Shown one piece after another: positions 1 through 64,000 of a stretch of 64,000 bases of DNA. Position numbers and translations under genes: made by a program. Numbering within the stretch: position 1 is the stretch's first letter; each line of letters begins with the position of its first letter. Source of the stretch: Candidatus Dojkabacteria bacterium (GTDB lineage Bacteria; Patescibacteriota; Dojkabacteria; B142; OLB20); the NCBI GenBank assembly GCA_035444565.1, contig DAOMOX010000002.1, positions 105,335 through 169,334 on the forward strand, in the 5' to 3' direction. Under the pieces are notes generated by a model. It was not told where the DNA came from and made no database searches. It saw only the letters and a list, made by a program, of their open reading frames with translations.

Positions 1-934
1 TCTGAGGCATATCTCGATAACTCCTTGGGATATGAGCGAAAATTTGAGTATGATGAGGACAATTCATAGGCTTAATTGCCATTTCTTCTCCATCCCTGGT
101 CTGTAATCTAAACAAATCTTCTGCGTATTTGGTCCAATGTCCACTTGTCTCATAAAGGGCTTTTTTGGTGATATGTGGAACAGTAACCTTCTCGTAACCT
201 TTGGCTTTTCTTAATTCCCATACATATTGATCTAATAAATCCCTTAATATTGTTCCCTTCGGTGTCCACATTGGTAATCCGGGACCGACCAGTTCTGAAA
301 AAGTAAACAAATCAAGTTGTTGACCAAGTTTTCTATGATCCCTTTTTTTTGCTTCTTCTTTCTGCCATAAAAATTTCTCAAGCTCTTCCTTAGAGAAAAA
401 TGCAGTACCATAAACTCTTGTTAACATTTCATTCTTTTCATCTCCCTTCCAATAAGCCCCTGCAATATTTAATACTTTGAATGCCTTGATTTCTCCAGTA
501 GAATCGATATGAGGGCCTTTGCATAAATCCACGAACACGTCACCAGTATAATAGACAGATAAACTTTCTCCAGTTTTTACGAACTCAGTTATAAGCTCTT
601 GTTTGAACGGATTATCTTTGAAAAGCTCTCTCGCTTCTTCCTCACTAACGTCTTTTCTACTTATCTGTAAATCGGCATCAATAATCTCTTTCATTTTAGC
701 TTCAATCTTCTCGAAATCTTCTTCTGTTGGTGCCACTTCCCATCTCGAGTCATTATAAAAGCCCTCTGAGATTGCAGGGCCAATAGCTCTTTTAATTTTT
801 CCAGGCCAAATCTCCTCGATTGCCTGATTGAAAACATGCTCAGTTGTATGTCTTAATTTGTAAAGTTTGAAATCTTCTTCATTTCTGACATAGTCAGGAA
901 GCAGATTTTTAAAATCTTCGTAATTGTCGTTCAT
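1..934 (-). CDS. thrS: Threonyl-tRNA synthetase, N-terminal part (gene continues beyond window start)
   Basis: Reverse translation from ATG (complement 932-934) gives MNDNYEDF...HTTEHVF...CKGPH...RDHRKLGQQLDLF, i.e. ThrRS N2 editing-domain motifs and the start of the class II catalytic core. No stop codon before position 1. Confidence 0.6.
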   Translation of the reverse strand, partial: MNDNYEDFKNLLPDYVRNEEDFKLYKLRHTTEHVFNQAIEEIWPGKIKRAIGPAISEGFYNDSRWEVAPTEEDFEKIEAKMKEIIDADLQISRKDVSEEEARELFKDNPFKQELITEFVKTGESLSVYYTGDVFVDLCKGPHIDSTGEIKAFKVLNIAGAYWKGDEKNEMLTRVYGTAFFSKEELEKFLWQKEEAKKRDHRKLGQQLDLFTFSELVGPGLPMWTPKGTILRDLLDQYVWELRKAKGYEKVTVPHITKKALYETSGHWTKYAEDLFRLQTRDGEEMAIKPMNCPHHTQIFAHIPRSYRDMPQ

Positions 935-1209
935 CGAAAATTGTTAATAATTAATTTTTACGTCTCATTAGCACCTAAACCATACAAATGCTAAAAGACC
1001 CTTTACTTATCTATTAATAGATTAGTCAAGGGTCTTCGAGGACGGTTCCACCTTTAGTTTAACTTTAGGTAATATTTGATTGTATGGTATGAACTTTTTA
1101 GAAAATTTTCACTAATATTTTCTTCTCTGCGTTTTTAATTTAGTGTATATTATAAACAATTTGATAGTACAAAATCAAAAAAGTAATTTATACCAAGTGA
1201 AACTGTCCA

Positions 1210-2460
1210 ATGTCCCTTAAAGTTCTTATGTTCGGGTGGGAGTTAGCTCCCATAGTTTATGGAGGATTAGGGGTTGTCTGTCGTTCAATAACAGAAAGAC
1301 TTATTCAATCTAACATCCGGGTCACGTATGTTATTCCGAAGTTGCCGGTACCTATCGACATCCCTAATTTAAATTTAGTAAACGCATCCGAAATTGTATT
1401 GGACGAAAAAATGTTTAGAAAATTATCGATCGACTCCACTTTAACCCCTTACGTTAATAACGAAAGTTATTCCCAATTTGTCAATTTCCTTCGTAAAAAC
1501 CACATAGGTGAACAAAATTCAGATGTCTACGGGATGGACTTATTTACAGAGGTGGAGAGATATTCTTACCGAGCAAGAGATCTCGTCAAATCTGCTGATT
1601 TTGATGTGATTCATTGTCATGATTGGATGACCTTCAAAGCAGGAGTCTTCGCTAAACAAATCTCGGGCAAACCACTTATTGTCCACGTTCATGCTACAGA
1701 ATATGATAGATCGGCCGGAAACCCAAACCCAGCAGTATTAGACTACGAGAGGTTTGGTCTAGAAAATGCTGACAAAATCATAGCTGTATCAAATTTCACA
1801 AAAGAAAAAATAGTAGAAAAATACAATATTGATCCATCGAAAATTAGAGTAGTTCATAACGCAATAGAGAAAAATATTACGAATAGTTCTGTCAGACCAG
1901 AAATGACAAAACAAAAAGATGAAAAGATGATATTATTCCTTGGAAGACTCACAATTGCTAAAGGAGCAGATTATTTACTCCAAGCAGCTCAGAAAGTAAT
2001 CAAAATTATTCCTGAAGCAAAGTTTGTATTCGTAGGAAAAGGTGAGATGATCAAAGAATTGATAGACATGAGTATAGAACTTGGTATTTCAGAGAATATT
2101 GTATTCACCGGATGGTTAAATCACGAACAAGTTGACCAAGCATACAAACAAGCGGATTTGTTTGTGATGCCCTCGATTACAGAGCCATTTGGACTAACAG
2201 CACTTGAGGCTATGAGGAATGGAACGCCAGTGCTGTTATCAAGACAAAGCGGAGTGAGCGAAGTTGTACAAAATTGTCTAAAAGTTGATTTCTGGGATAT
2301 TGATGCAATGGCAAATAAAATTCTATCAGTACTTAGATATCAACCTTTACAAGAAACGTTACGTGAAAATGGTAACCACGATGTGAACCATCTAAGTTGG
2401 GAATCACAAACAAATAAAATTATCGATTTATATAACGAATTGATTGTTAATGAAAATTAA
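1210..2460 (+). CDS. Glycogen synthase-like glycosyltransferase (GT5/GT4 fold, archaeal GS type)
   Basis: WELAPIVYGGLGVV N-terminus, CHDWMTF, EPFGLTALEAM motifs resemble ADP/UDP-glucose glycogen synthases of Pyrococcus type. Overlaps next gene, operon-like. Confidence 0.6.
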   Translation: MSLKVLMFGWELAPIVYGGLGVVCRSITERLIQSNIRVTYVIPKLPVPIDIPNLNLVNASEIVLDEKMFRKLSIDSTLTPYVNNESYSQFVNFLRKNHIGEQNSDVYGMDLFTEVERYSYRARDLVKSADFDVIHCHDWMTFKAGVFAKQISGKPLIVHVHATEYDRSAGNPNPAVLDYERFGLENADKIIAVSNFTKEKIVEKYNIDPSKIRVVHNAIEKNITNSSVRPEMTKQKDEKMILFLGRLTIAKGADYLLQAAQKVIKIIPEAKFVFVGKGEMIKELIDMSIELGISENIVFTGWLNHEQVDQAYKQADLFVMPSITEPFGLTALEAMRNGTPVLLSRQSGVSEVVQNCLKVDFWDIDAMANKILSVLRYQPLQETLRENGNHDVNHLSWESQTNKIIDLYNELIVNEN

Positions 2461-3772
2461 GGAAAACACAAATTATAGAAAGTCCGTATGTTTCTACTTC
2501 CAGGTACACCAACCTTTACGCCTTACACAGTTTAATTACTTTAACAAAGGCAATACAAGTGGTTATTTCAAAGGGGATTTGCCACACACAAATAAATTTT
2601 TCATAGAGAAAGTCGGAAAGAAAAGTTACCACCCTACTAACAATTTGTTGCTTAATTTATTAGCAAATCACAAAGAATTTAAATGTAGCTTCTCTATCTC
2701 AGGTATCGCCCTTGAACAGTTCGAGAAATATGACCCAACATTGATTGAAAGCTTCCAAAGCTTGGTCAAGACCCGCAGAGTTGAACTACTAAGTGAGACT
2801 TATTACCATTCACTTAGCTGGATCTACTCAAAACAAGAATTCGCAGAACAAATAATTCTACACAGAAAGAAAATTTATAAACTTTTCAAAAAACGACCCA
2901 AAGTATTTCGTAATACTGAATTGATTTATAATAATGAACTTGCCAATTTCATTAGAAAAATGGGATTTGATGCGATACTTGCTGAAGGTTGGGATTACTA
3001 TTTAAAGTCAAAATCACCTAACTACGTCTACAATGCTCCGAAATTCGACTTACATCCCGAAGATGAAAAGATTATCAGAAATTACAAGATTAAAGACAGA
3101 GCAAATCGTAAAATCGCCCTACTCTTGAAAAATTACAAGCTTTCGGATGACATCGCATTTAGATTTTCCGATGTAAATTGGAAAGAACATCCCCTTAGTG
3201 TTGAGAAATTCGTGGATTGGGTTGAACAAGCAGATGGGGAGACTATTAACCTATTCATGGATTACGAAACTTTCGGAGAACATCAATGGGAAGACAGCGG
3301 TATTTTCAAATTCTTGGAAATGTTGCCTGCAGAACTTATTAGGAGAGGTATAGGTTTTCGAACTCCGAGCGAAACAGTGAGAGATTTTGAAGCAAGAGAC
3401 GAAATTGATATTCATAATCTAATATCATGGGCAGATATTGAGAGGGACTTATCAGCTTGGTTAGGAAATAAAATGCAAAGACATGCAGCTGACCAAATAT
3501 ACAAATATGAGCAACTGGTAAGAAGTGCAATTGGAACAATTTCTGACAAATTAACCAAACGAAAACTTCTTTCTACTTGGAGAAAGTTACAAACCTCAGA
3601 CCATTTTTACTACATGTCGACGAAATATTGGAATGACGGAGATATTCATAAATACTTCAGTCCATATGAGTCACCTTACGATGCATATATTAACTACATG
3701 AATGTCGTAAGTGATTTTAGCGATAAGCTAAAGCAAATGGTCAGTTATAAATCCTACTTGAAAAATGATTAA
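2444..3772 (+). CDS. GH57 family glycoside hydrolase (alpha-amylase/branching-enzyme family)
   Basis: FYFQVHQPLRL (GH57 region I HQP motif). Size and context in an alpha-glucan operon. Confidence 0.5.
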   Translation: MLMKIKENTNYRKSVCFYFQVHQPLRLTQFNYFNKGNTSGYFKGDLPHTNKFFIEKVGKKSYHPTNNLLLNLLANHKEFKCSFSISGIALEQFEKYDPTLIESFQSLVKTRRVELLSETYYHSLSWIYSKQEFAEQIILHRKKIYKLFKKRPKVFRNTELIYNNELANFIRKMGFDAILAEGWDYYLKSKSPNYVYNAPKFDLHPEDEKIIRNYKIKDRANRKIALLLKNYKLSDDIAFRFSDVNWKEHPLSVEKFVDWVEQADGETINLFMDYETFGEHQWEDSGIFKFLEMLPAELIRRGIGFRTPSETVRDFEARDEIDIHNLISWADIERDLSAWLGNKMQRHAADQIYKYEQLVRSAIGTISDKLTKRKLLSTWRKLQTSDHFYYMSTKYWNDGDIHKYFSPYESPYDAYINYMNVVSDFSDKLKQMVSYKSYLKND

Positions 3773-5693
3773 TTTTGGTTCATACCAAAGAGAATTCCTT
3801 ATTACAAATAAGCTGGGTACGTATTCATCAGCTAATTTCCTCTATGGCAACACAAGAAAATATCATTCTCTACTTGCTAGTACTCAAGGGCATCTTAGTA
3901 GAACAAATGTATTAAATAGGGTACTTGATCGTATCGAGACAACACAAGGCGATTTCGCACTTTCTACAAATATTTATCAAAATTATCACTTTGATCCCGA
4001 AGGATTCCGAAACATTGCAAATTTCGAGTTCGAACCACTCCCAAAGTGGTTGTATAGAGTTCCGGGTATTAGTATCGAGAAAACAATAATGTTACTCTCA
4101 GAGGATGATACACTTCTCATAAAATACAACATTAACTCATCAACAGCAGGAAAATTATTTTTGTCACCACTAATAAATATCAGAGATATTCATGAAAATG
4201 GAACTAATGAGGCGTTCAAAAATTACAAATTATTGTCTTTGGGTAATTATGGGAATGTAACATCAGAACAAAACCTTTCCATTAAATTTATTTCAGACAG
4301 TGCGAGATTCATACTTAAACCAGATACATATTTTCACATCTATTACCCGGACGAAGAGCAAAGAGGTTACAATCCGTATGAAGACTTATTTATGCCGGGA
4401 CATTTCGAATCAAACTTCATAGCTGGTGAGACAGATCACTATTTTGCATTTCATTTCAATCAAACGACTGAAGAAAACAAAATTGAAGATATGTGGCAAG
4501 ACGAATACGATAGATACTACTCCGATTCCGTGGTTAAACCACGGAATGACCTTGAGAAATCCTTGTTATCCCAGAGCGACAAACTGAAAATCTCCAGTGC
4601 TAAACACACAGGAATTGTAGCGGGATATCACTGGTTTGACGAATGGGCAAGAGATACATTTATTTCAATTCATGGTTTGGCACTTTCTCAGAATGACTTT
4701 GATTTTGCAAAGAAATTATTCGTGGAATGGGGTAAAAGTTTTCAAGATGGAATGCTTCCGAATCGATTGTTCATTAACAAAATCATGAATTCAGTAGATG
4801 GGATGTTTTGGTTTGTGGTTCGCTTGTATGAATACGTTGAAATGACCTCGGATTATGATACAGCCAAATTGTTACTACCCAATATTGAAGAAATTTTTAC
4901 AAGTATTTTAGAAGGTAAAAACAAACTTCATATCACTTCTGATGGTTTTCTCTCTGATGATAGCATAACAGAAGCACGTACATGGATGGATGCCATTGTC
5001 GAGGGCAAATCCGTAACCGATAGAAGTGGATGCGCAGTCGAGATTCAAGCACTCTGGTACAACTATCTAAGAATATTAATAATTTTCAAAGAAAAATTCG
5101 AGGATCGAACTCATTTAAATCAACTAAAAGACTTAAAAGTCACAATTGAACAAAATTTCGAAGAGAAGTTTTGGAATCAATCAACAAACTGCTTATATGA
5201 CGTCATTGGGTTAAAAGAATTAGACAAATCTATCCGACCAAACCAAATAATAGCTTTATATCTTCCATTTAAACTCCTCACAAGCAAGAGAAGTAAAATG
5301 ATTTTAGCTACTATTGAGCAAAAACTACTTACTGATGTCGGATTAAGAACATTATCTCGAGAAGACGAAAAATATATTGGTGATTACTCTGGAAATCAGA
5401 AACAGAGAGATATAAGCTACCATCAGGGCACAATTTGGCCATATTTATTGGGGTTCTACTTAGTCTCCTATCTTAAAACCTACAATTACTCTTCATCAAG
5501 TATGAAGTATGTAGATGAAAAGCTAAAGAGTTTTAATGAAAGCATTCAATCAAAAAACTTAAAGTATATTCCTGAGGTCTTTAGTGCAGATTTAGTAGAA
5601 CCAAACGGATGTTTACTTCAAGCTTGGAGCGTTGCAACGTTGTTGGAAACAATTTATTATTTAAAGATTAATAGCGATATTCATGTCAACTAG
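3765..5693 (+). CDS. Glycogen debranching enzyme-like (amylo-alpha-1,6-glucosidase, GDE_C type)
   Basis: Large (alpha/alpha)6-barrel-like protein with WFDEWARDTFIS motif. Operon context. Confidence 0.45.
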   Translation: MINFGSYQREFLITNKLGTYSSANFLYGNTRKYHSLLASTQGHLSRTNVLNRVLDRIETTQGDFALSTNIYQNYHFDPEGFRNIANFEFEPLPKWLYRVPGISIEKTIMLLSEDDTLLIKYNINSSTAGKLFLSPLINIRDIHENGTNEAFKNYKLLSLGNYGNVTSEQNLSIKFISDSARFILKPDTYFHIYYPDEEQRGYNPYEDLFMPGHFESNFIAGETDHYFAFHFNQTTEENKIEDMWQDEYDRYYSDSVVKPRNDLEKSLLSQSDKLKISSAKHTGIVAGYHWFDEWARDTFISIHGLALSQNDFDFAKKLFVEWGKSFQDGMLPNRLFINKIMNSVDGMFWFVVRLYEYVEMTSDYDTAKLLLPNIEEIFTSILEGKNKLHITSDGFLSDDSITEARTWMDAIVEGKSVTDRSGCAVEIQALWYNYLRILIIFKEKFEDRTHLNQLKDLKVTIEQNFEEKFWNQSTNCLYDVIGLKELDKSIRPNQIIALYLPFKLLTSKRSKMILATIEQKLLTDVGLRTLSREDEKYIGDYSGNQKQRDISYHQGTIWPYLLGFYLVSYLKTYNYSSSSMKYVDEKLKSFNESIQSKNLKYIPEVFSADLVEPNGCLLQAWSVATLLETIYYLKINSDIHVN

Positions 5694-7659
5694 TTTAGTA
5701 CTTGGAAACGGATCCACTCTTGTAAATATAGATGATGACTTAAATCTGAAAGATTTCTATTGGCCTTTTGTTGGAGAAGCAAATCATTTGAGTGAGAAAG
5801 CTAACGAGATTTTCTTTCTAATTGATGGGAATATAGTCCATCTCAATAAAGATAACTTCATTATCAAAACCAGTTATTTTGATAACTCACTCGTCTCAAG
5901 TTCAACAGCTATTAGCGAATTGTATAGACTGGAAATCACATTTACAGATTTCGTTCTTTACGATAAGGACGTATTCCTCAGAAAGATGAACATCGTAAAC
6001 AAAGATGAAGAATATCGTGAAATCAAAGTTTTCTTCAAACACAACTATTATATGAGAGAAGATGACAGTGGAAATACAGCGACATGGTATGAGCCCGCAA
6101 AAATTATGTGCCACTACAAAAAAAATTCATATCTAGGAATGGGTTTTTGTTCAAAGGTTCACGAATACACCTGTGCAGCACCAAATGACAATAATAACAA
6201 AGGTGCATTTCCAGACAGTGAAGGTAAGTTAGCTTTTAACCCCGTTAGTACAGGCACATCTCAATCATGCATTTCTTCTTTACTGAAGATTCAAGGAAAT
6301 TCATCGGAAAAACTCGAATATTTTATCGTTTGTGGTCAGAACTACAATGAAATCGCAGATTTAGCAAGGTTTATACGTAAAGCAGACAGGAAGAATATCG
6401 AAGAAAAAACCAACTACTTCTGGCAAAATTGGCTTAATCCAAAAACAAACATCAAGTTTTATAAGGATGAAGAAAAGAATCGTCAACTTGAAACGCTTTA
6501 TACGAGATCCCTATTAATATTAAGAACTCAGACCGACAACAACGGTGCAATAATTGCAGCAAACGACTCAACATTCGTCAAACAAGGTGGAAAAGATTCG
6601 TATTCATACATGTGGCCAAGAGATGGAGCACATACAGCAATGGCGTACATCGAAGCCGGTTATCCCGAATTAGCAAAGAATTTCTTTTTATTTTGTGAAA
6701 AAGTCATAACAAAAGAAGGCTTTTTACATCATAAATACTATTCCGACCTCTCCAAAGGTATCGGTAGTAGCTGGCATCCATGGGTAGACAAATATGGAAA
6801 CGAACAACTACCTATCCAAGAGGACGAGACAGCCGGTGTTATAGTTGCATTAAACAAATATTATCAACACTATGAAGATCGCGGACTCATCACAGAACTT
6901 TGGAATTCTTTCATTGTACCTGCCCTGAACTTTCTCATCGATTATAGATTTCTAAGTAACAATCTTACTGATAATCATCCAATAGGTTTTAAACTTGCCG
7001 GCTCTATGCTCCCAAAGCCTAGCTACGACATTTGGGAAATTCACTGGGGAGTTCATAGCTATACCATAGCCATGGTTTACTCTGCTTTGAAAGCTGGAGC
7101 ACAGTTGGCCGAAAGTATGAAGTACGAACATCTAATAGAGTCATGTGCACAAGCTGCTGACAGCATAAAAGAAGCATACGAAAAGTACTTTTATGATGAG
7201 AAAGACAGTACTTTCATAAATAGTATCTATTGCGATCCACATCATACAAAATCACGAATTGACAAGTTGTCAGATGCATCTATACACGCTCTGTGGATGT
7301 ATGGAATGTTCGACATTGACGACAAACGTATTAAATCCACTATTGAGAAAATTGAGGCTGATTTGTGGCTTGATACTGAGGTGGGTGGAATTGCTAGAAA
7401 AATGGAAGATCACTACATGCTTATAGATAAATCCCTCCCCGGTAACCCTTGGTTTATCTCTGCTCTATGGATGGTTCAATACTATTTAAAAATTGGAGAC
7501 AAATCAAAGGCCACTAGATATCTTGACTGGGTAATCGATCATACTGACCACACAGGCCTCATGGCCGAACAAGCTCATCCTCATACAGGGTTCGGACTTT
7601 CTATGAAACCGCTAACCTGGTCACATTCCGAGTTTGTGAGAACACTTAATTTGACCTAA
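5683..7659 (+). CDS. GH15 glucoamylase/glucodextranase-like glycoside hydrolase
   Basis: SYDIWEIHWG (GH15 catalytic LWEE-like region), MWPRDGAH. Follows debranching enzyme with overlapping start. Confidence 0.5.
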   Translation: MSTSLVLGNGSTLVNIDDDLNLKDFYWPFVGEANHLSEKANEIFFLIDGNIVHLNKDNFIIKTSYFDNSLVSSSTAISELYRLEITFTDFVLYDKDVFLRKMNIVNKDEEYREIKVFFKHNYYMREDDSGNTATWYEPAKIMCHYKKNSYLGMGFCSKVHEYTCAAPNDNNNKGAFPDSEGKLAFNPVSTGTSQSCISSLLKIQGNSSEKLEYFIVCGQNYNEIADLARFIRKADRKNIEEKTNYFWQNWLNPKTNIKFYKDEEKNRQLETLYTRSLLILRTQTDNNGAIIAANDSTFVKQGGKDSYSYMWPRDGAHTAMAYIEAGYPELAKNFFLFCEKVITKEGFLHHKYYSDLSKGIGSSWHPWVDKYGNEQLPIQEDETAGVIVALNKYYQHYEDRGLITELWNSFIVPALNFLIDYRFLSNNLTDNHPIGFKLAGSMLPKPSYDIWEIHWGVHSYTIAMVYSALKAGAQLAESMKYEHLIESCAQAADSIKEAYEKYFYDEKDSTFINSIYCDPHHTKSRIDKLSDASIHALWMYGMFDIDDKRIKSTIEKIEADLWLDTEVGGIARKMEDHYMLIDKSLPGNPWFISALWMVQYYLKIGDKSKATRYLDWVIDHTDHTGLMAEQAHPHTGFGLSMKPLTWSHSEFVRTLNLT

Positions 7660-7729
7660 CACCATCAAATATTTGATTTTCCAGACAAAGGTAGTTGTAT
7701 GATATAATTAATATATATACTATCTTGGA

Positions 7730-8278
7730 ATGTTAGACAAATTAAAACATACCTTTTCTCGAGCAGAAGAGTTCTACAATAATAGAATCAATGGAAATCT
7801 CGGCTACAACTTAATGTTAACAGCAGGACTTATACTAGGTAATTTAAATATGAACAAAGCATATTTGACCGGTTTTGATGGAAATATTGATGCGTTTGCC
7901 TCCGTCTGGTTATCGAATGCTCTTTTAGTAACCGCTTTTGCTTCCCCATTCATTGGTATAGGACTAGATATAAAAAATAGATTAATTCCTGCAAGAAAAG
8001 AATACACAATTGCACATCAAGAAGGAAATCTCGACATAATTGACGAAAAATATAAATTTCTAGAATCTCAAAATAAAATAATGTTTAGAAATTTTTTGAT
8101 AAACTTACTTCCTCTTATTGGTTTCGCAGGATTTACATCACCAGATTTGTTCAATGGAAATCTAAATCCAGATAATATAACTCCAACTCCTCATCTAGCA
8201 CCACAATTTGATTTACCTGCACCAGAAGTAATTCCAAATGCCCCTAAATTACCCAAGGGATTTGATCTAAGAGCCTAG
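7730..8278 (+). CDS. Hypothetical protein (hydrophobic N-terminal half)
   Basis: ORF with shared upstream 16-mer tatatatactatcttg (also before 21353). No recognisable domain. Confidence 0.3.
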   Translation: MLDKLKHTFSRAEEFYNNRINGNLGYNLMLTAGLILGNLNMNKAYLTGFDGNIDAFASVWLSNALLVTAFASPFIGIGLDIKNRLIPARKEYTIAHQEGNLDIIDEKYKFLESQNKIMFRNFLINLLPLIGFAGFTSPDLFNGNLNPDNITPTPHLAPQFDLPAPEVIPNAPKLPKGFDLRA

Positions 8279-8303
8279 ATAATTATTGAGTCTGTTTAAT
8301 ATC

Positions 8304-8500
8304 CATGACTTGATCTCGCGTATGTTACTAGACGGGACGAATCTCTAGGTAGTAATTTTCCGAGTAATAATGGTAGGTATTCGTGAGAAAGAAATCCCTA
8401 TTCTGTCATTAAATGGTGGGATTGAAGGGATATTTTTTTGTTTTACGTTTGCAAGAGATCCCCTCCCGTCATCTTAATGGTAGGATCGAAGGGAAATCAT
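8304..8500. repeat. Composite intergenic repeat element, copy 1 (unit A plus two hairpin B units, degenerate)
   Basis: catgacttgatc...ggacgaatctctaggt followed by gagaNatccc..gtcat..N..gg(t)gggat(c)gaaggg hairpins. Homologous to 42322-42492 and 45303-45478. Confidence 0.7.
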
Positions 8501-8607
8501 AACCCGCTGAGTTCTGAACTCTTAATTCTGAATGTTCCATTTCCTTTATACCTCTTTGACACAGAGTAATTCACTATGATATATAATATTAAAATTAATC
8601 AATATTA

Positions 8608-9000
8608 ATGGATATGGAAGAAGAAAATACACAATTAAAAAAGACCGAACCTCCTGTTGGACAATTTCTAAAAGATTATGCCCCTGGTTCAAGTCTTGAA
8701 ACTCTTAAGCATGATGAAAAAGTGGAGTCGAAATCTGGGAGATTTGGCTTTAGGGAACAAATGGCTCTAATAACGGGATTGAATATTGGTCTTGGAATTA
8801 TCTTTTCAACAACTGATATGTCGGTGCCCGGTAACTCAGCAAATTTGTTAGCCTTCTTAGGGACAGCCTTTGCAGGCGAACTATCAGTAGTCCCATCTCT
8901 ATACGCTAGATCCGCCAGGAATTTCTGGGACAAAGTGTTTGCAATAGCACCATTCGCTTCGATAGTTGGCACACCTGTTGTAACATCGATGATTAACTAA
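8608..9000 (+). CDS. Hypothetical small Gly/Ala-rich membrane-associated protein
   Basis: ORF only; hydrophobic GLNIGLGIIF.. segment. Confidence 0.3.
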   Translation: MDMEEENTQLKKTEPPVGQFLKDYAPGSSLETLKHDEKVESKSGRFGFREQMALITGLNIGLGIIFSTTDMSVPGNSANLLAFLGTAFAGELSVVPSLYARSARNFWDKVFAIAPFASIVGTPVVTSMIN

Positions 9001-9075
9001 CTTGTAGATTTTTCCAAATTGATTTTTTAGAACAGACGAGAAGAAAAAGTTACTGAATTCTTAATTCTAAATATT

Positions 9076-10476
9076 TCAAGTGTTTACCACCACCATCTTC
9101 CCCCTCGTCATCAAGTCTAGTGTTTCAATCGTACCTTGCATTAATTGACCTGAGTCTTTCACTCCTCCAAACGGGAAATTGTCAGGACCACGATCTGGTT
9201 TGGCATTGATTTGAACTGTGCCGACTTCTAATTTGTCAGACAATCTGAATGCTTGGTTGATGTCTTTTGTGTATAGACTTGCTTGTAGACCGTAAGGCGA
9301 ACCATTTACCAATTTGATTAGCTCTTCTTCTGTTTCATATTTTCCAATTGGTAGTAATGGACCAAATTGCTCTTCGTAGAATACTCTCATATCTGGATTT
9401 ACATTCGAGACAACTGCTGGTGAGAGTTTGTTTGATTCATGGGTTGGTGATACGTTTACCTCTGCACCTTTTGAAGTAGCATCATTATATAATTCCATTA
9501 CATAGTTCGAAGCTGACTCATCAATCATAGGATTTAATTCTAATTTCTTTACCTCTTCTGCAACTCTGTGAGTAAATTCGTCATATTGCGAATTATGTAC
9601 TATTGCTAACTTCTGTGCAGTACAACGTTGCCCACAGTAGGAGAATGCGCCTTTGACAATTTCCTTCACGGCTAACTCTAAATCTGCATTTTCTGTTACG
9701 ACTCCAATATCTTTGCCTCCCAACTCTAACAACAGAGGAACACCAAGAGATACTTTACGGATATGATTACCAACTTCGGTGCTTCCGGTAAATGCAATTA
9801 ATTTTACCAATGGATGCGTCAAAAGTGGATCGCCGATTTCTTTCGAACTACCACTCACAATATTTAGAACGCCATTTGGTAACCCAGCATCCACAAAATG
9901 TTTATAGAATTCGTAGCTTGTATACGAACCTTGTGTAGAAGGTTTGAGAACAACTGTATTTCCTGATAATAATGCAGGTGCTACTTTTGTGATTGACAAG
10001 TTGATTGGATAATTGAAAGGAGAAATCGCCAGAACAACTCCAAGGGGTACTCTTGAGTAAATCCCAGTTTTCTTATTCCGTGGATATTTTGGATCAATAT
10101 CACCATAATAGAGTGTGCCCTTCCAGTGTTTCATCGCAGAGAGCATGAGCTCCATGTAATCAATGGATCTATTTATCTCACTTCTGGCATCATCTTCAAA
10201 TTTCCCAATTTCTTTATGAAGTAACTGTGATAACCTTTCTGAGTCTTCTCTCAAACTTTTAATTGCTTTGGTAAAAATTTCAGTTCTATCCGAAAGATTA
10301 CTGTATCTCCAAGTCTGGAAAGCCTCATCTGAACTATCAACAGCAGTTTCTGCTTGTGCCTTACTAGCAGATGCTACAGAAACAAATGTTTGTAAATCCC
10401 AAGGTGACTTGATCTCAATATTACCCTGTTCACCTTCTAAATTTTGACCGTTTATTATTAATTTTTGATTTTCCAT
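9076..10476 (-). CDS. Aldehyde dehydrogenase family protein (GapN-like NAD(P)-dependent)
   Basis: LELGGKD glutamate motif and FSYCGQRCTAQ catalytic cysteine motif. Confidence 0.7.
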   Translation of the reverse strand: MENQKLIINGQNLEGEQGNIEIKSPWDLQTFVSVASASKAQAETAVDSSDEAFQTWRYSNLSDRTEIFTKAIKSLREDSERLSQLLHKEIGKFEDDARSEINRSIDYMELMLSAMKHWKGTLYYGDIDPKYPRNKKTGIYSRVPLGVVLAISPFNYPINLSITKVAPALLSGNTVVLKPSTQGSYTSYEFYKHFVDAGLPNGVLNIVSGSSKEIGDPLLTHPLVKLIAFTGSTEVGNHIRKVSLGVPLLLELGGKDIGVVTENADLELAVKEIVKGAFSYCGQRCTAQKLAIVHNSQYDEFTHRVAEEVKKLELNPMIDESASNYVMELYNDATSKGAEVNVSPTHESNKLSPAVVSNVNPDMRVFYEEQFGPLLPIGKYETEEELIKLVNGSPYGLQASLYTKDINQAFRLSDKLEVGTVQINAKPDRGPDNFPFGGVKDSGQLMQGTIETLDLMTRGKMVVVNT

Positions 10477-10589
10477 AATTTATAGATTGTTTACAAAATT
10501 TTGATTATAGGAGTAATTAATATAAATAATATAGCCGATTGCTATAAGTATTAGAATTATTAATATAATAGTTTTATGATATTCTTTCA

Positions 10590-11258
10590 TTATTCCAGTA
10601 TAGGCTTGGCAACGACTATCAGCCTTTTTTCTGCCGATAATCCACTGCATGTATAAAGTGTAAGTACGTTTTCTTTCGTGGGAGCTTCCACCGAGATATC
10701 TTCAGGATTAGTTTCATATACCTTCTCTATCTTATATTTATATTCTTTTTCTCTCCAAAAGACAATAACTTCTTCACCCACTGTTAGTTTGTTAAGGTGG
10801 TAAAAGGTATTTTTGCCTTGACCAAAATACCTATGCCCAACAACTACTGTATTTCCATTTTTTTCAGGAGTAGAAGTTAATGGTCTTCTCCACGATTGTC
10901 CTTGGTTGAGAATGTCTATTGTCTCTCCTTCTAATATTTCTGCATCAACATTTATTGCTGGTATAACAACTCTATTCTCTTTCGGTATTGGCTTTAACTT
11001 TTCTTCGTCAACCCCTGCCTCTTGTGCGGATGTACTATTATAAACAAAACCTTGCGTTTCATCTTGTTTTTGATTCAGGATCAACTCTAATTCAGGAATA
11101 AAAGGAGAAACCATTATATAGATGGATAGACAAAACAAGATTATTGACAAGACCTTGTTGATTCTTGGTAGGTTTTTGTTAGTTTTTGAAGATTTTTTTA
11201 ACGAAAATTTTTTCATATTCGCTATTATAACATTTATTAATTTGGAGGAATTAATCAA
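10590..11258 (-). CDS. Sortase-family transpeptidase with N-terminal TM anchor
   Basis: TLYTCSG catalytic motif (TLxTC), VVVGHRYF His region, N-terminal hydrophobic segment. Confidence 0.6.
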   Translation of the reverse strand: MINSSKLINVIIANMKKFSLKKSSKTNKNLPRINKVLSIILFCLSIYIMVSPFIPELELILNQKQDETQGFVYNSTSAQEAGVDEEKLKPIPKENRVVIPAINVDAEILEGETIDILNQGQSWRRPLTSTPEKNGNTVVVGHRYFGQGKNTFYHLNKLTVGEEVIVFWREKEYKYKIEKVYETNPEDISVEAPTKENVLTLYTCSGLSAEKRLIVVAKPILE

Positions 11259-11294
11259 TAATATTTCTTGCAGTGATTTTTTTTCTGACGCATA

Positions 11295-13331
11295 ATGTTA
11301 GTTCACAAAGGTAATTATATGTCAGAAGATACTAAACAAAAACTATTCCATGTGCTCGATAATCTATATTATTCATGGGATTATCACTCTACCCTTCCTG
11401 TCATTGATGAGTTTGAAGAAGGTTGGAGAAGACACCCTTCCCCCAAAAGCCATTTAGAGGATTTCGGATCTCATAAACTTGAAGAATTAGTAGAAAATAG
11501 TTCATCAAGTATCAACGACAGTTCAACAAGACTCCATAATTATTTAACACGTAATACCTGGTTCGATAAATTTGTAAATGAAAACCCTAAGTTTGAAGTA
11601 TTAAAAACAAACCCAATTGCTTATTTCTGCATGGAGTTTGGACTTATTGACTGGCTACAAATATATTCAGGAGGTCTCGGAGTATTAGCTGGAGACTATT
11701 TGAAGGAAGTCAGCGATCTAGGGATTCCTGTTGTTGGAATTGGGATTTTCTATAACCAAGGATATTTCCACCAAAGATTTTCGTCAGATGGAAGACAACT
11801 CGATGAATATCTTACACAAGATCCTTTAGATTTCCCTCTTACACTAGTGAAAGATAAACTTGGAAGCACTTTGAAGGTCCAAATTGATATCAAGGATCAC
11901 GTTGTCTATGCACAAGCCTGGGAATTAAAGATTGGTAAAGTTTCTCTTTACCTACTTGACACAAATATTGACGAAAATAGACTCGAAGAAGATAAAATGA
12001 TAAGCGCACACCTTTACGGTGGTGATAATGACACTCGAATTCGTCAGGAAATTTTACTAGGAATTGGAGGAGCAAGACTCCTAAGACAGCTTGAAATTGA
12101 CCCATCAATATTCCATATGAATGAGGGACACTCTGGCTTCCTGGTTCTTGAAATTGCCAAACAGCTTATGCAGGAGAAGAATATTGACTTTTTGACTGCA
12201 ATGAGAGAAGTCGATGCTGAACTAGTTTTTACAAACCATACTCTAAAACCTGCTGGGAATGATAATTTCCCGTATGAATTAGTCGCAAGTTACCTTTATG
12301 CATATTGCGATGACCTAGACACTAACCTGGAGGCGATATTCGAACTAGGCAGAGATGACGATTATTCGTCTGGAAATTTTTCGATGACTATGCTTGGATT
12401 TAGACATGCAAAAGTGTCTACGGCTGTGAGTAAATTACACGGAGAAGCAGCATCTAGAATATGGCCTAAATATCCTCTGTTGCCAGTTACGAATGGCACA
12501 CATGTCCCAACATGGTTAAATCCTGAATTAAACAAACTATTAGAAAATCATCTTGGTTTTGATTGGGCACTGAACCCTCTCGAAGTTGATCTAAATAAAA
12601 TTTACAATATCCCTCAAAAAGATTTATGGGACGTGCATATTCGTAGAAAACATAAACTGATTAATACATTAAATCGTGAACTATCATTAAATCTAAACCC
12701 TGAAGCACTTACAATTGCATGGTCAAGAAGACTAGCATCATATAAACGTCCTGATTTAATAATCTCGGATATCGAGAGAATGAAGCGAATAGTAAACAAT
12801 TCAGAACGACCTGTTCAAATATTAATCGCAGGTAAAGCACACCCCAGAGATATCTCAGCTGTGGATTTATTACAGGAAATTAACCAAGAACTCAGTTCTG
12901 CCATAAATTCAGAACTTTCACAAAAAGTTGTTGTTATACCTGATTACAACTGGAAGCTTGCAAAAGCGATGGTGTCTGGATCAGATGTTTGGTTAAATAC
13001 TCCATTCCGATTTGAAGAGGCATCAGGAACTAGTGGTATGAAAGCTTGCTTAAATGGAGTCTTGCAATTAACCACATTAGATGGCTGGACAGACGAAGTC
13101 GAGTGGACTGACAAAGGCTTTGTTGTCGACCACAACGACCCTGTCACATCCTTACATGACAACCTTGAATTTATTGTTGCCCCACTTTTCTTTGATAGAA
13201 ACCACGATGGGTATAATGAAAAATGGGTTAAAATGATGATTGAGAGTATAGTATTAGCTGTCAAAAACTTCTCCTCTACCAGAATGGTGAAAGACTACCT
13301 CGATCAAGTGTACTCACAAATCCTCACATAA
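11295..13331 (+). CDS. glgP: Alpha-glucan (glycogen/maltodextrin) phosphorylase, GT35
   Basis: EASGTSGMK pyridoxal-phosphate lysine signature, GLGVLAGD motif. Probable true start at ATG 11319. Confidence 0.75.
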   Translation: MLVHKGNYMSEDTKQKLFHVLDNLYYSWDYHSTLPVIDEFEEGWRRHPSPKSHLEDFGSHKLEELVENSSSSINDSSTRLHNYLTRNTWFDKFVNENPKFEVLKTNPIAYFCMEFGLIDWLQIYSGGLGVLAGDYLKEVSDLGIPVVGIGIFYNQGYFHQRFSSDGRQLDEYLTQDPLDFPLTLVKDKLGSTLKVQIDIKDHVVYAQAWELKIGKVSLYLLDTNIDENRLEEDKMISAHLYGGDNDTRIRQEILLGIGGARLLRQLEIDPSIFHMNEGHSGFLVLEIAKQLMQEKNIDFLTAMREVDAELVFTNHTLKPAGNDNFPYELVASYLYAYCDDLDTNLEAIFELGRDDDYSSGNFSMTMLGFRHAKVSTAVSKLHGEAASRIWPKYPLLPVTNGTHVPTWLNPELNKLLENHLGFDWALNPLEVDLNKIYNIPQKDLWDVHIRRKHKLINTLNRELSLNLNPEALTIAWSRRLASYKRPDLIISDIERMKRIVNNSERPVQILIAGKAHPRDISAVDLLQEINQELSSAINSELSQKVVVIPDYNWKLAKAMVSGSDVWLNTPFRFEEASGTSGMKACLNGVLQLTTLDGWTDEVEWTDKGFVVDHNDPVTSLHDNLEFIVAPLFFDRNHDGYNEKWVKMMIESIVLAVKNFSSTRMVKDYLDQVYSQILT

Positions 13332-13358
13332 AAGCATTGAATCTGATAAAATACATTC

Positions 13359-14021
13359 ATGAATGTAAGGATTCACCCCAGCTGGAAAAAACTACTCAAA
13401 AACGAGTTTGAGAAAGAATATTTTCTTAATTTAGCCGATTTTGTTAAGAACGAATATACTTCAAATATAATTTACCCTCCTGGACCTCTGATTTTTAATG
13501 CATTTAATCAAACTCCACTTGATCTAGTAAAGGTAGTTATCTTGGGTCAAGACCCTTATCATGGTCAAGGTCAAGCACATGGTCTTGCCTTCTCTGTCCA
13601 AGATGGTGTACCACTCCCTCCTTCACTTAAAAACATCTTTAAAGAACTCAAATCCGACTTAGGAATTGAATTACCATCAAGTGGCAATCTTACCAGATGG
13701 GCAGAACAAGGAGTGTTTTTATTAAATAGTGTGTTAACTGTACGAAAAGCTACTCCTGGAAGTCATGCAAAAAAAGGCTGGGAGACATTTACCGACTCAG
13801 TTATCAAAGTCCTTTCTGAGAATAAAGAGCATCTGGTTTTTCTTCTTTGGGGAAACTATGCAATTTCGAAAGAAAGCTTGATTGATAAAAATAAACATCT
13901 AATTCTTAAAGCTCCCCATCCATCACCATTTTCTGCTGACAGGGGATTTTTTGGTTGTAAGCATTTTAGTAAGACTAACGTTTACTTAAATAAGAACAAT
14001 ATTTCAACTATTAATTGGTAG
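13359..14021 (+). CDS. ung: Uracil-DNA glycosylase, family 1 (Ung type)
   Basis: [18 protein letters not shown] and HPSPFSA motifs characteristic of family 1 UDG. Confidence 0.8.
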
Positions 14022-14099
14022 ATTATCTTAGAGGCACCTTACTATCAAAAAATCACTACAATAGGAAAAATCGGATTTGGCTCACTTTTATATGAGACC

Positions 14100-14498
14100 G
14101 TGATTAATTTCGTATTAGGAATCGATGAAGGACCTAATTTTGTAGAAAATAATAATACCCTCGAAAATATTCGGACAGCCCATACATTCGTTTATTCACC
14201 TGAAGGTAATGCATTCTGGTATGGAGAAATCTTTTACCCTCATGCTTGTATCGAGATCCCTTATGGAGTAATCAATAAGAAATTATTTATTGGTTATGAA
14301 TTAGAATTAAAGGACACTTCCGGAAGTGTTGTAATATTTGTTAAACCTGTAGATTTATATAATGACGTTGGTTTATCGGATGTTGTTTTATCAAATGATG
14401 AGATTAATAATCTATATAGAATAGGAAAACTCCCATTAGACAGTAACTGTAACTTAGTTCTACCGACTCCTGCAGAGCATATTACTACTCTCAATTAA
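14100..14498 (+). CDS. Hypothetical protein
   Basis: ORF only (GTG start in ORF track). Confidence 0.25.
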   Translation: MINFVLGIDEGPNFVENNNTLENIRTAHTFVYSPEGNAFWYGEIFYPHACIEIPYGVINKKLFIGYELELKDTSGSVVIFVKPVDLYNDVGLSDVVLSNDEINNLYRIGKLPLDSNCNLVLPTPAEHITTLN

Positions 14499-14528
14499 CG
14501 GTGGAATAGCCCAACAAAGGTTTTATAA

Positions 14529-15215
14529 CTAGAATTCCGAAGTGATCACATCAAGTTCATTAAAATAGAAATTGTTGTTATTGCTTAACATTTCATATGA
14601 TTCAAAAAAATCGTGAAATGGTTTCTTTATGAAAGTTTTAATATCTGTAGTTTTGATCCATTCATATTCACCCTCTTCATTGGGATTTAATTCACCTTCG
14701 GGATCATCAAATCGGACATAAAACATAAATTTATCCTCAAGTAGTTTCTTTTCTTCAGAATAAACCTTGAAATGCCTAAGCCCTTTTACTTCAGGTTCTC
14801 CTTTTAAACCGGCTTCTTCATATAATTCCCTTTTTGCAGTTTCTAATACAGTCTCCCCATAATTAATTTTTCCCGAGAAGAATCCCTGATAATTATAAAA
14901 AGGATGTTTTTTTCTAGTATAAATCAATACTTTAGTACCTTCATCTTTGAAACAACAACATAGAACTGATAATTTAGCTTGTTTTACTTTAAGTTGACTA
15001 TCAGTATCCATAGTATTAGCAAACTCTTTGCCCTTAAGGGTTAATTTGTATATGGTGCCATTCTTTTCAATTAACTTTAGTCCTATTAGCTTCTGTAAAT
15101 GAAAATTATGTTGGTTTGTTTCAATATTTTCTCCAATTAATTGAGAAAATGTAGAACCTTCTGAAAAAAGTAATTTCTTAAGAATCTGCATTTGTAGATA
15201 ATGTAGTTGATCCAT
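14529..15215 (-). CDS. Nudix hydrolase with N-terminal winged-helix-like domain
   Basis: Nudix box GKINYGETVLETAKRELYEEAGL (GX5EX7REUXEEXGU). Confidence 0.65.
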   Translation of the reverse strand: MDQLHYLQMQILKKLLFSEGSTFSQLIGENIETNQHNFHLQKLIGLKLIEKNGTIYKLTLKGKEFANTMDTDSQLKVKQAKLSVLCCCFKDEGTKVLIYTRKKHPFYNYQGFFSGKINYGETVLETAKRELYEEAGLKGEPEVKGLRHFKVYSEEKKLLEDKFMFYVRFDDPEGELNPNEEGEYEWIKTTDIKTFIKKPFHDFFESYEMLSNNNNFYFNELDVITSEF

Positions 15216-15325
15216 ATTTAATTAATAATAATATCCGATCATAATGCTTGGATAATGCGTTTACAAGTCAAATTGATTTGACTTGTAGGTATTTACGTTA
15301 TGAACCATCGAGTAAAAAATATGCC

Positions 15326-15595
15326 TTATTCTATATTCTCCACCTGCATAATATTAAAACCATGTTTTGCAACATCTTCATCACTCCAATACGGCAAATC
15401 TTTAGTTTTCAAAACAAATGCCACCTTCATTTCTAATTTTCTCCCTGTGAAATCTTTCAATTCTGGGTCCCATTCTTCGAAGACGATCGTATCGCCTTCC
15501 TTGACTTCGAAGTCTGCTAATCTGACATCAAATCTCTTTCTTCCATCTTTCAACATTTGAAAATAATCTGGCCATGTTTTTTTACGGTGTGTCAT
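15326..15595 (-). CDS. ASCH/DUF3850-like PUA-fold small protein
   Basis: DYFQMLKDGRKRFDVRLADFEVKEGDTIVFEEW resembles DUF3850/ASCH beta-barrel signature. Confidence 0.4.
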   Translation of the reverse strand: MTHRKKTWPDYFQMLKDGRKRFDVRLADFEVKEGDTIVFEEWDPELKDFTGRKLEMKVAFVLKTKDLPYWSDEDVAKHGFNIMQVENIE

Positions 15596-15611
15596 AGATT
15601 AAAAGTAAAAG

Positions 15612-16325
15612 TTAATTCTTCCCATTCATCGCTCTCCCAAACCTCCTCACAATAAATGCAATACTTAATAAAGTTGTAAAGAGTGCGATATAGATTATTA
15701 CCATATAGAGAGGATTGCGCTCGAATAGTCCCATAACAATTAATATCGCGGGAAATATCTGAAAAGGCATGCTAATAGCTGATGAAATCAGATACGATCT
15801 AAATGAAATCTTCGAAAAACCCGCTATATAAGCCAGATAATCCATCGAAGAAAAGGCTAGGAATCTATACATTATTAAATGATGTGGTTTTAATCTGTGG
15901 TCATACCCATCAATTTTATTTATTAATTTGGGGAATCTCTTAATTAATCTCTCCCTACCATAATGTCTGGCGATATAGAAACTCATCGATGTAGCTGTCA
16001 AATAACTCGCATAAATTGCTACAAACGTCTTCAATGGACCAAAGACGACTGTTCCTACATAAATAAGGAAATTATCTGGAAATGGAGTTAGTGAGAATAA
16101 AACTTGGAGAAAATACAACATAACTATACCTGCTTTTTCGATAGGTTCGACTAACGGCTCAATGATAGTTCGATCTATGTCGTACTTTATGAAAAGACCT
16201 AGAATGATGAAATAGATAAATGCGCCGATAGAAATCAAAACAACACGTTTTCTAACGTAAGGTGAAGCTGAATACTTCTTATAGTAGTACAGAAAATCAG
16301 AAATTAATGGAATATTTTTGGACAT
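15612..16325 (-). CDS. DedA/TVP38-family membrane protein
   Basis: Multiple TM segments; GPLKTFVAIYASYLTATSMSFYIARHYGRE resembles DedA core motif. Confidence 0.5.
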   Translation of the reverse strand: MSKNIPLISDFLYYYKKYSASPYVRKRVVLISIGAFIYFIILGLFIKYDIDRTIIEPLVEPIEKAGIVMLYFLQVLFSLTPFPDNFLIYVGTVVFGPLKTFVAIYASYLTATSMSFYIARHYGRERLIKRFPKLINKIDGYDHRLKPHHLIMYRFLAFSSMDYLAYIAGFSKISFRSYLISSAISMPFQIFPAILIVMGLFERNPLYMVIIYIALFTTLLSIAFIVRRFGRAMNGKN

Positions 16326-16376
16326 CCAGAATTAATAACTGTTACATATTAACATTTATGTAAATCTGGTCGAGAG

Positions 16377-17573
16377 TTAATGTTGATGATGTAGTTCGGT
16401 TTCATCCTCAAATTTAATTTTATACTTAGTGACGACATAACAAGCAAGAGCAGTGGTAATAGGAACTGCGATTATAAGCCCTATGCTTCCTACAAGCATA
16501 CGGACAATCTCAGTAGCCACTAGCTCATAACTAAGGAGTTCCTCGAATGGTCGTGGATTGTTCATAAATAGCAGTAGAAGAGGCATAGATGCACCTGTAT
16601 ATACCAAAACCAAAGTATTCACCATTGATGAAATATGGTCTTTGCCAACCTTGATAGATCTCGAAAACAGTTCACTAAAAGTTATCTTTTTTTTCAAATC
16701 GTAGTGTTGGAAAACAATAGAAGTCTGCGAAACGGTAACATCATCCATCACACCCATAGTTCCTATGATTATACCTGCCAGCAGTAAGTCCCTAAGGTTA
16801 TAAATGGTACCCCCAATATTTTGCAGGAACAAAGCCTCTTCCGAAGCACCACCTGTGAGATTGACTAAATTTACAAAATAAACTGCAAGTAAGCCTGTAA
16901 TAACAAGTGATATGAAAGTGCCAACGATGGAGATAGTTGTTTTAAGTTGAAACCCGTGTGAAAGATAGAAAGTAATGGGAATTATGACAATTGAGGACAA
17001 TATCGCAACTAACACAGGGTCTTTTCCTGCCTGTATCTGAGGTAGTACAAATATAAAAATAATAGCGAAAGATATAATCAAAGAAAGAATCGATAATGCA
17101 CCTCTTTTAAAGCCAATTAACAAAGTCAGCAACACAAATCCTAAAAACAAAACTGCCAATCCATTCGAACGATCAAAATCAGTTATGAAAAATAAAGCTT
17201 TTCCATTCTGATCTCGTGTATAACTCAAGTATACAGTATCCCCTACTTCATAGATAATTTCCTGCAATGATGCAGTACTTCCATTCTCTACCTCAACTTT
17301 CTCACCTTTGAAATCACCATTTGTGATGGTTATTAATAACCTTTGATACATTTGTTCCCCATCTATGTATTCTACTAACTCCTCTTCGAGGATTTCTGTT
17401 ACCGTTCCTTTGAAATATTCCGTTTCTGGGATTTCAGGTTCTGGTTGGATTGTAAAATCTTTCATTGTTGTTTCATCTTCTAGTGAGGGATCTTGTGCGT
17501 ACGAGATACTTTTATTAGTAAAACCTAAGAAAAGTAGTGTAACTAATATTGTTAATAGGAATAGTTTTTTCAA
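16377..17573 (-). CDS. YibE/F-like polytopic membrane protein with N-terminal signal and extracytoplasmic domain
   Basis: Signal-like N-terminus, then about 7 hydrophobic helices; architecture only. Confidence 0.35.
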   Translation of the reverse strand: MKKLFLLTILVTLLFLGFTNKSISYAQDPSLEDETTMKDFTIQPEPEIPETEYFKGTVTEILEEELVEYIDGEQMYQRLLITITNGDFKGEKVEVENGSTASLQEIIYEVGDTVYLSYTRDQNGKALFFITDFDRSNGLAVLFLGFVLLTLLIGFKRGALSILSLIISFAIIFIFVLPQIQAGKDPVLVAILSSIVIIPITFYLSHGFQLKTTISIVGTFISLVITGLLAVYFVNLVNLTGGASEEALFLQNIGGTIYNLRDLLLAGIIIGTMGVMDDVTVSQTSIVFQHYDLKKKITFSELFSRSIKVGKDHISSMVNTLVLVYTGASMPLLLLFMNNPRPFEELLSYELVATEIVRMLVGSIGLIIAVPITTALACYVVTKYKIKFEDETELHHQH

Positions 17574-17642
17574 ATTTAACTCAGTTATCGAAAAAATAAA
17601 TTCATTGAAACAGATTTTACTAAATTTTCAGCAATGACGTTA

Positions 17643-17690
17643 GAGAGAGATCCCCCTCCCGTCATATTTTCAGACGGGATCGAGGGAAAT
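17643..17690. repeat. Solitary hairpin B unit of the composite repeat family
   Basis: gagagatccccctcccgtcatattttcagacgggatcgagggaaat matches B units at 42397-42492 and 45424-45478. Confidence 0.7.
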
Positions 17691-17730
17691 TGAAGATACT
17701 GAATTCCTCAATCTCTCAATTTCTACATTT

Positions 17731-18429
17731 CTAAATTCCTTCATTAATAAGTGCCAACAACTCTCCCTCATAGCACCTCTTATACTCCGTATGCGAGTTT
17801 TCAGTCCTTACAATCCTCATCTGAGGAATCAATCTCCTGATCTTCTCCACTGACGCAGGTCTTACAAATTCATCATCTCTTCCATGGATATATGTCAATT
17901 TTCCTTTATAACTTAACTCATCAGGAACTTTATAATCAATAATTTCCAACCATCTTTTCAATACTATTTTTAATTTGTTGTCTTCTAGGTCTCTTAATAA
18001 TTTGAAATAACCAAGTCTTGCGACAGCTTTTGCCATTAACTTCCTATAAATTCTGGAATATTTCGCTGGAATAGAAACAAATTTTAGTAATAGTTTTTGA
18101 TAATGCTTGAAGTATTCTCCGGTACCTAGAACTATTACATTTTCGACTTTCAAACCCATATTAATTAAGTCCAGGATGATATTCCCACCGTAAGATTCCC
18201 CTATTAACGTGATGGCTTCATCTCTTTTCGAAAGGAACTCGTAAATTTCTTGAGTAATTGTTTTGAGGTTTTCACTTTTCCAAGTATCACTTATTCCGGG
18301 GTATTTCAGGACTATTGATGATTGTTTTAAATTTTTTGAAAAATTATTAAAGTCCGTGGGATCTCCAACTCCTGGGGGCAGAAACACAACCAATTCATTT
18401 GATTTTTTATTATTAAAGATGTAATCCAA
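17731..18429 (-). CDS. Alpha/beta hydrolase fold protein
   Basis: GESYGG nucleophile elbow (GxSxG). Confidence 0.5.
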   Translation of the reverse strand: MDYIFNNKKSNELVVFLPPGVGDPTDFNNFSKNLKQSSIVLKYPGISDTWKSENLKTITQEIYEFLSKRDEAITLIGESYGGNIILDLINMGLKVENVIVLGTGEYFKHYQKLLLKFVSIPAKYSRIYRKLMAKAVARLGYFKLLRDLEDNKLKIVLKRWLEIIDYKVPDELSYKGKLTYIHGRDDEFVRPASVEKIRRLIPQMRIVRTENSHTEYKRCYEGELLALINEGI

Positions 18430-18483
18430 GTTAAAAATAATTAATTATTAAATAATTGACTCAAAGATAATTATTAAATAAGA

Positions 18484-18978
18484 TTGAGTAAATTACTACT
18501 CATGGAGGAAATAAATCAAAACGAAAATAAAACACAATTAAAAACAGAAGAACCTAAAAAAGTTCCTAAGTTTTCCTATTACTTCACCTTAATAGTATTG
18601 TATGGTATCAATCCCATCTTTATTAATTTTTTTCTGACGTTATTCGCCTTTTCTATGGGTTTGAATTTATATTTTGTAGTAATAGCTGCCGTGTTGATTA
18701 TAGTAGCCTACGTCCCAACATCGAAATCTATTATTAGAGAAGATCCTAATATAAAAATATCTAGGATCCTTATTGTCCTAGCCCTAGCAATCTTCGCATC
18801 ATATTCATTTGAAACAATGATTTGTAGTATATCTTGGGACCCCTGCGATAAATCTGAAATGTATACACTAACTAGTCTTTTCCAGAGATACTTTTGGCAT
18901 TTGCTTGTATTTACTATTTTAGTTTTGAGTAAATACAGATATCAGAAAACTCAGATTAAACAACCCCTCGTTAACTAA
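18484..18978 (+). CDS. Hypothetical integral membrane protein
   Basis: Four hydrophobic helices. Confidence 0.3.
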   Translation: MSKLLLMEEINQNENKTQLKTEEPKKVPKFSYYFTLIVLYGINPIFINFFLTLFAFSMGLNLYFVVIAAVLIIVAYVPTSKSIIREDPNIKISRILIVLALAIFASYSFETMICSISWDPCDKSEMYTLTSLFQRYFWHLLVFTILVLSKYRYQKTQIKQPLVN

Positions 18979-19565
18979 TCCTCTCGTTCATTCCTATACT
19001 TCCCCAAATACTCACTTAACTCATTTATAAATTTCTTCCTTCTATCTTGTGTTTTCTCATCTAGTTCTGCAGTGAAATTTTCTTTAAACTCTAGTGAATT
19101 CTCCATTTCTAATATTTCTTCAGGGACTACGCAAATATTCATGTTTGATTTTCCATCCCAGTTTTCATTTACTTCAAATCCAAGTCCTGCTAAAGCTTTG
19201 TCCCAGGTGATATCGATATCTAGCCATTTATCAAATCTTTTAACCCTTAGGAAGTTGTGGGGATCCGGAATTTTGCCTTTATTTAGTAATTCGACCAACT
19301 TATCTGAAAGTTTTACAGGCAGGTTGTTGAAGAAATGAATCGCAATCATATCTATCACCTCGAAACCTAAATATTTGTAGATGTCGTTGAGTAAGAAATG
19401 TTTCCCCGAGCATGTTCCCATGTTTGATTTTAGGATATCTTCTGGATTCCTAGAACCAATCGAACCATAAGGTATATCTCTGACATAAAGTGTTACTTTT
19501 CTAAATAAATCAGGGTCTTTAAGATCGAAATTTTCCTCTAAATAGGGTTTGAAATAGTCTTTCAT
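18975..19565 (-). CDS. Transglutaminase-like cysteine protease domain protein
   Basis: GTCSGKHFLLNDIYKYLG (TGase-like catalytic Cys region). Confidence 0.4.
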   Translation of the reverse strand: MKDYFKPYLEENFDLKDPDLFRKVTLYVRDIPYGSIGSRNPEDILKSNMGTCSGKHFLLNDIYKYLGFEVIDMIAIHFFNNLPVKLSDKLVELLNKGKIPDPHNFLRVKRFDKWLDIDITWDKALAGLGFEVNENWDGKSNMNICVVPEEILEMENSLEFKENFTAELDEKTQDRRKKFINELSEYLGKYRNERED

Positions 19566-19666
19566 TTTGTTTTATTAAAAGATTATTTTAGCAAAGGTGA
19601 TTATTCTTGTCCTCATAGTCATTTTGTATTTGCATGATATAATTAAGACATATTTATTGGTATTTA

Positions 19667-19903
19667 ATGGGATCGAGACCTGAAGGACCTAAGCAAACGG
19701 AACCTAAATCTCAAAGTTCATTAGATAGGATTACAACAAGACTCGCAGTCTTAGGTGTAGTAATGTATACAGGGAGCCTCATTGGAGAAGCTCTGGCACC
19801 GGAAGGTTGTGAAACTTTTGGCTCACTAATCGGGGCATATACTCCTGCATTTTTAGCTTTCGTTGGATTATTGGGAAATGCTTGGAGGAATAGAAATCAT
19901 TAA
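19667..19903 (+). CDS. Small Gly/Ala-rich hydrophobic protein
   Basis: ORF only; tandem with 19934-20161, which has similar composition. Confidence 0.25.
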   Translation: MGSRPEGPKQTEPKSQSSLDRITTRLAVLGVVMYTGSLIGEALAPEGCETFGSLIGAYTPAFLAFVGLLGNAWRNRNH

Positions 19904-19933
19904 CCTTAATCTTAGTTTTTATATGCGCTTGTA

Positions 19934-20161
19934 ATGGATGAAGGAGAAAAATACATAACACCCAAAGACGTATCTTGTGGGGATATAAGAAGAAGAAATA
20001 TCAAGACTTTGCTATTAGCATCCATTCCACCACTCGCTTTTGGAATAGCAGGAGGCATATTTGGTTACCATGTAGAACCCTCAGCTATGGCAGTAATTGT
20101 CGGAGCCTCAGGAGGGACAGCAGCAGGATTGGCAGTTGATTTAGTGGCAACTTCTTTTTAA
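19934..20161 (+). CDS. Small Gly/Ala-rich hydrophobic protein
   Basis: ORF only. Confidence 0.25.
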   Translation: MDEGEKYITPKDVSCGDIRRRNIKTLLLASIPPLAFGIAGGIFGYHVEPSAMAVIVGASGGTAAGLAVDLVATSF

Positions 20162-20228
20162 AAATTCATATTGGGTTACTGTTTGCTAAATCCTCAGTTC
20201 CTTAACTTCTACATTTTCCTTCTTGTCC

Positions 20229-20813
20229 CTATCTCACAATCCTCACAAACTCCCCCTCATCAAGCGTTAAAATTGGTTTACTTGGAGATTTTTCTTTCAG
20301 CATGTCAATTTTCAATTCCCTTTTTCTTTCTATATCCCAATGACAGAGTAGATTGATATCAATTAATCCAAGTCCATCATGTACACTTAGTTCATCTTGA
20401 TAGTCAAATGACAGAATGTAGTGTGAACAAACCATAAATGCTCCCATAGAACCACCTGCATACGTTTTTCCTTCGAGTTGTTTCTCTAGATCTGTGAATT
20501 TTTGGTAGTAGGGTTCAATCAACTTTGCATCTCCTCCCACAACATATAAAACATCGAATTGATCGATTTTCGCATTAAAGTCATCTACGTCCTCAACAAC
20601 TTCTACTTCAACATTTTTATCTGAGTTCTCAGTAATTTTCTTTTTGTAACTTTCCTTTTTTACATCCCAAAACTTCTTTTCCACTGCCCATAGACACAGG
20701 AGTAATCTAACATTATCTTTACGTGGAACATCCACCATCTCTTTGAAAAACCTTGAATTACTTTCTATTTTTAGAGATGTGTTACCTCCATGGAGTAGAT
20801 ATTTTGTGTGCAT
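20229..20813 (-). CDS. Peptidase S51 (dipeptidase E/cyanophycinase)-like protein
   Basis: VLYVVGGDAKLIEPY...GKTYAGGSMGAFMVC matches S51 GG-N-T/SAG catalytic Ser region. Confidence 0.45.
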   Translation of the reverse strand: MHTKYLLHGGNTSLKIESNSRFFKEMVDVPRKDNVRLLLCLWAVEKKFWDVKKESYKKKITENSDKNVEVEVVEDVDDFNAKIDQFDVLYVVGGDAKLIEPYYQKFTDLEKQLEGKTYAGGSMGAFMVCSHYILSFDYQDELSVHDGLGLIDINLLCHWDIERKRELKIDMLKEKSPSKPILTLDEGEFVRIVR

Positions 20814-20904
20814 TGGGTTTTGTTTATTTTGTTAATTATATCAAATGATTAATCTATCCTAAACAGGCAATTATTGATATAATACATATATAGTAGTTTT
20901 TAAA

Positions 20905-21162
20905 ATGGATTCTGAATTTACAAGTAAAATTAGCGAACTTGCACCTATAGTAGCAGTACCTTTGGGTCTAGCTTTAGTGTATTTCGGGGGAAGATTAATT
21001 CACAGATTAAGTAATTCTGAAGATCCATTGATGCAAGGAAGAAAGAGATACATTGAATCAGGCGATATTGAAGATTTACACCAGGAAGATGGTATGAGAG
21101 AAGCACTTAAGAAGGGCGAAACTCCGGGTAGTATGTTACGAGATATTGCTAATCGGGAGTAA
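20905..21162 (+). CDS. Small hypothetical protein with N-terminal TM
   Basis: ORF only. Confidence 0.2.
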   Translation: MDSEFTSKISELAPIVAVPLGLALVYFGGRLIHRLSNSEDPLMQGRKRYIESGDIEDLHQEDGMREALKKGETPGSMLRDIANRE

Positions 21163-21352
21163 AGTTACTTCTTTAAAATATATAATGTAGAGTGAATTCA
21201 TACATTTTATATTTCCTCAATCTCCCAATTCCATAACTTCTCAATTTCTACATTTTTTAACTCCTTCATTTCCTCCCACTAAACCTGCATTATTTGAGTA
21301 CATCACTAAACATGATATAATTACTATATATACTATCTTGAGGTTTTAAATA

Positions 21353-22000
21353 ATGTTGGCCGAATTAAATACACAAATAAACGCAGAAAATTTTTACACC
21401 CATCGCATTACTGATAATGGAATAACAACTGAAGTTACGGGTTACTACTTACCGGGGCCAGAATTCATGAGAGAATCAATTCTTAGTATGTATACAATAA
21501 AAAGAGAAAGAGGAGAGGTTTCAGCTATGGGGATTTTTGTAAAAAATAGAGAAGTCTCTCTACTGGAATTGGGTACTAGAAACAGTTTTGAATTATACTC
21601 TCCTACAGGAACCGGCAAAGAACCAGAAACATATATACATACTCATCTCAAAATTTACGGAATTCCTGGTGATGTTTTCCTAGCATTAAAACTAGACACT
21701 GCAGGTAATATAGGGATTACCCCACATGTCGAATTACCACTAAGCAAAATAAGAAATTATGACTTAGTAAATGACTACGACGAAACTCACTGGCAAATAA
21801 ATACAAATAGGGGGTCTGTACTAATTCCAAAAACTATAACAATTGAGGAAATACAAAAACGAATCGAGGGCTTAGCAAGTGAAGACAACCCATGGGAGAA
21901 TAATTGTAATACATATAATGTCTTGGATGATACAACTAGTACTTATACAGAAGTCCAGATGCAAACTTTCTCACTGTTAGGGATAGTTCCTGAAGAATAA
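21353..22000 (+). CDS. Hypothetical protein
   Basis: ORF with the shared upstream 16-mer promoter-like motif; no recognised domain. Confidence 0.3.
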   Translation: MLAELNTQINAENFYTHRITDNGITTEVTGYYLPGPEFMRESILSMYTIKRERGEVSAMGIFVKNREVSLLELGTRNSFELYSPTGTGKEPETYIHTHLKIYGIPGDVFLALKLDTAGNIGITPHVELPLSKIRNYDLVNDYDETHWQINTNRGSVLIPKTITIEEIQKRIEGLASEDNPWENNCNTYNVLDDTTSTYTEVQMQTFSLLGIVPEE

Positions 22001-22094
22001 AGTGAATTTAGAGTTCAGAGTTACTTAATCTCTAAATTTCTACATCACTACATTTTCCTTCCACATTTCTGAATTCCTAAATTACTTAATTTCT

Positions 22095-22283
22095 TCATTT
22101 ACTAGATGGTGGCCAAACAACCGCCTGTAACCCAGGATCATTTAAATCTTCATCAGTGACGTGCCCTCCTCCACCCGCATCTTCAGCATCTCGCACCTCT
22201 GCCAGATTTTCAGCATCCCCTGGAGTAACTTGGAGTCTTTCTCCGTCATAACCTAAGGGTTTTGGTGTCGGATTTGTTTCCAT
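22095..22283 (-). CDS. Small acidic hypothetical protein (locally GC-rich ORF)
   Basis: ORF only; noticeably higher GC than surroundings. Confidence 0.2.
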   Translation of the reverse strand: METNPTPKPLGYDGERLQVTPGDAENLAEVRDAEDAGGGGHVTDEDLNDPGLQAVVWPPSSK

Positions 22284-22329
22284 ATTTTAATTTCTTAATC
22301 TCTAAATTTCTTAATTTCTTCATTTTCCT

Positions 22330-22929
22330 CTATTCCTCATCTTCTTCCATCTCTTCCTCATCATCTATATTCTCATCATCAGCCAAAGAGTCAATCATTC
22401 CAATAGCGATTTCTTCTAATTTCTGATTAGTATCAATCTCCTCATTTAGTGTTTTTTCTAAAATCTCCGCAGCTTCGGTGTGTCCCATCAAATGTGCTAA
22501 TGCTACGGCAGTATTATATTCTACAATTTCATAATATTCGACTTTCATCGCTCCTGTGTTCAATCCCATGTCCATAGAAACTTCATCAAGTTCTGTTTTG
22601 ACTAATTCTTCAGCTTCTTTAATTAAACCTTCCATCCCAACACATTTTTTCCCGTTAATTGCGACATCTTGTAGCATTTCAGCAATTTCTTCCAATCTTT
22701 TAACATGTACTTCTGTCTCAGCCAGATGATCTTCAAATGCTGATTTCATAGTAGAATCCGTAGTTGCATCAATCATAGTAGGAAGACCTGTGGAAACTAA
22801 TTGTTTCTCCGCACTGTAAAGGTCCTTAAGTACATCGACAAAGAGTTCATGTAGAAATTCATTTTTCATAATGAAAATATTAAAAAGTAGGGTATATATA
22901 ATGATAAGCTGGTTGGGATAAATGGTCAA
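22330..22929 (-). CDS. Ferritin-like DUF892/YciF-family protein with acidic C-terminal tail
   Basis: LKDLYSAEKQL...AFEDHLAETEVHVKRLEEI matches YciE/YciF ferritin-like signature. Confidence 0.55.
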   Translation of the reverse strand: MTIYPNQLIIIYTLLFNIFIMKNEFLHELFVDVLKDLYSAEKQLVSTGLPTMIDATTDSTMKSAFEDHLAETEVHVKRLEEIAEMLQDVAINGKKCVGMEGLIKEAEELVKTELDEVSMDMGLNTGAMKVEYYEIVEYNTAVALAHLMGHTEAAEILEKTLNEEIDTNQKLEEIAIGMIDSLADDENIDDEEEMEEDEE

Positions 22930-23644
22930 TGAAGTTTACGGAAGTTTAACATGGGATTGGGAGGATTTTTACATTTCTTACTTTCTTAATTTCATCATCT
23001 CTTCATTTTCTATAATTCGCCTAATTGGTATTACAACACAAGTTAAATAATTAGATACTCTGCTAGACTTTACCTGTTTAATTTGGTTTCCTCTTACTTA
23101 AAAAGGATGTTAAAATTTAATATGAATACATCTCCAAAAAAACAAAAAAGTATTTCACAAAAGAAATCTTTGTCATCAAAAGTAATAAACAGAGATTTTG
23201 GAACAAACGTGGACAGAGACCTAGGAAAATACCTTCAAAGAAGAGGATTACCAGCACTTGCTGAAATCCTAAAAATTGACAAATAGAACTTCAATACAAC
23301 AACCCCTACATTTTACGTTACCTTATGGAGATTCGCATGTTGAATTCTGCATTCTGAATTCCTTAGTTTCTTAATTTCCACATCTTCCTCACCCCCTTGC
23401 CTTTCCCACCCCATTCTTATAAAATTTATCAAGTATCTCAAAGACTTTGATTTGCTGAAAGAGCAGAAATTGTCGCTTCGGCTGCCAGCCAACCCCTTAA
23501 AGGTTGAAGCAGATGGAGGAACTGTTGTACTAGTAGCCTTTGGTGCCCTCCACAGCAAATCAGATTCAGAATTCTGAATTTTGAATTTTGAATTTCTAAA
23601 TCTCTTCATTTCTTCATTTCTCCAACCTCTCTTTCCCCCACATA

Positions 23645-24109
23645 TTGAAATTACGTCTTCTCATCAGGTATAATCCAAAAATCTTAATTAATAAAATGAA
23701 TAATCAAGAACAAGGACCAGTTTACGACTTTGTGCCAAATGACACTGGACGAAGACTCCTTATGACAGGCTTACTATCAATTGCAAATGGAATATCAGTA
23801 TGGGCAGCTTACAGTTTAGTGCAAATGGATAGTGAATTCGCTTCAATGGCAACTAAATTTGTAGCCGGAATACATGGATTACAGATAGCATCCGCAGGTC
23901 TTCAAATAATAAGAGATTTAAGGACTCCTGATCCTCGTCTTCATGATGGAGGCGTAATGGCCCGAGGATGGAGAGAACGAATAGCAAAAAGAAATTTGGT
24001 ATTTAATGTAATGCCACTATTTGTTTCACTAGCAACTTTATCGGCTTTATACGCTGGAAACTCAACACCAACACCGCTACCAACTCCTGGAGGAGAGATA
24101 CAGGTGTAA
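23645..24109 (+). CDS. Hypothetical membrane protein
   Basis: ORF with two or three hydrophobic helices. Confidence 0.25.
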   Translation: MKLRLLIRYNPKILINKMNNQEQGPVYDFVPNDTGRRLLMTGLLSIANGISVWAAYSLVQMDSEFASMATKFVAGIHGLQIASAGLQIIRDLRTPDPRLHDGGVMARGWRERIAKRNLVFNVMPLFVSLATLSALYAGNSTPTPLPTPGGEIQV

Positions 24110-24149
24110 CCTTGATAAATATCTTAGATAAAGTGTTGGAATTTGGAAT

Positions 24150-24260
24150 TATTCATTCTGATTTTTTCCAACCTGCTCTTCATCCAATTCCATATACGGG
24201 AATATCTCTTTTTGTATCGTGTAATGATTTTCTCGATTCTTGTTTCTGGGTTAGTTAAAA
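24150..24260 (-). pseudogene. Decayed duplicate of the 3' end of the DCD-domain gene (frameshifted)
   Basis: About 100 bp nearly identical to 24680-24780 (…IEKIITRYKK…), with a 1-nt indel destroying the frame. Confidence 0.55.
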
Positions 24261-24660
24261 TTCCTGAGGACATTCTTCCTTAATTTATACATACTTATAA
24301 CAAATAAGTTCCTAGTTCACTAGGAACTAGGAACTTTCTTAGTTTTCCATGAAATACGTTTAAACAAGTGTATGGGTTTGAATTTTGAACTTCTTCATAT
24401 CTAAATTCCTACATCTTTTAATTCCTTAATTTCTACATTCCTAAATCTCTTCATTTTTCCTTTTGTAATTTCTCTAAACTTCTAATCCTTTTCTCTGCTT
24501 CTTTTTCTTTGCGTAGGATTTCTTTAGGATCATCAGTACTCTTTATCAACTCAATTTTTCCTAGTTCGATATCATTAATGAAGTCTTTCATGGAGTTTGA
24601 ATAACTTAAGTAATTTGAAGTTATATTAATTATATGCTTTTATTATATTTTTTTCTGAAT

Positions 24661-25035
24661 TCAGGATTCTGCATTCTGAATTTTTTCAACCTGCCCTTCA
24701 TCTAATTCCATATACGGAAATATCCCCTTCTTATACCTAGTAATTATTTTCTCGATTCTTGAGAATGGGATGGTTTTGGTTTCGGGGAGTAATTCGAACT
24801 TGATTTGTGATGGGAATTTGTCTTGCCATGCTCCTTTTACTAAATATTCTCCACCTTCTGATACTGGTTTATAAGGTCCACTGAATTCATAAGTTGAAGT
24901 GTTGTAGAGAAATAGCAAATCAGCAGGAGTAATACTTTTCACAAGTTGTAAATAATCTCGTTCTTCTCCGAAGAGCATTCTTTCAAACACTTCGTCTTTG
25001 GTTTTTGAGTTGCAGCGGAAGATGAAGGCTTTCAT
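24661..25035 (-). CDS. DCD (development and cell death)/EVE-like PUA-fold domain protein
   Basis: AFIFRCNSKTKDEVFERMLFGEERDYLQLVKSITPADLLFLYNTSTYEFSGPYKPVSEGGEYLVKGAWQDKFPSQIKFEL matches the DCD consensus (FxCN..T....LFG...LFLYN....L.G.Y.A.S.G......AW...FP.QV). Immediately downstream of hsdR, same strand. Confidence 0.55.
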   Translation of the reverse strand: MKAFIFRCNSKTKDEVFERMLFGEERDYLQLVKSITPADLLFLYNTSTYEFSGPYKPVSEGGEYLVKGAWQDKFPSQIKFELLPETKTIPFSRIEKIITRYKKGIFPYMELDEGQVEKIQNAES

Positions 25036-25056
25036 TTTTTATTTAAGTTAATAAAT

Positions 25057-27900
25057 TTACCACTCAAACACCTCCACAATGTTCTGAATCGCATTTCTTA
25101 CCCTATCAACGATGCTTTCACGCTCTAATATTCCAGTATTTGAATTTTTCAAATCAATAATTTCTTGCCCCAGAGGTAGTCTTTGAGTATATAGATATTC
25201 ACCAACAAGACTTTCAAATTTTTCGATTGGAATATCCTCTGTCTTTGCAATGTCACGAAGTGCTTGGGATCTCTCACTTTGCCAAAATTCCTGGAATGCT
25301 TCTTCCACATGACCTGATGTTGATATTGATGGTAGGCTCTCTTCTATAAATTTCTTGATTAACTCTTTCTTTTTTCTTAATTTAATATCTCTATCGAATA
25401 ATTTAAGAATATCTTCCTTCTTAATATCCCTAACGACATCAGAACTTATCTCTTTAAGTCCAGAAATCAAGAAAATGATATAGTCAAAATTAATTATATC
25501 TCGAGAGGTTAACTCTAGCTCGAAATCAATTTGATCTAAAATCGATTCTTTTTCACTAGCGTCGTTTTTAATACTCTCGTAAATATCCAGATACTTACTT
25601 TGGTAATCACTAAACTCTTGTTCTGTAATTCCTAAATCCTCGAAGTTAAATTCTGCGAAAGTTTCTATAGAGGATTTTATTCTCAATAAATCTCTGAAAA
25701 TTTTCACGAAGACTGCCTTTTCTTGTTCTCCCTGCAGTCGGTCGACAGAATCTACAGTTGGAACTCTAACTAACAAATCTTTAATCTTAGACTCAAATTC
25801 TTTGGCCTGTTCTTCATATGGTCTTTTGAAAACAATTTCTTTAGCGTTCTCGTCACCGAATAACGCCAAAGCTTGATCCGTTTCTAATTTCAAATTTCTG
25901 AACGAAACAATATTTCCGTGAGGTTTATCTGAATCATAAAGTCGGTTTGTTCTAGAATATGCTTGAATCAAACCATGATATTTCAAGTTTTTATCAACAT
26001 AGAGTGTGTTCAAGAATTTACTATCAAAACCAGTTAAGAACATATTAACTACAAGTACGAGGTCTACGTCATTCTTTTTAATACGTTCCTGCAGGTTTTT
26101 ATAATAGTTATAAAATTTCTCAGTTGAGTAATTTGTTTTATAAGTTTCATTATATTCTTTGATACAATTTTCTAGGAAGTCTCTGGAGTGTTCATTTATT
26201 GGTTCACCTTCGGTTGGCATATCTGGCTCTTCTGAATACATATCTATACTCTCATCTTCATTTGCACGATATGTAAAAATAGTCGCAATTTTGAAGTCCT
26301 CAGGCTTTTTCTTATTGAACAAAGTATAATATCTCTTCAACACATCGATACTGGGAGTTGCAAATAGTGCATTAAACTTTCCATTTTTTGTTTTTCTTTT
26401 CCAATCCGCGAGAATATAGTCTGAGATTTTATTCAATCTATCGTCACTCTCTAAGACTTCTTTGGTATTAATTCCTTCTACAAGTGCATCTGCAAATATA
26501 TCCGCATCAAGTGTGTCTTGATCTCTCTGTGTATACCTCCCAACGTATTCCACAGCGAAACCAAGCACATTGTTGTCATCGATTGCATGAGTGATGATGT
26601 ATTTGTGCAGACATTCGCCAAAGACGTCTTTCGTAGTGACTCCACCTTGGCTGTTTTCTGCAAAAATCGGAGTACCAGTAAACCCAAACAGCTGAGCCTT
26701 GTTGAAGAATTTCTTAATCCTCGCATGAGTAAGCCCAAACTGTCCTCTGTGACATTCATCGAAAATTATTACCATCTTTTCATCTCGGAGATTTTCAAAC
26801 TGCTTCAGATACGAATCTCTTGATATTGCTATGTCTAATTTCTGAATAGTGGTGACGATGAGCTTACGATTTGGATCTTTGAGTTGCTTTACTAAATTTC
26901 TGGTTTTATCGGTACCATCTACCGAGCCAGCGGAGAATGAATTAAACTCTTTAGTAGTCTGAATATCTAAATCTTTTCTATCCACTACAAACACAACCTT
27001 CTTAATTTCTGGCAATTCTGATAAAACTTGACTGGTTTTAAACGAAGTAAGAGTCTTACCAGAACCAGTTGTATGCCAGATATATCCATTTTTGTTTGAT
27101 TCTTTCACTCTTTTCTCGATAGCCTTCACTGCATAGTACTGATATGGTCTCAAAACCATAGGTATAGACTCTGCCTCCGCAAGTACAGTGTATTCTGAAA
27201 TCATGCTAGATAAAGTACATTTCTCCAGGAACGAATCTGCAAAGTCAGCGAGTTTAGTAATCTTGTTATTATTTACATCAGTCCAGAAAAATGTTTGTTG
27301 GAACTTTTGCTTTGGGTTGTTAGCGAAATATTTGGTATTTACACCGTTACTAATCACAAAAATCTGCACATATTCGAAAAGCGTCCCGGTGAATGAGTGC
27401 TTGTGATAACGCTGTATCTGGTTAAACGCTTCTTTCATTTCCACACCTCTACGCTTTAGCTCTATATGAACTAGTGGAAAACCATTCACAAGCAAACTCA
27501 CATCGTATCTGTTTTGATATTTCTCAGTTTGGGTAATCTGGTTTGTAACTTGGTATTCGTTTTTACACCACTGATCTGTGTTAAAAAATCTGATGTAGCA
27601 ACTAGTACCATCATCTCGAGTAAGTGCAAATCTATCTCTGAGTGTCTTCGCTTTCTGAAATCTATCGCCTTTGTTTAGATGGTTTCGTATCTTAGTAAAC
27701 TCCAAATCCGAAAATTCGGTCTTGTTGAATTTTTCGAGCTGAACTTTCAGATTATCTTCCAGTGCTTGCTTGTCTAATATGCTAACTCGCTCAAAGCCGA
27801 GATAGCCTAGCTGGGCGATAAGTTCATTTTCAAGTTGTTGTTCGGATTGATGCATATTTTGTTTTCTATTCCTTATTAAATACCGATAGCCTTTCAGCAA
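25057..27900 (-). CDS. hsdR: Type I restriction enzyme R subunit
   Basis: WHTTGSGKTLTSF Walker A, IFDECHRGQFG DEAH box, 947 aa SF2 helicase-nuclease architecture. Confidence 0.85.
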   Translation of the reverse strand: MLKGYRYLIRNRKQNMHQSEQQLENELIAQLGYLGFERVSILDKQALEDNLKVQLEKFNKTEFSDLEFTKIRNHLNKGDRFQKAKTLRDRFALTRDDGTSCYIRFFNTDQWCKNEYQVTNQITQTEKYQNRYDVSLLVNGFPLVHIELKRRGVEMKEAFNQIQRYHKHSFTGTLFEYVQIFVISNGVNTKYFANNPKQKFQQTFFWTDVNNNKITKLADFADSFLEKCTLSSMISEYTVLAEAESIPMVLRPYQYYAVKAIEKRVKESNKNGYIWHTTGSGKTLTSFKTSQVLSELPEIKKVVFVVDRKDLDIQTTKEFNSFSAGSVDGTDKTRNLVKQLKDPNRKLIVTTIQKLDIAISRDSYLKQFENLRDEKMVIIFDECHRGQFGLTHARIKKFFNKAQLFGFTGTPIFAENSQGGVTTKDVFGECLHKYIITHAIDDNNVLGFAVEYVGRYTQRDQDTLDADIFADALVEGINTKEVLESDDRLNKISDYILADWKRKTKNGKFNALFATPSIDVLKRYYTLFNKKKPEDFKIATIFTYRANEDESIDMYSEEPDMPTEGEPINEHSRDFLENCIKEYNETYKTNYSTEKFYNYYKNLQERIKKNDVDLVLVVNMFLTGFDSKFLNTLYVDKNLKYHGLIQAYSRTNRLYDSDKPHGNIVSFRNLKLETDQALALFGDENAKEIVFKRPYEEQAKEFESKIKDLLVRVPTVDSVDRLQGEQEKAVFVKIFRDLLRIKSSIETFAEFNFEDLGITEQEFSDYQSKYLDIYESIKNDASEKESILDQIDFELELTSRDIINFDYIIFLISGLKEISSDVVRDIKKEDILKLFDRDIKLRKKKELIKKFIEESLPSISTSGHVEEAFQEFWQSERSQALRDIAKTEDIPIEKFESLVGEYLYTQRLPLGQEIIDLKNSNTGILERESIVDRVRNAIQNIVEVFEW

Positions 27901-29431
27901 GACTTCTGTCTACACTTTTTTGAGGTGAAATAAATAATTGAATACCTTCTGCATCTTTAAAAAAACATTGTTTACTTTCAAAAACTGATAGCAATAAGGG
28001 ATCATCTGGCATCATTTTCTTTATTTCTTCCTTCAAATATATATAGTCCAAACCTAAAGACATGTACTTCGCAAAATATATGTACCATATTAATTCATAG
28101 ACAGACTTTAACTGCATAGCTTTATCAATTTCTTTTAAAATAATCTTTTTTATATCTTCCTTTAAAGGTTTATGGATTTTACGATATTTAATAAAAACCA
28201 ATTCAATAATCGACAAGATATGGCATAAGGCCTTTGGAGATTCACGTTTCAACATTATTAACAATGAGAATGTTTTTATAATCTCTTTATATTCCATCTC
28301 TTTACTCTTCTTTGTGAATTGTATTTTCAATCCGTACGAATCATTAATTAACTCGCATAAGAACTTTTCAATAATGCTAGTCCCTCTATACTTCTGATGA
28401 ATATCTAAAACTCTCAATAATGTCAATTCGAAAGTTTTAAAGGGGATGTATTTTTTGTGTTTAAGTGAATAATTATAATAATCTCTATCGTGTTTCCTAT
28501 ATAGCCCTTGAGGAAGTTTTTCAACGCTAGTCTTTTCCTCGTTGATAAGCAGATTAAATTCTTCTAATTCATCCCTTAAAGTTTTAATTATTAAATTTGC
28601 ATCATCGTCGTTCATACATAAAAATCTATAGTCGTCTTTAAATCTTGTTGCAATAAAGTCAACATTTTCATTTTTAAGTTTCAAAGATACCTGCGTGTCA
28701 ATCCTAGATAATATTATCTCAGCTATTAAATCGCTTAATGCTGATCCTATAGGTATACCGTTTGTCCTAAGTTCATTAGAAAGCATATAACATCTATCTA
28801 TTTTTGAACCAAATAGTTTCTGCTCCTTTATGTCGCGCAAGGATTGATCACGTCCATGAATTGCCCACCCAATGCTGTGAGTGTATATTGATTTGTAAAA
28901 ATTAGTAATATCTGACTTTATAATATAATTGTACTTGTATACTTCTGTTATTAAGTCCTTCTCAGCCATTTCAATCCACTCATATATAAGTCTACCTGAC
29001 CTTAGTTTCCCAACCACACCTTTGGTGGTCGTATCTAAAGGAATAGGAAAGCTATATGAGTAAACCCTTAAGTCTTTGTCAAACAATATCTTTTTTATCT
29101 CTTCCCAGTTCTGATAAAGATGAAAAACAATATTATGGTAGTATTTTGGATTTTGAATGGAGAACACCCGAGAGGCGATGTTACTTTTTGGGTAAGCAAC
29201 CTTTACCAATTTATCAGACTTATTAGAATTAAACGCATTCTTTTTAAGAATAAAATTGCTAATCGTGTAAGAAGGTGGCAACACATTCTGCTCAGGGTAA
29301 TATCCTTCATTTAAAAGCCAGAGTGCAATGTCCTCTTTAGGTATTAAATCTAAATACCTCTCTGTTTCTTTTTGATGTTCTATAATAAAGTTATTCAAAT
29401 AAACATTTTTTGCATCACCCCTTTCTTCCAC
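27866..29431 (-). CDS. Reverse transcriptase of Abi/defence-associated (UG-like) type, embedded between hsdS and hsdR
   Basis: RT motif A region KSDITNFYKSI, motif B NGIPIGSALSDLIAEIIL, motif C variant TRFKDDYRFL (FKDD instead of YxDD). Both ends overlap flanking hsd genes. Confidence 0.6.
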   Translation of the reverse strand: MEERGDAKNVYLNNFIIEHQKETERYLDLIPKEDIALWLLNEGYYPEQNVLPPSYTISNFILKKNAFNSNKSDKLVKVAYPKSNIASRVFSIQNPKYYHNIVFHLYQNWEEIKKILFDKDLRVYSYSFPIPLDTTTKGVVGKLRSGRLIYEWIEMAEKDLITEVYKYNYIIKSDITNFYKSIYTHSIGWAIHGRDQSLRDIKEQKLFGSKIDRCYMLSNELRTNGIPIGSALSDLIAEIILSRIDTQVSLKLKNENVDFIATRFKDDYRFLCMNDDDANLIIKTLRDELEEFNLLINEEKTSVEKLPQGLYRKHDRDYYNYSLKHKKYIPFKTFELTLLRVLDIHQKYRGTSIIEKFLCELINDSYGLKIQFTKKSKEMEYKEIIKTFSLLIMLKRESPKALCHILSIIELVFIKYRKIHKPLKEDIKKIILKEIDKAMQLKSVYELIWYIYFAKYMSLGLDYIYLKEEIKKMMPDDPLLLSVFESKQCFFKDAEGIQLFISPQKSVDRSLAERLSVFNKE

Positions 29432-30552
29432 TTCTCAGCCTGGGTAATGCGTTGGTTGGTTATATTAATTAGATCGTCAATTGACGATAGGAAGTCTGCG
29501 ATTTTCTGTTGTTCTGATAATGTAGGTTTACTAAATATCATTTTCGACAAGATAGAAAAGTGTCGCTTGTAGCCCTCTGGTTTTATTTGATTTGATTGTA
29601 GTAGGTAGAACAAAAACTTTAAATTATCTTCATTGCTTTTAGCCATCAATATTTTAGTTCCGTCTGCTCCGATAATGAAATCGAAATTGATATACTTTAA
29701 AATTGTAGTATGATCCCCAAAAACAATAACCGGAGTCGATTCAAATACCTTGTTTGAATTATTTGAATAACCGGCAATTAAGCTTTTTCCTTGATCAACT
29801 ACCTTATATTCTCCTGTAGCTATAATTTCAGAGCTTTTGATTTGGAAGTACTTAGGAGATGTACTAACTAATATTTCATTAAACCTCTTCTCCTCCCACT
29901 CCGGATAATCACTCCCATCCTCATCTTTAAACCTTATCTCCTGCGAAAAGATTTTCTGCATCATCCCTTTTTTGTATTTCTCCTGTGCTTCTTTTTGCTT
30001 TTTTAGATTCTCAATCCAGTCGTCTACGGAGGTGAGGAAGGAGGCGATTTTGCGTTGTTCTTCGGATTTCGGGAATTCGAATTTCAACGATCTTAAATCA
30101 TTTGTGTAGATTCTCGTGATAGTCGTTGAATTTAGTTTGTCCCATCTACAATTAGTTAGCAGAAGGAAAAGAAAATCATCATCAACAACTTCATTATCGT
30201 TATCGATCCAGACAATGTTAGAATCTTGATAATAACTATCACGACCATCGAATTGAACGCACTTACCGATCGTTCCACTACAAGTGATTAAAGTCTGTCC
30301 TTTTCTTGGAAAGTTATATTGTAATTTATAGTTCTTAAATAAATTTTTATTGATAAATGCATCAGCGACACTCCCTAAGGTGCCTATTTTATAGAAAGGT
30401 ACTTCTCCAACTTCCTTAGTTTGGTGGGCAAAGATTCTTTTGCACATTTTGACAGAACCTAAGTCTCCTAATTTTCTTTCCTCCCACTCACCAGAGAATT
30501 CGGGGAAGCGGAGGGTTGGGGTTAGAGTTGTTTTGGTATCAGGCCTATTCAT
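29395..30552 (-). CDS. hsdS: Type I restriction-modification specificity subunit
   Basis: N-terminal LRFPEFSGEWEERKLGDLG, two TRD halves, conserved ...SEEQRKIASFLTSVDDWIENL / LSEQQKIADFLSSIDDLI repeats. Confidence 0.8.
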   Translation of the reverse strand: MNRPDTKTTLTPTLRFPEFSGEWEERKLGDLGSVKMCKRIFAHQTKEVGEVPFYKIGTLGSVADAFINKNLFKNYKLQYNFPRKGQTLITCSGTIGKCVQFDGRDSYYQDSNIVWIDNDNEVVDDDFLFLLLTNCRWDKLNSTTITRIYTNDLRSLKFEFPKSEEQRKIASFLTSVDDWIENLKKQKEAQEKYKKGMMQKIFSQEIRFKDEDGSDYPEWEEKRFNEILVSTSPKYFQIKSSEIIATGEYKVVDQGKSLIAGYSNNSNKVFESTPVIVFGDHTTILKYINFDFIIGADGTKILMAKSNEDNLKFLFYLLQSNQIKPEGYKRHFSILSKMIFSKPTLSEQQKIADFLSSIDDLINITNQRITQAEKWKKGVMQKMFI

Positions 30553-30854
30553 CTATTGCAATATTTGTAAATTTCAAAAGCTAAGTTTAAGGCCGCTACT
30601 ATCACAGCTAGAAGTCCAACAAGAACTCCTGCTTTACTAATTTTATTAAGTGCTCTAGTTAACTTTTCAGAGGATTCATTTGCCTCTTTGATGTTTTTGT
30701 TTAGCTCTACAAGCACTCCACGCATCTTACCCAATTCTTCATTGACTCCACTCAATTTTTTCGTTAATCCAAGATAAGTAGGTATCTCTGAGAAATATAG
30801 AGTCATATTTTCAATTAATTTTTCAGTTTTGGGATCATTTATGTCTACCTTCAT
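30549..30854 (-). CDS. Small protein with C-terminal TM helix, inserted between abiEii and hsdS
   Basis: ORF; coiled-coil-like N-terminus plus VLVGLLAVIVAALNLAF helix; unknown function. Confidence 0.35.
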   Translation of the reverse strand: MKVDINDPKTEKLIENMTLYFSEIPTYLGLTKKLSGVNEELGKMRGVLVELNKNIKEANESSEKLTRALNKISKAGVLVGLLAVIVAALNLAFEIYKYCNR

Positions 30855-30861
30855 GAATACT

Positions 30862-32184
30862 TCATTTCAATAAATCATCAAATTCACAATTTAAAAGTGC
30901 TGATTTTGTCAGAACTATCTGTTCCGATCTATTTAATCTATCTGCTGTAAGACGTATAAGCCTTGTGGTCAATCTATCACCCACAACTTCTCTATTTGAT
31001 TTTGAAATATAATCCTCAATCTTTTTATGAAACAACGTTGCATATTGCTTTATCTTGTCACTCTTACCGGACTCAGTTATCTTTTCGACAACTTCTCGAG
31101 ATATATCAATTGTAATATCTCCATCCGCGAAACTTATCCAATAATCGCTAATATTAATTATAAACCAAACTGACTTTCCTTCTTCCGTCTTGTACTCATA
31201 TGCAAAAGTGTAATTATCAGTAAAGAATTCTGTTTTAATTTCTATCCTTTCAAGTTCTTTAATCCGGTGTATAGGATAGGACTGAACCAATTTTAAATAA
31301 CTCTCATGCCAGTTAGTCAGCCAATTAGTAATATAGTTATTATCAGTAAACAGCGGAATTAGATCCTGCTCAAGATTATCTACTTCCACTGTATTCATTT
31401 TTATAGTCAATTCATCAAACAGTTTCTGTAGATTAGAAGTGTTCACACCTTTGGCTTTTAAATAATCTAGATCAGGTATCGCCTTTTTATCCATATACCA
31501 GAGCAAGTCATATATATCCCTACCTTTTTCATTAAATGTTTTGCTCCCAATATTTCTCTCTCCTCTTAAAAAGATAGCTGCTATTTTACTTGCCATAAGA
31601 TTCGACATATTGTAAGTCTTGATTACAAACGATAACTGATCTCTACTTATCGGAATTTTTTCTGTTGTTGACTTTTCTGAATTGAATTGGTTCAAGTCAA
31701 TCTTTAGATGAATTTGGTCCGAAGCATGACCCAATCCTAGTTTTTCTCCAATATGGAAATTCAATCGGAGTCCACGAACACCACTAATTTTTACGGTCAT
31801 AAATGTCGAATCTGTTTTATACTGATTTGAAAAGTACGACTCAATTTCGGATTTCAGCTCTTCCAGAAAATCCTGTGTGACTTCGGTTTTAATTTCAAAA
31901 TCTAAATCTACCGACATTCGATTAAGTCCATGGCAGATACGTAAAGCTGAACCTCCATACATAACCCATTTACTGTATTCTGGATGATGGTATATGAAAT
32001 TTAGAACATAAAACTGTAATTCCTCTTTTAGCACATTCCTTTGTATCTCGACACTAACAGATTCAGATGCTTTTACTTCTTCTAGTTTTGTCTTTAGTTT
32101 TAATAATACTTGATTATTCATGTTCTTTATATTTCTCGACCATTGAATGAAACTGATCCTGCTCCTTCTTTTCCATTTCATCAA
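30862..32184 (-). CDS. abiEii: AbiEii/AbiGii-family nucleotidyltransferase toxin (type IV TA / abortive infection)
   Basis: MYGGSALRICHGLNRMSVDLDFE matches DUF1814 signature GGTAL..hg.R.S.DLD. Probable true start at internal Met about 21 codons downstream. Confidence 0.65.
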   Translation of the reverse strand: MMKWKRRSRISFIQWSRNIKNMNNQVLLKLKTKLEEVKASESVSVEIQRNVLKEELQFYVLNFIYHHPEYSKWVMYGGSALRICHGLNRMSVDLDFEIKTEVTQDFLEELKSEIESYFSNQYKTDSTFMTVKISGVRGLRLNFHIGEKLGLGHASDQIHLKIDLNQFNSEKSTTEKIPISRDQLSFVIKTYNMSNLMASKIAAIFLRGERNIGSKTFNEKGRDIYDLLWYMDKKAIPDLDYLKAKGVNTSNLQKLFDELTIKMNTVEVDNLEQDLIPLFTDNNYITNWLTNWHESYLKLVQSYPIHRIKELERIEIKTEFFTDNYTFAYEYKTEEGKSVWFIINISDYWISFADGDITIDISREVVEKITESGKSDKIKQYATLFHKKIEDYISKSNREVVGDRLTTRLIRLTADRLNRSEQIVLTKSALLNCEFDDLLK

Positions 32185-32752
32185 AATCGATACGTAGTTC
32201 TTCTAATAAATTACTTATATCTCTAACCTCAATTGATCGAAATCTATTTGTCCTAAAATACAGCAAGTCGAAAAGGGCTTTAGAGGGGGAGGCAATATAA
32301 AAATCAAATTTATTATCTGATTCAGAATCTCCTTTAACCAACAAATAATCAGAAAAGATCTTTTCATTGATAGACTTATAAAAGAATGTACCGATTTTTG
32401 TCTGATAATCTCTGGTTACCTTTTGTGTTACAGAGGTAATAGCACCGATTTCCTCAGTAGCTAGAGAGTAATATTGCAATGCCGTCCACGAGCTTATATA
32501 TGATGGTTTCCTCAACACGTTCGCCAAATAGTACAAATACGTTACATCATTTTTATTTTTCTCATAGAAATCCCTAGAAACGTACAATTCTCTTCTTAGC
32601 TGGATAATATCTTTGCTTTTTATATACCTACTAATATAAGTATCTATAGTCACATCTTCTAAAGCATACTGCTCAGCTATTTGCACCAAAACAGCCTTAG
32701 TAAAATAAGGTAACGGTTTCAAGTTTTCGATTAGATTTTTCTTGCTTTTCAT
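32114..32752 (-). CDS. abiEi: AbiEi-family antitoxin/transcriptional regulator
   Basis: Size, position directly upstream of AbiEii and ...YISSWTALQYYSL... AbiEi-like segment. Confidence 0.5.
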   Translation of the reverse strand: MKSKKNLIENLKPLPYFTKAVLVQIAEQYALEDVTIDTYISRYIKSKDIIQLRRELYVSRDFYEKNKNDVTYLYYLANVLRKPSYISSWTALQYYSLATEEIGAITSVTQKVTRDYQTKIGTFFYKSINEKIFSDYLLVKGDSESDNKFDFYIASPSKALFDLLYFRTNRFRSIEVRDISNLLEELRIDFDEMEKKEQDQFHSMVEKYKEHE

Positions 32753-32806
32753 ATATATGACACTATTGTATCAGATATAAAACATAGATTCAATACACAA
32801 ACATAT

Positions 32807-34384
32807 TTAAAATGGACTCTCAATCCCTAATTCTTTAGTAAATACTTCAATTTTCTTTTTTAAATTCTCTTCTTCACCTGCCAATTCTTTCGCTTCTTTC
32901 GCCACAGCTTCGATATCTATTTCTGGCTCTTCATCGAATGTATCGACGTATCTTGGGATATTTAGATTAAATTCATTTTCTTCGATCTCTTTAAGTGTCG
33001 CTTTGTGTGAATATTTCTCTATTTCTTTTCTGTCTTTGTATGTTTCAAATATTTTGGATATATTCTCATCGGTTAGTTTGTTTTGATTTTTACCTTTTTC
33101 GAACTCTTTCGAAGCATCGATAAACAAAATATCATCGTCTTCTTTTCTGCATTTTTTGAATACCAAAACTGTTGCTGGAATAGATGTCCCGTAGAACAGA
33201 TTTGCTGGAAGACCGATTACTGCATCGAGATAATTCTGTTTCTCTATGATATATTTCCGAATCTGACCTTCTGCTCCAGATCTGAATAACGCTCCATGTG
33301 GAAGGACAACTGCCATCGTTCCATTGTCAGCCAGATGATAGAGCATGTGAGTGACAAATGCATAGTCAGCTGCACCTTTTGGTGCTAGACGACCGTATTG
33401 AGAAAATCTTTCATCATTCGCCAGTACAGGATCTGTATCACTTTTCCATTTAGCTGAAAAGGGCGGATTTGCCACCACCGCCTCTGCTTGCAAATCTTGA
33501 TGCATGTCATCCATAAGAGTGTCCCCCTGCCTGATGCTAAACTTATCAAAGTGAAGTCCATGTAAAATCATATTCATCCTAGCCAAGTTGTATGTTGTGG
33601 GATTGAGCTCTTGACCAAGATAACTTGTAACATTTGTGAAATCTCCGACACGCAAAAGCAGTGAGCCAGAACCACATGTTGGATCATAAACCGATTTAAG
33701 CCTGGTTTTACCTTCTGAAACAATTTGAGCCAATAACCTCGAAACCTGCGCTGGCGTGTAGAATTCTCCGCCTTTCTTTCCTGCACCGGAAGCAAATTCA
33801 CCTATCAAATATTCATATGCATCACCTAAAAGATCACTTTTCGAGTCTTCAATTTTAAAATCAATCCCTGCCAAAGCAGTTAATACTTCTACTATCACCT
33901 CGTTTTTCTTGTTTTCAGACTTACCAAGCTTTGATGAAGATAAATCCACATCATCAAACAATCCTTTGAAATCATCTTCGCTGGCTGTTCCCATTGAGGT
34001 TTGCTCTATTTTATTCAGAACATTTTTCAAATCTTCAAGTATGAACTTGTCCACTCCATTAATTTCACCATTTCCAGCTTTGACTAAATATGAAAACAAC
34101 TCTCTAGGCTTCAAGAAGAATCCAAGATATTCAGTTGTAGCTTTTTGCACAGCTTCTAGGATCTTTTCACCTTCTTGTGTTTCTTCATCAATTTCGTCAA
34201 ACTTGTACTTTTCGCCCTTTAAAAGTTCCTCATCAACATATGCAGACAGTTTCTCCGAAAGATATTTGTAGAAAATAAAGCCAAGAATGTAATTTTTGTA
34301 TTCATCGGCATTCATTTTTCCGCGGAGGATGTTTGCTACTGACCAGAGTTGCTTCTCGAGGAGTTGCTTGTGTTCATCAGCCAT
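32807..34384 (-). CDS. hsdM: Type I restriction-modification N6-adenine DNA methyltransferase subunit
   Basis: DPTCGSGSLLL (motif I) and VANPPFSAKW (motif IV NPPF). Confidence 0.85.
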   Translation of the reverse strand: MADEHKQLLEKQLWSVANILRGKMNADEYKNYILGFIFYKYLSEKLSAYVDEELLKGEKYKFDEIDEETQEGEKILEAVQKATTEYLGFFLKPRELFSYLVKAGNGEINGVDKFILEDLKNVLNKIEQTSMGTASEDDFKGLFDDVDLSSSKLGKSENKKNEVIVEVLTALAGIDFKIEDSKSDLLGDAYEYLIGEFASGAGKKGGEFYTPAQVSRLLAQIVSEGKTRLKSVYDPTCGSGSLLLRVGDFTNVTSYLGQELNPTTYNLARMNMILHGLHFDKFSIRQGDTLMDDMHQDLQAEAVVANPPFSAKWKSDTDPVLANDERFSQYGRLAPKGAADYAFVTHMLYHLADNGTMAVVLPHGALFRSGAEGQIRKYIIEKQNYLDAVIGLPANLFYGTSIPATVLVFKKCRKEDDDILFIDASKEFEKGKNQNKLTDENISKIFETYKDRKEIEKYSHKATLKEIEENEFNLNIPRYVDTFDEEPEIDIEAVAKEAKELAGEEENLKKKIEVFTKELGIESPF

Positions 34385-34499
34385 TGTTGTAATTATAAAT
34401 TAATAATAACCTAGATTATACATGCAAGACTTATACATAATCCACATACAAACATTTCTAATTAGTTCAAAACTCCGAATTAAATATTTCTTATAAATC

Positions 34500-35543
34500 T
34501 TAAGATGCTATAAAATTATCATTAACAGTATCTATCAACAAAACTATCTGATTTGCCATATCTTTTATAACTATATCTTCAGTAACATCAAGTTTTGGAA
34601 ATATAGGAAAATAAATCCGATCTTTCTGAATTATTTTTGTATCAATAAGTCTTTCAGTTTTATGGCAACTTTCTATAAGTTGAGGTGTCGTGGCCCAGTT
34701 CTTGCTATCTTGGAAACCTATCCAAAAAGGCGTATCCAAATACTTAGACCAAAGATCCATACTGAAATATAGTGTTAGTGCAAGCTTTTCATAATACCCA
34801 AACCTGACGTAACCATCTCTTTGAGGTGTCGCTCGCAATTTCTCTGTCATAAATTTACCATTATTCCTTAGCTCTTCGACAAGGTTATCAATTAAATCAC
34901 AGTATGACATTAATCTTCTGGGATACTTAGGGGACAAATCATCACTTTGTATTGGAAGGAAAGAGTTATCATCAATAACTTTACAAAAACCGATTAATTG
35001 ATCAATGTCTGATACTAAGCTTGTTGAACCTTCCTGTACTAAGTTGCTCTTAATAATAGCTAGGATTTCATCCCACGTTTTTATTAGAATATATTTATTT
35101 TCAGGCAATTCAATTAACCTATCATTTGCACTTTTCTCTGGTATTTCAATTTTTACAACCCTATTTTTGATTTCTGAATACAAAGATCGACTTCTCAGTG
35201 TTGGGCAAATAAATAAAAGTACGGATGACTCGCCAATTCTTTTCAGATACTCTAGCGGTTGATTCTCAGTCAATGATGCCCAAAACTTAGCTTCGATGAT
35301 TAATCTTTCATTTTCATCCGTGGTTGTTACTCCAGATATATCCGGACGTTCTAAATTTTCCCCGATTGATTGGGCAATATATTTTAAATCTGGAAGATTA
35401 ATCCCGGTATCGTTTGAGATTACATTTTGTAGCGCATCTCTAGCACCTTTTGATTTATTCAAAATATAAGATAATCCGGTTGATGCAATATCTTCCTGTG
35501 ATCCTCTGATACGTGAATAAAATTGTCCTAGTAGTGATTCCAT
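34500..35543 (-). CDS. Hypothetical protein with possible PD-(D/E)xK-like signature (PDISGV...ERLIIEAKFW)
   Basis: ORF directly upstream of hsdM on same strand; D...E-A-K spacing only. Confidence 0.3.
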   Translation of the reverse strand: MESLLGQFYSRIRGSQEDIASTGLSYILNKSKGARDALQNVISNDTGINLPDLKYIAQSIGENLERPDISGVTTTDENERLIIEAKFWASLTENQPLEYLKRIGESSVLLFICPTLRSRSLYSEIKNRVVKIEIPEKSANDRLIELPENKYILIKTWDEILAIIKSNLVQEGSTSLVSDIDQLIGFCKVIDDNSFLPIQSDDLSPKYPRRLMSYCDLIDNLVEELRNNGKFMTEKLRATPQRDGYVRFGYYEKLALTLYFSMDLWSKYLDTPFWIGFQDSKNWATTPQLIESCHKTERLIDTKIIQKDRIYFPIFPKLDVTEDIVIKDMANQIVLLIDTVNDNFIAS

Positions 35544-35653
35544 GAATGTGTTTGATAATAATTATTAAGTAAAACTCACAGTTCTTTTATCATTTAATTC
35601 CTCAATTCCTAAATTTCTCAATCTTTACATTTTATTTCCTCATTCCTCAATCT

Positions 35654-36385
35654 CTAAATTCCTAAATCCCTCAATTTCCCTTGATACCCACACCACTCAC
35701 ACCCCTCCCTATACCCCGGAATCTCCTCCCCCATCAAACAATCCTTAATCTCTCTCAACTTCCCCTCAATCCAGCTGTCGTCTCCGGTGTATGGAATTAC
35801 GGAGATTTTGAATTCTAGTTTTGCATCGAAGGCTTGTTTGTCTTTGATGCCATTGCAATAAACAAAGTAACCCGTATTCGATACTTCAAAACCATTTCTT
35901 CGTAGTAACCATTGATAGATTTCCATTTGTCTCTTGTATGACATTTGCCAGTCTGCATCGATATTTACCTCCTCTTTTTTTGAAGTTGATTTGTAGTCCA
36001 CTACTATTAATTCTCCTTTTGGATTCACCCAAACATCATCAACTGCTCCTGCCACCAGAAGATTGGTTTCTTCGTGTAGGTATTGAACACCTTGGAAATT
36101 TTCTCTCCAGATGTCGATATCTTTGTGAGTGAAAGGAATTGCATCAATTCCATATGTGGTCATCAGTGGATGAGGGTCACCCTTGATACGATGGGTATCG
36201 AATTCTTGCTTCAATAAGTGGTCAACCGCAGAATTCAAACTAAACGGAGGACCTGAGGGCTGCTTTAATCCAAGTCTTCTATCCAGATAAAAACAATGCG
36301 GACAATTAATGAAGAATTCTATTCCCGATCTGCTGATTTTGTAAGCTTCGTCTTTGAGTGGATCAAACTGCCCTCGATAAGCCAT
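35654..36385 (-). CDS. Cas4-like / RecB-family PD-(D/E)xK exonuclease with Fe-S cysteines (stand-alone, no CRISPR nearby)
   Basis: N-terminal CPHC, LLVAGAVDDVWV (motif II), LIVVDYKST (motif III DYK), QMEIYQWLL (QxxxY), C-terminal C..GCEWCGY cysteine cluster. Confidence 0.55.
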   Translation of the reverse strand: MAYRGQFDPLKDEAYKISRSGIEFFINCPHCFYLDRRLGLKQPSGPPFSLNSAVDHLLKQEFDTHRIKGDPHPLMTTYGIDAIPFTHKDIDIWRENFQGVQYLHEETNLLVAGAVDDVWVNPKGELIVVDYKSTSKKEEVNIDADWQMSYKRQMEIYQWLLRRNGFEVSNTGYFVYCNGIKDKQAFDAKLEFKISVIPYTGDDSWIEGKLREIKDCLMGEEIPGYREGCEWCGYQGKLRDLGI

Positions 36386-36472
36386 ATTTGTGGTTTCTAG
36401 GTTGAAGTTGATTATACTATTATTAACTATTCAAAGAAAGTAATCACCAGTAAGAATTTTGGTGATTGAGAC

Positions 36473-37192
36473 TTATACCTTAAAGTAATCCATCTTCTGA
36501 GTATTTTTACACGTAGGGAAGTTTGTACATCCCCAGAATATCCCATATTTTCCTTCAACAATCTTCATCCTGCTGTCGCATTTGTTACAGAACTTGACTG
36601 AATCCCTATTAATTAATGGTCTGAGAGGAATTTCTACATTATATTTTTTTATTATACTCACTAGTTCATAGCCATTTATCAATCTAATAGGTCTTTCACT
36701 TGCGAAACGCTTTGCATCTAGCGTGAAAATATTAGTAGTTACAAAATATGCATTGGCATTATTCAGTTTATCTACTGTGGCACCATAAAAATCTCTCATA
36801 TCACTAAGAGTTACAACTCGGTTTATGTACTTTTTACATTGTATATAGTGAGTTTTTTCCCCTTTTTTTACAATTATATCTATTCCTCCATCCCTCAGGC
36901 CACCAATCACATTTGTCGTGTAGCCTAATTGTTGAAATATTTTTCCAACAAACTCTTCAAATTCATGTGGTGAGAGATTTTTAATTGCCGAGAGCATTTC
37001 TTTATCACTTTTCCAAGTGAATTCTTTCCTCTCCGGAGTGCTTTGCTGTTGGGTGGGGATAGTGGGTAAAGACGAACTTACAGGTGGTGCTTTCTCATCT
37101 TTAGTAGCACTCAGAGCTTTGATAAGGAAAACTACGAGAGAAAGAATTACTACTAGATAGATACTACAAAACAGAAAAAAGAAATTCTCCAA
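36473..37192 (-). CDS. Mrr-cat-type restriction endonuclease domain protein with N-terminal TM and C-terminal topoisomerase-type C4 zinc finger
   Basis: FEEFVGKIFQQLGYTTNVIGGLRDGGIDIIVKK...HYIQCKKY (Mrr_cat D..D.K), C-terminal CNKCDSRM...CTNFPTC. Confidence 0.55.
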   Translation of the reverse strand: MENFFFLFCSIYLVVILSLVVFLIKALSATKDEKAPPVSSSLPTIPTQQQSTPERKEFTWKSDKEMLSAIKNLSPHEFEEFVGKIFQQLGYTTNVIGGLRDGGIDIIVKKGEKTHYIQCKKYINRVVTLSDMRDFYGATVDKLNNANAYFVTTNIFTLDAKRFASERPIRLINGYELVSIIKKYNVEIPLRPLINRDSVKFCNKCDSRMKIVEGKYGIFWGCTNFPTCKNTQKMDYFKV

Positions 37193-37310
37193 TGCTATGT
37201 AAAATATTTATAAATACATAGCTACATAGTACAAAAATTTATTCAAGATTTCCAAAATCGATATTTCCGAAATAAAGTATTAAAAATGGGGGTGTTACCA
37301 GTTCTGAGAA

Positions 37311-37865
37311 TTATTGATAGTTTTTGTTACTTGAAATTATTGATTTAACATCTTTCGCTACATCAAATACAAATTCCAAGTCTTGATCGTTATAGAGTTT
37401 ATCAATTCTTTTAAGATTTCCAATATGAAGCCTATTTCTAAAAGATCTTACTCTATCCAGGTTACTTTCTAGTTCTGGTTCAATTATGTGATATTTAGAA
37501 CAATAGTCTATAACTCTGTTAAAGTCCAATTTATTGATATCGATAGGCATTTGTTCACGTATTAATCCAACTACTTGTTTGTTCGGACTTATCTTGTAAA
37601 GCATTCTAATGTCAGTGTATTTCCAAGAATCTTTTGTTTTAATATTTCCAGAATTTACCTCATATTTAACTATGATCATCAATAGAGCCTCTATAATTGA
37701 AGCGGTGTGAATAATTATTGTTTTCCTAAAACTACTCAATGTAATAAGAGAATCGTCAAAATCCTTCTTCAACAATAAAGTAGAAAGTACAAGTATATGA
37801 TTGAAAGTAATATTGAGGTTAGTGCGTAGAATCGGATCTTTAATTTCAGGGAAATTATTTATCAC
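37311..37865 (-). CDS. Hypothetical protein (weak HEPN-like R-x6-H: RSFRNRLH). GTG start in ORF track
   Basis: ORF at head of the minus-strand defence gene string. Confidence 0.3.
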   Translation of the reverse strand: MINNFPEIKDPILRTNLNITFNHILVLSTLLLKKDFDDSLITLSSFRKTIIIHTASIIEALLMIIVKYEVNSGNIKTKDSWKYTDIRMLYKISPNKQVVGLIREQMPIDINKLDFNRVIDYCSKYHIIEPELESNLDRVRSFRNRLHIGNLKRIDKLYNDQDLEFVFDVAKDVKSIISSNKNYQ

Positions 37866-38034
37866 CTTCGACCATCATATCCACTAATGAAGGGAATCCG
37901 CCCTCTCTAAGGTAATCACCTAGCTTTGTGTTTGGGTCGACGGATAATTCGATACCATAAAGCTCCTTTAACTCGGAAACTTTAGTATTTCTGGTAAGAA
38001 TTATCTGGTTTTTGTCTTTTTTAACTTTTCTCAT
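37855..38034 (-). CDS. Unannotated 59-aa ORF overlapping start of 37311-37865 gene (possible small partner/antitoxin-like)
   Basis: ATG at complement 38032-38034, TAA at complement 37855-37857; MRKVKKDKNQIILTRNTKVSELKELYGIELSVDPNTKLGDYLREGGFPSLVDMMVEGDK. Below the 60-aa threshold of the supplied track. Confidence 0.25.
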   Translation of the reverse strand: MRKVKKDKNQIILTRNTKVSELKELYGIELSVDPNTKLGDYLREGGFPSLVDMMVEGDK

Positions 38035-38295
38035 AAGAAACTATACCACAAATTTAAATATGAACATTGTGCCGTAAGGCAAATATGAGTAACTTTCTAG
38101 AGAAATCCCCGTCTCGAATCAAGTTTCGTTTAAATTCCAAAAAAATCATCATTAAGATTAATATCAAAGATAAGTCATTAAAAAAATTTAATCAAAATTG
38201 CAGAAGACACTCTTCCAAATCTCCGTAACACACATACGGAGCGTATTATGGTATAATTGTATATGATTTTAAATCAATTTCGAACTAAATATTAA

Positions 38296-41200
38296 ATGGG
38301 GGACTTAGGCTTAGATAATAATCGCTGGTTGATTCCGAGATTGGACTATTTACCTGACGTTAATCCTTGGGATATGTTTAATCGAGAACGATTGCGCGTA
38401 TTTGGGGAGATAGTAGATAACTATTTTGTTCCACAATGCAATTTTCTTAGTTATGAAGATACAGAACAAGATTTAGATTATTTTGTTCAGAAATATCCAT
38501 TTTTATTAGATGGACAAGGAAGCCTTCCTCAATTGCATAGGAAAGTTTACGAACTTCAATCAAATGGGGTTTCTACACTAACAATTTTTGATATTTGTAT
38601 AGAATTTGACTGTCTTGATAAACTCGGCCAACAATTTCTAGAAAATCCACCACCTCATTTAGAATTAGGACTTAAAATTACAAACTCTGCAGAATATAAT
38701 TTGATACAACAAGCAGTAACAAGAAATCACCTACCTCAAGTTTTAAATTTTCTAAATTCTCTAATCCCCTTAAAAGAACCTGAAGGTGAAGAATACTTAA
38801 AACATCCAACACTCTGGTTAGAGCTACTAGGGAGTTCTTCAATGTACCGACCTAATGCAGTTATTCTGGCTGCTGAAAAAGGCAGTCTAAATCATCTAAC
38901 TGAAACAATCAAGTATTTGTCTACTATAGATGAAAACAGAACATTAAATTTATTCGAGAATGAATTTCAATTAGGTATGGGCGAATCAAATTTCTTACAT
39001 CATCTATTAAAAGGAAAACAATTGCATTCATCATTGATTGAGATGATTCAACAAGTTTATTCATCAAGCACTTATCGTCTTAAATCATTGCTTAATCAAA
39101 AAGACTTCTATGGGAATATTCCGACTCATGCCATATTGGGTCCTTACAGAGATTTTATTATACCATTAATAGATTTCGCTTATACGGAAGATAATGAAGG
39201 TTTAAAGTTGTTGCTAGAAAAATTTGGAATCTCAAATTTAATTAGGACCAGTGCCACGAGTAATTTACTACCAGGTCTAATAACTAAAACTTATAGTGAT
39301 GCAACTGAAATACTCTTAGAATACGTAACACCAGTCATCCATGACATTCTTAGAAATATTTCAATCACAGGAAACTTGGAGTCATTTGAAATATTGAAAC
39401 TAGCTTATTCATCTCATCCGGGAGAATTATTTAAAACATTTATTGAATCAGAGTCAAATGCTGAACTACTAATACATGCTGCTCAAAATCATCATGTAGC
39501 ATCTGCTAGGGAATACATAAAATACATATTTAAAGACCATCCAGATTTATTGCAAGAATATTTACATCGACCAGATTCAAATACTATCGCACAAGAAAAT
39601 GATACATACCAAATCGCATTTTTAAGATACCTTTCCTCTCCTCATGATTTCATTCCAGCAATGGAAATTTTGGAACAAGCATATTTAACTAATGATCAAA
39701 ACGGCGAGAACTCTCAAAAATTATCTGGGAAGAATATAATTCAACCTTTTTTAAAAGTAGCTTCGACTAATCCTGAAATCTTAACTTGTGAAGTAATTTC
39801 TAGGTTCAAATTGATATTAGATAGAAGTAATTACACTTATCTAATTAGTAATCCAGATGTAAGAGAAGTATTAGTAAATTATGAAATAGAACATATAGTA
39901 CCACGTTCAAATACATTTTTTCGAATGGGTATAGATGAACAATATTCAGGAGATATGGCACGTATTGCAGTAGAAGCATATACAGAATATTCTTATTTTA
40001 AACAAGTACTTGAATCCTACCCTACTATACTATCAAAAGTATTAGGGACTGAGCTTATAGTTAATCTTGGACCTACGGAAAACGAGGCAAGAAGTGCCTA
40101 TGATAGAGAAATTTTAGACATAAGTAAGAAATTTATATCGTTATTAGAAAATCATTTTAATATCAGAGGAAACTTTTACATTATTGACGAATCTGAACAA
40201 GATCAAGACATTCAGCCAACTGAGGATCTAATATCTCGCCTATTTCCGACTAGAAAGCATCAATTTTTTGTAAACGAAAAATTAATCACAGACATTTTCG
40301 AACAACCTCCTTTAACAAGGCTTGGTTTTCTTGCAAGAAGAGCATTATTGGGGGGAGACTTCCCTGATAGGCCAGAGGACAAAGCTTTGAGAAGTATTTT
40401 CCCAGAGGATTTTACAATGTTTTACAAGCCTGATAACGACTACTTGCCTATACCAATACTCCCAGAACACTGGGCAGAACTTGCTTTAAAGTTATCTCAT
40501 TGTACTCCTAATTTAGAAAATGGATCTTTCCTAGATAGCATACAAGTTATTTCTGGTATTGTAGACTCATTAAAGGAAATTGCTAAATTATCGGAAATAC
40601 CACTGACCGACAGGTTATTAACTGACATTGAAAGTTTTGCAAAGTTGTTAGGTAGATATTATATCAATACAGTTTATGCAACTGATAATACAAAGATTAA
40701 ATCCAAGGAAGAGGTAGATAAACACCCAATTATTATAAAAATCTTAGATCCAGATGATAACGAAGATTTGGCAGATTTTATAAGATATCGATTTGCAGGG
40801 GATCCCATACAAGATCTCAAACTTACGGCTCAATACAAACATTTGCCATCCGAAATTGGTTTGATGGCTTACGATCCACATACAACCGTAGCCCTCTTGT
40901 ATGAAAATCGTTCGGATGTAACTATTTCACTTGAAGAAGAGCATCCAATGGATAATGATTTTATGGATGAAATTTCAAAAGAAGAATTAAGGTATAACAT
41001 TGAACGATTAGCTTTTGGTTATGTAACAATAACTGAGGGTACATTTAGAACCTCAGAAGAGGAAGATGCTCGTCGTATAATCATCCTAGGAGACGCCGAG
41101 ATGGGATCTTACCGCAGCAATGCTAATGTTGCAGAAATCTTATTAACTCTCGCACGAACTCTAAAACAAAAAACAGGTCTGGATGTGATAATTTCTACCG

Positions 41201-41409
41201 CGTATCACAAAATTTTTGTAAACGAAAGTACTGCAGAAAGCTCAGATATATCAATACCGCCTACAACCTCTAAAATCAAGCGCAATTCAGAAACAAAAGT
41301 AACGGATAATACAGGGATACCGCTTTCAGAAGAAGTGTATTTACATCATCAAGAGGATAAAACGAAGGCACCAACGGCAGCAGAAAATTACTGGTTTATG
41401 ATTAGCTGA
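38296..41409 (+). CDS. Large orphan protein (1037 aa) with ankyrin-like N-terminal repeats and a DUF1524-like EHIVPRS motif
   Basis: Repeated ...NAVILAAEKGSLNHL..., ...NIPTHAILGPYRDFIIPLIDF... (ankyrin-like helices). YEIEHIVPRSNTF resembles the DHHIVPRSWG His-Me finger motif of the GmrSD gene at 57814-60090. Confidence 0.4.
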   Translation: MGDLGLDNNRWLIPRLDYLPDVNPWDMFNRERLRVFGEIVDNYFVPQCNFLSYEDTEQDLDYFVQKYPFLLDGQGSLPQLHRKVYELQSNGVSTLTIFDICIEFDCLDKLGQQFLENPPPHLELGLKITNSAEYNLIQQAVTRNHLPQVLNFLNSLIPLKEPEGEEYLKHPTLWLELLGSSSMYRPNAVILAAEKGSLNHLTETIKYLSTIDENRTLNLFENEFQLGMGESNFLHHLLKGKQLHSSLIEMIQQVYSSSTYRLKSLLNQKDFYGNIPTHAILGPYRDFIIPLIDFAYTEDNEGLKLLLEKFGISNLIRTSATSNLLPGLITKTYSDATEILLEYVTPVIHDILRNISITGNLESFEILKLAYSSHPGELFKTFIESESNAELLIHAAQNHHVASAREYIKYIFKDHPDLLQEYLHRPDSNTIAQENDTYQIAFLRYLSSPHDFIPAMEILEQAYLTNDQNGENSQKLSGKNIIQPFLKVASTNPEILTCEVISRFKLILDRSNYTYLISNPDVREVLVNYEIEHIVPRSNTFFRMGIDEQYSGDMARIAVEAYTEYSYFKQVLESYPTILSKVLGTELIVNLGPTENEARSAYDREILDISKKFISLLENHFNIRGNFYIIDESEQDQDIQPTEDLISRLFPTRKHQFFVNEKLITDIFEQPPLTRLGFLARRALLGGDFPDRPEDKALRSIFPEDFTMFYKPDNDYLPIPILPEHWAELALKLSHCTPNLENGSFLDSIQVISGIVDSLKEIAKLSEIPLTDRLLTDIESFAKLLGRYYINTVYATDNTKIKSKEEVDKHPIIIKILDPDDNEDLADFIRYRFAGDPIQDLKLTAQYKHLPSEIGLMAYDPHTTVALLYENRSDVTISLEEEHPMDNDFMDEISKEELRYNIERLAFGYVTITEGTFRTSEEEDARRIIILGDAEMGSYRSNANVAEILLTLARTLKQKTGLDVIISTAYHKIFVNESTAESSDISIPPTTSKIKRNSETKVTDNTGIPLSEEVYLHHQEDKTKAPTAAENYWFMIS

Positions 41410-41721
41410 GATTAATTATAGAATCAAAGCTTTTCTGATATAAGAATCGTTCTATAAATAATTCTTTCATTATCAAGAACTCCCCATTTCAATAAAATAT
41501 TGTTTCCGAATTCAGCATTAATCTAATTAAGAAATATCTCTCCCCCTATGTTTTTAGTCTGAATCAGAGGAAAATCTCAATTCTGGAATAAAAATGGAAA
41601 ATATCATGATTTCCCAAATCAGTTTGAAAAATAACACGTAAGTTAATATAATGTAATTAATCACGAGGGAGAAACGACTGTACTTTTTCGTAAAGTATGC
41701 TACGCCTCCCACTTTTTATAC

Positions 41722-42249
41722 TCAAGCCAATTCCACCTTCTTTCTCTCTCTTTCTAAAAAAACTTTTTCATTTTGGAATCTTTTAAGTAAAGACGATTCA
41801 GATTTACGATTTGGAATAATGATTTTCAACAACTTCCTTTCTCTTTTCAAATATTGGTGTAAACAATAAAAATCTCCATCACCAGACACAATGACAGCTT
41901 GATTATAATTTTCGTATTGGATTATTGCAGAATGCAACACCAATTCTGCGTCGACATTCCCTTTTGGTTTTCCGGAGTGATCTTTTATTGTAGGCTTGAA
42001 AATTAGTTTATAGTCATAACTTCTTAATGCATCATACAACTTCTGATTTTCAGGTATAAATCCTATAAACAGAAAAACCTTCTTAGCCTTAAATTTGTCT
42101 GTTAAATAAATTCGAAACTTTTTATAATCTAATTTCCAACCTGAATATATTCTTTTCTTCCCTCTCTAAATATCTTTACTTGTTCCTAGATTTAGATTCT
42201 GACTGTCAATAAATACGTAAATCTTAGATTTATCAAATTCCCTAATCAT
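41722..42249 (-). pseudogene. NYN/LabA-like (PIN-fold) domain gene interrupted by in-frame TAG at complement 42166-42168
   Basis: MIREFDKSKIYVFIDSQNLNLGTSKDI-[TAG]-RGKKRIYSGWKLDYKKFRIYL...AVIVSGDGDFYCL; same frame on both sides of the amber codon. TAG is used as a normal stop elsewhere (e.g. gene ending 5693). Confidence 0.5.
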
Positions 42250-42321
42250 CAGTGAATCATTAATAACATAAGTTTACACGAGTTTTCTGGATATTTTATG
42301 AATTACCAAATGTATTAATTT

Positions 42322-42492
42322 CCCTGACTTGATCCCGCCTCCGTTACATGGCGGGACGGATCTCTAGGTTATGATTTACCTAAACAAATGTTTGAGAGAG
42401 ATCCCCTCCCGTCATGTTTTAAGACGGGATCGAGGGGAAATATATGAGAGAGATTCCCTCCCGTCATGTTTTTAGACGGGATCGAGGGGAAA
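42322..42492. repeat. Composite repeat element, copy 2 (unit A plus two hairpin B units), upstream of RND transporter
   Basis: ccctgacttgatcccgcctccgttacatggcgggacggatctctaggtt ... 2x gagagatcccctcccgtcatgttttaagacgggatcgaggggaaa. Confidence 0.8.
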
Positions 42493-42585
42493 ATTTGACG
42501 TACTGAATCCTGAATATATCTTTCTGAATTCTCTCTTTTCGCCCATGATATAATTCCTGCTAGCTTAATATTAGTTAATAACACA

Positions 42586-45246
42586 ATGAATAACAACTTG
42601 GTTACGAGATTTAGCGAAATTTTCTTCAAACGAAGTAGACTTACAATTCTACTTATAATTTCAGTACTTTTGCTTGGATTCTATTCATATTCAACTCTTC
42701 TGAAGCGAGAAGGTTTTCCAGTAATCAACTTACCAATTATTGTTGTAAATACCCCTTATCTTTCAGGAGATCCAGCAAAGACCGAAGCTGATATAACTGG
42801 GAAGATTTCCTCGAAAATCACAGAAATTGAAGGAGTAAAGGAAATCCAAACCACTTCCACATCAAATCTATCTTCAATTTTTGTCTCGCTTGATGATGGT
42901 ATCACGACTGCAGATGATGCGAAGGACAAGATTGAAAATGAAATATCAAAACTTAATCTAGAATCAGAGCCTATAATAATAGTTCCGAATGCAGCTCTCG
43001 TGGATGGTCAAAATGATCTTGTTTTTTCAATTTATTCAAAAGACTTAACAATCGAACAACTTCAGCAAAAAGCATTGTTGATTGAAACAGAACTTGAGAA
43101 AAGCGATTTGATAAAAGAGGTTAATATTAAAAATCAAATCACTACAGAGTTCGACTTTGCTACCCAGCAAGAGGTCACAGCAACACGTTCATATGCGAGA
43201 TCACTTGTGAAAAATGATGGCGAACTTGAGGCTTATGACTCACTTGATATTGGTGTTGTAAAGAAAAATACAGATGTAGGAACTATTGAGCTATCCGATG
43301 AAGTGAAAGCAATTGTCGAGAGAAGTTTAGAGAAAGAAGAGTTAGATGGAATTAGCGCACTTTATAGCGCAGATCCAGCAACATATCTCAGAGCGCAGAT
43401 ATCTTCCCTAGAATCAAATGCATTAGCTGCGATGATTACAATTTTTGTCATCTTACTGTTGTTTATAAACCTTCGTTCAGCAATTTTATTAGCATTATTC
43501 ATCCCTCTCACACTCGCATCAGTGTTTTTCATCTTCTCAATCTTCGGCTATACATTAAATACAATTTCATTGTTTGCTTTGATTTTAGTACTTGGGCTTT
43601 TCGTAGATGATGGGACAATCATCGTAGAGGCAATCGACTACTACAAAAGGCAAGGCCAGAAAGGTTTCCAAGCTGTCAGAAGTGCAATTAACGATATTGG
43701 AATCGCCGATATCTCAGGAACACTTACAACAGTTTTAGTGTTTCTTCCACTTGTTTTTGTTACTGGAATTTTGGGAGATTTTATAAAAATTCTTCCAATG
43801 ACAGTGATAATCGCTCTATTAGTTTCTCTATTTATCGCCCTAACAATCCTTCCATTTCTCTCTTCGTTCTTAATCAAAGACTTAGACAACAAGAAGAAAA
43901 GCAAAGAGAACATCCTATCAATCATAGTCAACTTCGTTCCAAAACTTATGATTAATTTCTCTGAAAAAAGTGGAAGAACTGTAAAACAAACATTGGAATC
44001 AAGATATTACCGCTTAGGCTTATTCGCCGTCTCATTAATATTAATTGGTATTGGGGGATACTATGCTAGCCAATTAAAGTTTGCATTCTTCGCACCTGCA
44101 AAAGACTCTGATTTGATTACAATTTCAGTTACGAATAAAATTCCTACTGACATTACGACAGCGAAATCTGCCACAACAGAACTCGAAAAATTAGTTGTTG
44201 ATAATTTCTCGGAAGAAATTCAAGAAATTGCCTACCTCGATGCAAATCAAAGAGGTGCTGAGATTAGAGTTTCTTTGAGTCCAATCACTGAGAGAGACAT
44301 TACTGCTGGGGATATTGTTCGAGAAATTAATGAATTAACCAAAGACAATGAAAGCTTAGTAGTAAGCGCTTCTATCGTTTCTGCTGGACCTCCCGTCGCT
44401 CAGTTTCCATTTGCAATGCAACTTTTCTCCGAAAATCAAACTGTCTTAGAAACAAAGTCTGCAGAGATTGCCGAATTCATAAAATCAACAGAACTTGATA
44501 AAGATGTTCAAGTTGAAGATGTAAAGGTTGATTACACCAAAGAAATCCGAAGAAAAGACAATGAAAGATTTGCCGAAATTAGAGTAAAGTTCAATGATAA
44601 ATACGATAGTGCCACATTATTGGAATTACAAGAAATTATAGAAGGTGAATACAACGGTGAGGACAATTCCGAATTCTCTCTTGGATTTGATTTCGGACAA
44701 GAGAGTGAAAATGCAAACTCCTTTAATTCTGTAGTATTTGCAGGATTAATAGCACTAATTGTTATGTATATTTTATTAGTATTGCAGTTCAACTCATTCA
44801 CACAGCCACTACTGATTTTGGTAGCAATACCATTTAGTTTTCCAATTTTATTCCCTGGACTGTTCTACACAGATAATCCAATGAGTTTCTTCGTTGTGAT
44901 TGGTCTTACCGGTCTGATTGGAATCGTAGTTAATAACACTATCATATTGATAGAATATGCCAACGCACAAAGGAAGTCTGGAAAATCCATAATTGACTCA
45001 ATAGCAGAATCAGTGAGATTGAGGACAAGACCGATTTTCACTACATCACTCACAACCATAGCTGGATTACTTCCTTTGGCACTCACTGAACCATTCTGGG
45101 AGCCATTGGCTTTCACTATCATCTTTGGATTAATCTCCAGTGTGATGATGATTGTCATCGCCTTCCCGGTTTACTACTTCTTTGTGGAATCCGCACGAGA
45201 TTTGTTCTACAAGAATGTTAAGAAGTTTAAGATGAGGGGGTTGTAA
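42586..45246 (+). CDS. RND-superfamily transporter (MMPL/AcrB-like; two TM bundles with large extracytoplasmic loops)
   Basis: 886 aa with hydrophobic clusters at about 270-430 and 720-880 and a duplicated domain layout. Confidence 0.5.
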   Translation: MNNNLVTRFSEIFFKRSRLTILLIISVLLLGFYSYSTLLKREGFPVINLPIIVVNTPYLSGDPAKTEADITGKISSKITEIEGVKEIQTTSTSNLSSIFVSLDDGITTADDAKDKIENEISKLNLESEPIIIVPNAALVDGQNDLVFSIYSKDLTIEQLQQKALLIETELEKSDLIKEVNIKNQITTEFDFATQQEVTATRSYARSLVKNDGELEAYDSLDIGVVKKNTDVGTIELSDEVKAIVERSLEKEELDGISALYSADPATYLRAQISSLESNALAAMITIFVILLLFINLRSAILLALFIPLTLASVFFIFSIFGYTLNTISLFALILVLGLFVDDGTIIVEAIDYYKRQGQKGFQAVRSAINDIGIADISGTLTTVLVFLPLVFVTGILGDFIKILPMTVIIALLVSLFIALTILPFLSSFLIKDLDNKKKSKENILSIIVNFVPKLMINFSEKSGRTVKQTLESRYYRLGLFAVSLILIGIGGYYASQLKFAFFAPAKDSDLITISVTNKIPTDITTAKSATTELEKLVVDNFSEEIQEIAYLDANQRGAEIRVSLSPITERDITAGDIVREINELTKDNESLVVSASIVSAGPPVAQFPFAMQLFSENQTVLETKSAEIAEFIKSTELDKDVQVEDVKVDYTKEIRRKDNERFAEIRVKFNDKYDSATLLELQEIIEGEYNGEDNSEFSLGFDFGQESENANSFNSVVFAGLIALIVMYILLVLQFNSFTQPLLILVAIPFSFPILFPGLFYTDNPMSFFVVIGLTGLIGIVVNNTIILIEYANAQRKSGKSIIDSIAESVRLRTRPIFTTSLTTIAGLLPLALTEPFWEPLAFTIIFGLISSVMMIVIAFPVYYFFVESARDLFYKNVKKFKMRGL

Positions 45247-45302
45247 AAAGTGTGAAATTAAAAGACAGACTCCTCTTCAAAAGAAATCAAGTGCATCAAC
45301 TT

Positions 45303-45478
45303 TCCCTGACTTGATCTCCTCCGTTACATGGCGGTACGGATCTCTAGGTTGTGTATTACCTTAGAAATACTTAGGTAAAACGTTTGTGAGAGATCCCCTT
45401 TTTCAAGGGGAGATGTTGAATTTTTCGTTTACGAGAGATCCCCCTCCCGTCAAGTTTCTAGACGGGACCAGGGGGAAA
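45303..45478. repeat. Composite repeat element, copy 3 (unit A, a truncated B and a full B unit), downstream of RND transporter, same orientation as copy 2
   Basis: ccctgacttgatctcctccgttacatggcggtacggatctctaggtt ... gagagatcccctttttcaagggga ... gagagatccccctcccgtcaagtttctagacgggaccagggggaaat (compensatory extra C/G in stem). Confidence 0.8.
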
Positions 45479-45618
45479 TTATGTTACTAAAGCTGAAACT
45501 AAAATTTTTATTCCCTAATTTTTAAATCTTTCATGTAACGGAACGCAAGGAATTCCTCTTTACTTAGTGATAAGATTCATTCAGATACAAACTAATTCAC
45601 ATTTGTTATAATAAAACA

Positions 45619-45852
45619 TTGAATCTACACATGATGAATCACAATTTCACCATCACAACTTGGCGAGAGGACGACCTCTTTGTGGCCCAATGTTTAGACG
45701 TAGATGTTTCAAGTTTCGGCGCAACCCAAAACGAAGCTTTAGAAAATATAAAAGAAGCTATTGAACTGTATTTGGAAGACGCTAATGATATAGACATCCC
45801 TGAAATTCAAACTCCAGCTATTACACAGACGAAAATTAGCCTAGATGCCTAA
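45619..45852 (+). CDS. hicB: HicB-family antitoxin (UPF0150)
   Basis: FTITTWREDDLFVAQCLDVDVSSFGATQNEALENIKEAIELYLED matches HicB N-terminal fold signature. Overlaps hicA start. Confidence 0.6.
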   Translation: MNLHMMNHNFTITTWREDDLFVAQCLDVDVSSFGATQNEALENIKEAIELYLEDANDIDIPEIQTPAITQTKISLDA

Positions 45853-46051
45853 ACAATATTCCTCAAATGACGTTATATCAACTCTAAAATCTATTGGATT
45901 TGAGTTTATTTCTCAAAAAGGTAGCCATAAAAAATTTAGGAAAGGGAAATTAGTCGTAATTGTACCTTCGGGAAGAAAAGTAATTCCTCTTGGAACTTTG
46001 AGATCTATAAAAAGACAGGCAGGACTTGGAAAAGATATTTTTGCGAGGTAA
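45845..46051 (+). CDS. hicA: HicA-family mRNA interferase toxin
   Basis: LKSIGFEFISQKGSHKKFRKGKLVVIVPSGRKVIPLGTLRSIKRQAGL matches the HicA (YcfA) signature. Confidence 0.7.
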   Translation: MPKQYSSNDVISTLKSIGFEFISQKGSHKKFRKGKLVVIVPSGRKVIPLGTLRSIKRQAGLGKDIFAR

Positions 46052-46065
46052 CTATCAACTCTTAC

Positions 46066-46088
46066 ACTGTCACTCCTGCGAAAGCAGG
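46066..46088. terminator. Stem-loop actcctgc-gaaa-gcaggagt, probable bidirectional terminator
   Basis: Perfect 8-bp stem with GAAA loop 15 nt after the hicA stop. Confidence 0.4.
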
Positions 46089-46091
46089 AGT

Positions 46092-46271
46092 CTAACCCCC
46101 TTCATTCTCCCCAAAAAGCTCGGTCTTCCTTTTCTCTACCAGCTCTACCAATCCTTCCCAAACTTTCTGTACATCCTTATTTATTACAACCTTATTCTTT
46201 ACCTCTACTAACATATCAAACTTTATTTTATGCTTTCTCCAACTTCTACCTTCATCTAGATAGATATTCAT
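46092..46271 (-). CDS. Unannotated 59-aa ORF (MNIYLDEGRSWRKHKIKFDMLVEVKNKVVINKDVQKVWEGLVELVEKRKTELFGENEGG)
   Basis: ATG at complement 46269-46271, stop at complement 46092-46094; fills gap between hicA and HD gene. No known domain. Confidence 0.2.
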   Translation of the reverse strand: MNIYLDEGRSWRKHKIKFDMLVEVKNKVVINKDVQKVWEGLVELVEKRKTELFGENEGG

Positions 46272-46316
46272 GACTGGTAGGATTTTATCGAGGGTATAAA
46301 CAAATTCAGATTCAGG

Positions 46317-46685
46317 CTATTCCTTTTTCTCATACTCGTGAATTAATTTTAATAGTTCAGGAAATTCGCTAAATTCTTTTCCAATTTTTTCTAATGCAAC
46401 TTTCTCTTTCTGGACTTTTAACTCTTTTGAAGCCTTGTCTGCGTAGAAAAATGTGTCCCCTGCATAAATCTCAACCAAATCATGAACTAATGCATACTTT
46501 ATTATTTTATCGATGTCGTATTTCAGTTTCTCTGTGGAAATTATGTACCAGGAGACCATGGCGAGTTGAAAGCTATGTTCAGAATCATTTTCTAATCGAT
46601 TTTCTCCTGTTGCGTAAATTCTCCGCTCAAGCTGATTAAATTTAATTATAAATTCTGAGAAGTTAAGGATTCTTTTGATGTTCAT
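46317..46685 (-). CDS. HD-domain phosphohydrolase (YfbR-like short form)
   Basis: SEHSFQLAM ... ALVHDLVEIYAGD (H...HD...D metal ligands). Confidence 0.55.
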   Translation of the reverse strand: MNIKRILNFSEFIIKFNQLERRIYATGENRLENDSEHSFQLAMVSWYIISTEKLKYDIDKIIKYALVHDLVEIYAGDTFFYADKASKELKVQKEKVALEKIGKEFSEFPELLKLIHEYEKKE

Positions 46686-46753
46686 AATGTTTTATTTATG
46701 AAATACCTTACCATCTTGTAATTTAAAAGTAGGACTCAAGGAAGGTGAATATT

Positions 46754-47080
46754 TTATTGGTTGAGTTTATCACTAATTTCTTTATCCAAACTATCCATCG
46801 TCTCCATAAATACCTTCTCTAAATCAATATCATACTTTTTCGCAATTATGAGAATAGACCAAAGACAGTCCGAGAGCTCATGTGCTAACTTTTCTTGAGA
46901 ATTTTCTATCTCACGTTTACCATTTTGAGCCTGTATGAGTTTTACTAAATCTCCAATGTCACCAACTAATCCCATGGTCAAATCCTCAATTGACCAAGGT
47001 TTACCATACTTATTTGTCTCGAATTGTTCGTATTTTTCTCTGATTTCTAAAGCTCTTTTTTGGATTTCTGTGAGATTCAT
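46754..47080 (-). CDS. MazG-like nucleotide pyrophosphohydrolase (small all-alpha NTP-PPase)
   Basis: LTMGLVGDIGDLVKLI and AHELSDCLWSILIIAKKYDIDLE match MazG EExxE/D motifs. Confidence 0.55.
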   Translation of the reverse strand: MNLTEIQKRALEIREKYEQFETNKYGKPWSIEDLTMGLVGDIGDLVKLIQAQNGKREIENSQEKLAHELSDCLWSILIIAKKYDIDLEKVFMETMDSLDKEISDKLNQ

Positions 47081-47105
47081 TATGATTGATGTTAAATATG
47101 TATAA

Positions 47106-47149
47106 ATCGGGCTGGTGAGACTTCCCTGCTTTCGCAGGGATAAACTACA
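47106..47149 (-). repeat. tRNA 3'-end pseudo-fragment type A (T-stem/acceptor ...TCTCACCAGCCCGA) with conserved TTTATCCC-hairpin-GGGAAG insertion, copy 1
   Basis: Minus-sense GTAGTTTATCCCTGCGAAAGCAGGGAAGTCTCACCAGCCCGAT; identical copy at 47318-47361. Confidence 0.6.
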
Positions 47150-47233
47150 TTTCCTATAGCATCGTAGCCATGCCTACGCTAAAGCTACGGCAGACTCACG
47201 ATTGAGTAATTTCTCACTTCGTTCTAAAACTCA

Positions 47234-47285
47234 ATCGGAGCGACTAGACTTCCCTGCTTCCGCAGGGATAAACTCCCTAGCGACT
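47234..47285 (-). repeat. Pseudo-fragment of tRNA-Pro(GGG) 3' end (T-arm and acceptor) with the T-loop replaced by the conserved hairpin insertion
   Basis: Minus-sense GTCGCTAG[GGAGTTTATCCCTGCGGAAGCAGGGA]AGTCTAGTCGCTCCGAT versus intact gene GTCGCTAG[TTCG]AGTCTAGTCGCTCCGAT. Confidence 0.65.
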
Positions 47286-47317
47286 TAATAACTAATGTAG
47301 TTACACCATTCTTTGCA

Positions 47318-47361
47318 AATCGGGCTGGTGAGACTTCCCTGCCTTCGCAGGGATAAACTAC
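47318..47361 (-). repeat. tRNA 3'-end pseudo-fragment type A, copy 2
   Basis: Same as 47106-47149 with one loop substitution (ttt to ctt). Confidence 0.6.
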
Positions 47362-47374
47362 ATTTTATTTAAAA

Positions 47375-47448
47375 TCGGAGCGACTAGACTCGAACTAGCG
47401 ACCTCACGCACCCCATGCGTGCGTTCTAGCCAACTGAACTACGCTCCG
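47375..47448 (-). tRNA. tRNA-Pro (anticodon GGG)
   Basis: Minus-sense CGGAGCG TA GTTC AGTTGGCTA GAAC G CACGC ATGGGGT GCGTG AGGTC GCTAG TTCGAGT CTAGT CGCTCCG A, followed by TTTT. Confidence 0.8.
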
Positions 47449-47555
47449 CTAAATAAATTATACATCCTGAACTTAATTTTTACTAAATGCTTATCAATAA
47501 CATCATTAATCTGGTAAAATCTGTTACGATCTTTGAATGACCGGAGTTAACCTGT

Positions 47556-47879
47556 GGTGACATGGCCAAGCTTGTCCCGCCAAGGCGGGATGAAGTAAGG
47601 CATGGGTCAATCTTTCTAAGATGACCATATTGAAAAAGGAGATAAAAAACATAGCTATTTTAAAAAAGAATTAAAAGAGAGGAGAATAAACTCACCGGAG
47701 GATTCCTCGGATTAAGTGGTGACATGGCCAAGCTTGTCCCGCCAAGGCGGGATGAAGTAAGGCATGGGTCAATCTTTCTAAGATGACCATATTGAAAAAG
47801 GAGATAAAAAACATAGCTATTTTAAAAAAGAATTAAAAGAGAGGAGAATAAACTCACCGGAGGATTCCTCGGATTAAGT
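47556..47879 (+). repeat. Tandem direct repeat, 2 x 162 bp, each unit beginning with a 5' fragment of tRNA-Cys (nt 1-31) carrying a 25-nt D-loop hairpin insertion
   Basis: Units 47556-47717 and 47718-47879 identical: GGTGACATGGCCAAG[cttgtcccgccaaggcgggatgaag]TAAGGCATGGGTC|aatctttctaag... A third unit would start exactly at the intact tRNA-Cys (47880). Confidence 0.8.
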
Positions 47880-47950
47880 GGTGACATGGCCAAGTGGTAA
47901 GGCATGGGTCTGCAAAACCCTTATCCCGGGTTCGATTCCCGGTGTCACCT
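47880..47950 (+). tRNA. tRNA-Cys (anticodon GCA)
   Basis: GGTGACA TG GCC..GGC A TGGGT CTGCAAA ACCCT TATC CCGGG TTCGATT CCCGG TGTCACC T; U33, A37, no encoded CCA. Confidence 0.8.
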
Positions 47951-47952
47951 TT

Positions 47953-48037
47953 GCCGTGGTGGCGGAATTGGTATACGCGCTGGACTTAAAATCCAGTGGC
48001 CTTAACAGCCTTAAGGGTTCGAGTCCCTTCCGCGGCA
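47953..48037 (+). tRNA. tRNA-Leu (anticodon TAA), class II with long variable arm
   Basis: GCCGTGG ... CTGGA CTTAAAA TCCAG T GGC CTTAACA GCC TT AAGGG TTCGAGT CCCTT CCGCGGC A. Confidence 0.75.
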
Positions 48038-48066
48038 GTTGTTTTAATAATAAATGGTGCTTTTTG

Positions 48067-48133
48067 AAGGGACGAGAAGTTTATCCCGTGAAATTTATGA
48101 AAGAAATTTATACGGGAAGTCCCTTACGCGGCA
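48067..48133 (+). repeat. Pseudo-fragment of tRNA-Leu 3' end with T-loop replaced by a 49-nt insertion of the same family; downstream flank ttgttttaataat also duplicated
   Basis: AAGGG[ACGAGAAGTTTATCCCGTGAAATTTATGAAAGAAATTTATACGGGAAGT]CCCTTACGCGGCA versus AAGGG[TTCGAGT]CCCTTCCGCGGCA in the intact gene 30 nt upstream. Confidence 0.65.
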
Positions 48134-48185
48134 TTTGTTTTAATAATCCAGCAAATCCCGAATACTGAATTTTGAATTATTTAAC

Positions 48186-48289
48186 ACGGGATATAATTCA
48201 ATTTCCACCAGAGGCGGACCAGCCTTTGGCTGGGGCTAGAATGTACGCTTCGGGTGCGTAATGTTCCCGGTTCAAGTCCGGGTATCCCG
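48186..48289 (+). tRNA. tRNA-Pro (anticodon CGG) with about 28-nt insertion (putative non-canonical intron) in the D-loop; CCA follows at 48290-48292
   Basis: CGGGATA TA ATTC [A-ATTTCCACCAGAGGCGGACCAGCCTTTG-GCTGGGGCTA] GAAT G TACGC TTCGGGT GCGTA ATGTT CCCGG TTCAAGT CCGGG TATCCCG A. All stems Watson-Crick, G37 as expected for Pro. Confidence 0.6.
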
Positions 48290-48569
48290 ACCAATCAAGA
48301 CGTGATTTTTTGAAATATCACGTAAAGCCTCATACAGAGGGCTTATTTCCATGTTCGTAAGTTCGTAATTTTTATATGTGGGTACGTTCGTAAACATACT
48401 TCCCAAAATATCCCTTCTTTGATTAAAGGTTGCAATTTCCCAGTATCGGTCTATTTTTGCACCAAATTGGGCTAACATTGTTGAAGATTGGCAAATTCAT
48501 CTAGTAGGTTAATTCTCTTGTTACCTTTAAGGGTTGAAGGTTAAACCCTCAAAATTTGAGCAGTTGAAA

Positions 48570-48607
48570 CTTACTTTCTTTATCTCTAGCCGAAATAAGA
48601 AAGTAAG
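48570..48607. promoter_or_regulatory. 11-bp perfect inverted repeat cttactttctt-N16-aagaaagtaag upstream of XRE regulator/hsdR operon
   Basis: Perfect palindrome arms read directly from the sequence. Confidence 0.4.
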
Positions 48608-48616
48608 CAAAGAAAG

Positions 48617-48892
48617 TTGGCATTTCACTTACAAAAGTTGTATGATACAGTAATATCATATTACCAGTATTTGAACACTATGTTTACAAACATTGGAGAG
48701 AAAATTAAGAAAGTAAGAAACGATAAAGGGTTGACACAGGAGGAGTTAGCCCAAAAGGCTAATATCTCCTATATAACCCTTGTGAAAATTGAGCAAGGAA
48801 AGGTTGAGAATCCTACAATGAAGACTTTGCAAAAAATTGCAAAGGCATTGGAAATTTCTCTTGATGAAATAGTTAAAAATGTAAAACAATGA
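48617..48892 (+). CDS. XRE-family helix-turn-helix transcriptional regulator (controller of R-M operon), probable true start 48680
   Basis: IGEKIKKVRNDKGLTQEELAQKANISYITLVKIEQGK (HTH_XRE); stop overlaps hsdR start. Confidence 0.65.
   Translation: MAFHLQKLYDTVISYYQYLNTMFTNIGEKIKKVRNDKGLTQEELAQKANISYITLVKIEQGKVENPTMKTLQKIAKALEISLDEIVKNVKQ
48650..48664. promoter_or_regulatory. Operator-like palindrome GTAATAT-C-ATATTAC just upstream of probable XRE start (ATG 48680)
   Basis: Perfect 7-bp inverted repeat. Confidence 0.35.
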
Positions 48893-51279
48893 ATAAAAAT
48901 CAATTATCAGAAACAGACATTAGAACAAAGTTTATTACACCCGCAATTCAAGATGCAGGTTGGAATATTCAAAAGCAAGTGCGAGAGGAAGTCCACTTTA
49001 CTGATGGAAGGATAATTGTTAAAGGAGAAACAGTAAAAAGAGCTAAAGGTAAGAAAGCTGATTATATCCTGTACTACAAATCAAACCTTCCCATTGCAAT
49101 TGTCGAAGCTAAAGACAACAAACACTCGATTGGAGATGGTATGCAACAAGGACTTGATTATGCTGAAATCCTTGATATACCTTTTGTATTCTCAAGCAAT
49201 GGAGATGGTTTCCTAGAACATGATAGAACTATTTCAGAGGGAAAAGTAGAAAGAGAAATATCATTACAGCAATTTCCTTCACCAGAAGAACTTTATCAAC
49301 GTTATAAAATTTGGAAGGGGTTATCTAGCGAGCAAGAACAAATTTTAAAACAAGACTACTACTACTCACCAACAAGTAAGACACCAAGATACTATCAAGA
49401 AATAGCTATCAACAGGACTGTTGAATCTATAGCAAAGGGAAAAGATAGACTTCTTCTTGTAATGGCAACAGGTACAGGGAAAACCTTTACTGCCTTTCAG
49501 ATAATGTGGCGGTTATGGCAAGCAAAGAAAAAGAAAAGAATTCTTTTTGTCGCTGACAGAAATATTCTAGTTGATGATCCGATGAGAAGAGATTTTTCTC
49601 CATTTGGTGAGAAAATGACAAAGATTAATAGACTTAACTTTAATATTCAGAAATACTCTGCATACGAAATTTTTATTGGATTGTATCAAAGCATAACTGG
49701 TTTGGATGAATCCCAAAAAATTTATAAACAGTTTCCAAGAGATTTTTTTGATTTGATAGTCATTGACGAAGCACACAGAGGAAGTGCTTCTGATGATTCT
49801 GCTTGGAGAGAAATATTAGAGTATTTTAACAGTTCGACTCAAGTCGGTATGACTGCTACTCCAAAGCAAGAGCATGGAGCAGATAATATTGAATACTTTG
49901 GTGAACCAGTTTACACATATTCACTAAAACAAGGGATTGAAGATGGTTTTCTTGCCCCTTACAGGGTAATTAGAGTGACTCTTGATACGGATTCAGAAGG
50001 CTTTAGACCTTACACAGGTCAAGTTGATAAGTATGGAAACGAAATTCCAGATGAAGAATATAACGTGAAAGATTTTGATAGAAGAATTGTTATTGATGAA
50101 AGAACAGAAATCATTGCAAGAAAGATTACTGAATTTCTAAAAAATACAGACCGATTCTCAAAAACAATCGTTTTTTGTGTAGATATTGCTCATGCAGAAC
50201 GTATGAGACAAGCTTTAATGAATGAGAATGTTGATCTAGTAAACGAAAATCGAAAATATGTGATGCGAATTACTGGTGATAACGAGGAAGGTAAAAACGA
50301 ATTGGATAACTTTATTGACCCAGAACAAAAATATCCAGTTGTTGTAACTACTTCGAAGCTACTTACAACAGGAGTTGACGCTAAAACTTGTAAATTGATT
50401 GTGCTAGATACAAATATCAACTCAATGACTGAATTTAAACAGATTATTGGCAGAGGTACGAGACTTGACCCTGATTTTGACAAGTATTTCTTTACAATAA
50501 TGGACTTTAGACAGGCTACTAAGTTATTTGCTGACCCTGCATTTGACGGTCCTGCAATAAGCACATCTGAAAAAACAGAAGATGATGAGATTACTCTACC
50601 ATCTGAAGATGAATATGTAGTCACCCCAGAGGAAGCAGAAGCATTAAAAGATTCAGCTGATATTGAATATATAAGTTCAAAAAATGATGTTTCGATAGAT
50701 GGTGCACCTGAAAAGCCTAAGAAGTATTATGTAAATGGTGTTGATGTTGAAGTTATAAATGAAACAGTTCAGTACTATGATGAGAACGGAAAACTTACAA
50801 CAGAATCATTAAGAAGCTATACGAAGAAAAGTCTTATTAAAAGATATAAAACACTTAATGAATTTCTGAATGATTGGAATGATGCTGAAATGAAATCTGC
50901 AATACTAGAGGAGCTTGAGGAACAGGGAATCTTTTTTGAAGAATTGAAAAAAGAAGTTGGAAAAGAATTAGATCCTTTCGATATGATTCTACACATTGCT
51001 TTTGATAAACCACCTCTTACACGTAGAGAAAGAGCTAATAATGTCATTAAGAGAAACTATTTTGAAAAGTATGGAGAGGAAGCTCGAAAAGTTTTACAGG
51101 CACTTCTTGATAAATACTCCGATGAAGGAATTATGGCACTTGAAGATATGGAAGTACTGAAAGTTCAGCCAATAAATCAGTTTGGTTCTCCTGTAGAAAT
51201 CGTGAGTTATTTCGGAGGTAGAGAGCAATATGTTGAAGCAGTCCAACAAATGGAACAATTAATTTATATGCAAGCTTAA
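48889..51279 (+). CDS. hsdR: Type I restriction enzyme R subunit (short form)
   Basis: HsdR N-terminal nuclease region (KADYILYY...IVEAKD), MATGTGKT Walker A, IVIDEAHRG DEAH box. Confidence 0.8.
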   Translation: MNKNQLSETDIRTKFITPAIQDAGWNIQKQVREEVHFTDGRIIVKGETVKRAKGKKADYILYYKSNLPIAIVEAKDNKHSIGDGMQQGLDYAEILDIPFVFSSNGDGFLEHDRTISEGKVEREISLQQFPSPEELYQRYKIWKGLSSEQEQILKQDYYYSPTSKTPRYYQEIAINRTVESIAKGKDRLLLVMATGTGKTFTAFQIMWRLWQAKKKKRILFVADRNILVDDPMRRDFSPFGEKMTKINRLNFNIQKYSAYEIFIGLYQSITGLDESQKIYKQFPRDFFDLIVIDEAHRGSASDDSAWREILEYFNSSTQVGMTATPKQEHGADNIEYFGEPVYTYSLKQGIEDGFLAPYRVIRVTLDTDSEGFRPYTGQVDKYGNEIPDEEYNVKDFDRRIVIDERTEIIARKITEFLKNTDRFSKTIVFCVDIAHAERMRQALMNENVDLVNENRKYVMRITGDNEEGKNELDNFIDPEQKYPVVVTTSKLLTTGVDAKTCKLIVLDTNINSMTEFKQIIGRGTRLDPDFDKYFFTIMDFRQATKLFADPAFDGPAISTSEKTEDDEITLPSEDEYVVTPEEAEALKDSADIEYISSKNDVSIDGAPEKPKKYYVNGVDVEVINETVQYYDENGKLTTESLRSYTKKSLIKRYKTLNEFLNDWNDAEMKSAILEELEEQGIFFEELKKEVGKELDPFDMILHIAFDKPPLTRRERANNVIKRNYFEKYGEEARKVLQALLDKYSDEGIMALEDMEVLKVQPINQFGSPVEIVSYFGGREQYVEAVQQMEQLIYMQA

Positions 51280-51285
51280 ATCACT

Positions 51286-52716
51286 ATGGCACTATCAAAC
51301 CTCATAAAAACAATTCAGAATATAATGAGAAAAGATACAGGAGTTGATGGAGATGCTCAGCGAATCTCTCAGCTTACTTGGATGCTTTTCCTCAAGATAT
51401 TTGATGATAAAGAAAGTGAATATGAATTATTGGATTCAAATTATAAGTCCCCAATTCCAGAAGAACTTCGTTGGAGAAATTGGGCAGTAGAAGATACTGG
51501 AATTACAGGTGATGAATTGATAGATTTTATCAACGAAAAGCTTTTCCCTGGTCTAAAAAATATGAGTTGGCAGAAAGGAGATGATCCTAAGGGGTTTATT
51601 GTCAAAGAAATCTTTCAAGATAGCTACAATTATATGAAGTCAGGAACATTGATGAGGCAAGTTATCAATGTGATAGATAACGAAATTGACTTCAATAATA
51701 GTAAGCAAACTCATATTTTTAATGATATTTATGAGAAAATTTTAAAAGACCTCCAAAGTGCAGGAAACGCTGGCGAGTACTATACCCCACGAGCTGTAAC
51801 CAAGTTTGTTGTTGAGATGGTAGATCCACAACTCGGAGATAAGATTCTAGACCCTGCATGTGGTACAGGCGGATTTTTAATCGATTCACTTGAGCATATC
51901 AGAAACAATCAGGTTAAAACACCAGAAGAAGAAAAGCTATTGCAGAATTCAATTTATGGAACTGAAAAGAAGCCTCTTCCTCATATGCTTGTTATGACCA
52001 ACTTGATTCTACATGGCATTGAAGCTCCCCTAAATGTAAGGCGAGGAAATTCGTTAGCAAATTCTATTAGAGATATTACTCAAAAAGATCGTGTTGACGT
52101 TGTTATTACAAATCCTCCATTTGGTGGAATAGAACAAGATATGATCAAAAAAGGTTTTCCTACTCAATTCCAAACTAGTGAGACTGCAGACCTATTCTTA
52201 ATTATGATTATTGAGCTTCTGAAATCTGGTGGAAAAGCAGGAATAGTCTTACCAGATGGCTCACTTACTGGGGATGGGGTGAAAGCAAGAATTAGGGAAA
52301 AACTAATAACTGATTGCAACCTACATACGATTGTTAGGTTACCCAATTCGGTATTCGCACCATATGCGACTGTTGCTACAAATCTACTTTTTTTCACAAA
52401 AGGTGAATCAACAAAAGAAGTTTGGTATTACGAGCATACATTACCAGAAGGACAAAAATCATATTCAAAGACAAAAACTATTAATTTTGAAGAGTTTAAG
52501 CCAATACAAGAATGGTGGATTGATAGGAAAGAAAGTGAGGTGTCTTGGAAAGTAACTATCGATGATCTTCAAGAGACTGGCTTCAACTTAGATATTAAGA
52601 ATCCAAACAAGAAGGAGGATACTATTGAATTTACATCTGCTGAATTAATTAAGAAATTAGAAGATTCATTTGCAGATAGTAGAAAGCTACTTGAGGAAAT
52701 TAAAAAGGAATTATGA
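51286..52716 (+). CDS. hsdM: Type I R-M N6-adenine methyltransferase subunit
   Basis: DPACGTGGFLI motif I, ITNPPFGG motif IV. Confidence 0.85.
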   Translation: MALSNLIKTIQNIMRKDTGVDGDAQRISQLTWMLFLKIFDDKESEYELLDSNYKSPIPEELRWRNWAVEDTGITGDELIDFINEKLFPGLKNMSWQKGDDPKGFIVKEIFQDSYNYMKSGTLMRQVINVIDNEIDFNNSKQTHIFNDIYEKILKDLQSAGNAGEYYTPRAVTKFVVEMVDPQLGDKILDPACGTGGFLIDSLEHIRNNQVKTPEEEKLLQNSIYGTEKKPLPHMLVMTNLILHGIEAPLNVRRGNSLANSIRDITQKDRVDVVITNPPFGGIEQDMIKKGFPTQFQTSETADLFLIMIIELLKSGGKAGIVLPDGSLTGDGVKARIREKLITDCNLHTIVRLPNSVFAPYATVATNLLFFTKGESTKEVWYYEHTLPEGQKSYSKTKTINFEEFKPIQEWWIDRKESEVSWKVTIDDLQETGFNLDIKNPNKKEDTIEFTSAELIKKLEDSFADSRKLLEEIKKEL

Positions 52717-55403
52717 AACAGGAGTCATTATATGAAAATATTATTGAATGGTTAAAAGATAAGCCTTTATTTGTGCAAGACTCTGCTCGCAGGCTACTGC
52801 ACAATTCGGTTTTATCTGACAAGGACAAGGATGATATATTTATTTTACTTAAAAAAGAATGTGGTTTTGAGGGAATAGAACTAGTAAGCCAAGCAGTGAC
52901 ATCCTCTGACATCCCCTCAACAATTGCAAGCAATCAAGGATATCCGAAGTTATTATCAATCAAAAACCCTGTAAATATTAATGCCTTAAATACAAATGCT
53001 GTACTAAACTTTGATCCCAATGGTATTACTGTTGTATATGGGAAAAATGGATCTGGGAAATCAAGTTATTCAAGAATTTTAAAGCGCTTTTGTTGGAGTA
53101 GACATAAGGATACTAACATACTGCCAAATATTTATAGTTCCAATAATAATCCTCAATCTGTTGTTGTTGAGACAGATACCAATGAGCATAATTTAAAAAT
53201 AGCCGATCAAATATCAGTATCTGAATTAAATTCTATCTATGTATTCGATTCAAATTGTTCGTCTGTATATGTGAATAATGAAACTGAGACTCAATATAAA
53301 CCTGCAGAAATTGATCTTATACAAGATCTTGTAAACCTATTAAAGGATTTAAATCAACAGGTGAATAATGAAGAAGATAAATTAGTTACTACCAAACCAG
53401 AGCTGTCTTTTGAGGATTACCGTAACACTAATATTTATAGTTGGTATTCAAATATTGAAAAAGAATCATCTGAGAATATTTCATCTAAACTAACGATTAG
53501 TAAAGAGAATCGGAAGAGACACGGCGATTTAGAGGAGTTGCTCGCTAAAAGTGATCCAAGCAAGGAAAATCAAGATCTAATACAAAAGAAAACACGATAT
53601 GAGACCTTAAGAAATGAATTACTTAGAATTGAGAAAGCGTTTTCTAAGCTGAACTTTCAAAATATTAGGAAACTGAAAAACGATTTTAATATAAAGAAAG
53701 GTGCATACGAACTGTCGAAATCAATGATTGAAAAATATAATAAGTTAGCGGGCATAGGCTCTGAGTCTTGGAAACTATTATGGCAAGCTGCTAAGAAGTA
53801 TGCTACAACTGAAGTACATCCTCACGTGTCTGAGTATCCCTCTGGCACAAGTGCCAATGTATGTATGCTCTGTCAGCAGGATTTAGATAATGAAGCAAAG
53901 AAAAAGCAAATAGACTTTGACTCTTTTATCCAGAGTAATGCCAGTGCAGAATTTGATCAAGCGAAAAAAACTGTTTTAGATAAATACAACCAAATTGTCA
54001 ATGTAAAAATCACTGCCTCACAAGATACAATAGTAGAGATAAAACAAGACGTAGATGGATTTGAGGCTAAATATAATACATTTGAAACAGAATTTAAGAA
54101 AGTACAAGCTAGCTGGCTCAAATATTTAGATGAAAATGAAGCTACAAATGAGATCCTAATATCTGCTTATCAGGAAAAAGAAGAAGTATCAGAAAGTAAA
54201 GTAACACTCGAAGAAGTGAAAAGTGATCAAGTTCAAGTAATTGATAGTGTTATATATAAAGAGGAATTGAAGTGCATTTCCGATTTAATCGCTAAAGAGG
54301 TAGAAAATATAGAAGAAAAGATTCTCGCAAATAAGAAATTATTAGAAGATAGACCAACTTTGGAAAAGGAAAAAAAAGAGTTAGATGCATTGCTCTACCT
54401 TGAATCAAAGAAAACCGAACTTCTGGGATATTTAACAGAGTCTTCTCTTAAAGAAAGATATAAGTCTTGCAAAGCTAAGCTTAATACATCTCAATACTCA
54501 AAAAAAATAGGGGACTTATTAGAAACTAATGGTATTAATTTGTTGAAAACTGAATTTACATCTGTACTTAATTTCTTCAATACTGATCTTGCTTCAAAAG
54601 TTTGCTTAGAAAAAACCAGAACAGATAGCGGTACTACTTTCCACCAATTGGGATTCTCAACAATTAACGGAAGTATGAATTCTGTTTTGAGTGAAGGTGA
54701 ACAGAAAATAATTTCACTCTCTGGGTTCTTAGCCGAATGTACCATTGGTGGTGCGAAGAACACGATCGTATTCGATGATCCTGTAAATTCTCTTGATCAA
54801 GATTATCGAGAGGCTATAGCTGATAAATTAATAGAGCTTTGTAAGGACAGACAAATAATAGTATTTACTCACGACCTTTATTTTCTTAGCTTACTTATGT
54901 ATGGTTCAAAGGAAACTAATGGAGAAGAGTGTAAATCTTTGTCTTTAGAATTTGCGGAGAGTAGTGGAATCGTCACTGATGAAGTACCATTCTTAGCTAA
55001 GAATGTTCAACAAAGAATTGATAATATCAAAAGTGAACTTAATAAATTATCTTCGTTAACAAGTGGAAAAGATACCGCATTAGATTCAATTCGGAAGAAA
55101 ATGCGTTTTCTTGTCGAGAAATCAATAGAAGAGATACTTTCAAATAAAGCAATCCAAAGATTTAGCAAGAACATTACGGTCAAGAAAGACCTACTGGCCA
55201 GTTATGTGGTCACAGACAAAAATGATATTAACTACTTGATTGATTTATATGGAAAGTATTCTATTACAGAACATGATGGGGGCTTCGAGATTGTCCCAAA
55301 ACTTCCAGATGAAACTGCTATTAGAAACGATCTAACTGAGTTTTCAACTTGGAAGGATAAATTTAAAACTAAACTCGATACGTATAAAAATAATGGAATA
55401 TAA
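52713..55403 (+). CDS. RloC/PrrC-like ABC ATPase with long coiled coil and CxxC zinc hook, located between hsdM and hsdS (candidate anticodon nuclease or other R-M-linked effector)
   Basis: Walker A VVYGKNGSGKSS, central CMLCQQD in predicted coiled coil, ABC signature LSEGEQ, Walker B IVFDDPVNSLD, H-loop IVFTHD, about 160-aa C-terminal domain of unknown function. Confidence 0.45.
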   Translation: MKQESLYENIIEWLKDKPLFVQDSARRLLHNSVLSDKDKDDIFILLKKECGFEGIELVSQAVTSSDIPSTIASNQGYPKLLSIKNPVNINALNTNAVLNFDPNGITVVYGKNGSGKSSYSRILKRFCWSRHKDTNILPNIYSSNNNPQSVVVETDTNEHNLKIADQISVSELNSIYVFDSNCSSVYVNNETETQYKPAEIDLIQDLVNLLKDLNQQVNNEEDKLVTTKPELSFEDYRNTNIYSWYSNIEKESSENISSKLTISKENRKRHGDLEELLAKSDPSKENQDLIQKKTRYETLRNELLRIEKAFSKLNFQNIRKLKNDFNIKKGAYELSKSMIEKYNKLAGIGSESWKLLWQAAKKYATTEVHPHVSEYPSGTSANVCMLCQQDLDNEAKKKQIDFDSFIQSNASAEFDQAKKTVLDKYNQIVNVKITASQDTIVEIKQDVDGFEAKYNTFETEFKKVQASWLKYLDENEATNEILISAYQEKEEVSESKVTLEEVKSDQVQVIDSVIYKEELKCISDLIAKEVENIEEKILANKKLLEDRPTLEKEKKELDALLYLESKKTELLGYLTESSLKERYKSCKAKLNTSQYSKKIGDLLETNGINLLKTEFTSVLNFFNTDLASKVCLEKTRTDSGTTFHQLGFSTINGSMNSVLSEGEQKIISLSGFLAECTIGGAKNTIVFDDPVNSLDQDYREAIADKLIELCKDRQIIVFTHDLYFLSLLMYGSKETNGEECKSLSLEFAESSGIVTDEVPFLAKNVQQRIDNIKSELNKLSSLTSGKDTALDSIRKKMRFLVEKSIEEILSNKAIQRFSKNITVKKDLLASYVVTDKNDINYLIDLYGKYSITEHDGGFEIVPKLPDETAIRNDLTEFSTWKDKFKTKLDTYKNNGI

Positions 55404-56568
55404 AATCCAGAAAGTAAAACTCAAGGATGTTTGTAAAATAGAAAAAGGCAAGATAGGTATTACGAAAGCAGTAAAAGGAGAATATCCTTTGGTTGTAACT
55501 GCTGAAGAAAGATTAAGCCACAACGAATGGCATTTCAATGAACCTGCGACAATTGTACCCCTTGTCTCTTCTACTGGTCACGGGCATGCAAGTATAAAAA
55601 GGCTACATTACGCAGATGGTAAATATGCTGTTGGAAATATACTTGCTACTCTTATTCCAATAGATCATGACTATCTTAATGCTAAATATCTTTATGTGTA
55701 TCTAACAATAAATAAAGAGGAATTATTGGTATCGCAAATGACTGGGGCAGCTAACGTCACTCTAACACTTACTAGATTAGCAGATGTAGAAATTGAAATT
55801 CCCGATTATGCCACTCAACTAAAAGTTATAAACCGTTATGAAGATTCTGAAAATTTCAAGAATCAGATGGGTTCACAAATAGAAGTTAGATCCCAGTTAA
55901 TTGAAAATCTCCGCCAACAAATTCTCAATGATGCGATAACAGGTAAATTATCAGAAAAATGGAGGAGAGACAATCTGGGAGACGTAATTACTGACATAGG
56001 TACAGGTTGGAAAATATGTAGGTTATTTGAAGTGGCAGACTTTTTTAATGGCAAGGCTCATGAACCTATTGTCTCTGAGAATGGTAAATTTATATTAATT
56101 AACTCTAAATTTGTTTCGAACTCAGGTGATACAAAGATAAAAATGGTAACGGAAAGGCTAACACCACTTCAAAGTGGAGATATTGCATTTGTTATGAGTG
56201 ATGTACCAGGTGGAAGAGCACTTGCAAGAACATATTTAGTTGAACGAGATGATAAATATTCCCTTAATCAAAGGATTTGTGGTTTTAAAGCAAAAAGTTG
56301 TATTTTACCCGCTTTCTTGAATGTAATTCTGAATAGAAATGATTATTTTTTATCTTTTGATGATGGAAAAAAGCAAACAAATTTAAGAAAAGACCAAATC
56401 ATACAGTTTGAATTTTCTCTTCCTTCAATTTCAGAACAACACTATATTGTGGAGGGAATAAAATCTCTATTTATAAAGATCGATCGAATAAATCAAATAA
56501 ACAATGAGAATCTGACCATGGTTGATCTTCTGAACAAAGTATCACTTAAAGAATTGTTCGGCAATTAA
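55393..56568 (+). CDS. hsdS: Type I R-M specificity subunit
   Basis: Two TRD halves with conserved spacer helices (…LRQQILNDAITGKL…, …VEGIKSLFIKIDRINQI…). Confidence 0.75.
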   Translation: MEYKIQKVKLKDVCKIEKGKIGITKAVKGEYPLVVTAEERLSHNEWHFNEPATIVPLVSSTGHGHASIKRLHYADGKYAVGNILATLIPIDHDYLNAKYLYVYLTINKEELLVSQMTGAANVTLTLTRLADVEIEIPDYATQLKVINRYEDSENFKNQMGSQIEVRSQLIENLRQQILNDAITGKLSEKWRRDNLGDVITDIGTGWKICRLFEVADFFNGKAHEPIVSENGKFILINSKFVSNSGDTKIKMVTERLTPLQSGDIAFVMSDVPGGRALARTYLVERDDKYSLNQRICGFKAKSCILPAFLNVILNRNDYFLSFDDGKKQTNLRKDQIIQFEFSLPSISEQHYIVEGIKSLFIKIDRINQINNENLTMVDLLNKVSLKELFGN

Positions 56569-56585
56569 GTTATAATAATATACTT

Positions 56586-57791
56586 ATGGCAACAACTATA
56601 AAATGCGAACAATGCGGAAATGTAATTGAAATTACGGATGCAATCCGCAAAGAACTTGAGGCTAAAGTACTTCAAGAGACTCAAGCAAAACATGATGCTG
56701 AAATAAAAGCTTTAAAAGAAAAACAAGAGCAACTTGAAGAGCAAAAGCAAAAGGAAATTGAACAAGTTAAACAAGAAATATCAGAATCAGCAAAAAAAGA
56801 TGCAATAGAAAAAGTCCGCAAAGAATATGATACGAAGATCAATTCAACTAAAGAAGAGTCGGAAGAAAGAGAAAAACAAAACCAAGAATTACAAAAACAA
56901 GTTTCGGATCTCATTAAACAACTTAGAGAATCAAAGGATACAGAGGGAAAATTAAAGATACAATTTGAGAAACAGTTGCTAGAGGAACAAGACAATATTA
57001 AGCAAGGAGCTAAAAAAGAAGCACAAGAAGAACTAAGCCTACAAATAGCACAAAAGGATAAGATGCTCGAAGATCTTAAAAAACAACTTCAAGAAGCACA
57101 AAGGAAAGCTCAACAAGGTTCTCAGCAACTTCAAGGTGAAGTACAGGAACTTGCTCTTGAAGACCAACTAAAACAAGCATTTATATACGATGAAGTTTCA
57201 GAAGTACCTAAAGGTATAAATGGAGCAGATGTGATACAGACCGTAAGAACCAATTTCGGTACTTCTTGCGGAACTATTGTTTGGGAATCTAAAAATACCA
57301 AAGCATGGTCTCAACAATGGGTTGCAAAGCTAAAAGAAGATACAAGAACATTAAAAGCGGATATATCAGTTTTAGTATCATCTGTACTACCAGAAGGAAT
57401 TCAATCATTTGCTCAAATAGACGGAGTATGGGTGTGCGATATGAAGAGTGCAATACCATTAGCATTTGCTCTCAGAGAGAGGATTATCGCCGTTAGAAAT
57501 ATTCAAGAGGCAAATAAAGGAAAAGCAACTAAAGCGGAGGTTGTATACAATTACTTAATAAGTAATGATTTTAAACAGCGAATTGAAGTTTGGATTGAGT
57601 ATTTCAAATCAAGGAAGGAAGAGTTAGATATAGAGAAGCGGTATTTCATGAAGAAGTGGGATAAAGAAGATAAGAATATTATGAAAGTCCTCCATAACAC
57701 AGCAGGAATGTATGGCGATTTACAGGGACTTATTGGTACTGCTTTACCGAAGGTTCAGTATCTGGAACTACCAGAAGAGATACATAATTAA
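56586..57791 (+). CDS. Hypothetical coiled-coil protein with N-terminal CxxC and C-terminal globular domain (DUF2130-like), R-M associated
   Basis: MATTIKCEQCGNV..., long KE-rich coiled coil, C-terminal GADVIQTVRTNFGTSCGTIVWESKNTKAW... Confidence 0.35.
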   Translation: MATTIKCEQCGNVIEITDAIRKELEAKVLQETQAKHDAEIKALKEKQEQLEEQKQKEIEQVKQEISESAKKDAIEKVRKEYDTKINSTKEESEEREKQNQELQKQVSDLIKQLRESKDTEGKLKIQFEKQLLEEQDNIKQGAKKEAQEELSLQIAQKDKMLEDLKKQLQEAQRKAQQGSQQLQGEVQELALEDQLKQAFIYDEVSEVPKGINGADVIQTVRTNFGTSCGTIVWESKNTKAWSQQWVAKLKEDTRTLKADISVLVSSVLPEGIQSFAQIDGVWVCDMKSAIPLAFALRERIIAVRNIQEANKGKATKAEVVYNYLISNDFKQRIEVWIEYFKSRKEELDIEKRYFMKKWDKEDKNIMKVLHNTAGMYGDLQGLIGTALPKVQYLELPEEIHN

Positions 57792-57813
57792 AATACTTAT
57801 ATTAAAATATCTT

Positions 57814-60090
57814 ATGAGGCATATAGAAAAAACTGAAAAAGTATCATTACAAAATTTACTCTCTCAGATTCACAAAGGGGAATTTGTAATTCCTGATTTC
57901 CAACGAGAGTTTGAGTGGAATCCTTGGGATGTAGCAGATTTGTTAAAGTCCATTTTTATGGACTACTATGTAGGTACTCTTCTTTTTTGGAAAGCTTCTG
58001 ATGAAAATATCAAAATACTTAATTGTGAGCCAATATATGGTTATAGAAGTAATGGTGATCCTAGACACATTGTACTAGATGGTCAGCAACGTCTATCAGC
58101 CTTGTATTACGCCTTTTTTGCAAAGGACATTCCTTTTCCCAAAAGAAAATCAAGTTGCCATTTTTTTATTGATATTAACAACTTGTTAGATTCCGATTAT
58201 GATGAAGCATTTTATTATGAATGGGAATCTAAAAGTATAAAAAGTCTATTAAGTAACCCAGAACAACAATACAAGAACAACATTTTACCAATCTCTGTTC
58301 TAACAGAGACCTTTGCCTTCTTTACTTGGCTTAACGGATATAAGGAATTCCTTCTAAAACAAGGTGTAGACGCTGAGAAAGTAAACGAAATATATGATGC
58401 TTTAAAGCAAATAGTAGAAGTAACGCTAAGCGAATACAGCATAAGCTACATTGAATTGGACAGGAATATGCCTATTGAAAAAGTATGTGATATCTTTACA
58501 AAGATTAACAGCAAAGGAGTACCTTTAAGTATATTCGACCTTCTCAATGCAATATTACGCCCTCATGAGATCAATCTAAAAGAAAATTGGAGGATTATAA
58601 AAGATGAGTTAATGTTTGTTGATGAAGCAAGAACAAAAGTTCATCTTTTACAGAATATGTCTATAAAACTACAAGACTATTGCTCTCCAAGATATTTGTA
58701 CTATCTTGTACCTAATGCAACGAAAACAATTCGGTTAGAAGACAATACTAAGGAAGAGAAGATACTTGTTGCAGATGCAGTTACTTTTGAGAAGGAATGG
58801 CATGCTTCAATTGAAGCATATAAGAATGCTGTTAAAACGCTTAGAAATCCTCGTGAATATGGAGTAATCGATATGAGATTTCTCCCTTACAATGGAATAT
58901 TACCAATATTTTCGGCACTTAAAGCCTACATTGATAATAATTTAGAAGAAAATCATCTTTCGGCAATCAAGAAACTTAGACAGTGGTATTGGGCATCAGT
59001 TTTTACACAAAACTACTCTAGTTCGGTTGAATCACAGTCTGCAAAAGACTACAAATTGATGATTAAGTGGTTTGAAGATGATGATGCAATACCTGAAATC
59101 GTACAGAGATTTAAAGATTCATACCAAAATTTAGACCTAACCCGAGAAACAAAACAAAATTCAGCGATTTATAATGCAATTTTTAATCTCTATATCATTA
59201 ATGGAGCTAGAGACTGGAAGACACTTGATTTACCTGACTATTCACAACTTGATGATCATCATATTGTTCCACGCTCATGGGGAAAGGATGTTGTTGGTGA
59301 GGATATAAATTCAATACTTAATAGAACGCCTTTACTACCTACAACTAACAGACACATAATTAGTGATACATTACCTAATGAATACTTGCCCAAATTATTT
59401 AGTAGTAATAATGCAGATGAAATTTATAAACTTTTTGCCTCTCATCAGATTAGCAAAAAAGCAATAGAAATATTATCTAAAGAGTCCTTTAATAAAGATG
59501 ATTACTATGAATTTTTAGAGGAAAGAAAGAAACTAATCCTCACTCAGATTCAAACCATATTTGAAGACCCAACAAATGATTCAAATCCAGATACAATTGA
59601 AGAACTCATTGCACTTGGCGAAAATTCCAAGCTTGAGTTTAAATCCTCTTATAGATGGGATATGGACAGAGATATTCAAGATAAAAAAATGGAAGAAATC
59701 ATTTTTAAAACAATATCAGCATTTAATAACGCTCATGGTGGAACATTAATAATTGGGGTTGATGATAACGGTGTTGCATTGGGTCTTGATAAAGATTATT
59801 TGACCTTAAAAGATGGGAACAAGGATGAGTTTGAAATACATTTAAGAAATCAACTTAATAAAACCTTTGGTACTGTTTTTAGTACAACTAATTTAATAGT
59901 TACATTTCCTGTCTTGGATGGAAAAGAAATTTGTAGAATAGATGTAGAAGCAGGTAAGGAGCCTGTTTTCCTAGAAGTTATGGATAAACATGGGCGGAAG
60001 TTTGAGAGATTTTATATCAGAAGTGGGAATACATCACAGCCATTAGAGAAAGGGAGTGAGATAACTGAGTATATAAGAAAAAGGTTTTAA
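57814..60090 (+). CDS. GmrSD-family type IV (modification-dependent) restriction enzyme: DUF262 plus DUF1524 His-Me finger, fused to C-terminal AlbA_2/Schlafen-like domain
   Basis: FVIPDFQREFEW and IVLDGQQRLSALY (DUF262), LDDHHIVPRSWG...NRTPLLPTTN (DUF1524), C-terminal LEFKSSYRW...AFNNAHGGTLIIGVDDNGVALGLDKD (AlbA_2). ATG at 57814 chosen over upstream overlapping start. Confidence 0.65.
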   Translation: MRHIEKTEKVSLQNLLSQIHKGEFVIPDFQREFEWNPWDVADLLKSIFMDYYVGTLLFWKASDENIKILNCEPIYGYRSNGDPRHIVLDGQQRLSALYYAFFAKDIPFPKRKSSCHFFIDINNLLDSDYDEAFYYEWESKSIKSLLSNPEQQYKNNILPISVLTETFAFFTWLNGYKEFLLKQGVDAEKVNEIYDALKQIVEVTLSEYSISYIELDRNMPIEKVCDIFTKINSKGVPLSIFDLLNAILRPHEINLKENWRIIKDELMFVDEARTKVHLLQNMSIKLQDYCSPRYLYYLVPNATKTIRLEDNTKEEKILVADAVTFEKEWHASIEAYKNAVKTLRNPREYGVIDMRFLPYNGILPIFSALKAYIDNNLEENHLSAIKKLRQWYWASVFTQNYSSSVESQSAKDYKLMIKWFEDDDAIPEIVQRFKDSYQNLDLTRETKQNSAIYNAIFNLYIINGARDWKTLDLPDYSQLDDHHIVPRSWGKDVVGEDINSILNRTPLLPTTNRHIISDTLPNEYLPKLFSSNNADEIYKLFASHQISKKAIEILSKESFNKDDYYEFLEERKKLILTQIQTIFEDPTNDSNPDTIEELIALGENSKLEFKSSYRWDMDRDIQDKKMEEIIFKTISAFNNAHGGTLIIGVDDNGVALGLDKDYLTLKDGNKDEFEIHLRNQLNKTFGTVFSTTNLIVTFPVLDGKEICRIDVEAGKEPVFLEVMDKHGRKFERFYIRSGNTSQPLEKGSEITEYIRKRF

Positions 60091-60093
60091 CAC

Positions 60094-60744
60094 TTAGTTA
60101 GGTACATTTAGTGCTAGTACAACCTTTCCGTTTATCAGAAGATCTTCATTCTCAAAAATAAATATCGGTTGGTGCTTTTGATTTGAAGAATTCGGTTTTA
60201 GTACGATAGAATTTTCCGTCTTATTATAAACTTTAATAGTTGCACCCCCATTAATAATGGCAAGTACTATATCACCCTCATTTATTTGCGCTTCTTTGTC
60301 AATAACTGCAAAACTGTTATCACTTAGAAGTGTTGCATAGGGGGACTTTTTACTCGGAGCATATTGCTGATTCATAGAGTCCCCATCTACCTTTACGGCA
60401 AATAAATTGCCATTATTTTTTACCACAGTTGAGTCAACCTCAATAATCCCCATTCTTTCTTCTTCCGCATTCGCAAGTGGCTGTCCTGCATTAGCAACTC
60501 CTAATAGAGGAATTCTAGTAAATTTTAAGCTTTCTACTAATTGCAGAGTTCTCTTACCAATAGAGTTATCTTTGGTTATAAAACCTTCGTTCTCGAGTAC
60601 TTTTACATGGTAATGTACGCCTGCCCTTGATTCTATATCAACGTTATCAGCGATCTCCTCTAATGTTGGCGACACTGAATTTTCGGCAAAATACTCACGA
60701 ATAAAAGCAAGAATCTGTTTTTGTTTTTGAGTTAGTTGAGCCAT
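60094..60744 (-). CDS. LexA-like repressor (wHTH plus S24 self-cleaving peptidase domain)
   Basis: N-terminal LexA-type wHTH (QKQILAFIREYFAENSVSPTLEEIA), AVKVDGDSMNQ Ser motif and downstream INGKVV Lys region. Confidence 0.65.
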   Translation of the reverse strand: MAQLTQKQKQILAFIREYFAENSVSPTLEEIADNVDIESRAGVHYHVKVLENEGFITKDNSIGKRTLQLVESLKFTRIPLLGVANAGQPLANAEEERMGIIEVDSTVVKNNGNLFAVKVDGDSMNQQYAPSKKSPYATLLSDNSFAVIDKEAQINEGDIVLAIINGGATIKVYNKTENSIVLKPNSSNQKHQPIFIFENEDLLINGKVVLALNVPN

Positions 60745-60852
60745 ACTTTGACATTTGTTAAATATTCTGTTAAGCTACATTCTAACATCTTCTAACTTTT
60801 GTTTCAAGTGTTAATAACTGCCCAAACTACTTTAATTAATATATTTATTCAA

Positions 60853-61098
60853 ATGGGTAAGTCGAATATTCATGTTACGAAAAGACAGGACGGTAAGTGG
60901 CAGGACAAAAAGGCAGGTGGAGATAAAGCCTCTGGTGTATTTAATACTCAGAAAGAAGCTGAAAAGCATGCAAAGCAAATATTAAGGAATCAGGGCGGAG
61001 GTGAAGTTAGGATTCACGGACTTGATGGGAAGATAAGGGATTCTGACACAGTAAAACCTGCAAATGATCCTAACCCACCAAAAGATAAAGTACATTAA
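60853..61098 (+). CDS. DUF2188-family small protein (ATG 60853 rather than upstream start of the 99-aa ORF)
   Basis: MGKSNIHVTKRQDGKWQDKKAGGDKASGVFNTQKEAEKHAKQILRNQGGGEVRIHGLDGKIRDSDT matches DUF2188 pattern. Confidence 0.5.
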   Translation: MGKSNIHVTKRQDGKWQDKKAGGDKASGVFNTQKEAEKHAKQILRNQGGGEVRIHGLDGKIRDSDTVKPANDPNPPKDKVH

Positions 61099-61109
61099 TA
61101 AGCATTAAC

Positions 61110-61607
61110 ATGAAAGAATTTATTGAAAACATATCTTTAATTCAATGGATTATCGGCGGCATTATTACTGCATTAATCCCTTTTCTAATCTTTATTCGTA
61201 AATACGTAATTTTACAATTTAGGTTTGCGAATAATCTAAGGAGAAAGATTTATTTTTTAAGATTAGAGGATTCAGCTCCACTAATTTCAGAAAGAGAACT
61301 AATCAGCAAGACAAAGCTATTTAATGTGGAAAAAGATATATACACAGTATCTGATGACCCAAAAGTACTCCAACTTATGGAAAAACATAGCCTATTCGTA
61401 ATTGGCTATGATGCTAACTATAGCAAGTATAAGGAGCTGATAGATAAAGCACAGGAGAACAATACACCAATCATAATTTATGCAAAACAGGGAGAGATAG
61501 AAGATTCAAAACATTGGGATCTCTTCAATAACTACATTTATTGTGATGTAGCCAACACAAGTAGTAGATTAACAGTAATTATTTTAAATACCATGTATAT
61601 TGTCTAA
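61110..61607 (+). CDS. Hypothetical protein with N-terminal TM helix plus about 130-aa soluble domain, first/second gene of the nucleotidyltransferase operon
   Basis: IQWIIGGIITALIPFLIFI helix; 11-nt gap from DUF2188 gene, 2-nt gap to next gene. Confidence 0.35.
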   Translation: MKEFIENISLIQWIIGGIITALIPFLIFIRKYVILQFRFANNLRRKIYFLRLEDSAPLISERELISKTKLFNVEKDIYTVSDDPKVLQLMEKHSLFVIGYDANYSKYKELIDKAQENNTPIIIYAKQGEIEDSKHWDLFNNYIYCDVANTSSRLTVIILNTMYIV

Positions 61608-61609
61608 AA

Positions 61610-62668
61610 ATGAATGATAATAAAATGAATATTAATAGCCTCTTGGAGGAATTTGTGTCTTCAAATCTTTCACCAACAGAGAGTGAGCGAAAAGAAGTTA
61701 GTGCAAAGTATGATGAGTTATCATCAATTTTGAAGGGGCGAAATTTCATATCAGGCTCTTATGGACGATTTACATCCATCACTCCTTTGCATGATGTTGA
61801 TGTGATATGGGAATTACCAGAAGAAACAGTTACAAACAATATTCGTAAATCTATTTCTTTAAAAGTAAGTCCAGATGAGCTTGATGTTAAAAATATACTT
61901 GAGAGTCTTGCAAAAAGGCTACGTGAGGAATATGAAAAGTTTGGTGTCAAGGTGAACGTACTTTCCGAAACACACTCTGTGACTATTGAATTTCTGAACA
62001 GCTCTCATGAGTTTACAATAGATGTTGTTCCTGCAGTGCCTATTACAGAAAAAAATGAATTTGGGTTACCATTGTATATTGTTCCCGAAATTATAAAAGA
62101 CTCGCACAGAGTGAGAAAAGATAAATACTCAAGTAAAGAACCGATTATATGGATTAAAACCGATCCCGAAGGATACATAGAGGAGGCAAGTAAAGCTAAC
62201 GAAGAGAATCAGTCATTTAGAAAATCCGTAAAATTCTTAAAGGGATGGAGAAGAAAATCGAAAGAGGGAGAAGATAACTTTAAACTTAAATCATTCCATA
62301 TAGAACAATATGTCCTGCACTTTCTTCGCGAGAATCACCAGAAAAACACATGGGAAGTAGTTACTACTTTTTTTGATGAAGTTGAACAGATTATTTCAAG
62401 TCCACAAATCCCAGATAGAGCTAATGATACAATATTCATTGATGCCTACATTTCTGAATTAACGGAAGAGGAAACTAGGTTAATTTTGACAAACGCACAG
62501 TTAGCTACAAATCTTCTCAATAAAATCGAACAGGCACAATCTGAGTCGGAAGTGAAGGAATACCTACAGGAAATCTCGCTTATTCAAAAAACTAATAAAA
62601 ATACTATTTATCCAATCACCAAAGATCATGCACCAACAAAACCATGGTATTCAGGTGATTTCAGATAA
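61610..62668 (+). CDS. cGAS/DncV-like nucleotidyltransferase (CD-NTase-like, Pol-beta NTase fold)
   Basis: GSYGRFTSITPLHDVDVIWEL (GS...DxD), third acidic residue in IDVVPAVP, helical-domain motif SVKFLKGWRRK (LKxW). 352 aa, typical CD-NTase size. Confidence 0.5.
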   Translation: MNDNKMNINSLLEEFVSSNLSPTESERKEVSAKYDELSSILKGRNFISGSYGRFTSITPLHDVDVIWELPEETVTNNIRKSISLKVSPDELDVKNILESLAKRLREEYEKFGVKVNVLSETHSVTIEFLNSSHEFTIDVVPAVPITEKNEFGLPLYIVPEIIKDSHRVRKDKYSSKEPIIWIKTDPEGYIEEASKANEENQSFRKSVKFLKGWRRKSKEGEDNFKLKSFHIEQYVLHFLRENHQKNTWEVVTTFFDEVEQIISSPQIPDRANDTIFIDAYISELTEEETRLILTNAQLATNLLNKIEQAQSESEVKEYLQEISLIQKTNKNTIYPITKDHAPTKPWYSGDFR

Positions 62669-63383
62669 ATCGCAAATTCTCGAATACTTAGAATTAGCAC
62701 AACCAAACCTCAAGCTAGAATCTAGTAGTTTGATAAAAGGTAGATTGGTGTTTGCAATGAGAGAAGTTGAAAGAGGTTATGAACTACTCAATCCTTCTAT
62801 ACATTATGATGATCCACGCATTATCCAAGATGAATATTTTATTTCAATAGAGTGGAATATCATTAACAAGCCCTACCCCGTAGTAAAGGAAGATGGAAAT
62901 AGGATTTGTGATTCATTTAAGTGGCTATCAAAAAAGGTTACTTGGATAAGCCACTTAAGAGATCTACATCTTTACGAGGAAGATAACAGTCTATGTCTTT
63001 GCACTAATACAGAATACGAAATACGCTATCCAGATGGTATAAAAATAAACGAACTTGTTGAAGAGCTAATTATTCCGTTTTTTTATTATCAATCCTATCT
63101 CCAGAGAAACCTAAAAGAACCATATTCAGGTAGAGGTCATGGTGTATTAGGTATTTTGGAATACTTAGAAGAGAATAGGCAAATTCCACAATTAGACAGA
63201 ATTACGTTTGAGATATTGCAGAGAGAATATCCTCAGATATTTAATTCAATTAGAGTGAAGAAACCATCTAGTAGTCGAACGTGCATATGTGGCAGTAATC
63301 GAAAGGGAAAGAAATGTCATTGGTCTGCAACAAGAGGTGCTAAACTGCTCTATGAATATATACAAGATGCTAATCCCTCATGA
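62628..63383 (+). CDS. Hypothetical protein with C-terminal SEC-C zinc-binding motif, downstream partner of the nucleotidyltransferase (candidate effector/sensor)
   Basis: C-terminal CICGSNRKGKKCH (SEC-C CxCGS..K..KCH); overlaps cyclase gene by 41 nt (alternative start 62757). Confidence 0.35.
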   Translation: MHQQNHGIQVISDKSQILEYLELAQPNLKLESSSLIKGRLVFAMREVERGYELLNPSIHYDDPRIIQDEYFISIEWNIINKPYPVVKEDGNRICDSFKWLSKKVTWISHLRDLHLYEEDNSLCLCTNTEYEIRYPDGIKINELVEELIIPFFYYQSYLQRNLKEPYSGRGHGVLGILEYLEENRQIPQLDRITFEILQREYPQIFNSIRVKKPSSSRTCICGSNRKGKKCHWSATRGAKLLYEYIQDANPS

Positions 63384-63675
63384 CGTTCTTGATTTAAGAA
63401 TTTCCTTAATTGCAATAACCATTATTTGGAATGGCAACAAAATCAACCCCATCAAACAGCCATAATTTCTAAACCCCGAATTATAATAAACACTCGCCCC
63501 TTTTCCTCTTTTATAAATCATAACAATCGCCCTAACAACTTAAATCTAAAGTTGGAAGCTCAGATAAGAACTTCCACTTATACTCAAACTCCTTTAAACA
63601 TGAGATAATCGTATCAATAAAGGGAAGGAGTCGTTCGTACATAGTACGATCGCCCCGAAAACTTATTCGAATTTT

Positions 63676-64000
63676 ATGAATACAAACCCACACGCTAAAA
63701 GGATTTTATGTTACGGGGATTCATATACTTGGGGATACATCCCAAGTTCTAATCATGAACGATATCCAGCTAATGTTCGATTGACAGGAGTTCTTCAAGA
63801 ACTTCTTGGAGCAAACTTTGAAATTATCGAAGAAGGTTTAAATTCCAGGACTCTTATAAGTGATGATTCAAGACCAGGGAAAGAAGGTAGGAATGGTTCT
63901 ACTTATCTAATTCCGTGTCTGGACACACACGATCCTATCGATTTAGTAATACTATTACTTGGCACGAATGAGCTAAAGGACGAATATAACTCAAAAGAAA
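63676..64000 (+). CDS. SGNH/GDSL-family hydrolase, N-terminal part (continues beyond window end)
   Basis: ILCYGDSYTWG (GDSxTxG block I) and LLGTNEL. Confidence 0.55.
   Translation, partial: MNTNPHAKRILCYGDSYTWGYIPSSNHERYPANVRLTGVLQELLGANFEIIEEGLNSRTLISDDSRPGKEGRNGSTYLIPCLDTHDPIDLVILLLGTNELKDEYNSKE

Follow-up and report, generated by a model that had tools for sequence, protein, structure and literature searches.

A probable extragenic palindromic repeat family with REP/BIME/REPIN-like mosaics in a lineage of Candidatus Dojkabacteria

The closest described systems to the repeats analysed here are the REP/BIME/REPIN families of Proteobacteria (PMC2817692, PMC3116915): short, imperfect, GC-rich palindromes found only in extragenic DNA, lineage-specific, with two diverged subtypes in alternating orientation separated by characteristic spacers, and with head-to-head doublets, predicted to form one long hairpin, alongside solo and decayed units. 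A GT(A/G)G head 5' of the palindrome is the defining feature of RAYT-associated REPs (PMC2817692), and the REPIN concept predicts that doublets are better conserved than singlets (PMC3116915). For E. coli REPs, roles in 3' UTRs are described (bioRxiv 10.64898/2026.03.23.713779). Classical REPs are 20–35 nt long and usually number more than 100 per genome, with the RAYT gene flanked by two inverted copies. Pneumococcal BOX elements are reportedly organized as boxA-boxB(n)-boxC, intergenic, with about 50 nt per module, complementary end modules and a middle module of ~45–52 nt that varies in tandem copy number between strains. MITEs (e.g. Neisseria Correia, enterobacterial ERIC/RU) are intergenic elements of 100–200 bp with terminal inverted repeats, present in some strains and absent from others. 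Nested small dispersed repeats have reportedly been found in cyanobacteria, and IS1397 is said to insert into the loops of BIME palindromic units. Integron attC sites are imperfect palindromes with unpaired bases, lying in the same orientation and bracketing genes in variable regions.

We analysed a 64-kb stretch (64,000 nucleotides, henceforth the window) from a Candidatus Dojkabacteria bacterium, a CPR organism of activated sludge, covering a defence-island region. It contains 12 repeat units at five sites, and together with the fetched loci of relatives (contigs labelled L below) about 18 distinct units are available. Every copy is intergenic, between ORFs. Three sites are composite repeats (8303–8497, 42322–42492 and 45304–45478), all in one shared orientation, and the last two stand on either side of a 2.7-kb RND transporter gene, as an earlier note on this DNA had observed. 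The copies it listed were all found, in numbers far above expectation: allowing up to 3 mismatches, 18-mers taken from the B arms are seen 3–4 times where 0.01 would be expected, and the A core ACGGATCTCTAGGT three times where 0.17 would be. The covariance model of B added a decayed unit, at 41529, that was missing from its list.

Coordinates of repeat units, accessory segments and transporter features in the window. Bits are covariance-model scores.
Feature	Position	Strand	Description or evidence
Unit A, upstream composite	42322..42370	-	inner stem CCCGCC/GGCGGG; reads as 'A' on the + strand
A-B spacer	42371..42395	+	small hairpin AGGT..ACCT and conserved lead-in GTTTGAGA before the B units
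B unit 1, long form	42396..42440	+	stems CCCCT/AGGGG (outer) and CCCGTC/GACGGG (inner); 3' bulge ATCG; 82.8 bits; fold -19.6 kcal/mol
B unit 2	42448..42492	+	tandem 52-bp repeat of B unit 1, 3 differences
Unit A, downstream composite	45304..45350	-	2-nt deletion damages inner stem
Short-form B	45388..45415	+	outer stem only, GATCCCCTT-tttc-AAGGGGA; 35.5 bits
Long-form B, downstream composite	45434..45478	+	alignment with L008, L018
Unit A, third composite	8303..8350	-	degenerate
Degenerate B	8388..8433	+	52.3 bits
B unit	8453..8497	+	orthologous unit in L013 at 7706-7751
Solo long-form B	17646..17690	+	short form at the orthologous position in L017
Decayed solo B	41529..41575	+	24 bits, E 0.001; nhmmer E 1.4e-6
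18.4-kb segment missing in L017	24134..42492		blastn map, junction alignment, Pfam, PADLOC
1.85-kb segment missing in L017	45250..47098		blastn map; Pfam
RND/MMPL-type transporter, 886 aa	42586..45246	+	Pfam ACR_tran 3.5e-88; homologs
TGATATAAT extended -10 element, transporter promoter	42546..42554	+	conserved in L008, L017

A single unit measures ~45 nt and folds into a hairpin of two tiers, with an outer stem CCCCT/AGGGG, an inner stem CCCGTC/GACGGG and an asymmetric ATCG bulge. It comes in two subtypes, B and the diverged A, as well as in solo units and in 'short forms' that lack the inner palindrome. A conserved lead-in, GTTTG(A/C)GAGAGATC, precedes the B stems, and units abut 8-bp-periodic AATTTCTN arrays. 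The note described each composite as unit A followed by two B units of ~45 bp; in the downstream composite the first B is a 28-nt short form. Nor is A a motif of its own: it is a B-type palindrome that has diverged and lies the other way round, as seen from the covariance model of B (which matches the upstream A at 42312–42375, - strand, with 23.4 bits), from nhmmer (42322–42367, - strand, E 9.5e-9) and from the alignment. A composite therefore consists of an inverted doublet (<-A B->) and extra B units. The three window sites read <-A B-> B->, and further B units may stand on either side of the head-to-head doublet: the mosaic is B-> <-A Bshort-> in L017 and B-> <-A(short) Bshort-> B-> in L013. 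In the minimum free energy fold of the upstream composite the 5' end of A pairs with the 3' arm of the first B (-80.8 kcal/mol, z = -5.4). L007, L008 and L009, like the window, also carry solo units. Among these few copies, intact and decayed examples are found both for solo units (17646 and L007 intact, 41529 and unit L008u decayed) and for doublets (42322 intact, 8303 decayed).

In their GC-rich imperfect palindromes, extragenic location, paired subtypes with spacers, long-hairpin doublets and accompanying solo or decayed copies, these repeats resemble the REP/BIME/REPIN systems, and we consider it probable that they form an undescribed extragenic palindromic family, restricted to one Candidatus Dojkabacteria lineage and organized in mosaics of that kind. 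The broader suggestion of a dispersed hairpin-forming family akin to small non-autonomous mobile DNA is borne out as well. There are clear differences from REPs. The GT(A/G)G head is missing, with no GTAG or GTGG at the stem foot of any copy; the unit is longer, with its nested inner palindrome; a RAYT gene is missing in the available DNA; and the host belongs to the CPR, while RAYT/REP systems were described from Proteobacteria. Full-text literature searches turned up no account of families of dispersed palindromic repeats in the small genomes of CPR/Patescibacteria. BOX shares the modular, intergenic layout and the variable middle module, but here all modules are versions of one palindrome, and the two are not known to be related in sequence.

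The distribution of the units found outside the window is narrow. A degenerate pattern run against metagenome contigs recovered L010 and L011, both nearly identical to the window, and one chance match; a gapped B pattern run against genome contigs gave one real match, L007 (a GTDB genome), and two chance matches. A 16-mer scan of viral contigs gave chance matches only (L001–L004), and no units were found in the viral, phage and plasmid collections. Relatives at 62% transporter or 75–82% phosphorylase amino-acid identity (L014–L016, L019) had no unit copies.

Two direct-orientation copies around a gene invite the idea of a MITE-like pair or composite transposon, and the earlier note had proposed that such a cassette boundary mobilised the transporter. 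The outer ends of the composites, TTTCCCT...AGGGGAAA, are indeed terminal inverted repeats, and size, intergenic location and strain presence/absence are also as in MITEs. Comparison with relatives makes this reading very improbable: the transporter occurs there without the flanks, an observation of the kind that the note itself had named as refuting. The same transporter locus is present in L008, L009, L017 and L018, and the upstream composite is missing from all four. In L017 (93% aa identity) both composites are missing around the gene, which has the same core neighbours, including on the tRNA side, and an unchanged promoter; L009 (96% aa) also lacks both and has a ceramidase gene in place of the composite; in L008 (96% aa) there is no upstream composite. 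The two flanking composites are parts of separate accessory segments. A target-site duplication, another check that had been proposed, was found neither at the flanks of the three composites nor at those of the solo units, and no transposase (PF01797-type, RAYT, IS200/IS605 TnpA or other) was detected among the ~50 window ORFs of at least 100 aa or the called genes of the fetched loci. Unlike MITEs, the repeats have no parent insertion sequence here and are built in a modular way from repeated palindromes.

The transporter is a core gene of the lineage with its own promoter, situated between two insertion hot spots, and not a cassette. Its -10 element follows a pattern (TGATATAAT) found seven times in the window (2.2 expected), mostly 20–45 nt upstream of ORF starts. 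Both composites fall just within strain-specific insertions and therefore did not mobilise the transporter, and for the transporter itself, a core gene that keeps its own promoter and exists repeat-free in close relatives, their discovery matters little.

The 18.4-kb segment, whose right-hand end is the upstream composite, encodes a Type I R-M system with DRT RT_UG14 and AbiE, PD-(D/E)XK and Mrr nucleases, a 1037-aa unknown protein and an NYN fragment. The 1.85-kb segment contains the downstream composite, which begins 55 nt inside its left end, together with DUF7387/HicA, an HD protein and MazG. Units sit preferentially just inside the ends of strain-specific segments, most of them with defence genes. 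An exact filled/empty difference for a whole composite was not found, and at composite-free loci the surrounding DNA is also replaced (6.1 kb versus 2.1 kb in L008, 257 bp versus 756 bp in L009, and the whole 18.4-kb segment missing in L017); exact differences are limited to sub-units, namely the second B unit and the inner palindrome.

This placement would also be expected if the composites were att- or attC-like sites for a site-specific recombinase, marking cassette or island ends and exchanging defence modules beside the tRNA cluster. Both transporter-flanking composites lie 31–55 nt from core/strain-specific junctions, the 8303 composite has a small window-specific ORF on either side, L009 carries another gene in the composite's place, and the asymmetric bulge loosely recalls the extrahelical bases of attC. 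We nevertheless find the idea quite doubtful. The units conserve sequence and attC only structure, the RYYYAAC/GTTRRRY cores are missing, the bracketed gene is core, and no integrase or recombinase was found in the window or the fetched loci (no Phage_integrase match in any ORF). In L013 the mosaic occupies a 266-bp intergenic region with no cassette, the solo and decayed units at 17646 and 41529 are away from junctions, and the 18.4-kb and 1.85-kb segments have their composites at opposite ends. The tRNA-fragment repeats at 47104–47381 make a more conventional attachment scar for the 1.85-kb segment.

A primary role at the RNA level, as 3'-UTR stabilisers, terminators or a cis-regulatory or small-RNA family with selected pairing, is an alternative that we regard as unlikely. 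The units form stable hairpins (-19.6 to -23.7 kcal/mol as RNA, z = -2.6 to -3.8; -11.2 kcal/mol as DNA, z = -3.5), most unit sites are within ~120 nt of a gene 3' end, and E. coli REPs offer the precedent mentioned above. However, both strands fold alike (-19.6 versus -20.2 kcal/mol), and orientation relative to the flanking genes varies across the family, those beside the 17646 unit being on the - strand. An intrinsic terminator has a GC-rich stem followed directly by a T-run; the unit stems are followed by AAAT (+ strand) or ATCTCTC (- strand), with no T-run, and a terminator scan stayed at background (3 sites versus 2.4 expected, no unit stem among them). The lineage does have a canonical hairpin followed by six T's. 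The upstream composite lies 5' of the transporter's -10 element and so outside its transcription unit, composites are missing at orthologous loci of close relatives, and no Rfam family matched at gathering score (only noise at E up to 10), all of which speaks against the cis-regulatory RNA that had been suggested.

Selection on pairing had been deduced from apparently compensatory changes in the stems, and a covariation analysis proposed as the check. With 15 distinct copies and 500 shuffles, paired cells amounted to 74.2% against 73.8% in the shuffles (216/500 reach the observed value) and the covariation score to 0.205 against 0.190 (reached by 120/500), which lends the deduction no support. 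The C-run and G-run lengths on which it relied do not covary across copies (4/4, 4/4, 5/5, 5/3, 4/3, 4/5, 4/5, 4/2), and pairing is lost in decayed copies. A single stem position switches between T-A, T-G and C-G, probably reflecting one event that separated the A and B subtypes, and no other stem position covaries. The seemingly compensated inner stem of L008u (CCAT/ATGG) turned out, when parsed in register, to be two mismatches plus a register shift. A pseudoknot in unit A (TCCGT/ACGGA with CCCGCC/GGCGGG) was also discarded: it would have zero-length connecting loops, which is sterically implausible, and L017 has ACTAA for ACGGA.

Turnover of the units is fast, both by gain or loss of the tandem 52-bp B and by gain or loss of the inner palindrome within a pre-existing hairpin. 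The upstream composite has two B units in the window and one in the near-identical ENA contig L011, where B unit 2 is missing, although at the 2.6x coverage of that contig the single B could be a collapsed assembly. The long form at 45434 has short-form orthologues in L008 and L018; the tree obtained from identities of 94.1%, 90.8% and 90.0% is ((window,L018),L008), so that the 20–22-nt inner palindrome is a gain of the window lineage. A second orthologous long/short pair is formed by the 17646 unit and L017 (1424–1451), the latter with an extra B, an A and an NYN gene before the short form. In both pairs, TT in the short allele takes the place of the long allele's inner palindrome.

A palindrome appearing in the loop of an existing hairpin at orthologous sites recalls the nested repeats and IS1397, but gene conversion from a paralogous long unit could explain the data here equally well as insertion, and only two or three such events are observed. 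It is conceivable, but rather unlikely in our view, that the mobile entity is the REP-sized inner palindrome itself (CCCGTC-loop-GACGGG), inserting without target duplication at the TT of a hairpin loop. Its target would then be a conserved host hairpin, GAGAG..CCCCT-loop-AGGGG-AAA, at the head of the strand-polar 8-bp arrays. If true, this would amount to structure-targeted, hairpin-in-hairpin single-strand transposition in a CPR genome of ~1 Mb, with a putative nuclease as driver and with mosaics acting as recombination junctions that exchange defence islands.

For the palindromic family that we favour, units may be spread and homogenised by hairpin-dependent single-strand transposition in trans or by short-patch gene conversion, and their dispersed homology may help accessory segments to be exchanged by recombination. 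Transcription probably takes the downstream composite into the transporter 3' UTR, where, by analogy with REPs, its stem-loops could protect the mRNA. On the favoured reading, a BIME-like mosaic family is carried by at least one Dojkabacteria lineage; it turns over while sequences diverge by a few percent, and it is concentrated where defence insertions begin and end. Should a complete genome confirm many copies and a moving enzyme, REP/REPIN-type biology would extend beyond Proteobacteria, and the units could serve as strain-typing markers for wastewater CPR populations.

Some further features of the region were considered. The window has HIP-like GATC motifs and 34% GC, which first suggested cyanobacteria; that origin was rejected, the homologs being Dojkabacteria. 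GATC as a signal for methylation or restriction was also dismissed, as it is neither markedly depleted nor enriched (175 observed versus 205–267 expected). A replication origin near the GC-skew minimum at 47–48 kb was likewise set aside, given that the skew follows gene orientation and dnaA is absent. The NYN nuclease was rejected as a RAYT analogue: the two NYN genes are unrelated beyond the domain (E = 0.14), and the L017 NYN family is conserved at 60–76% identity across many CPR phyla, at a single fixed locus in 10/10 contigs carrying it. Both NYN-domain genes adjoin composites, the window fragment lying between the decayed B unit and <-A, and a 76%-identical NYN homolog (L025) also has a short-form hairpin and 8-bp arrays ~200 bp upstream.

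The composite hairpin repeats described in the earlier note, built from a unit A and ~45-nt B units, are genuine. B-arm 18-mers occur 3–4 times in the window at ≤3 mismatches (0.01 expected) and the A core three times (0.17 expected), and families D4, D6, D8 and D9 from the direct-repeat finder are the same repeats. A covariance model made from nine B units and run unfiltered across the window recovered every B unit, including a decayed one that had escaped notice. The first B of the downstream composite, described as a ~45-bp unit, is actually a short form. Nor is A the independent motif it had been taken for: the B model also matches it on the opposite strand (42312-42375, 23 bits), and its reverse complement, AGAGATCCGTCCCGCCATGTAACGGAGGCGGGATCAAGTCAGGGAAA, aligns with B, GAGAGATCCCCTCCCGTCATGTTTTAAGACGGGATCGAGGGGAAA. 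A is thus a diverged, inverted B-type palindrome, and the composite is therefore an inverted doublet arranged head to head (<-A, spacer, B->), with a further B behind it.

Repeat units and other features of the window and of compared loci (L-numbers)
Feature	Position	Strand	Remark
Composite	8303-8497	+	intergenic
Composite, upstream of transporter	42322-42492	+	intergenic
Composite, downstream of transporter	45304-45478	+	intergenic
Solo B unit	17646-17690	+	intergenic
Decayed B unit	41529-41575		covariance model and nhmmer
Short-form B, first of downstream composite	45388-45415		28 nt
8-bp arrays	17701-17740, 21226-21249, 22288-22345, 23590-23621, 24419-24450, 35595-35671		window
8-bp arrays	L007 1830-1920, L008 9925-9955, L025 45-95		other loci
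Small ORFs	7730-8278, 8608-9000		no family match
Type I R-M operon	25057-34384		HsdR, HsdS, HsdM; embedded defence genes
DRT reverse transcriptase	27866-29431		PADLOC RT_UG14, 1.9e-180
AbiEi/AbiEii	30862-32752
1037-aa ORF	38296-41409		no Pfam, NCBIfam or PADLOC match
NYN (LabA/DUF88) fragment	41722-42039	-	between decayed B unit and <-A unit
NYN gene	L017 627-1148	-
NYN gene	L025 264-806
~65-nt repeats	47104-47381, L017 7201-7265		three copies
tRNA-Pro	47375-47448	-
162-bp tandem duplication	47554-47877		perfect
tRNA-Cys	47880-47950

The B unit has an outer stem (CCCCT/AGGGG) and an inner stem (CCCGTC/GACGGG) with a 3' bulge, ATCG, while short forms keep the outer stem alone, enclosing a 4-6-nt loop. 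As RNA the hairpin has a stability of -19.6 kcal/mol, as DNA of -11.2 kcal/mol, and the complementary strand folds equally well (-20.2 kcal/mol). When 42310-42520 is folded to minimum free energy, A pairs through its 5' end with the 3' arm of the first B (-80.8 kcal/mol, z = -5.4); z is -3.7 for the 45292-45505 composite and -0.5 for the decayed one at 8291-8525.

Stem variants had been read as evidence that pairing is under selection, a claim that our analysis did not bear out. In a MAFFT alignment of 15 distinct units, standard pairs filled 74.2% of cells against 73.8% in 500 column shuffles, 216 of which reached the observed value, and the covariation score (0.205 versus 0.190) was reached by 120. 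Because the alignment put the A rows' outer 3' arm in the wrong place and shifted two of the decayed B rows, at a cost in power, the units were also parsed by hand. A single inner-stem position reads T-A (seven units), T-G (two) or C-G (five), dividing the A from the B subtype with wobble intermediates, and is most simply explained by a single event. All remaining stem variation disrupts pairs (C-A, C-T, A-G, A-A, G-G), and decayed units are down to 2-4 of 6 inner pairs. The supposedly compensatory lengths of C-runs and G-runs do not covary (5'/3' = 4/4, 4/4, 5/5, 5/3, 4/3, 4/5, 4/5, 4/2).

The family shares with BIMEs and REPINs, as defined previously (PMC2817692, PMC3116915), extragenic imperfect palindromes of two subtypes alternating in orientation, inverted doublets making one hairpin, and solo remnants. 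Since it lacks the GT(A/G)G head by which RAYT-associated REPs are recognized in sequence, and no RAYT was found in the window or compared loci, we do not class it with these; judged by sequence, it resembles REPs and BIMEs in architecture, which does not imply the same mobility or function. Pneumococcal BOX elements are modular too, with a variable number of B modules, a build that the A-B(n) organization here recalls. MITEs differ in their target-site duplications and clean empty sites, neither of which was found for the repeats, and attC sites in their core sites, which the units lack, and in their integrase. Among window ORFs of at least 100 aa no transposase, integrase or RAYT was detected. 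Full-text literature searches turned up no account of REP-like or MITE-like repeats from CPR/Patescibacteria or Dojkabacteria. The repeats form a genuine family of nested palindromes, not described before and restricted to one lineage, with BIME/REPIN-like organization and a location at borders of accessory DNA in this Dojkabacteria genome.

This location emerges from five relatives of the transporter locus, which also bear on the proposal that a MITE-like cassette had mobilized the transporter.

Composites flanking the transporter in related loci
Locus	Source	Transporter identity	Upstream composite	Downstream composite
L008	NCBI GCA_021463645.1	96% aa	absent	present
L009	Logan	96% aa	absent	absent
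L017	ENA	93% aa	absent	absent
L018	JGI	97% aa	contig begins inside gene	present
L010/L011	ENA	near-identical DNA	present (L011)	present (L010)

Close relatives thus carry the transporter without one or both flanks, an outcome of the kind that the earlier note had listed as counting against its reading, and it was not mobilized by the repeats. In L008 a composite-free 165-bp intergenic region precedes the gene, and 2.1 kb of other genes replace window 36423-42542; in L009 an opposite-strand ceramidase gene takes the place of the downstream composite. In L017 the equivalent of window 23369-24133 runs straight into the transporter, promoter region included, whose stop codon is immediately followed by the first copy of the ~65-nt tRNA-fragment repeats (window 47099 onwards). 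Relative to L017 the window therefore has two insertions, one of 18.4 kb (24134-42492) with the upstream composite as its right-hand end, and one of 1.85 kb (45250-47098) with the downstream composite at its left end, after 55 nt. Both window junctions are independently confirmed by contigs L010 and L011.

We found no evidence that the repeats regulate the transporter. Its -10 element, TGATATAAT (42546-42554), kept in L008 and L017, lies downstream of the upstream composite, which is thus outside the 5' UTR. Between the stop codon and the following promoter-like TGTTATAAT (45604-45612) lies the downstream composite, which probably belongs to the 3' UTR, where by analogy with REPs it could possibly stabilize RNA; the repeats may also act as 3'-UTR structures. 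Units occur in both orientations relative to adjoining genes. No T-runs follow the stems and a terminator scan was at background; in the same clade the NYN gene is preceded by a canonical hairpin with a run of six T's behind it, which indicates that ordinary terminators are in use. Against Rfam, neither the gathering score nor a cut-off relaxed to E 10 gave any family, noise aside.

The units turn over among close relatives. L011 has one B unit versus two in the window, with 52 bp missing, consistent with unequal exchange within identical 3' arms, although at 2.6x coverage the one-B state could be a collapsed assembly. At 45434-45478 the window and L010 share the long form of the unit; L008 and L018 have the short one, with TT in place of 22 nt and a neighbouring A/C difference. 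Transporter nucleotide identities are 94.1% (window-L018), 90.8% (window-L008) and 90.0% (L008-L018), and on the tree ((window,L018),L008) the most parsimonious history starts from the short form, with the inner palindrome acquired along the window lineage. A second such pair is long at window 17646 and short at L017 1424-1451. The palindrome would have been gained by insertion into the loop or by short-patch gene conversion with a paralogous long unit as donor; the neighbouring A/C substitution is slightly in favour of conversion. Across the transporters of L008, L009, L017 and L018, identity per 300 nt is a mosaic (88%-99.7% for window versus L018), an unevenness that points to frequent homologous recombination among co-occurring strains.

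Module order varies as well: B-> <-A Bshort-> in L017, B-> <-A(short) Bshort-> B-> in L013, and solo B units in L007, L008 and L009. The 17.6-kb site holds a single long B in the window and a NYN gene, B, A and short B in L017. At the 8303 site the window has ~1.4 kb missing from L013, whose 266-bp intergenic region still holds a mosaic. No copies were found in the more distant L014-L016 (phosphorylase 75-82% amino-acid identity) or L019 (transporter 62%); the short-form hairpin and arrays recur in L025, a more distant genome. Hairpin-mediated spread or gene conversion, with the repeats secondarily serving as recombination substrates, is on balance the most likely mechanism.

The two small ORFs at window 7660-9055, each with a TGATATAAT-like promoter, have no counterpart in L013, L014 or L016, where the orthologous site is the intergenic region between GH15 and aldehyde-dehydrogenase genes, and ctgaattcttaattct-like array sequences lie on both sides of the second. 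The 8-bp-periodic intergenic arrays have a consensus of roughly AATTTCTN (e.g. AATTCCTC AATCTCTC AATTTCTA CATTTCTA); their start, ..TACTGAAT.., adjoins B units and regularly follows a site's last one. Eight lie on the + strand versus one on the - strand (0.3 expected per strand), in constant orientation regardless of flanking-gene direction, and none was found in L014, L016 or L019.

NYN genes adjoin repeat units in three genomes. Homologs of the L017 type, at one fixed locus, are 60-76% identical in many CPR phyla; many NYN homologs lie on 1-2 kb contigs.

Each 162-bp copy opens with the first 17 nt of the adjoining tRNA-Cys, followed by a GC hairpin (CCCGCCAAGGCGGG), and is reminiscent of a tRNA 5' fragment that was duplicated or of a recombination scar. 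The ~65-nt repeats, each with a hairpin CCCTGC-ttc-GCAGGG, adjoin tRNA-Pro, resemble tRNA 3'-end fragments and may be attachment scars of tRNA-gene-integrated islands; a similar hairpin, CCTGCcttcGCAGG, lies beside a B unit in L007. Cumulative GC skew has its minimum at 46000-49000, where gene orientation changes from mostly - to +, a change that the skew may simply mirror; no dnaA was seen in the window.

Defence genes dominate the window (GC about 34%): two Type I R-M systems, one with the DRT reverse transcriptase and AbiEi/AbiEii, Mrr-type and PD-(D/E)XK nucleases, GmrSD, a SMODS nucleotidyltransferase, HicA, MazG and an HD protein. L009 has the S-AbiE-M part of the Type I operon and not the remainder. 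The 1037-aa ORF, lying in a strain-specific segment and adjoining the Mrr-type nuclease, is for these reasons a candidate novel defence gene.

The near-identical contigs were assembled from activated sludge and wastewater, and the best named homologs of transporter and phosphorylase belong to Candidatus Dojkabacteria and further CPR bacteria. The 886-aa transporter (Pfam ACR_tran, MMPL, SecD/F) scores far under NCBIfam multidrug RND permease cut-offs. In L019 (region 2004-10347) its 62%-identical homolog comes immediately after a set of carotenoid genes (lycopene cyclase, glycosyltransferase, carotenoid synthase, amine-oxidase-type desaturase), and this RND/MMPL family may export lipid or carotenoid, not drugs.

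Follow-up and report, generated by a model that had tools for sequence, protein, structure and literature searches.

A GIY-YIG nuclease as a candidate cause of hairpin-capped tRNA gene stubs in a Dojkabacteria tRNA cluster

Few bacterial sequences are as conserved and stable as tRNA genes. SegB, a free-standing GIY-YIG endonuclease encoded in a phage tRNA array, cuts within tRNA genes at RAWTSGAAC; the resulting breaks lead to tandemly amplified units made of a tRNA and a truncated seg gene, and to co-conversion of flanking markers (PMC13096335, PMC2988022). Partial tRNAs are well documented at integration hot spots (PMC9897764; bioRxiv 10.1101/2020.12.28.424599). In fractured genes, as described by Dassa et al. 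2009 (PMC2677866), a free-standing endonuclease gene lies between two pieces of a gene. Mobile GC-rich palindromic clusters and double-hairpin elements are reported from AT-rich fungal and sponge mitochondrial genomes (PMC4478555, PMC2800124).

The tRNA cluster described here lies in a 64-kb stretch of Dojkabacteria DNA (the window, meaning the whole stretch that was analysed). As with SegB in phages T4 and T6, a GIY-YIG gene is found among the tRNA genes, intact in the relatives L054, L055 and L056 and reduced to two 22-codon remnants in the window. As in SegB amplification, there are tandem units of a tRNA-Cys stub and a truncated GIY-YIG gene, here together with stubs broken in the T-loop and with allele replacement, and, like a homing cassette, the element is polymorphic for presence and absence at one site among close relatives. 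The reverse complement of the SegB site, GTTCSAWTY, matches the T-loop, and tRNA-Cys in the window has GTTCGATTC. Unlike SegB, the gene resides in a bacterial (CPR) chromosome and not in a phage, its predicted product, of 87 aa, is a bare catalytic domain from the Slx1-like branch that lacks a DNA-binding domain, and the element sits inside a tRNA gene, which it restores by duplicating the 5' segment. The stubs here carry position-specific hairpins, which the accessible portions of the SegB reports (PMC13096335, PMC2988022) do not mention.

The other systems resemble the cluster in part. Like the att-site partial tRNAs of tycheposons, prophages and ICEs, it has direct repeats of tRNA 3' ends, fragments beside an intact gene and the setting of an island-flanked hot spot; unlike them, it has no integrase, its inserts measure tens of bp and not kb, replacement extends to the 5' part of a tRNA, 5' stubs occur and a hairpin stands at every junction. 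The likeness to fractured genes is that an endonuclease gene is inserted in a conserved gene and separates its pieces; there, split inteins restore function at the protein level (PMC2677866), whereas here a tRNA segment is duplicated or replaced and the old piece appears dead. With the mitochondrial GC clusters (PMC4478555, PMC2800124) the locus shares short GC-rich hairpins in an AT-rich genome, filled and empty sites between relatives and double-hairpin forms, but those clusters are dispersed and intergenic, and the hairpins here keep to the loops and stubs of tRNA genes, where their positions are fixed.

Layout of the cluster and its hairpins

The features of the cluster, in coordinates of the window, are:

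47107-47146 (-), terminal allele-A stub: hairpin module 47123-47146 (AGTTTATCCCTGCGAAAGCAGGGA), then tRNA-Pro(GGG) allele A nt 58-76 (47107-47122)
47147-47234 (-), 88-nt spacer: the relatives' 15-nt spacer plus a 64-nt insertion
47235-47284 (-), allele-B stub: T-stem 5' strand GTCGCTAG plus GG (47275-47284), hairpin 47251-47274, allele B nt 58-76 (47235-47250)
47285-47319 (-), 35-nt spacer, the same as the 3' flank of the intact allele-A gene in L001
47320-47359 (-), second allele-A stub: hairpin module 47336-47359 with loop GAAG, allele A nt 58-76 (47320-47335)
47360-47448 (-), intact tRNA-Pro(GGG) allele B (47375-47448) with its 15-nt 3' spacer (47360-47374)
47554-47877 (+), two identical 162-bp tRNA-Cys units, each with Cys nt 1-15, D-loop hairpin CTTGTCCCGCCAAGGCGGGATGAAG, Cys nt 19-32 and about 108 nt
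47880-47950 (+), intact tRNA-Cys(GCA)
47952-48038 (+), intact tRNA-Leu(UAA)
48039-48147 (+), Leu unit: spacer 48039-48065, arm GAAGGGACGAGA 48066-48077, 40-nt hairpin module 48078-48117, Leu nt 58-76 stub 48118-48133, repeated flank 48134-48147
48187-48293 (+), interrupted tRNA-Pro(CGG): exact 30-nt double-hairpin insertion 48204-48233 (TCCACCAGAGGCGGACCAGCCTTTGGCTGG) between D-loop nt 17 and 18

We found four tRNA 3'-end stubs in the window (two of tRNA-Pro allele A, one of tRNA-Pro allele B and one of tRNA-Leu), in agreement with an earlier note on this DNA. Every one of them starts at T-loop nt 58, right behind a conserved, stable hairpin, AGTTTATCCC…GGGA/AGT (the slash marks the junction). 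The recurring hairpin/GGGAAG signature that the note had pointed out is equally well founded: GTTTATCCC occurs four times in the window against 0.44 expected, always inside the cluster, and the full hairpin pattern occurs three times against 0 expected, with all copies again in the cluster. Both intact parents that it had assigned are present, tRNA-Pro(GGG) at 47375-47448 (-) and tRNA-Leu(UAA) at 47952-48038 (+), and the Leu fragment does duplicate its downstream flank (stub 48066-48133 (+), 13-nt flank repeated at 48134-48147). Its description of the fragments as 3' strands only fits the A stubs alone, the B and Leu stubs having kept the T-stem 5' strand, and the long hairpin that it had put at 49 nt measures 40 nt. 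The stubs are not an assembly artefact, a possibility that it had raised, because independent assemblies reproduce them: GCA_035445885.1 is identical to the window over 47000-48699, and three further assemblies match over the parts that they cover. The note had overlooked the two tRNA-Cys 5' stubs (47554-47877), the D-loop insertion in tRNA-Pro(CGG) (48204-48233) and the nature of its 'type A', which is a real alternative allele of tRNA-Pro(GGG), intact in close relatives; the GIY-YIG link and the allele replacement were not visible to it.

The junction GGGA/AGTC at nt 57/58 is common to 11 of 11 distinct units of hairpin and stub in six genomes. The T-loop hairpin is found in A, B and Leu, and all three tRNAs that bear it share the T-loop TTCGAGT. 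A related hairpin lies in the D-loop of the tRNA-Cys 5' stubs and of Leu, another at nt 9/10 of alleles A and B, and another at nt 17/18 of tRNA-Pro(CGG) and allele A. Hairpin stabilities range from -13.6 to -19.8 kcal/mol; in the allele-B stub the T-stem folds around the hairpin (-18.8 kcal/mol). Pairing is kept, with one compensatory T·A to C·G change in L054 and three of four loop positions variable, and the two copies of the 9/10 hairpin differ by four compensatory pairs.

The terminal A stub adjoins the start of a MazG-like gene, and a unit orthologous to it is found in L001, L005, L044 and L054. The 64-nt spacer insertion next to it is bordered in L044 by a 9-bp direct repeat, GCTCCGATT. 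Compared with L005 and L044, where the site is empty, the window has gained 96 bp in the Leu unit, which forms a 30-nt direct repeat with a spacing of 96. Outside its insertion the interrupted tRNA-Pro(CGG), a gene that ARAGORN missed, is identical to the uninterrupted gene of L001, L003, L004, L005 and L044; it is followed by an island absent from L044. Variable defence islands lie on both sides of the tRNA cluster.

Allele replacement and a GIY-YIG element among close relatives

The relatives compared form a narrow Dojkabacteria clade. Among them and the window, six haplotypes differ by gain or loss of units of stub, spacer and hairpin and by the identity of the intact allele, and flank identity among the genomes that carry them is 91-99%. 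In L049, intact allele A is followed by native flank, the naive state. L054 has at this same chromosomal site allele B, 11 nt, a hairpin and allele A nt 58-76, after which the flank of L049 resumes; allele A has been replaced by allele B, nt 1-57 included. An A 5' stub is retained upstream of B in L005 and L044, and L001 has the reverse arrangement, with B stubs around intact A. What separates L044 from L005 is a tandem copy of the B 3' end with spacer and hairpin; between the window and L044 the difference is one unit that lies between two hairpins. The terminal unit of hairpin and stub is kept in every haplotype, and the gene beside it varies (MazG, AcrB or S51). Direct repeats of a tRNA 3' segment flank the inserted DNA, namely 30 nt of Leu in the window, B nt 58-76 in L044, and Cys in L005 and L049. 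The alternating A and B stubs could reflect serial invasions, or could instead come from a single ancestral array that was amplified and then collapsed. No tRNA cluster is present in AcrB-anchored loci at 54-62% identity.

In L054, L055 and L056 an 87-aa stand-alone GIY-YIG ORF (Pfam, 1e-13), intact in all three, has on one side a Cys 5' stub (nt 1-34), which bears the same D-loop hairpin, and on the other the intact tRNA-Cys. The site is empty in L049 and filled in L054, with flank identity of 99/102, and is also empty in L001, L005 and L044. The 162-bp repeats of the window keep the last 22 GIY-YIG codons (47647-47712 and 47809-47874), which are 77% identical to the C-terminus of the L054 ORF (E=8e-6, tblastn against the fetched loci). 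The tRNA-Cys repeat of the window is an internally deleted copy of the relative's GIY-YIG-bearing element. No ribozyme was found at the GIY-YIG unit of L054 to L056. The protein has no domain besides the catalytic one. It belongs to the prokaryotic minimal Slx1-like branch (PMC1564403), with 1zg2 and 1ywl as its best PDB hits, and not to the I-TevI/Seg homing branch; its matches to PHROG homing endonucleases are weak. Direct association with the GIY-YIG gene is limited to the tRNA-Cys 5' stubs: in none of the loci examined does a nuclease gene adjoin a hairpin stub of Pro or Leu, and tblastn detects no GIY-YIG remnants in the Pro and Leu spacers, which are too short to be informative. A link between the nuclease and the Pro and Leu hairpin stubs is inferred.

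Break and repair as a possible origin of the stubs

As the best, though tentative, reading we propose, by analogy with SegB of phage T4, that the stubs may be scars left where tRNA gene segments were broken and then replaced or duplicated during repair. The observations behind it are how the stubs are built, their invariable junction, the differences among near-identical genomes, the exchange of allele A for B with nt 1-57 included, and the GIY-YIG element with its remnant in the window. The fragments would be non-functional, and tRNA genes in this Dojkabacteria lineage would have been broken repeatedly at conserved loop positions, the 3' stubs always deriving from breaks at T-loop nt 57/58 and the 5' stubs from breaks in the D-arm or anticodon region. 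Repair by recombination would bring in either a second copy of the broken segment or a complete alternative allele originating in another strain, and the displaced piece of the old gene would remain beside the new intact gene. The TCCC…GGGA hairpin would stand exactly at the break point, splitting the conserved loop sequence, so that the stub could not fold like a tRNA arm and, in the model, would no longer present the loop sequence recognised by the nuclease; this would presumably be the purpose of the hairpin. The stub arrays would expand and contract by recombination between the repeated units.

A nuclease would make the breaks, and the likely agent is the predicted small stand-alone GIY-YIG protein. 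Such cassettes would carry its gene, as suggested by the intact copy in the duplicated tRNA-Cys of one relative and the two internally deleted copies in the window, and the Pro and Leu hairpin units would once have carried such a gene too. Because the intact tRNAs keep the same T-loop sequence, an enzyme that cuts the T-loop would have to discriminate by other means or be absent at present. The model gives no account of the origin of the hairpin sequence itself.

More speculatively, and in our judgement doubtful, the locus may record an undescribed selfish cassette of the CPR. It would combine a minimal Slx1-like GIY-YIG nuclease with TCCC…GGGA hairpins and invade essential tRNA genes at conserved loops, the host being spared not by splicing but by a replacement segment or divergent allele borne on the cassette. 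Successive displacement (A to B to A to B) would leave hairpin-capped stubs and a host dependent on the tRNA of the cassette.

Other explanations and implications

The hairpins could alternatively be GC-rich palindromic mini-elements, autonomous or mobilised in trans in the manner of REP, MITE or mitochondrial GC clusters, that insert into single-stranded loops of tRNA genes and persist only in redundant partial duplicates; the duplications would be unrelated, with no nuclease-driven replacement. We consider this possible but not probable. It accounts for the 30 nt cleanly inserted into a tRNA-Pro(CGG) that is otherwise the same as in five relatives with empty sites, for hairpins of the same types at the same positions across different tRNAs, for the nested and expanded hairpins of L044, and for GC-rich modules in an AT-rich genome (34.6% GC). 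The earlier note's small T-loop-targeting element, the nearest of its three proposals, agrees likewise with the fixed 57/58 junction and with the filled and empty sites in tRNA-Pro(CGG). Both run against the distribution of the hairpin, since the many dispersed genome copies typical of REP and MITE families are not seen: the exact Pro-type hairpin is confined to the cluster in the window, has two copies in the whole related MAG L001, both at the cluster locus, and is found in no other GTDB species representative. Mini-elements also leave unexplained the start of every stub at nt 58, the replacement of A by B and the GIY-YIG ORF in one unit.

It is unlikely that the units are, as the earlier note had also suggested, serial attL/attR remnants of integrative elements that target tRNA genes through a tyrosine recombinase with its crossover in the T-loop, their interiors later deleted and the hairpin representing the conserved part of attP on the element's side. 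Direct repeats beginning at nt 58 and extending past the tRNA 3' end into flanking DNA (30 bp for Leu) are as expected, and so is the island-rich setting, with variable defence islands around the cluster and one after tRNA-Pro(CGG) that L044 lacks; the partial tRNAs documented at integration hot spots offer a precedent (PMC9897764; bioRxiv 10.1101/2020.12.28.424599). However, no tyrosine or serine recombinase was found with Pfam, NCBIfam and PADLOC in window ORFs of at least 100 aa (apart from three that overlap longer ORFs) or with precomputed Pfam annotation in all related loci, and no integrase, cas gene or transposase was found in the 64-kb window. The supposed elements between the repeats are only 39-96 bp, and no tRNA-end fragment occurs elsewhere in the window, distant island boundaries included. 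Viral contigs scanned for the hairpin, three hairpin/stub junctions, the 3' ends of both alleles and the GIY-YIG protein gave nothing relevant to a phage or attP origin, nor did phage BLAST; a degenerate tRNA-Pro 3'-end pattern had 34 matches on viral contigs, all to other tRNAs. Furthermore, T-loop integration leaves nt 1-57 of the resident gene unchanged, whereas the A 3' stubs follow genes that are allele B throughout: L049 is naive A, L054 and the window are replaced states, and the replacement of A nt 1-57 by B therefore cannot be produced by an integrase acting at the T-loop. The 5' stubs with internal hairpins are also left unexplained.

We regard it as highly improbable that the units function as an RNA or DNA signal, be it for processing, as a decoy or as a guide that pairs with tRNA 3' ends, or that they are CRISPR-like repeats in a degenerate form. 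In favour, only the loop is variable, stem and flanks being conserved, and the terminal unit is kept in all haplotypes. Against it, units are freely gained and lost between near-identical genomes beside differing genes (MazG, AcrB or S51), there is no Rfam family match, and in the cluster no terminator was detected and promoter-like sites are at background level. The opposite strand of the hairpin, GACTTCCCTGCnnnnGCAGGGATAAACT, shares 20 of 29 positions with the E. coli type I-E repeat in a comparison by hand. A type I-E-like CRISPR array is rejected because no cas gene was found in the window, the spacing is irregular (128, 85 and 55 bp), the loops differ between copies and the repeat is confined to this locus, no GTDB representative having an array with it. 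The note's remaining proposal, split, permuted or intron-containing tRNA genes, is rejected because intact genes are present, the 5' half of allele A is absent from the window, and no group I intron, other ribozyme or other RNA family was detected; the group I introns of Patescibacteria tRNAs (PMC13011429) differ in position, size and mechanism.

Whatever its agent, this single 1.2-kb cluster has at least six structural haplotypes among near-identical genomes, which include exchange of an entire tRNA-Pro(GGG) allele and the insertion of hairpins at specific positions. Stubs and interrupted genes of this kind mislead tRNA annotation, as with tRNA-Pro(CGG), and break assemblies, since several contigs end within these repeats. 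If break and repair by a minimal GIY-YIG nuclease drives the changes, homing and amplification of the SegB type would extend from phages to bacterial chromosomes. The widespread and uncharacterised stand-alone Slx1-like GIY-YIG proteins would then have a concrete, testable substrate, and selfish DNA would have a route into essential RNA genes without a ribozyme.

Truncated and interrupted tRNA genes of the cluster

On the 3' side of the intact tRNA-Pro(GGG) gene, which represents the allele referred to here as B, the minus strand carries three units that each consist of a hairpin (AGTTTATCCCTGC-nnnn-GCAGGGA) followed by AGT, the T-stem 3' strand, the acceptor 3' strand and the discriminator (tRNA nt 58–76). 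We refer to such leftover pieces of tRNA genes as stubs. One stub comes from the same tRNA as the intact gene, and the other two are of a different type, A. The Leu unit contains, in order, GAAGGGACGAGA, a form of the hairpin that has identical ends and measures 40 nt, Leu nt 58–76 and a repeated 13-nt downstream flank.

tRNA genes and tRNA-derived units (window coordinates)
47107–47146, minus: second type A stub unit
47235–47284, minus: allele B stub unit, T-stem 5' strand also retained
47320–47359, minus: type A stub unit
47375–47448, minus: intact tRNA-Pro(GGG), allele B
47554–47877: two identical 162-bp units, directly upstream of intact tRNA-Cys
47880–47950: intact tRNA-Cys
47952–48038, plus: intact tRNA-Leu(UAA)
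48066–48147, plus: Leu stub unit, 27 nt after tRNA-Leu(UAA)
48187–48293: complete tRNA-Pro(CGG), interrupted by a 30-nt double hairpin at 48204–48233

The four stubs and their hairpins are present as the earlier note had described them. They are not the assembly artefact that the note had considered, because separate assemblies and contigs reproduce them: NCBI assembly GCA_035445885.1 matches window 47000–48699 exactly, and an activated-sludge ENA contig, a second NCBI MAG and a Logan contig agree over the parts they cover.

The Cys units, the interrupted tRNA-Pro(CGG) and their hairpins belong to the same phenomenon. Each 162-bp unit opens with tRNA-Cys nt 1–15, the hairpin CTTGTCCCGCCAAGGCGGGATGAAG in place of D-loop nt 16–18, and Cys nt 19–32. 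The double hairpin of tRNA-Pro(CGG) lies between D-loop nt 17 and 18, and apart from this insertion the gene is identical to an uninterrupted gene in 5 relatives. Because of the insertion, ARAGORN does not call the gene. Its Rfam score falls below threshold. This gene encodes CCA and is directly followed by the restriction-modification (R-M) island in the window, versus an S51 peptidase gene in L044, a related locus.

The hairpins of the cluster have the form TCCC-stem-loop-stem-GGGA or are closely related 15-nt palindromes, with stabilities of -13.6 to -19.8 kcal/mol. The 9-mer GTTTATCCC occurs four times in the window (0.44 expected) and the full hairpin pattern three times (0 expected), all within the 1.2-kb tRNA cluster, and no fragments of the five tRNAs were found elsewhere in the window. 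The 3' stubs of four different tRNAs all start at nt 58; the junction GGGA/AGTC appears in every one of the 11 distinct units that have the AGTTTAT…GGGA hairpin, and all three tRNAs found with this hairpin have TTCGAGT as their T-loop. Three of the four loop positions differ from copy to copy, while stem and flanks show no change beyond one compensatory T·A→C·G pair (locus L054) and one mismatch (locus L005). The duplicated tRNA segment ends at different points on its right side (nt 76 +2, +3 or +13) and is therefore not of fixed length like a transposase target duplication. The earlier note had also suggested looking for the hairpin signature elsewhere in the genome; in the whole MAG of L001, a related locus, the exact Pro-type hairpin occurs at this locus only, and it is absent from all other GTDB species representatives, so it is not a dispersed repeat.

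The one hairpin-bearing GTDB genome is a Dojkabacteria MAG, and homologues of the adjoining AcrB-like gene are named Candidatus Dojkabacteria. The window (GC 34.6%) contains two type I R-M systems, a UG14 defence reverse transcriptase, AbiE, Mrr, PDC-S06, GmrSD and a CBASS cyclase/E2 pair, and no integrase, transposase or cas gene. Among the genes of the first R-M operon (HsdR, HsdS, HsdM; 25057–34384, minus) lie those of the UG14-class reverse transcriptase (PADLOC E=1.9e-180) and of an AbiEi/AbiEii pair. In the region 48889–60090 and 61610–63383 (plus), genes for a PDC-S06 ATPase and a DUF2130 protein alternate with those of the second operon, after which come a GmrSD_N–Schlafen (AlbA_2) fusion, LexA and the CBASS cyclase and E2 pair. 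Between the Mrr-type nuclease and AcrB-like genes lies a 1037-aa ORF (38296–41409, plus) with no match in Pfam, NCBIfam or PADLOC, which is missing from the syntenic loci L003 and L004. An HD/YfbR-like gene (46317–46685, minus) encodes 122 aa, compared with 197 aa in L003 (10006–10599), L004 (9489–10082) and L044; a separate 59-aa ORF is called in L045, and in the strain of the window the gene has probably been truncated or split. A second, unrelated nested-hairpin repeat, …GATCCCC(C)TCCCGTCA-n9-GACGGGA(T/C)C(G/A)AGGGG…, is dispersed over several window sites (8460–8493, 17650–17690, 42403–42437, 42455–42490, 45440–45475; also L001 6695–6729 and 7905–7935) and looks REP-, MITE- or terminator-like.

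Haplotypes and allele replacement in relatives

We compared syntenic clusters of relatives in which the 102-nt flank beside the Pro gene is 91–99% identical. Type A proved to be a second tRNA-Pro(GGG) allele, intact in L001 and L049 and fully functional-looking in sequence. Most differences between the two alleles are compensatory changes, and these affect all four stems.

tRNA-Pro(GGG) haplotypes, tRNA-sense (HP, hairpin module; 5' and 3', stubs)
L049: flank-A-native flank; no stubs
L054: flank-B-11 nt-HP-A3'-native flank same as L049
L005: flank-A5'stub-B-88 nt-HP-A3'
L044: flank-A5'stub-B-15 nt-HP-B3'-88 nt-HP-A3'
Window: flank-B-15 nt-HP-A3'-35 nt-T5'(B)GG-HP-B3'-88 nt-HP-A3'
L001: flank-B5'stub-A-35 nt-T5'(B)GG-HP-B3'-15 nt-HP-A3'

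The 5' stubs of both alleles carry hairpins at nt 9/10, of which two copies are four compensatory pairs apart, and A stubs have an additional one at 17/18, the same module as in the window's tRNA-Pro(CGG). In L044 (~1130–1200) the latter has grown to about 61 nt, with further 15-nt palindromes (TGAGCCATAGGCACA, TCAGCCTTTGGTTGA) nested in its loop, which suggests local multiplication of mini-palindromes. A 64-nt insertion in the spacer after the B3' stub occurs in the window (47160–47232), L005 and L044 (~1335–1415) and is missing from L001; in L044 it is bounded on both sides by a 9-bp direct repeat, GCTCCGATT, that resembles a target-site duplication.

The window, L001, L003/L004 and L054 all have the Leu unit, for which L005, L044 and L049 show a clean empty site. 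A tRNA-Cys 3' stub in L005 and L049 has a different hairpin at the same T-loop position, and a tRNA-Leu 5' stub in L049 and L054 has a Cys-type hairpin in the D-loop. Unlike in the window, the MazG-like gene of L003 and L004 adjoins the opposite, tRNA-Pro(CGG)/Leu-stub end, and the cluster is therefore inverted or rearranged there. Both contigs stop inside the Leu hairpin stub (L003 10994–11172; L004 10477–10689); AcrB identity is 96%.

A GIY-YIG element at tRNA-Cys

In three relatives (L054, L055 and L056), the region upstream of tRNA-Cys contains a conserved flank, Cys nt 1–15, a D-loop hairpin, Cys nt 19–34, two 15-nt hairpins, an 87-codon ORF, 2 nt and then the intact tRNA-Cys. This ORF encodes a GIY-YIG catalytic domain (Pfam E=1e-13) whose best solved relatives, 1zg2 and 1ywl, were placed by Dunin-Horkawicz et al. 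in the minimal stand-alone prokaryotic Slx1-like branch and not in the I-TevI/Seg homing branch (PMC1564403). The element lies at anticodon position 34/35 and, judged from its sequence, restores tRNA-Cys by duplicating the 5' segment of the gene; Rfam detected no ribozyme in it. Since the tRNA-Cys region of L049 is uninterrupted beside a flank identical at 99 of 102 positions, the element was gained or lost recently.

The two ends of this element can be aligned with the 162-bp units of the window. The peptide KHSYFKKELKERRINSPEDSSD, still encoded in each unit, shares 77% identity with the final 22 residues of the GIY-YIG protein (tblastn against the compared loci, E=8e-6). The window therefore has two tandem, internally deleted copies of the element.

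Proposed break-and-repair and competing explanations

The structure of the units, their polymorphism, the replacement of one allele by the other, and the GIY-YIG element together with its window remnant are established here. To account for them, we tentatively favour break-and-repair reshaping of tRNA genes as the most likely mechanism. Breaks at conserved tRNA loop positions would be repaired by recombination with sister or allelic DNA, with two possible outcomes: a second copy of the broken segment, as for Leu, Cys and B3' in L044, or acquisition of a divergent allele along with its flanks (A↔B). What is displaced would be left as a stub, its conserved loop split by a hairpin, and recombination between repeated units would then remodel the array. 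We infer that a nuclease initiates the breaks, that it is the GIY-YIG protein of the L054–L056 element, and that the Pro and Leu units once carried its gene. The hairpin would make the stub uncleavable or unfoldable; more speculatively, it might itself be cut at its 3' side by a structure-specific Slx1-like nuclease. The weak points are that no ORF adjoins any Pro or Leu hairpin stub, that the protein has no DNA-binding domain, and that the T-loop sequence is unchanged in intact tRNA genes.

Independent palindromic mini-elements combined with unrelated duplications are an unlikely alternative: they would explain the clean 30-nt insertion in tRNA-Pro(CGG), but neither the confinement of the hairpin nor the fixed nt-58 boundary.

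Partial tRNA genes are normally attL/attR sites (PMC9897764; tycheposon preprint, bioRxiv 10.1101/2020.12.28.424599), and the direct repeats here resemble such sites; the interpretation in the earlier note, whose readings were serial att remnants of integrases, split or intron-containing tRNAs, or a T-loop-targeting mobile element, is partly supported. Att remnants are nevertheless improbable. No recombinase, including the integrase the note had proposed to look for, was found in the window or any related locus; only 39–96 bp separate the repeats; no viral contig has the hairpin, the junctions or either allele; and 5' stubs with internal hairpins fall outside the model. Most telling, between L049 and L054 nt 1–57 of A are swapped for B at the same promoter-proximal position, leaving only nt 58–76 of A behind the hairpin, whereas a T-loop crossover would not alter the 5' part of the resident gene. 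A role as functional RNA or as CRISPR-like repeats is highly improbable, given the absence of cas genes from the window, the irregular spacing, the free gain and loss of units and the lack of an Rfam match.

Break-and-repair has a precedent in SegB of phages T4/T6, as described in two reports (PMC13096335; PMC2988022): this free-standing GIY-YIG endonuclease, whose gene lies in the phage tRNA array, cuts within tRNA genes at a mapped motif, RAWTSGAAC. Its reverse complement, GTTCSAWTY, is the T-loop sequence (GTTCGATTC in tRNA-Cys here). According to the same reports, SegB breaks lead to homologous-recombination-dependent tandem amplification of a unit of tRNA gene and truncated segB, the array collapses again without selection, and free-standing endonucleases also co-convert flanking markers. 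By analogy, a SegB-like process would leave stub units in tandem, arrays that grow and shrink by whole units, and a neighbouring allele that has been replaced, as found here. Fragments of tRNA genes have been described before, as have GIY-YIG endonucleases in tRNA arrays. What is new is their combination on a bacterial (CPR) chromosome: a minimal Slx1-like nuclease lies within a duplicated tRNA gene, every stub carries hairpins at specific positions, and a whole tRNA allele has been replaced serially.

Follow-up and report, generated by a model that had tools for sequence, protein, structure and literature searches.

The window, by which we mean the whole 64-kb (64,000-nt) stretch of DNA analysed here, from a contig of the CPR bacterium Candidatus Dojkabacteria, carries a cluster of tRNA genes and tRNA fragments. 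On the + strand, an intact tRNA-Cys(GCA) gene (47880..47950), detected by ARAGORN and matched by Rfam with 66.7 bits, is followed after 1-2 nt by an intact tRNA-Leu(TAA) gene (47952..48038) and is preceded by two tandem units of 162 bp each (47556..47717 and 47718..47879, + strand), which are 100% identical to one another and in register with the tRNA-Cys downstream. Each unit combines a pseudo-5' tRNA-Cys with a repeat body, in the order GGTGACATGGCCAAG (tRNA nt 1-15), CTTGTCCCGCCAAGGCGGGATGAAG, TAAGGCATGGGTC (nt 19-31), and a body of about 109-110 nt. The second of these segments is a 25-nt insert (47571..47595 in unit 1 and 47733-47757 in unit 2, + strand) that takes the place of TGG in the D loop of the tRNA-Cys and contains the hairpin TCCCGC-CAAG-GCGGGA; within the window, it occurs only in the two array units, with 0 occurrences expected by chance. 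Tandem Repeats Finder delineates the array at 47554-47894 with a period of 162, 2.1 copies, 100% matches and a score of 682, and a repeat search returns the two 162-nt copies at 100% identity together with third, partial copies of 17 nt and 14 nt within the tRNA. The two perfect repeats in register with the tRNA-Cys, described in an earlier note on this DNA, are thus recovered in agreement by Tandem Repeats Finder, ARAGORN and Rfam.

A promoter-like site, TTATCA-18-TAAAAT with an upstream TG, lies 5' of repeat unit 1 (47491..47520, + strand) and is the sole + strand match within 47050-48300. It probably drives transcription of the array, tRNA-Cys and tRNA-Leu, and the same motif is kept 5' of the pseudo-tRNA or the tRNA-Cys in related loci L005, L095, L086 and L094. 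The array, located between this site and the tRNA-Cys gene, occupies the tRNA-Cys leader, so that transcription of tRNA-Cys, a probably essential gene, likely has to pass 324 nt of junk leader first. Rfam searches of the whole window at the gathering threshold, and of 47000-48400 at E<=1, yielded only tRNAs and two weak matches to mascRNA, a tRNA-like RNA, both of which fall on the same tRNAs.

The remainder of the cluster includes two tRNA-Pro genes and four pseudo-3' tRNA scars. The intact tRNA-Pro(GGG) gene (47375..47448, - strand) carries an allele denoted A, and a different allele, X, is found at the same locus in L086. The tRNA-Pro(CGG) gene (48187..48290, + strand) is full-length with a clean 30-nt (15+15) double-hairpin insert in the D loop, between T17 and G18 (48204-48233); ARAGORN detects this gene only once the 30 nt are deleted in silico, and Rfam reports a partial match of 23.3 bits. 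Both L086 and L094 carry this gene intact. The pseudo-3' tRNA-Leu scar (48078..48133, + strand), also found in L086, consists of AGTT, the hairpin TCCCGT...ACGGGA and AGTCCCTTACGCGGCA, which extends from the T loop to the 3' end. The other three scars derive from tRNA-Pro and lie on the - strand. The one at 47317..47359 is the 3' end of allele X, the same as in the intact tRNA-Pro(GGG) of L086, with the T-loop hairpin TCCCTGC-GAAG-GCAGGGA; the one at 47232..47290 comprises the T stem, a hairpin and the 3' end of allele A and has an orthologous scar in L086 and L094; and the one at 47104..47146, of allele X and with a T-loop hairpin, adjoins a mazG-like gene and is shared with L094. The window lacks the spacer of ~125 nt between tRNA-Cys and tRNA-Leu that is present in relatives; alignment of the Cys-Leu spacers of L005 (after a pseudo-3' tRNA-Cys), L086 and L094 is informative over ~10 nt only. 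Directly after the tRNA cluster begins a defence island (type I R-M, GmrSD, SMODS and others), which is absent in relatives.

Judging from homology, the repeat body is the decayed 3' end of a gene for a predicted GIY-YIG nuclease of ~87 aa. The remnant comprises the last 22 codons and the TAA stop (KHSYFKKELKERRINSPEDSSD*) at 47647..47715 on the + strand, with the second copy at 47809-47877, and was detected in a tblastn search of the window with the L005 protein (64% identity, E=0.002). The gene remnant that forms the body is frameshifted and includes a stop codon; the terminal TAA lies 2 nt 5' of the tRNA-Cys gene in the window, and the gene stop has the same position in L005 and L095. The L005 ORF matches the Pfam GIY-YIG family (PF01541) with E=1.3e-17, and the catalytic residues Y5, Y16, G18, R26, H30 and E62 do not vary among 30 homologues. 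The homologous proteins are mostly 74-109 aa long and consist of the catalytic domain alone, lacking a DNA-binding domain; the nearest solved structures, 1zg2 and 1ywl, are minimal UPF0213/Slx1-like proteins. The nucleases group by tRNA type. A search for further copies of the repeat body, as suggested in the earlier note, returned none in the 64-kb window and none in the fetched loci except those of the same strain.

Comparison of this locus among relatives reveals presence and absence at one site with a common promoter flank and tRNA-Cys: the site is filled in L095 and L005, empty in L086 and L094, and occupied by a relic in the window. In L005 and L095, an intact nuclease gene is found at the equivalent place. 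The window unit is homologous to positions 950-1317 of L005, with the same pseudo-5' tRNA-Cys, D-loop hairpin and gene end, minus an internal segment of ~200 bp; in the D-loop insert that the two share, the stem is kept and the loop is changed. The arrangement in L095 is the same as in L005, but the pseudo-tRNA lacks the D-loop insert, and a canonical 15+15 hairpin pair is located at nt 34|35. Beyond nt 31, where the anticodon loop begins, the window unit no longer resembles tRNA-Cys, as had been noticed earlier, and the original junction lies in this loop, given that the pseudo-tRNA of both L095 and L005 extends to nt 34, where the element begins. In the close relatives L086 and L094, the upstream flank is ~99% identical to that of the window and leads straight into the intact tRNA-Cys; these empty sites could be ancestral or could have been left by precise deletion. 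The tRNA-Cys(GCA) sequence is identical in the window, L005, L086 and L094.

The hairpin of the 25-nt insert fits a family of the form TCnnGC..GCnnGA. Perfect TCnnGC-N3/4-GCnnGA units number 103 in 220 kb, compared to 0.15 in shuffled sequences, and 100 of the 103 adjoin a nuclease ORF or a tRNA. Both variable positions form Watson-Crick pairs in 100 of 112 frames, and in a covariation test, 99% of the cells were paired, with 63 double-change cells as against 17±4 in shuffles, none of 500 of which reached 63. The variable positions support a two-hairpin model of the 30-nt insert and do not support its folding as one long 11-bp hairpin. The closest upstream hairpin most often stops 7-24 nt 5' of the nuclease ORF, and the first hairpin 3' of the tRNA most often begins 9-33 nt beyond the tRNA end. 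In the pseudo-tRNA copies, the D, anticodon or T loop is interrupted by a covarying double hairpin of 15+15 nt. In the metagenomic loci the hairpins sit in truncated pseudo-copies, the exception being the full-length tRNA-Pro(CGG) of the window. Within the window, hairpins of the same type cluster at 47104-48233, with three others at 46074, 45394 and 4527.

Of 80 metagenomic loci that encode homologues, scanned with an alignment of six sequences, 42 have a tRNA on the same strand that starts no more than 120 nt from the nuclease ORF match. The tRNAs downstream of the nuclease genes include Cys, Leu, Ile and others. A strict block search identified pseudo-pieces of the cognate tRNA upstream of the gene in 22 of these 42 loci, the chance of such a block being, by our estimate, ~1e-3 per block; a pseudo-5' tRNA is located upstream in most of the inspected loci among the remaining 20 as well. 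In the latter, this pseudo-5' tRNA often derives from a tRNA-Cys sequence unlike the intact one (L006, L008 and L010), which indicates that the intact tRNA arrived with the element. The position of the element/tRNA junction differs between loci, and tandem pseudo-tRNA arrays recur independently in L048, L013 and a tRNA-Pro array of L005. When the anticodon-loop hairpin junction was sought in viral contigs, as a trace of phage vectors, no matches were obtained. Elements of this kind look widespread in ultrasmall CPR bacteria.

We interpret the array, with a probability of roughly 0.8, as the non-coding remains, duplicated here in tandem, of a small mobile cassette, which would invade tRNA genes of CPR bacteria. 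The cassette would consist of a gene for the ~87-aa GIY-YIG nuclease, a complete replacement tRNA within a few nt of it, and palindromic hairpin inserts on both sides. It would have entered the resident tRNA-Cys gene at the anticodon loop, after nt 34, leaving the old 5' half as a pseudo-tRNA behind the original promoter, the state represented by L095. A further hairpin would then have entered the D loop of this defunct half, as in L005, and the lineage of the window would have lost ~200 bp that held the anticodon-loop hairpin and the bulk of the nuclease gene, of which the last ~22 codons remain. We infer the order of these three events from the genome states compared. Finally, the 162-bp segment, flanked by direct repeats of the first 17 nt of the tRNA, would have been duplicated between these repeats through unequal recombination or misaligned break repair, and the same exchange could excise the segment precisely, yielding the empty site of the close relatives. 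The copies are a recent duplication, one of the two options given in the earlier note; the two units may have originated by break-induced duplication or by simple slippage, which are indistinguishable because the units are identical.

The presence/absence pattern and the foreign replacement tRNAs suggest that the intact element is mobile. Movement would most likely proceed in a homing-like manner, whereby breaks induced by the nuclease in tRNA genes are repaired by copying an element-bearing template; the hairpins would serve as element ends or as breakers of the target site and could also spread alone via gene conversion. Several points count against the homing model: the anticodon-loop sequence of the replacement tRNA is the same as in the presumed target, so that the replacement would have to escape cleavage by some other means; the proteins lack a DNA-binding domain, unlike characterised homing endonucleases; and GIY-YIG ORFs in CPR rRNA inserts have been judged to fall outside spread by homing (PMC11270868). 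We give even odds to the broader proposition that these loci represent an undescribed class of CPR mobile elements, in which a cassette of ~0.4 kb, with a minimal Slx1-like GIY-YIG gene, a replacement tRNA and covarying 15+15-nt double hairpins, splits Cys, Leu, Ile, Pro and other tRNAs and drives turnover of tRNA alleles, and the 30-nt pair can also spread alone by break-induced gene conversion, as in tRNA-Pro(CGG). No description of the tRNA-borne element was found in the literature searched, which is weak evidence of novelty given that most subscription journals were outside the coverage.

Among the alternatives, the one that fares best, although improbable, is that the array is a maintained functional leader, that is, a structured 5' RNA that would modulate how the tRNA-Cys/Leu precursor is processed or how stable it is, or a decoy for a tRNA-directed nuclease. 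The location downstream of the only promoter-like site and upstream of the tRNA, the strong covariation of the hairpins, and the occurrence of tandem pseudo-5' arrays immediately 5' of an intact tRNA in unrelated loci (L048 and the Pro array of L005) are compatible with this possibility, and the pseudo-tRNA leader may have a function given that the window and L005 have kept the stem of the D-loop hairpin despite their different loops. Against it, the two close relatives have the same promoter and tRNA and no array, the body is a frameshifted, stop-containing gene remnant, the L095 pseudo-tRNA lacks the hairpin, and the complete identity of the units leaves no signal of selection. The array of relic units probably has no function of its own.

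It is very unlikely that a single unit, or none, was expanded by the assembler, even though the perfect repeats exceed the typical read or k-mer length and two independent contigs of 2.5 kb, L002 and L003, both stop exactly 55 nt inside copy 2, an overlap of the kind that an unresolved graph loop typically leaves at contig ends. Because the block common to the unit and tRNA-Cys, at 17 nt, falls below the length of any assembly k-mer, the reads must contain the junction between the two units, and therefore at least two copies are real. This junction (body end, 17 shared nt, hairpin insert) is unlike those with the upstream flank and the tRNA, and is present in the window, in L001 (another MAG contig, which carries the array at 100% identity) and in L002/L003, from different assemblies; one unit is supported by the homology to L005 regardless. 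The array is accordingly real, with a copy number of at least two, the exact number being beyond short-read assemblies.

The earlier note had placed the repeats in the context of archaeal integrases that target tRNA genes. The link to a mobile element that targets tRNA genes holds, but the archaeal integrase is not supported: the host is a CPR bacterium, with a relative labelled Saccharibacteria, and no integrase or recombinase was detected when 18 ORFs between 38 and 64 kb were scanned with Pfam. That the repeats are remnants of att sites of an integrase-type element recombining in the tRNA anticodon loop is slightly less credible still than an assembly artefact. The tRNA cluster is indeed a hotspot, adjoined by a defence island that relatives lack, and several of its tRNAs are flanked by partial tRNA copies; however, what is repeated is nt 1-31, the 5' part, whereas integrase att sites duplicate the 3' part, only the 109-nt remnant of the nuclease gene lies between the repeats, and the junctions vary between loci, as predicted by homologous repair rather than by a fixed core site. 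The notion, also raised earlier, that the 5' pieces reflect split or intron-containing tRNAs, with the hairpin as an intron, draws on the inserts in tRNA loops and on the full-length tRNA-Pro(CGG) with nothing but a clean 30-nt insert, and is the least plausible of all because the pseudo-tRNA-Cys has no 3' half, the D-loop insert has a plain hairpin as its minimum-free-energy fold and hence no bulge-helix-bulge, and Rfam yields no intron family, and, in addition, the host is bacterial, an intact tRNA-Cys lies alongside, and deletion of hairpin pairs from 35 metagenomic loci exposed no hidden full-length tRNA.

Under the mobile-cassette interpretation, the odd perfect repeat in the window is explained as a scar, and a recurrent architecture emerges in CPR/Patescibacteria, namely, a mini GIY-YIG nuclease accompanied by a replacement tRNA and by pseudo-halves of the target riddled with hairpins. 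Confirmation would establish a new route by which a selfish gene occupies an essential RNA gene and needs no self-splicing intron for it, in that the resident copy is destroyed and the element supplies its own. It would also provide a function and a natural substrate for the large uncharacterised bacterial family of Slx1-like/UPF0213 proteins, and would explain the replacement of tRNA alleles, and perhaps the inversion and tandem arrays, near tRNA clusters of reduced genomes. For annotation, 30-nt inserts may hide or break tRNA genes in CPR MAGs, the contigs of which often end at such places.

The closest functional parallel is SegB, a phage GIY-YIG endonuclease that cuts within tRNA genes and drives recombination-dependent tandem amplification (PMC13096335). 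As with SegB of T-even phages, the nuclease gene lies among tRNA genes, and the amplification of adjacent segments by SegB matches the tandem pseudo-tRNA arrays. However, the predicted nucleases described here are ~85 aa, catalytic-only and Slx1-like/UPF0213, without the DNA-binding domain of Seg and I-TevI; the host is a cellular CPR genome and not a phage; and the element splits the resident tRNA, supplies a whole replacement and bears covarying palindromic hairpins. In common with free-standing homing endonucleases, there is a catalytic domain with conserved residues, and filled and empty alleles exist, with 22 codons kept in the window.

Other mobile elements share some of these features. 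Group I introns with homing endonuclease genes combine insertion in the tRNA anticodon loop with linkage to a nuclease gene, but Rfam detects no ribozyme core here, and it is a second, intact tRNA that serves the cell rather than one restored by splicing. Islands and phages with tyrosine recombinases likewise land in a tRNA gene, preserve its function with element-borne tRNA sequence and leave a partial-tRNA scar; here, in contrast, no recombinase is present, whole tRNAs are replaced, both 5' and 3' pseudo-halves are left, the position of the junction varies, and the cargo is ~0.4 kb. REP/REPIN sequences resemble the hairpins in being short, strongly structured palindromes that occur in doublets and behave as insertions, but no RAYT transposase is implicated here, and the window hairpins, bar three, are confined to the tRNA cluster, at defined positions of tRNA loops, instead of being scattered over intergenic regions across the genome as REP/REPIN sequences are.

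The same protein family and host group are represented in the insertion sequences of CPR rRNA genes, which encode GIY-YIG proteins and belong to neither the group I nor the group II introns (Tsurumaki et al. 2024; PMC11270868). The GIY-YIG ORFs of these inserts were judged to be outside spread by homing (PMC11270868), and the main text of that study concerns rRNA only, with the word 'tRNA' absent. By contrast, the gene here and in the 42 of 80 loci lies in or next to a tRNA gene, and the tRNA form additionally carries the replacement tRNA, the pseudo-halves of the target and the 15+15-nt hairpin inserts. Homologues of the nuclease are also encoded inside 16S rRNA genes in three of our loci, L041, L064 and L070, with inverted repeats on the flanks.

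Directly upstream of the tRNA-Cys(GCA) gene at 47880-47950, Tandem Repeats Finder reports a repeat with a period of 162 bp (47554-47894; 2.1 copies, 100% matches), and the repeat search returned two perfect 162-nt copies, of which the first 17 nt and another 14 nt recur a third time within the tRNA. In the tRNA register, the units occupy 47556-47717 and 47718-47879, and each consists of tRNA nt 1-15, a 25-nt insert (CTTGTCCCGCCAAGGCGGGATGAAG) replacing TGG, tRNA nt 19-31, and a 109-nt body. The repeats and the tRNA-Cys had been described accurately in the earlier note, and they are far above chance by Tandem Repeats Finder and the count of insert occurrences. ARAGORN and Rfam identify this tRNA as well as tRNA-Leu(TAA) at 47952-48038 and, on the minus strand, tRNA-Pro(GGG) at 47375-47448.

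An exact-protein look-up using the adjacent mazG-like gene retrieved another MAG contig (L001) with an identical array, and two 2.5-kb contigs (L002 and L003) that end 55 nt into the second copy, with a terminal overlap of 55 nt, which is the behavior of a de Bruijn graph at a tandem loop. The unit-to-unit junction has just 17 nt in common with the two other junctions and must therefore occur in the reads, so that at least two units exist; the copy number is a lower bound.

A scan of one genome per species for tRNA-Cys 5' ends interrupted by a D-loop insert of 8-38 nt returned a single locus, L005, labelled Candidatus Saccharibacteria, which shares with the window the tRNA-Pro/Cys/Leu cluster, the pseudo-5' tRNA-Cys, and a nearly identical D-loop hairpin. 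The pseudo-tRNA of L005 extends to nt 34 and is followed by a second hairpin, then CAAAACC, and then an intact 87-aa ORF encoding a GIY-YIG nuclease (Pfam E=1.3e-17), with the stop codon 2 nt ahead of a tRNA-Cys identical to that of the window. In the window unit, the body retains the final 22 codons (64% identity), with the stop as far from the tRNA as in L005, and alignment of the unit with L005 DNA reveals an internal deletion of ~200 bp. Thus, the repeat unit is a pseudo-tRNA joined to a largely deleted nuclease gene, and the array is a decayed, duplicated member of a family of elements that combine a GIY-YIG nuclease gene with a replacement tRNA.

The window proteins are named Candidatus Dojkabacteria, a CPR bacterium, by NCBI, and close relatives were reached via proteins that fall in the same cluster at 90%. 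Four allele states were found. L086 and L094 match the window at ~99% identity across the upstream flank, including the promoter-like TTATCA-18-TAAAAT, and there the flank leads directly into the same tRNA-Cys, which is intact and has no units before it. In L095, a pseudo-5' tRNA with a normal D loop, a canonical 15+15-nt hairpin pair at nt 34|35, and an intact nuclease gene precede tRNA-Cys; L005 has this arrangement plus the D-loop hairpin in the pseudo-tRNA. The window retains the D-loop hairpin, with most of the gene deleted and the segment duplicated. These states suggest an order of events from empty to filled, filled with an extra hairpin, and relic; the empty alleles are either ancestral or derived by precise deletion between the 17-nt repeats. 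The spacer between tRNA-Cys and tRNA-Leu is just 1-2 nt in the window (47950-47952) and ~125 nt in L086 and L094, and contains a pseudo-3' tRNA-Cys in L005.

Homologs of the L005 protein number 47 at E<=1e-5; they are mostly 74-91 aa long, one is named from Pacebacteria, and the catalytic residues are invariant in all 30 that were aligned. A metagenome scan for the family yielded 80 loci, in 42 of which a tRNA on the same strand begins no more than 120 nt from the ORF match. Roughly 28 of these tRNAs are Cys; the others include Leu (three anticodons), Ile, Phe, Val, Ser, Ala, and Gln. Under a strict block search, pseudo-pieces of the cognate tRNA were detected upstream in 22 and downstream in 8 of the 42 loci, and most of the remaining tRNA-adjoining loci that were inspected by eye have an upstream pseudo-5' tRNA. 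In L006 and L008, the pseudo-5' piece comes from a tRNA-Cys sequence other than that of the intact gene, and in L010, the pseudo-5' and pseudo-3' pieces agree with each other, not with the intact gene. The intact tRNA is best read as having arrived with the element. The nuclease sequences group by tRNA type.

Further clades of the family lie within 16S rRNA genes or in intergenic regions, with inverted repeats at the flanks. Those within 16S genes (L041, L064, and L070) sit close to the 5' end of the gene; in these loci and in L047, L049, L053, L055, L062, and L032, each ORF is closely bounded by 12-20-nt inverted repeats. These clades tie the family to the GIY-YIG-encoding insertions that CPR rRNA genes are known to carry (PMC11270868), a report in which tRNAs go unmentioned. 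Tandem arrays of hairpin-bearing pseudo-tRNAs adjoin intact tRNAs in L048 (~780-975), L013 (~2340-2560), and L005 (~597-770), with periods of 75, 102, and 86 nt, respectively; these arrays are independent, so array formation is recurrent in the family.

The insertions in pseudo-tRNAs are clean and occur at three sites, in the D loop (GTG|GA), at anticodon 34|35 (CTG|CA), and in the T loop (GTT|CG). Their common form is two 15-nt hairpins, [TCnnGC-RRA-GCnnGA][TCnnGC-TYY-GCnnGA]. A total of 103 perfect hairpin units occur over 220 kb, compared to 0.15 in shuffled sequence, and all but three adjoin the nuclease ORF or the tRNA. Both free positions are complementary in 100 of 112 frames, and under the two-hairpin model, 99% of cells are paired and covariation is strong, with 63 double-change cells compared to 17±4 in shuffles (0/500 reach the observed value); the covariation test gives no support to a single long hairpin. 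The nearest upstream hairpin mostly ends 7-24 nt ahead of the ORF and the first downstream one mostly starts 9-33 nt past the tRNA, so that the hairpins bracket the cassette. The 25-nt insert in the window holds one such unit, TCCCGC-CAAG-GCGGGA. GC-GAA-GC is the classic, very stable DNA mini-hairpin, so that folded DNA may play a part. At 46074-46089, a further TCnnGC..GCnnGA hairpin, TCCTGC-GAAA-GCAGGA, is found between a convergent hicA-like gene and a small ORF, and could be a terminator or a further copy of the hairpin family.

The sequences themselves attest only to homology, filled and empty alleles, foreign replacement tRNAs, hairpin covariation, and recurrent arrays. Under the proposed mechanism, the nuclease would break tRNA genes, and use of an element-bearing template in repair would install the cassette; the pseudo-5' tRNA and the matching start of the true tRNA gene would then form short direct repeats, at which misaligned repair could gain or lose units. 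Eukaryotic Slx1 is a structure-specific nuclease, and by analogy, it is a reasonable guess that the CPR nucleases recognize hairpin or cloverleaf DNA rather than sequence. The closest solved relatives of these nucleases are minimal Slx1-like proteins (PMC1564403). A tested precedent for the break and repair route comes from phage SegB, a GIY-YIG endonuclease of tRNA clusters whose cuts inside tRNA genes lead to tandem amplification that depends on recombination (PMC13096335).

In a local scan around the array, the sole plus-strand promoter-like site lies upstream of unit 1, so that transcription of tRNA-Cys likely, and that of tRNA-Leu probably, passes through both units. Because close relatives lack the array and its body is a broken gene, we judge it more probably to be a scar than a functional part of the leader.

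The rest of the tRNA cluster in the window reflects the same process as this scar. A full-length tRNA-Pro(CGG) at 48187-48290 carries a clean 30-nt (15+15) double hairpin at 48204-48233 in the D loop, between T17 and G18, and is recognized by ARAGORN only once the insert is removed, being otherwise missed by tRNA finders. This gene is intact in L086 and L094; its insert-bearing form may be dead, or may undergo some novel form of processing. The insert resembles the hairpin of the pseudo-5' tRNA-Pro(GGG) in L005, L094, and L095, and given the similar flanks of the two Pro genes, it is plausible that gene conversion carried the hairpin between them. Three pseudo-3' tRNA-Pro scars with T-loop hairpins lie on the minus strand (47104-47146, 47232-47290, and 47317-47359). 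In close relatives, two tRNA-Pro(GGG) alleles, starting with CGGAGCG and CGGGCTG, replace one another, and each has left scars of the other behind. A pseudo-3' tRNA-Leu scar (48078-48133), ~80 nt past the real tRNA-Leu and shared with L086, spans the T loop to the 3' end with 1 mismatch; the T-loop hairpin of this scar precedes that stretch and has a long, AT-rich loop. Compared to the window and L094, the whole four-tRNA block of L086 (Pro-GGG, Cys, Leu, Pro-CGG) is flipped with respect to the mazG-like gene, possibly via recombination between inverted tRNA-Pro sequences.

GIY-YIG genes in CPR rRNA insertions, homing endonucleases near phage tRNAs, and tRNA-targeting islands are already known. 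The combination of a minimal nuclease, a whole replacement tRNA, pseudo-halves of the target, and covarying double-hairpin inserts was not found in the literature searched, coverage of which was incomplete.

Directly past the tRNA cluster begins a defense island (48617-63383) that includes an HTH regulator, a type I R-M system (HsdR/M/S) with an AAA_21 (AbiEii-type) ATPase domain, DUF2130, GmrSD-Schlafen, a LexA-like repressor, and a SMODS protein; on this side, L086 and L094 carry NUDIX, HAD, and HD genes. The HD-domain gene of the window (46317-46685, minus strand) encodes 122 aa, compared to 155-197 aa in its cluster relatives, and is possibly truncated. A 52-bp tandem repeat at 42386-42492 (2.1 copies, 92% matches), reported to lie immediately ahead of an AcrB-like gene (42586-45246) and to overlap its start, holds a GC-rich hairpin.
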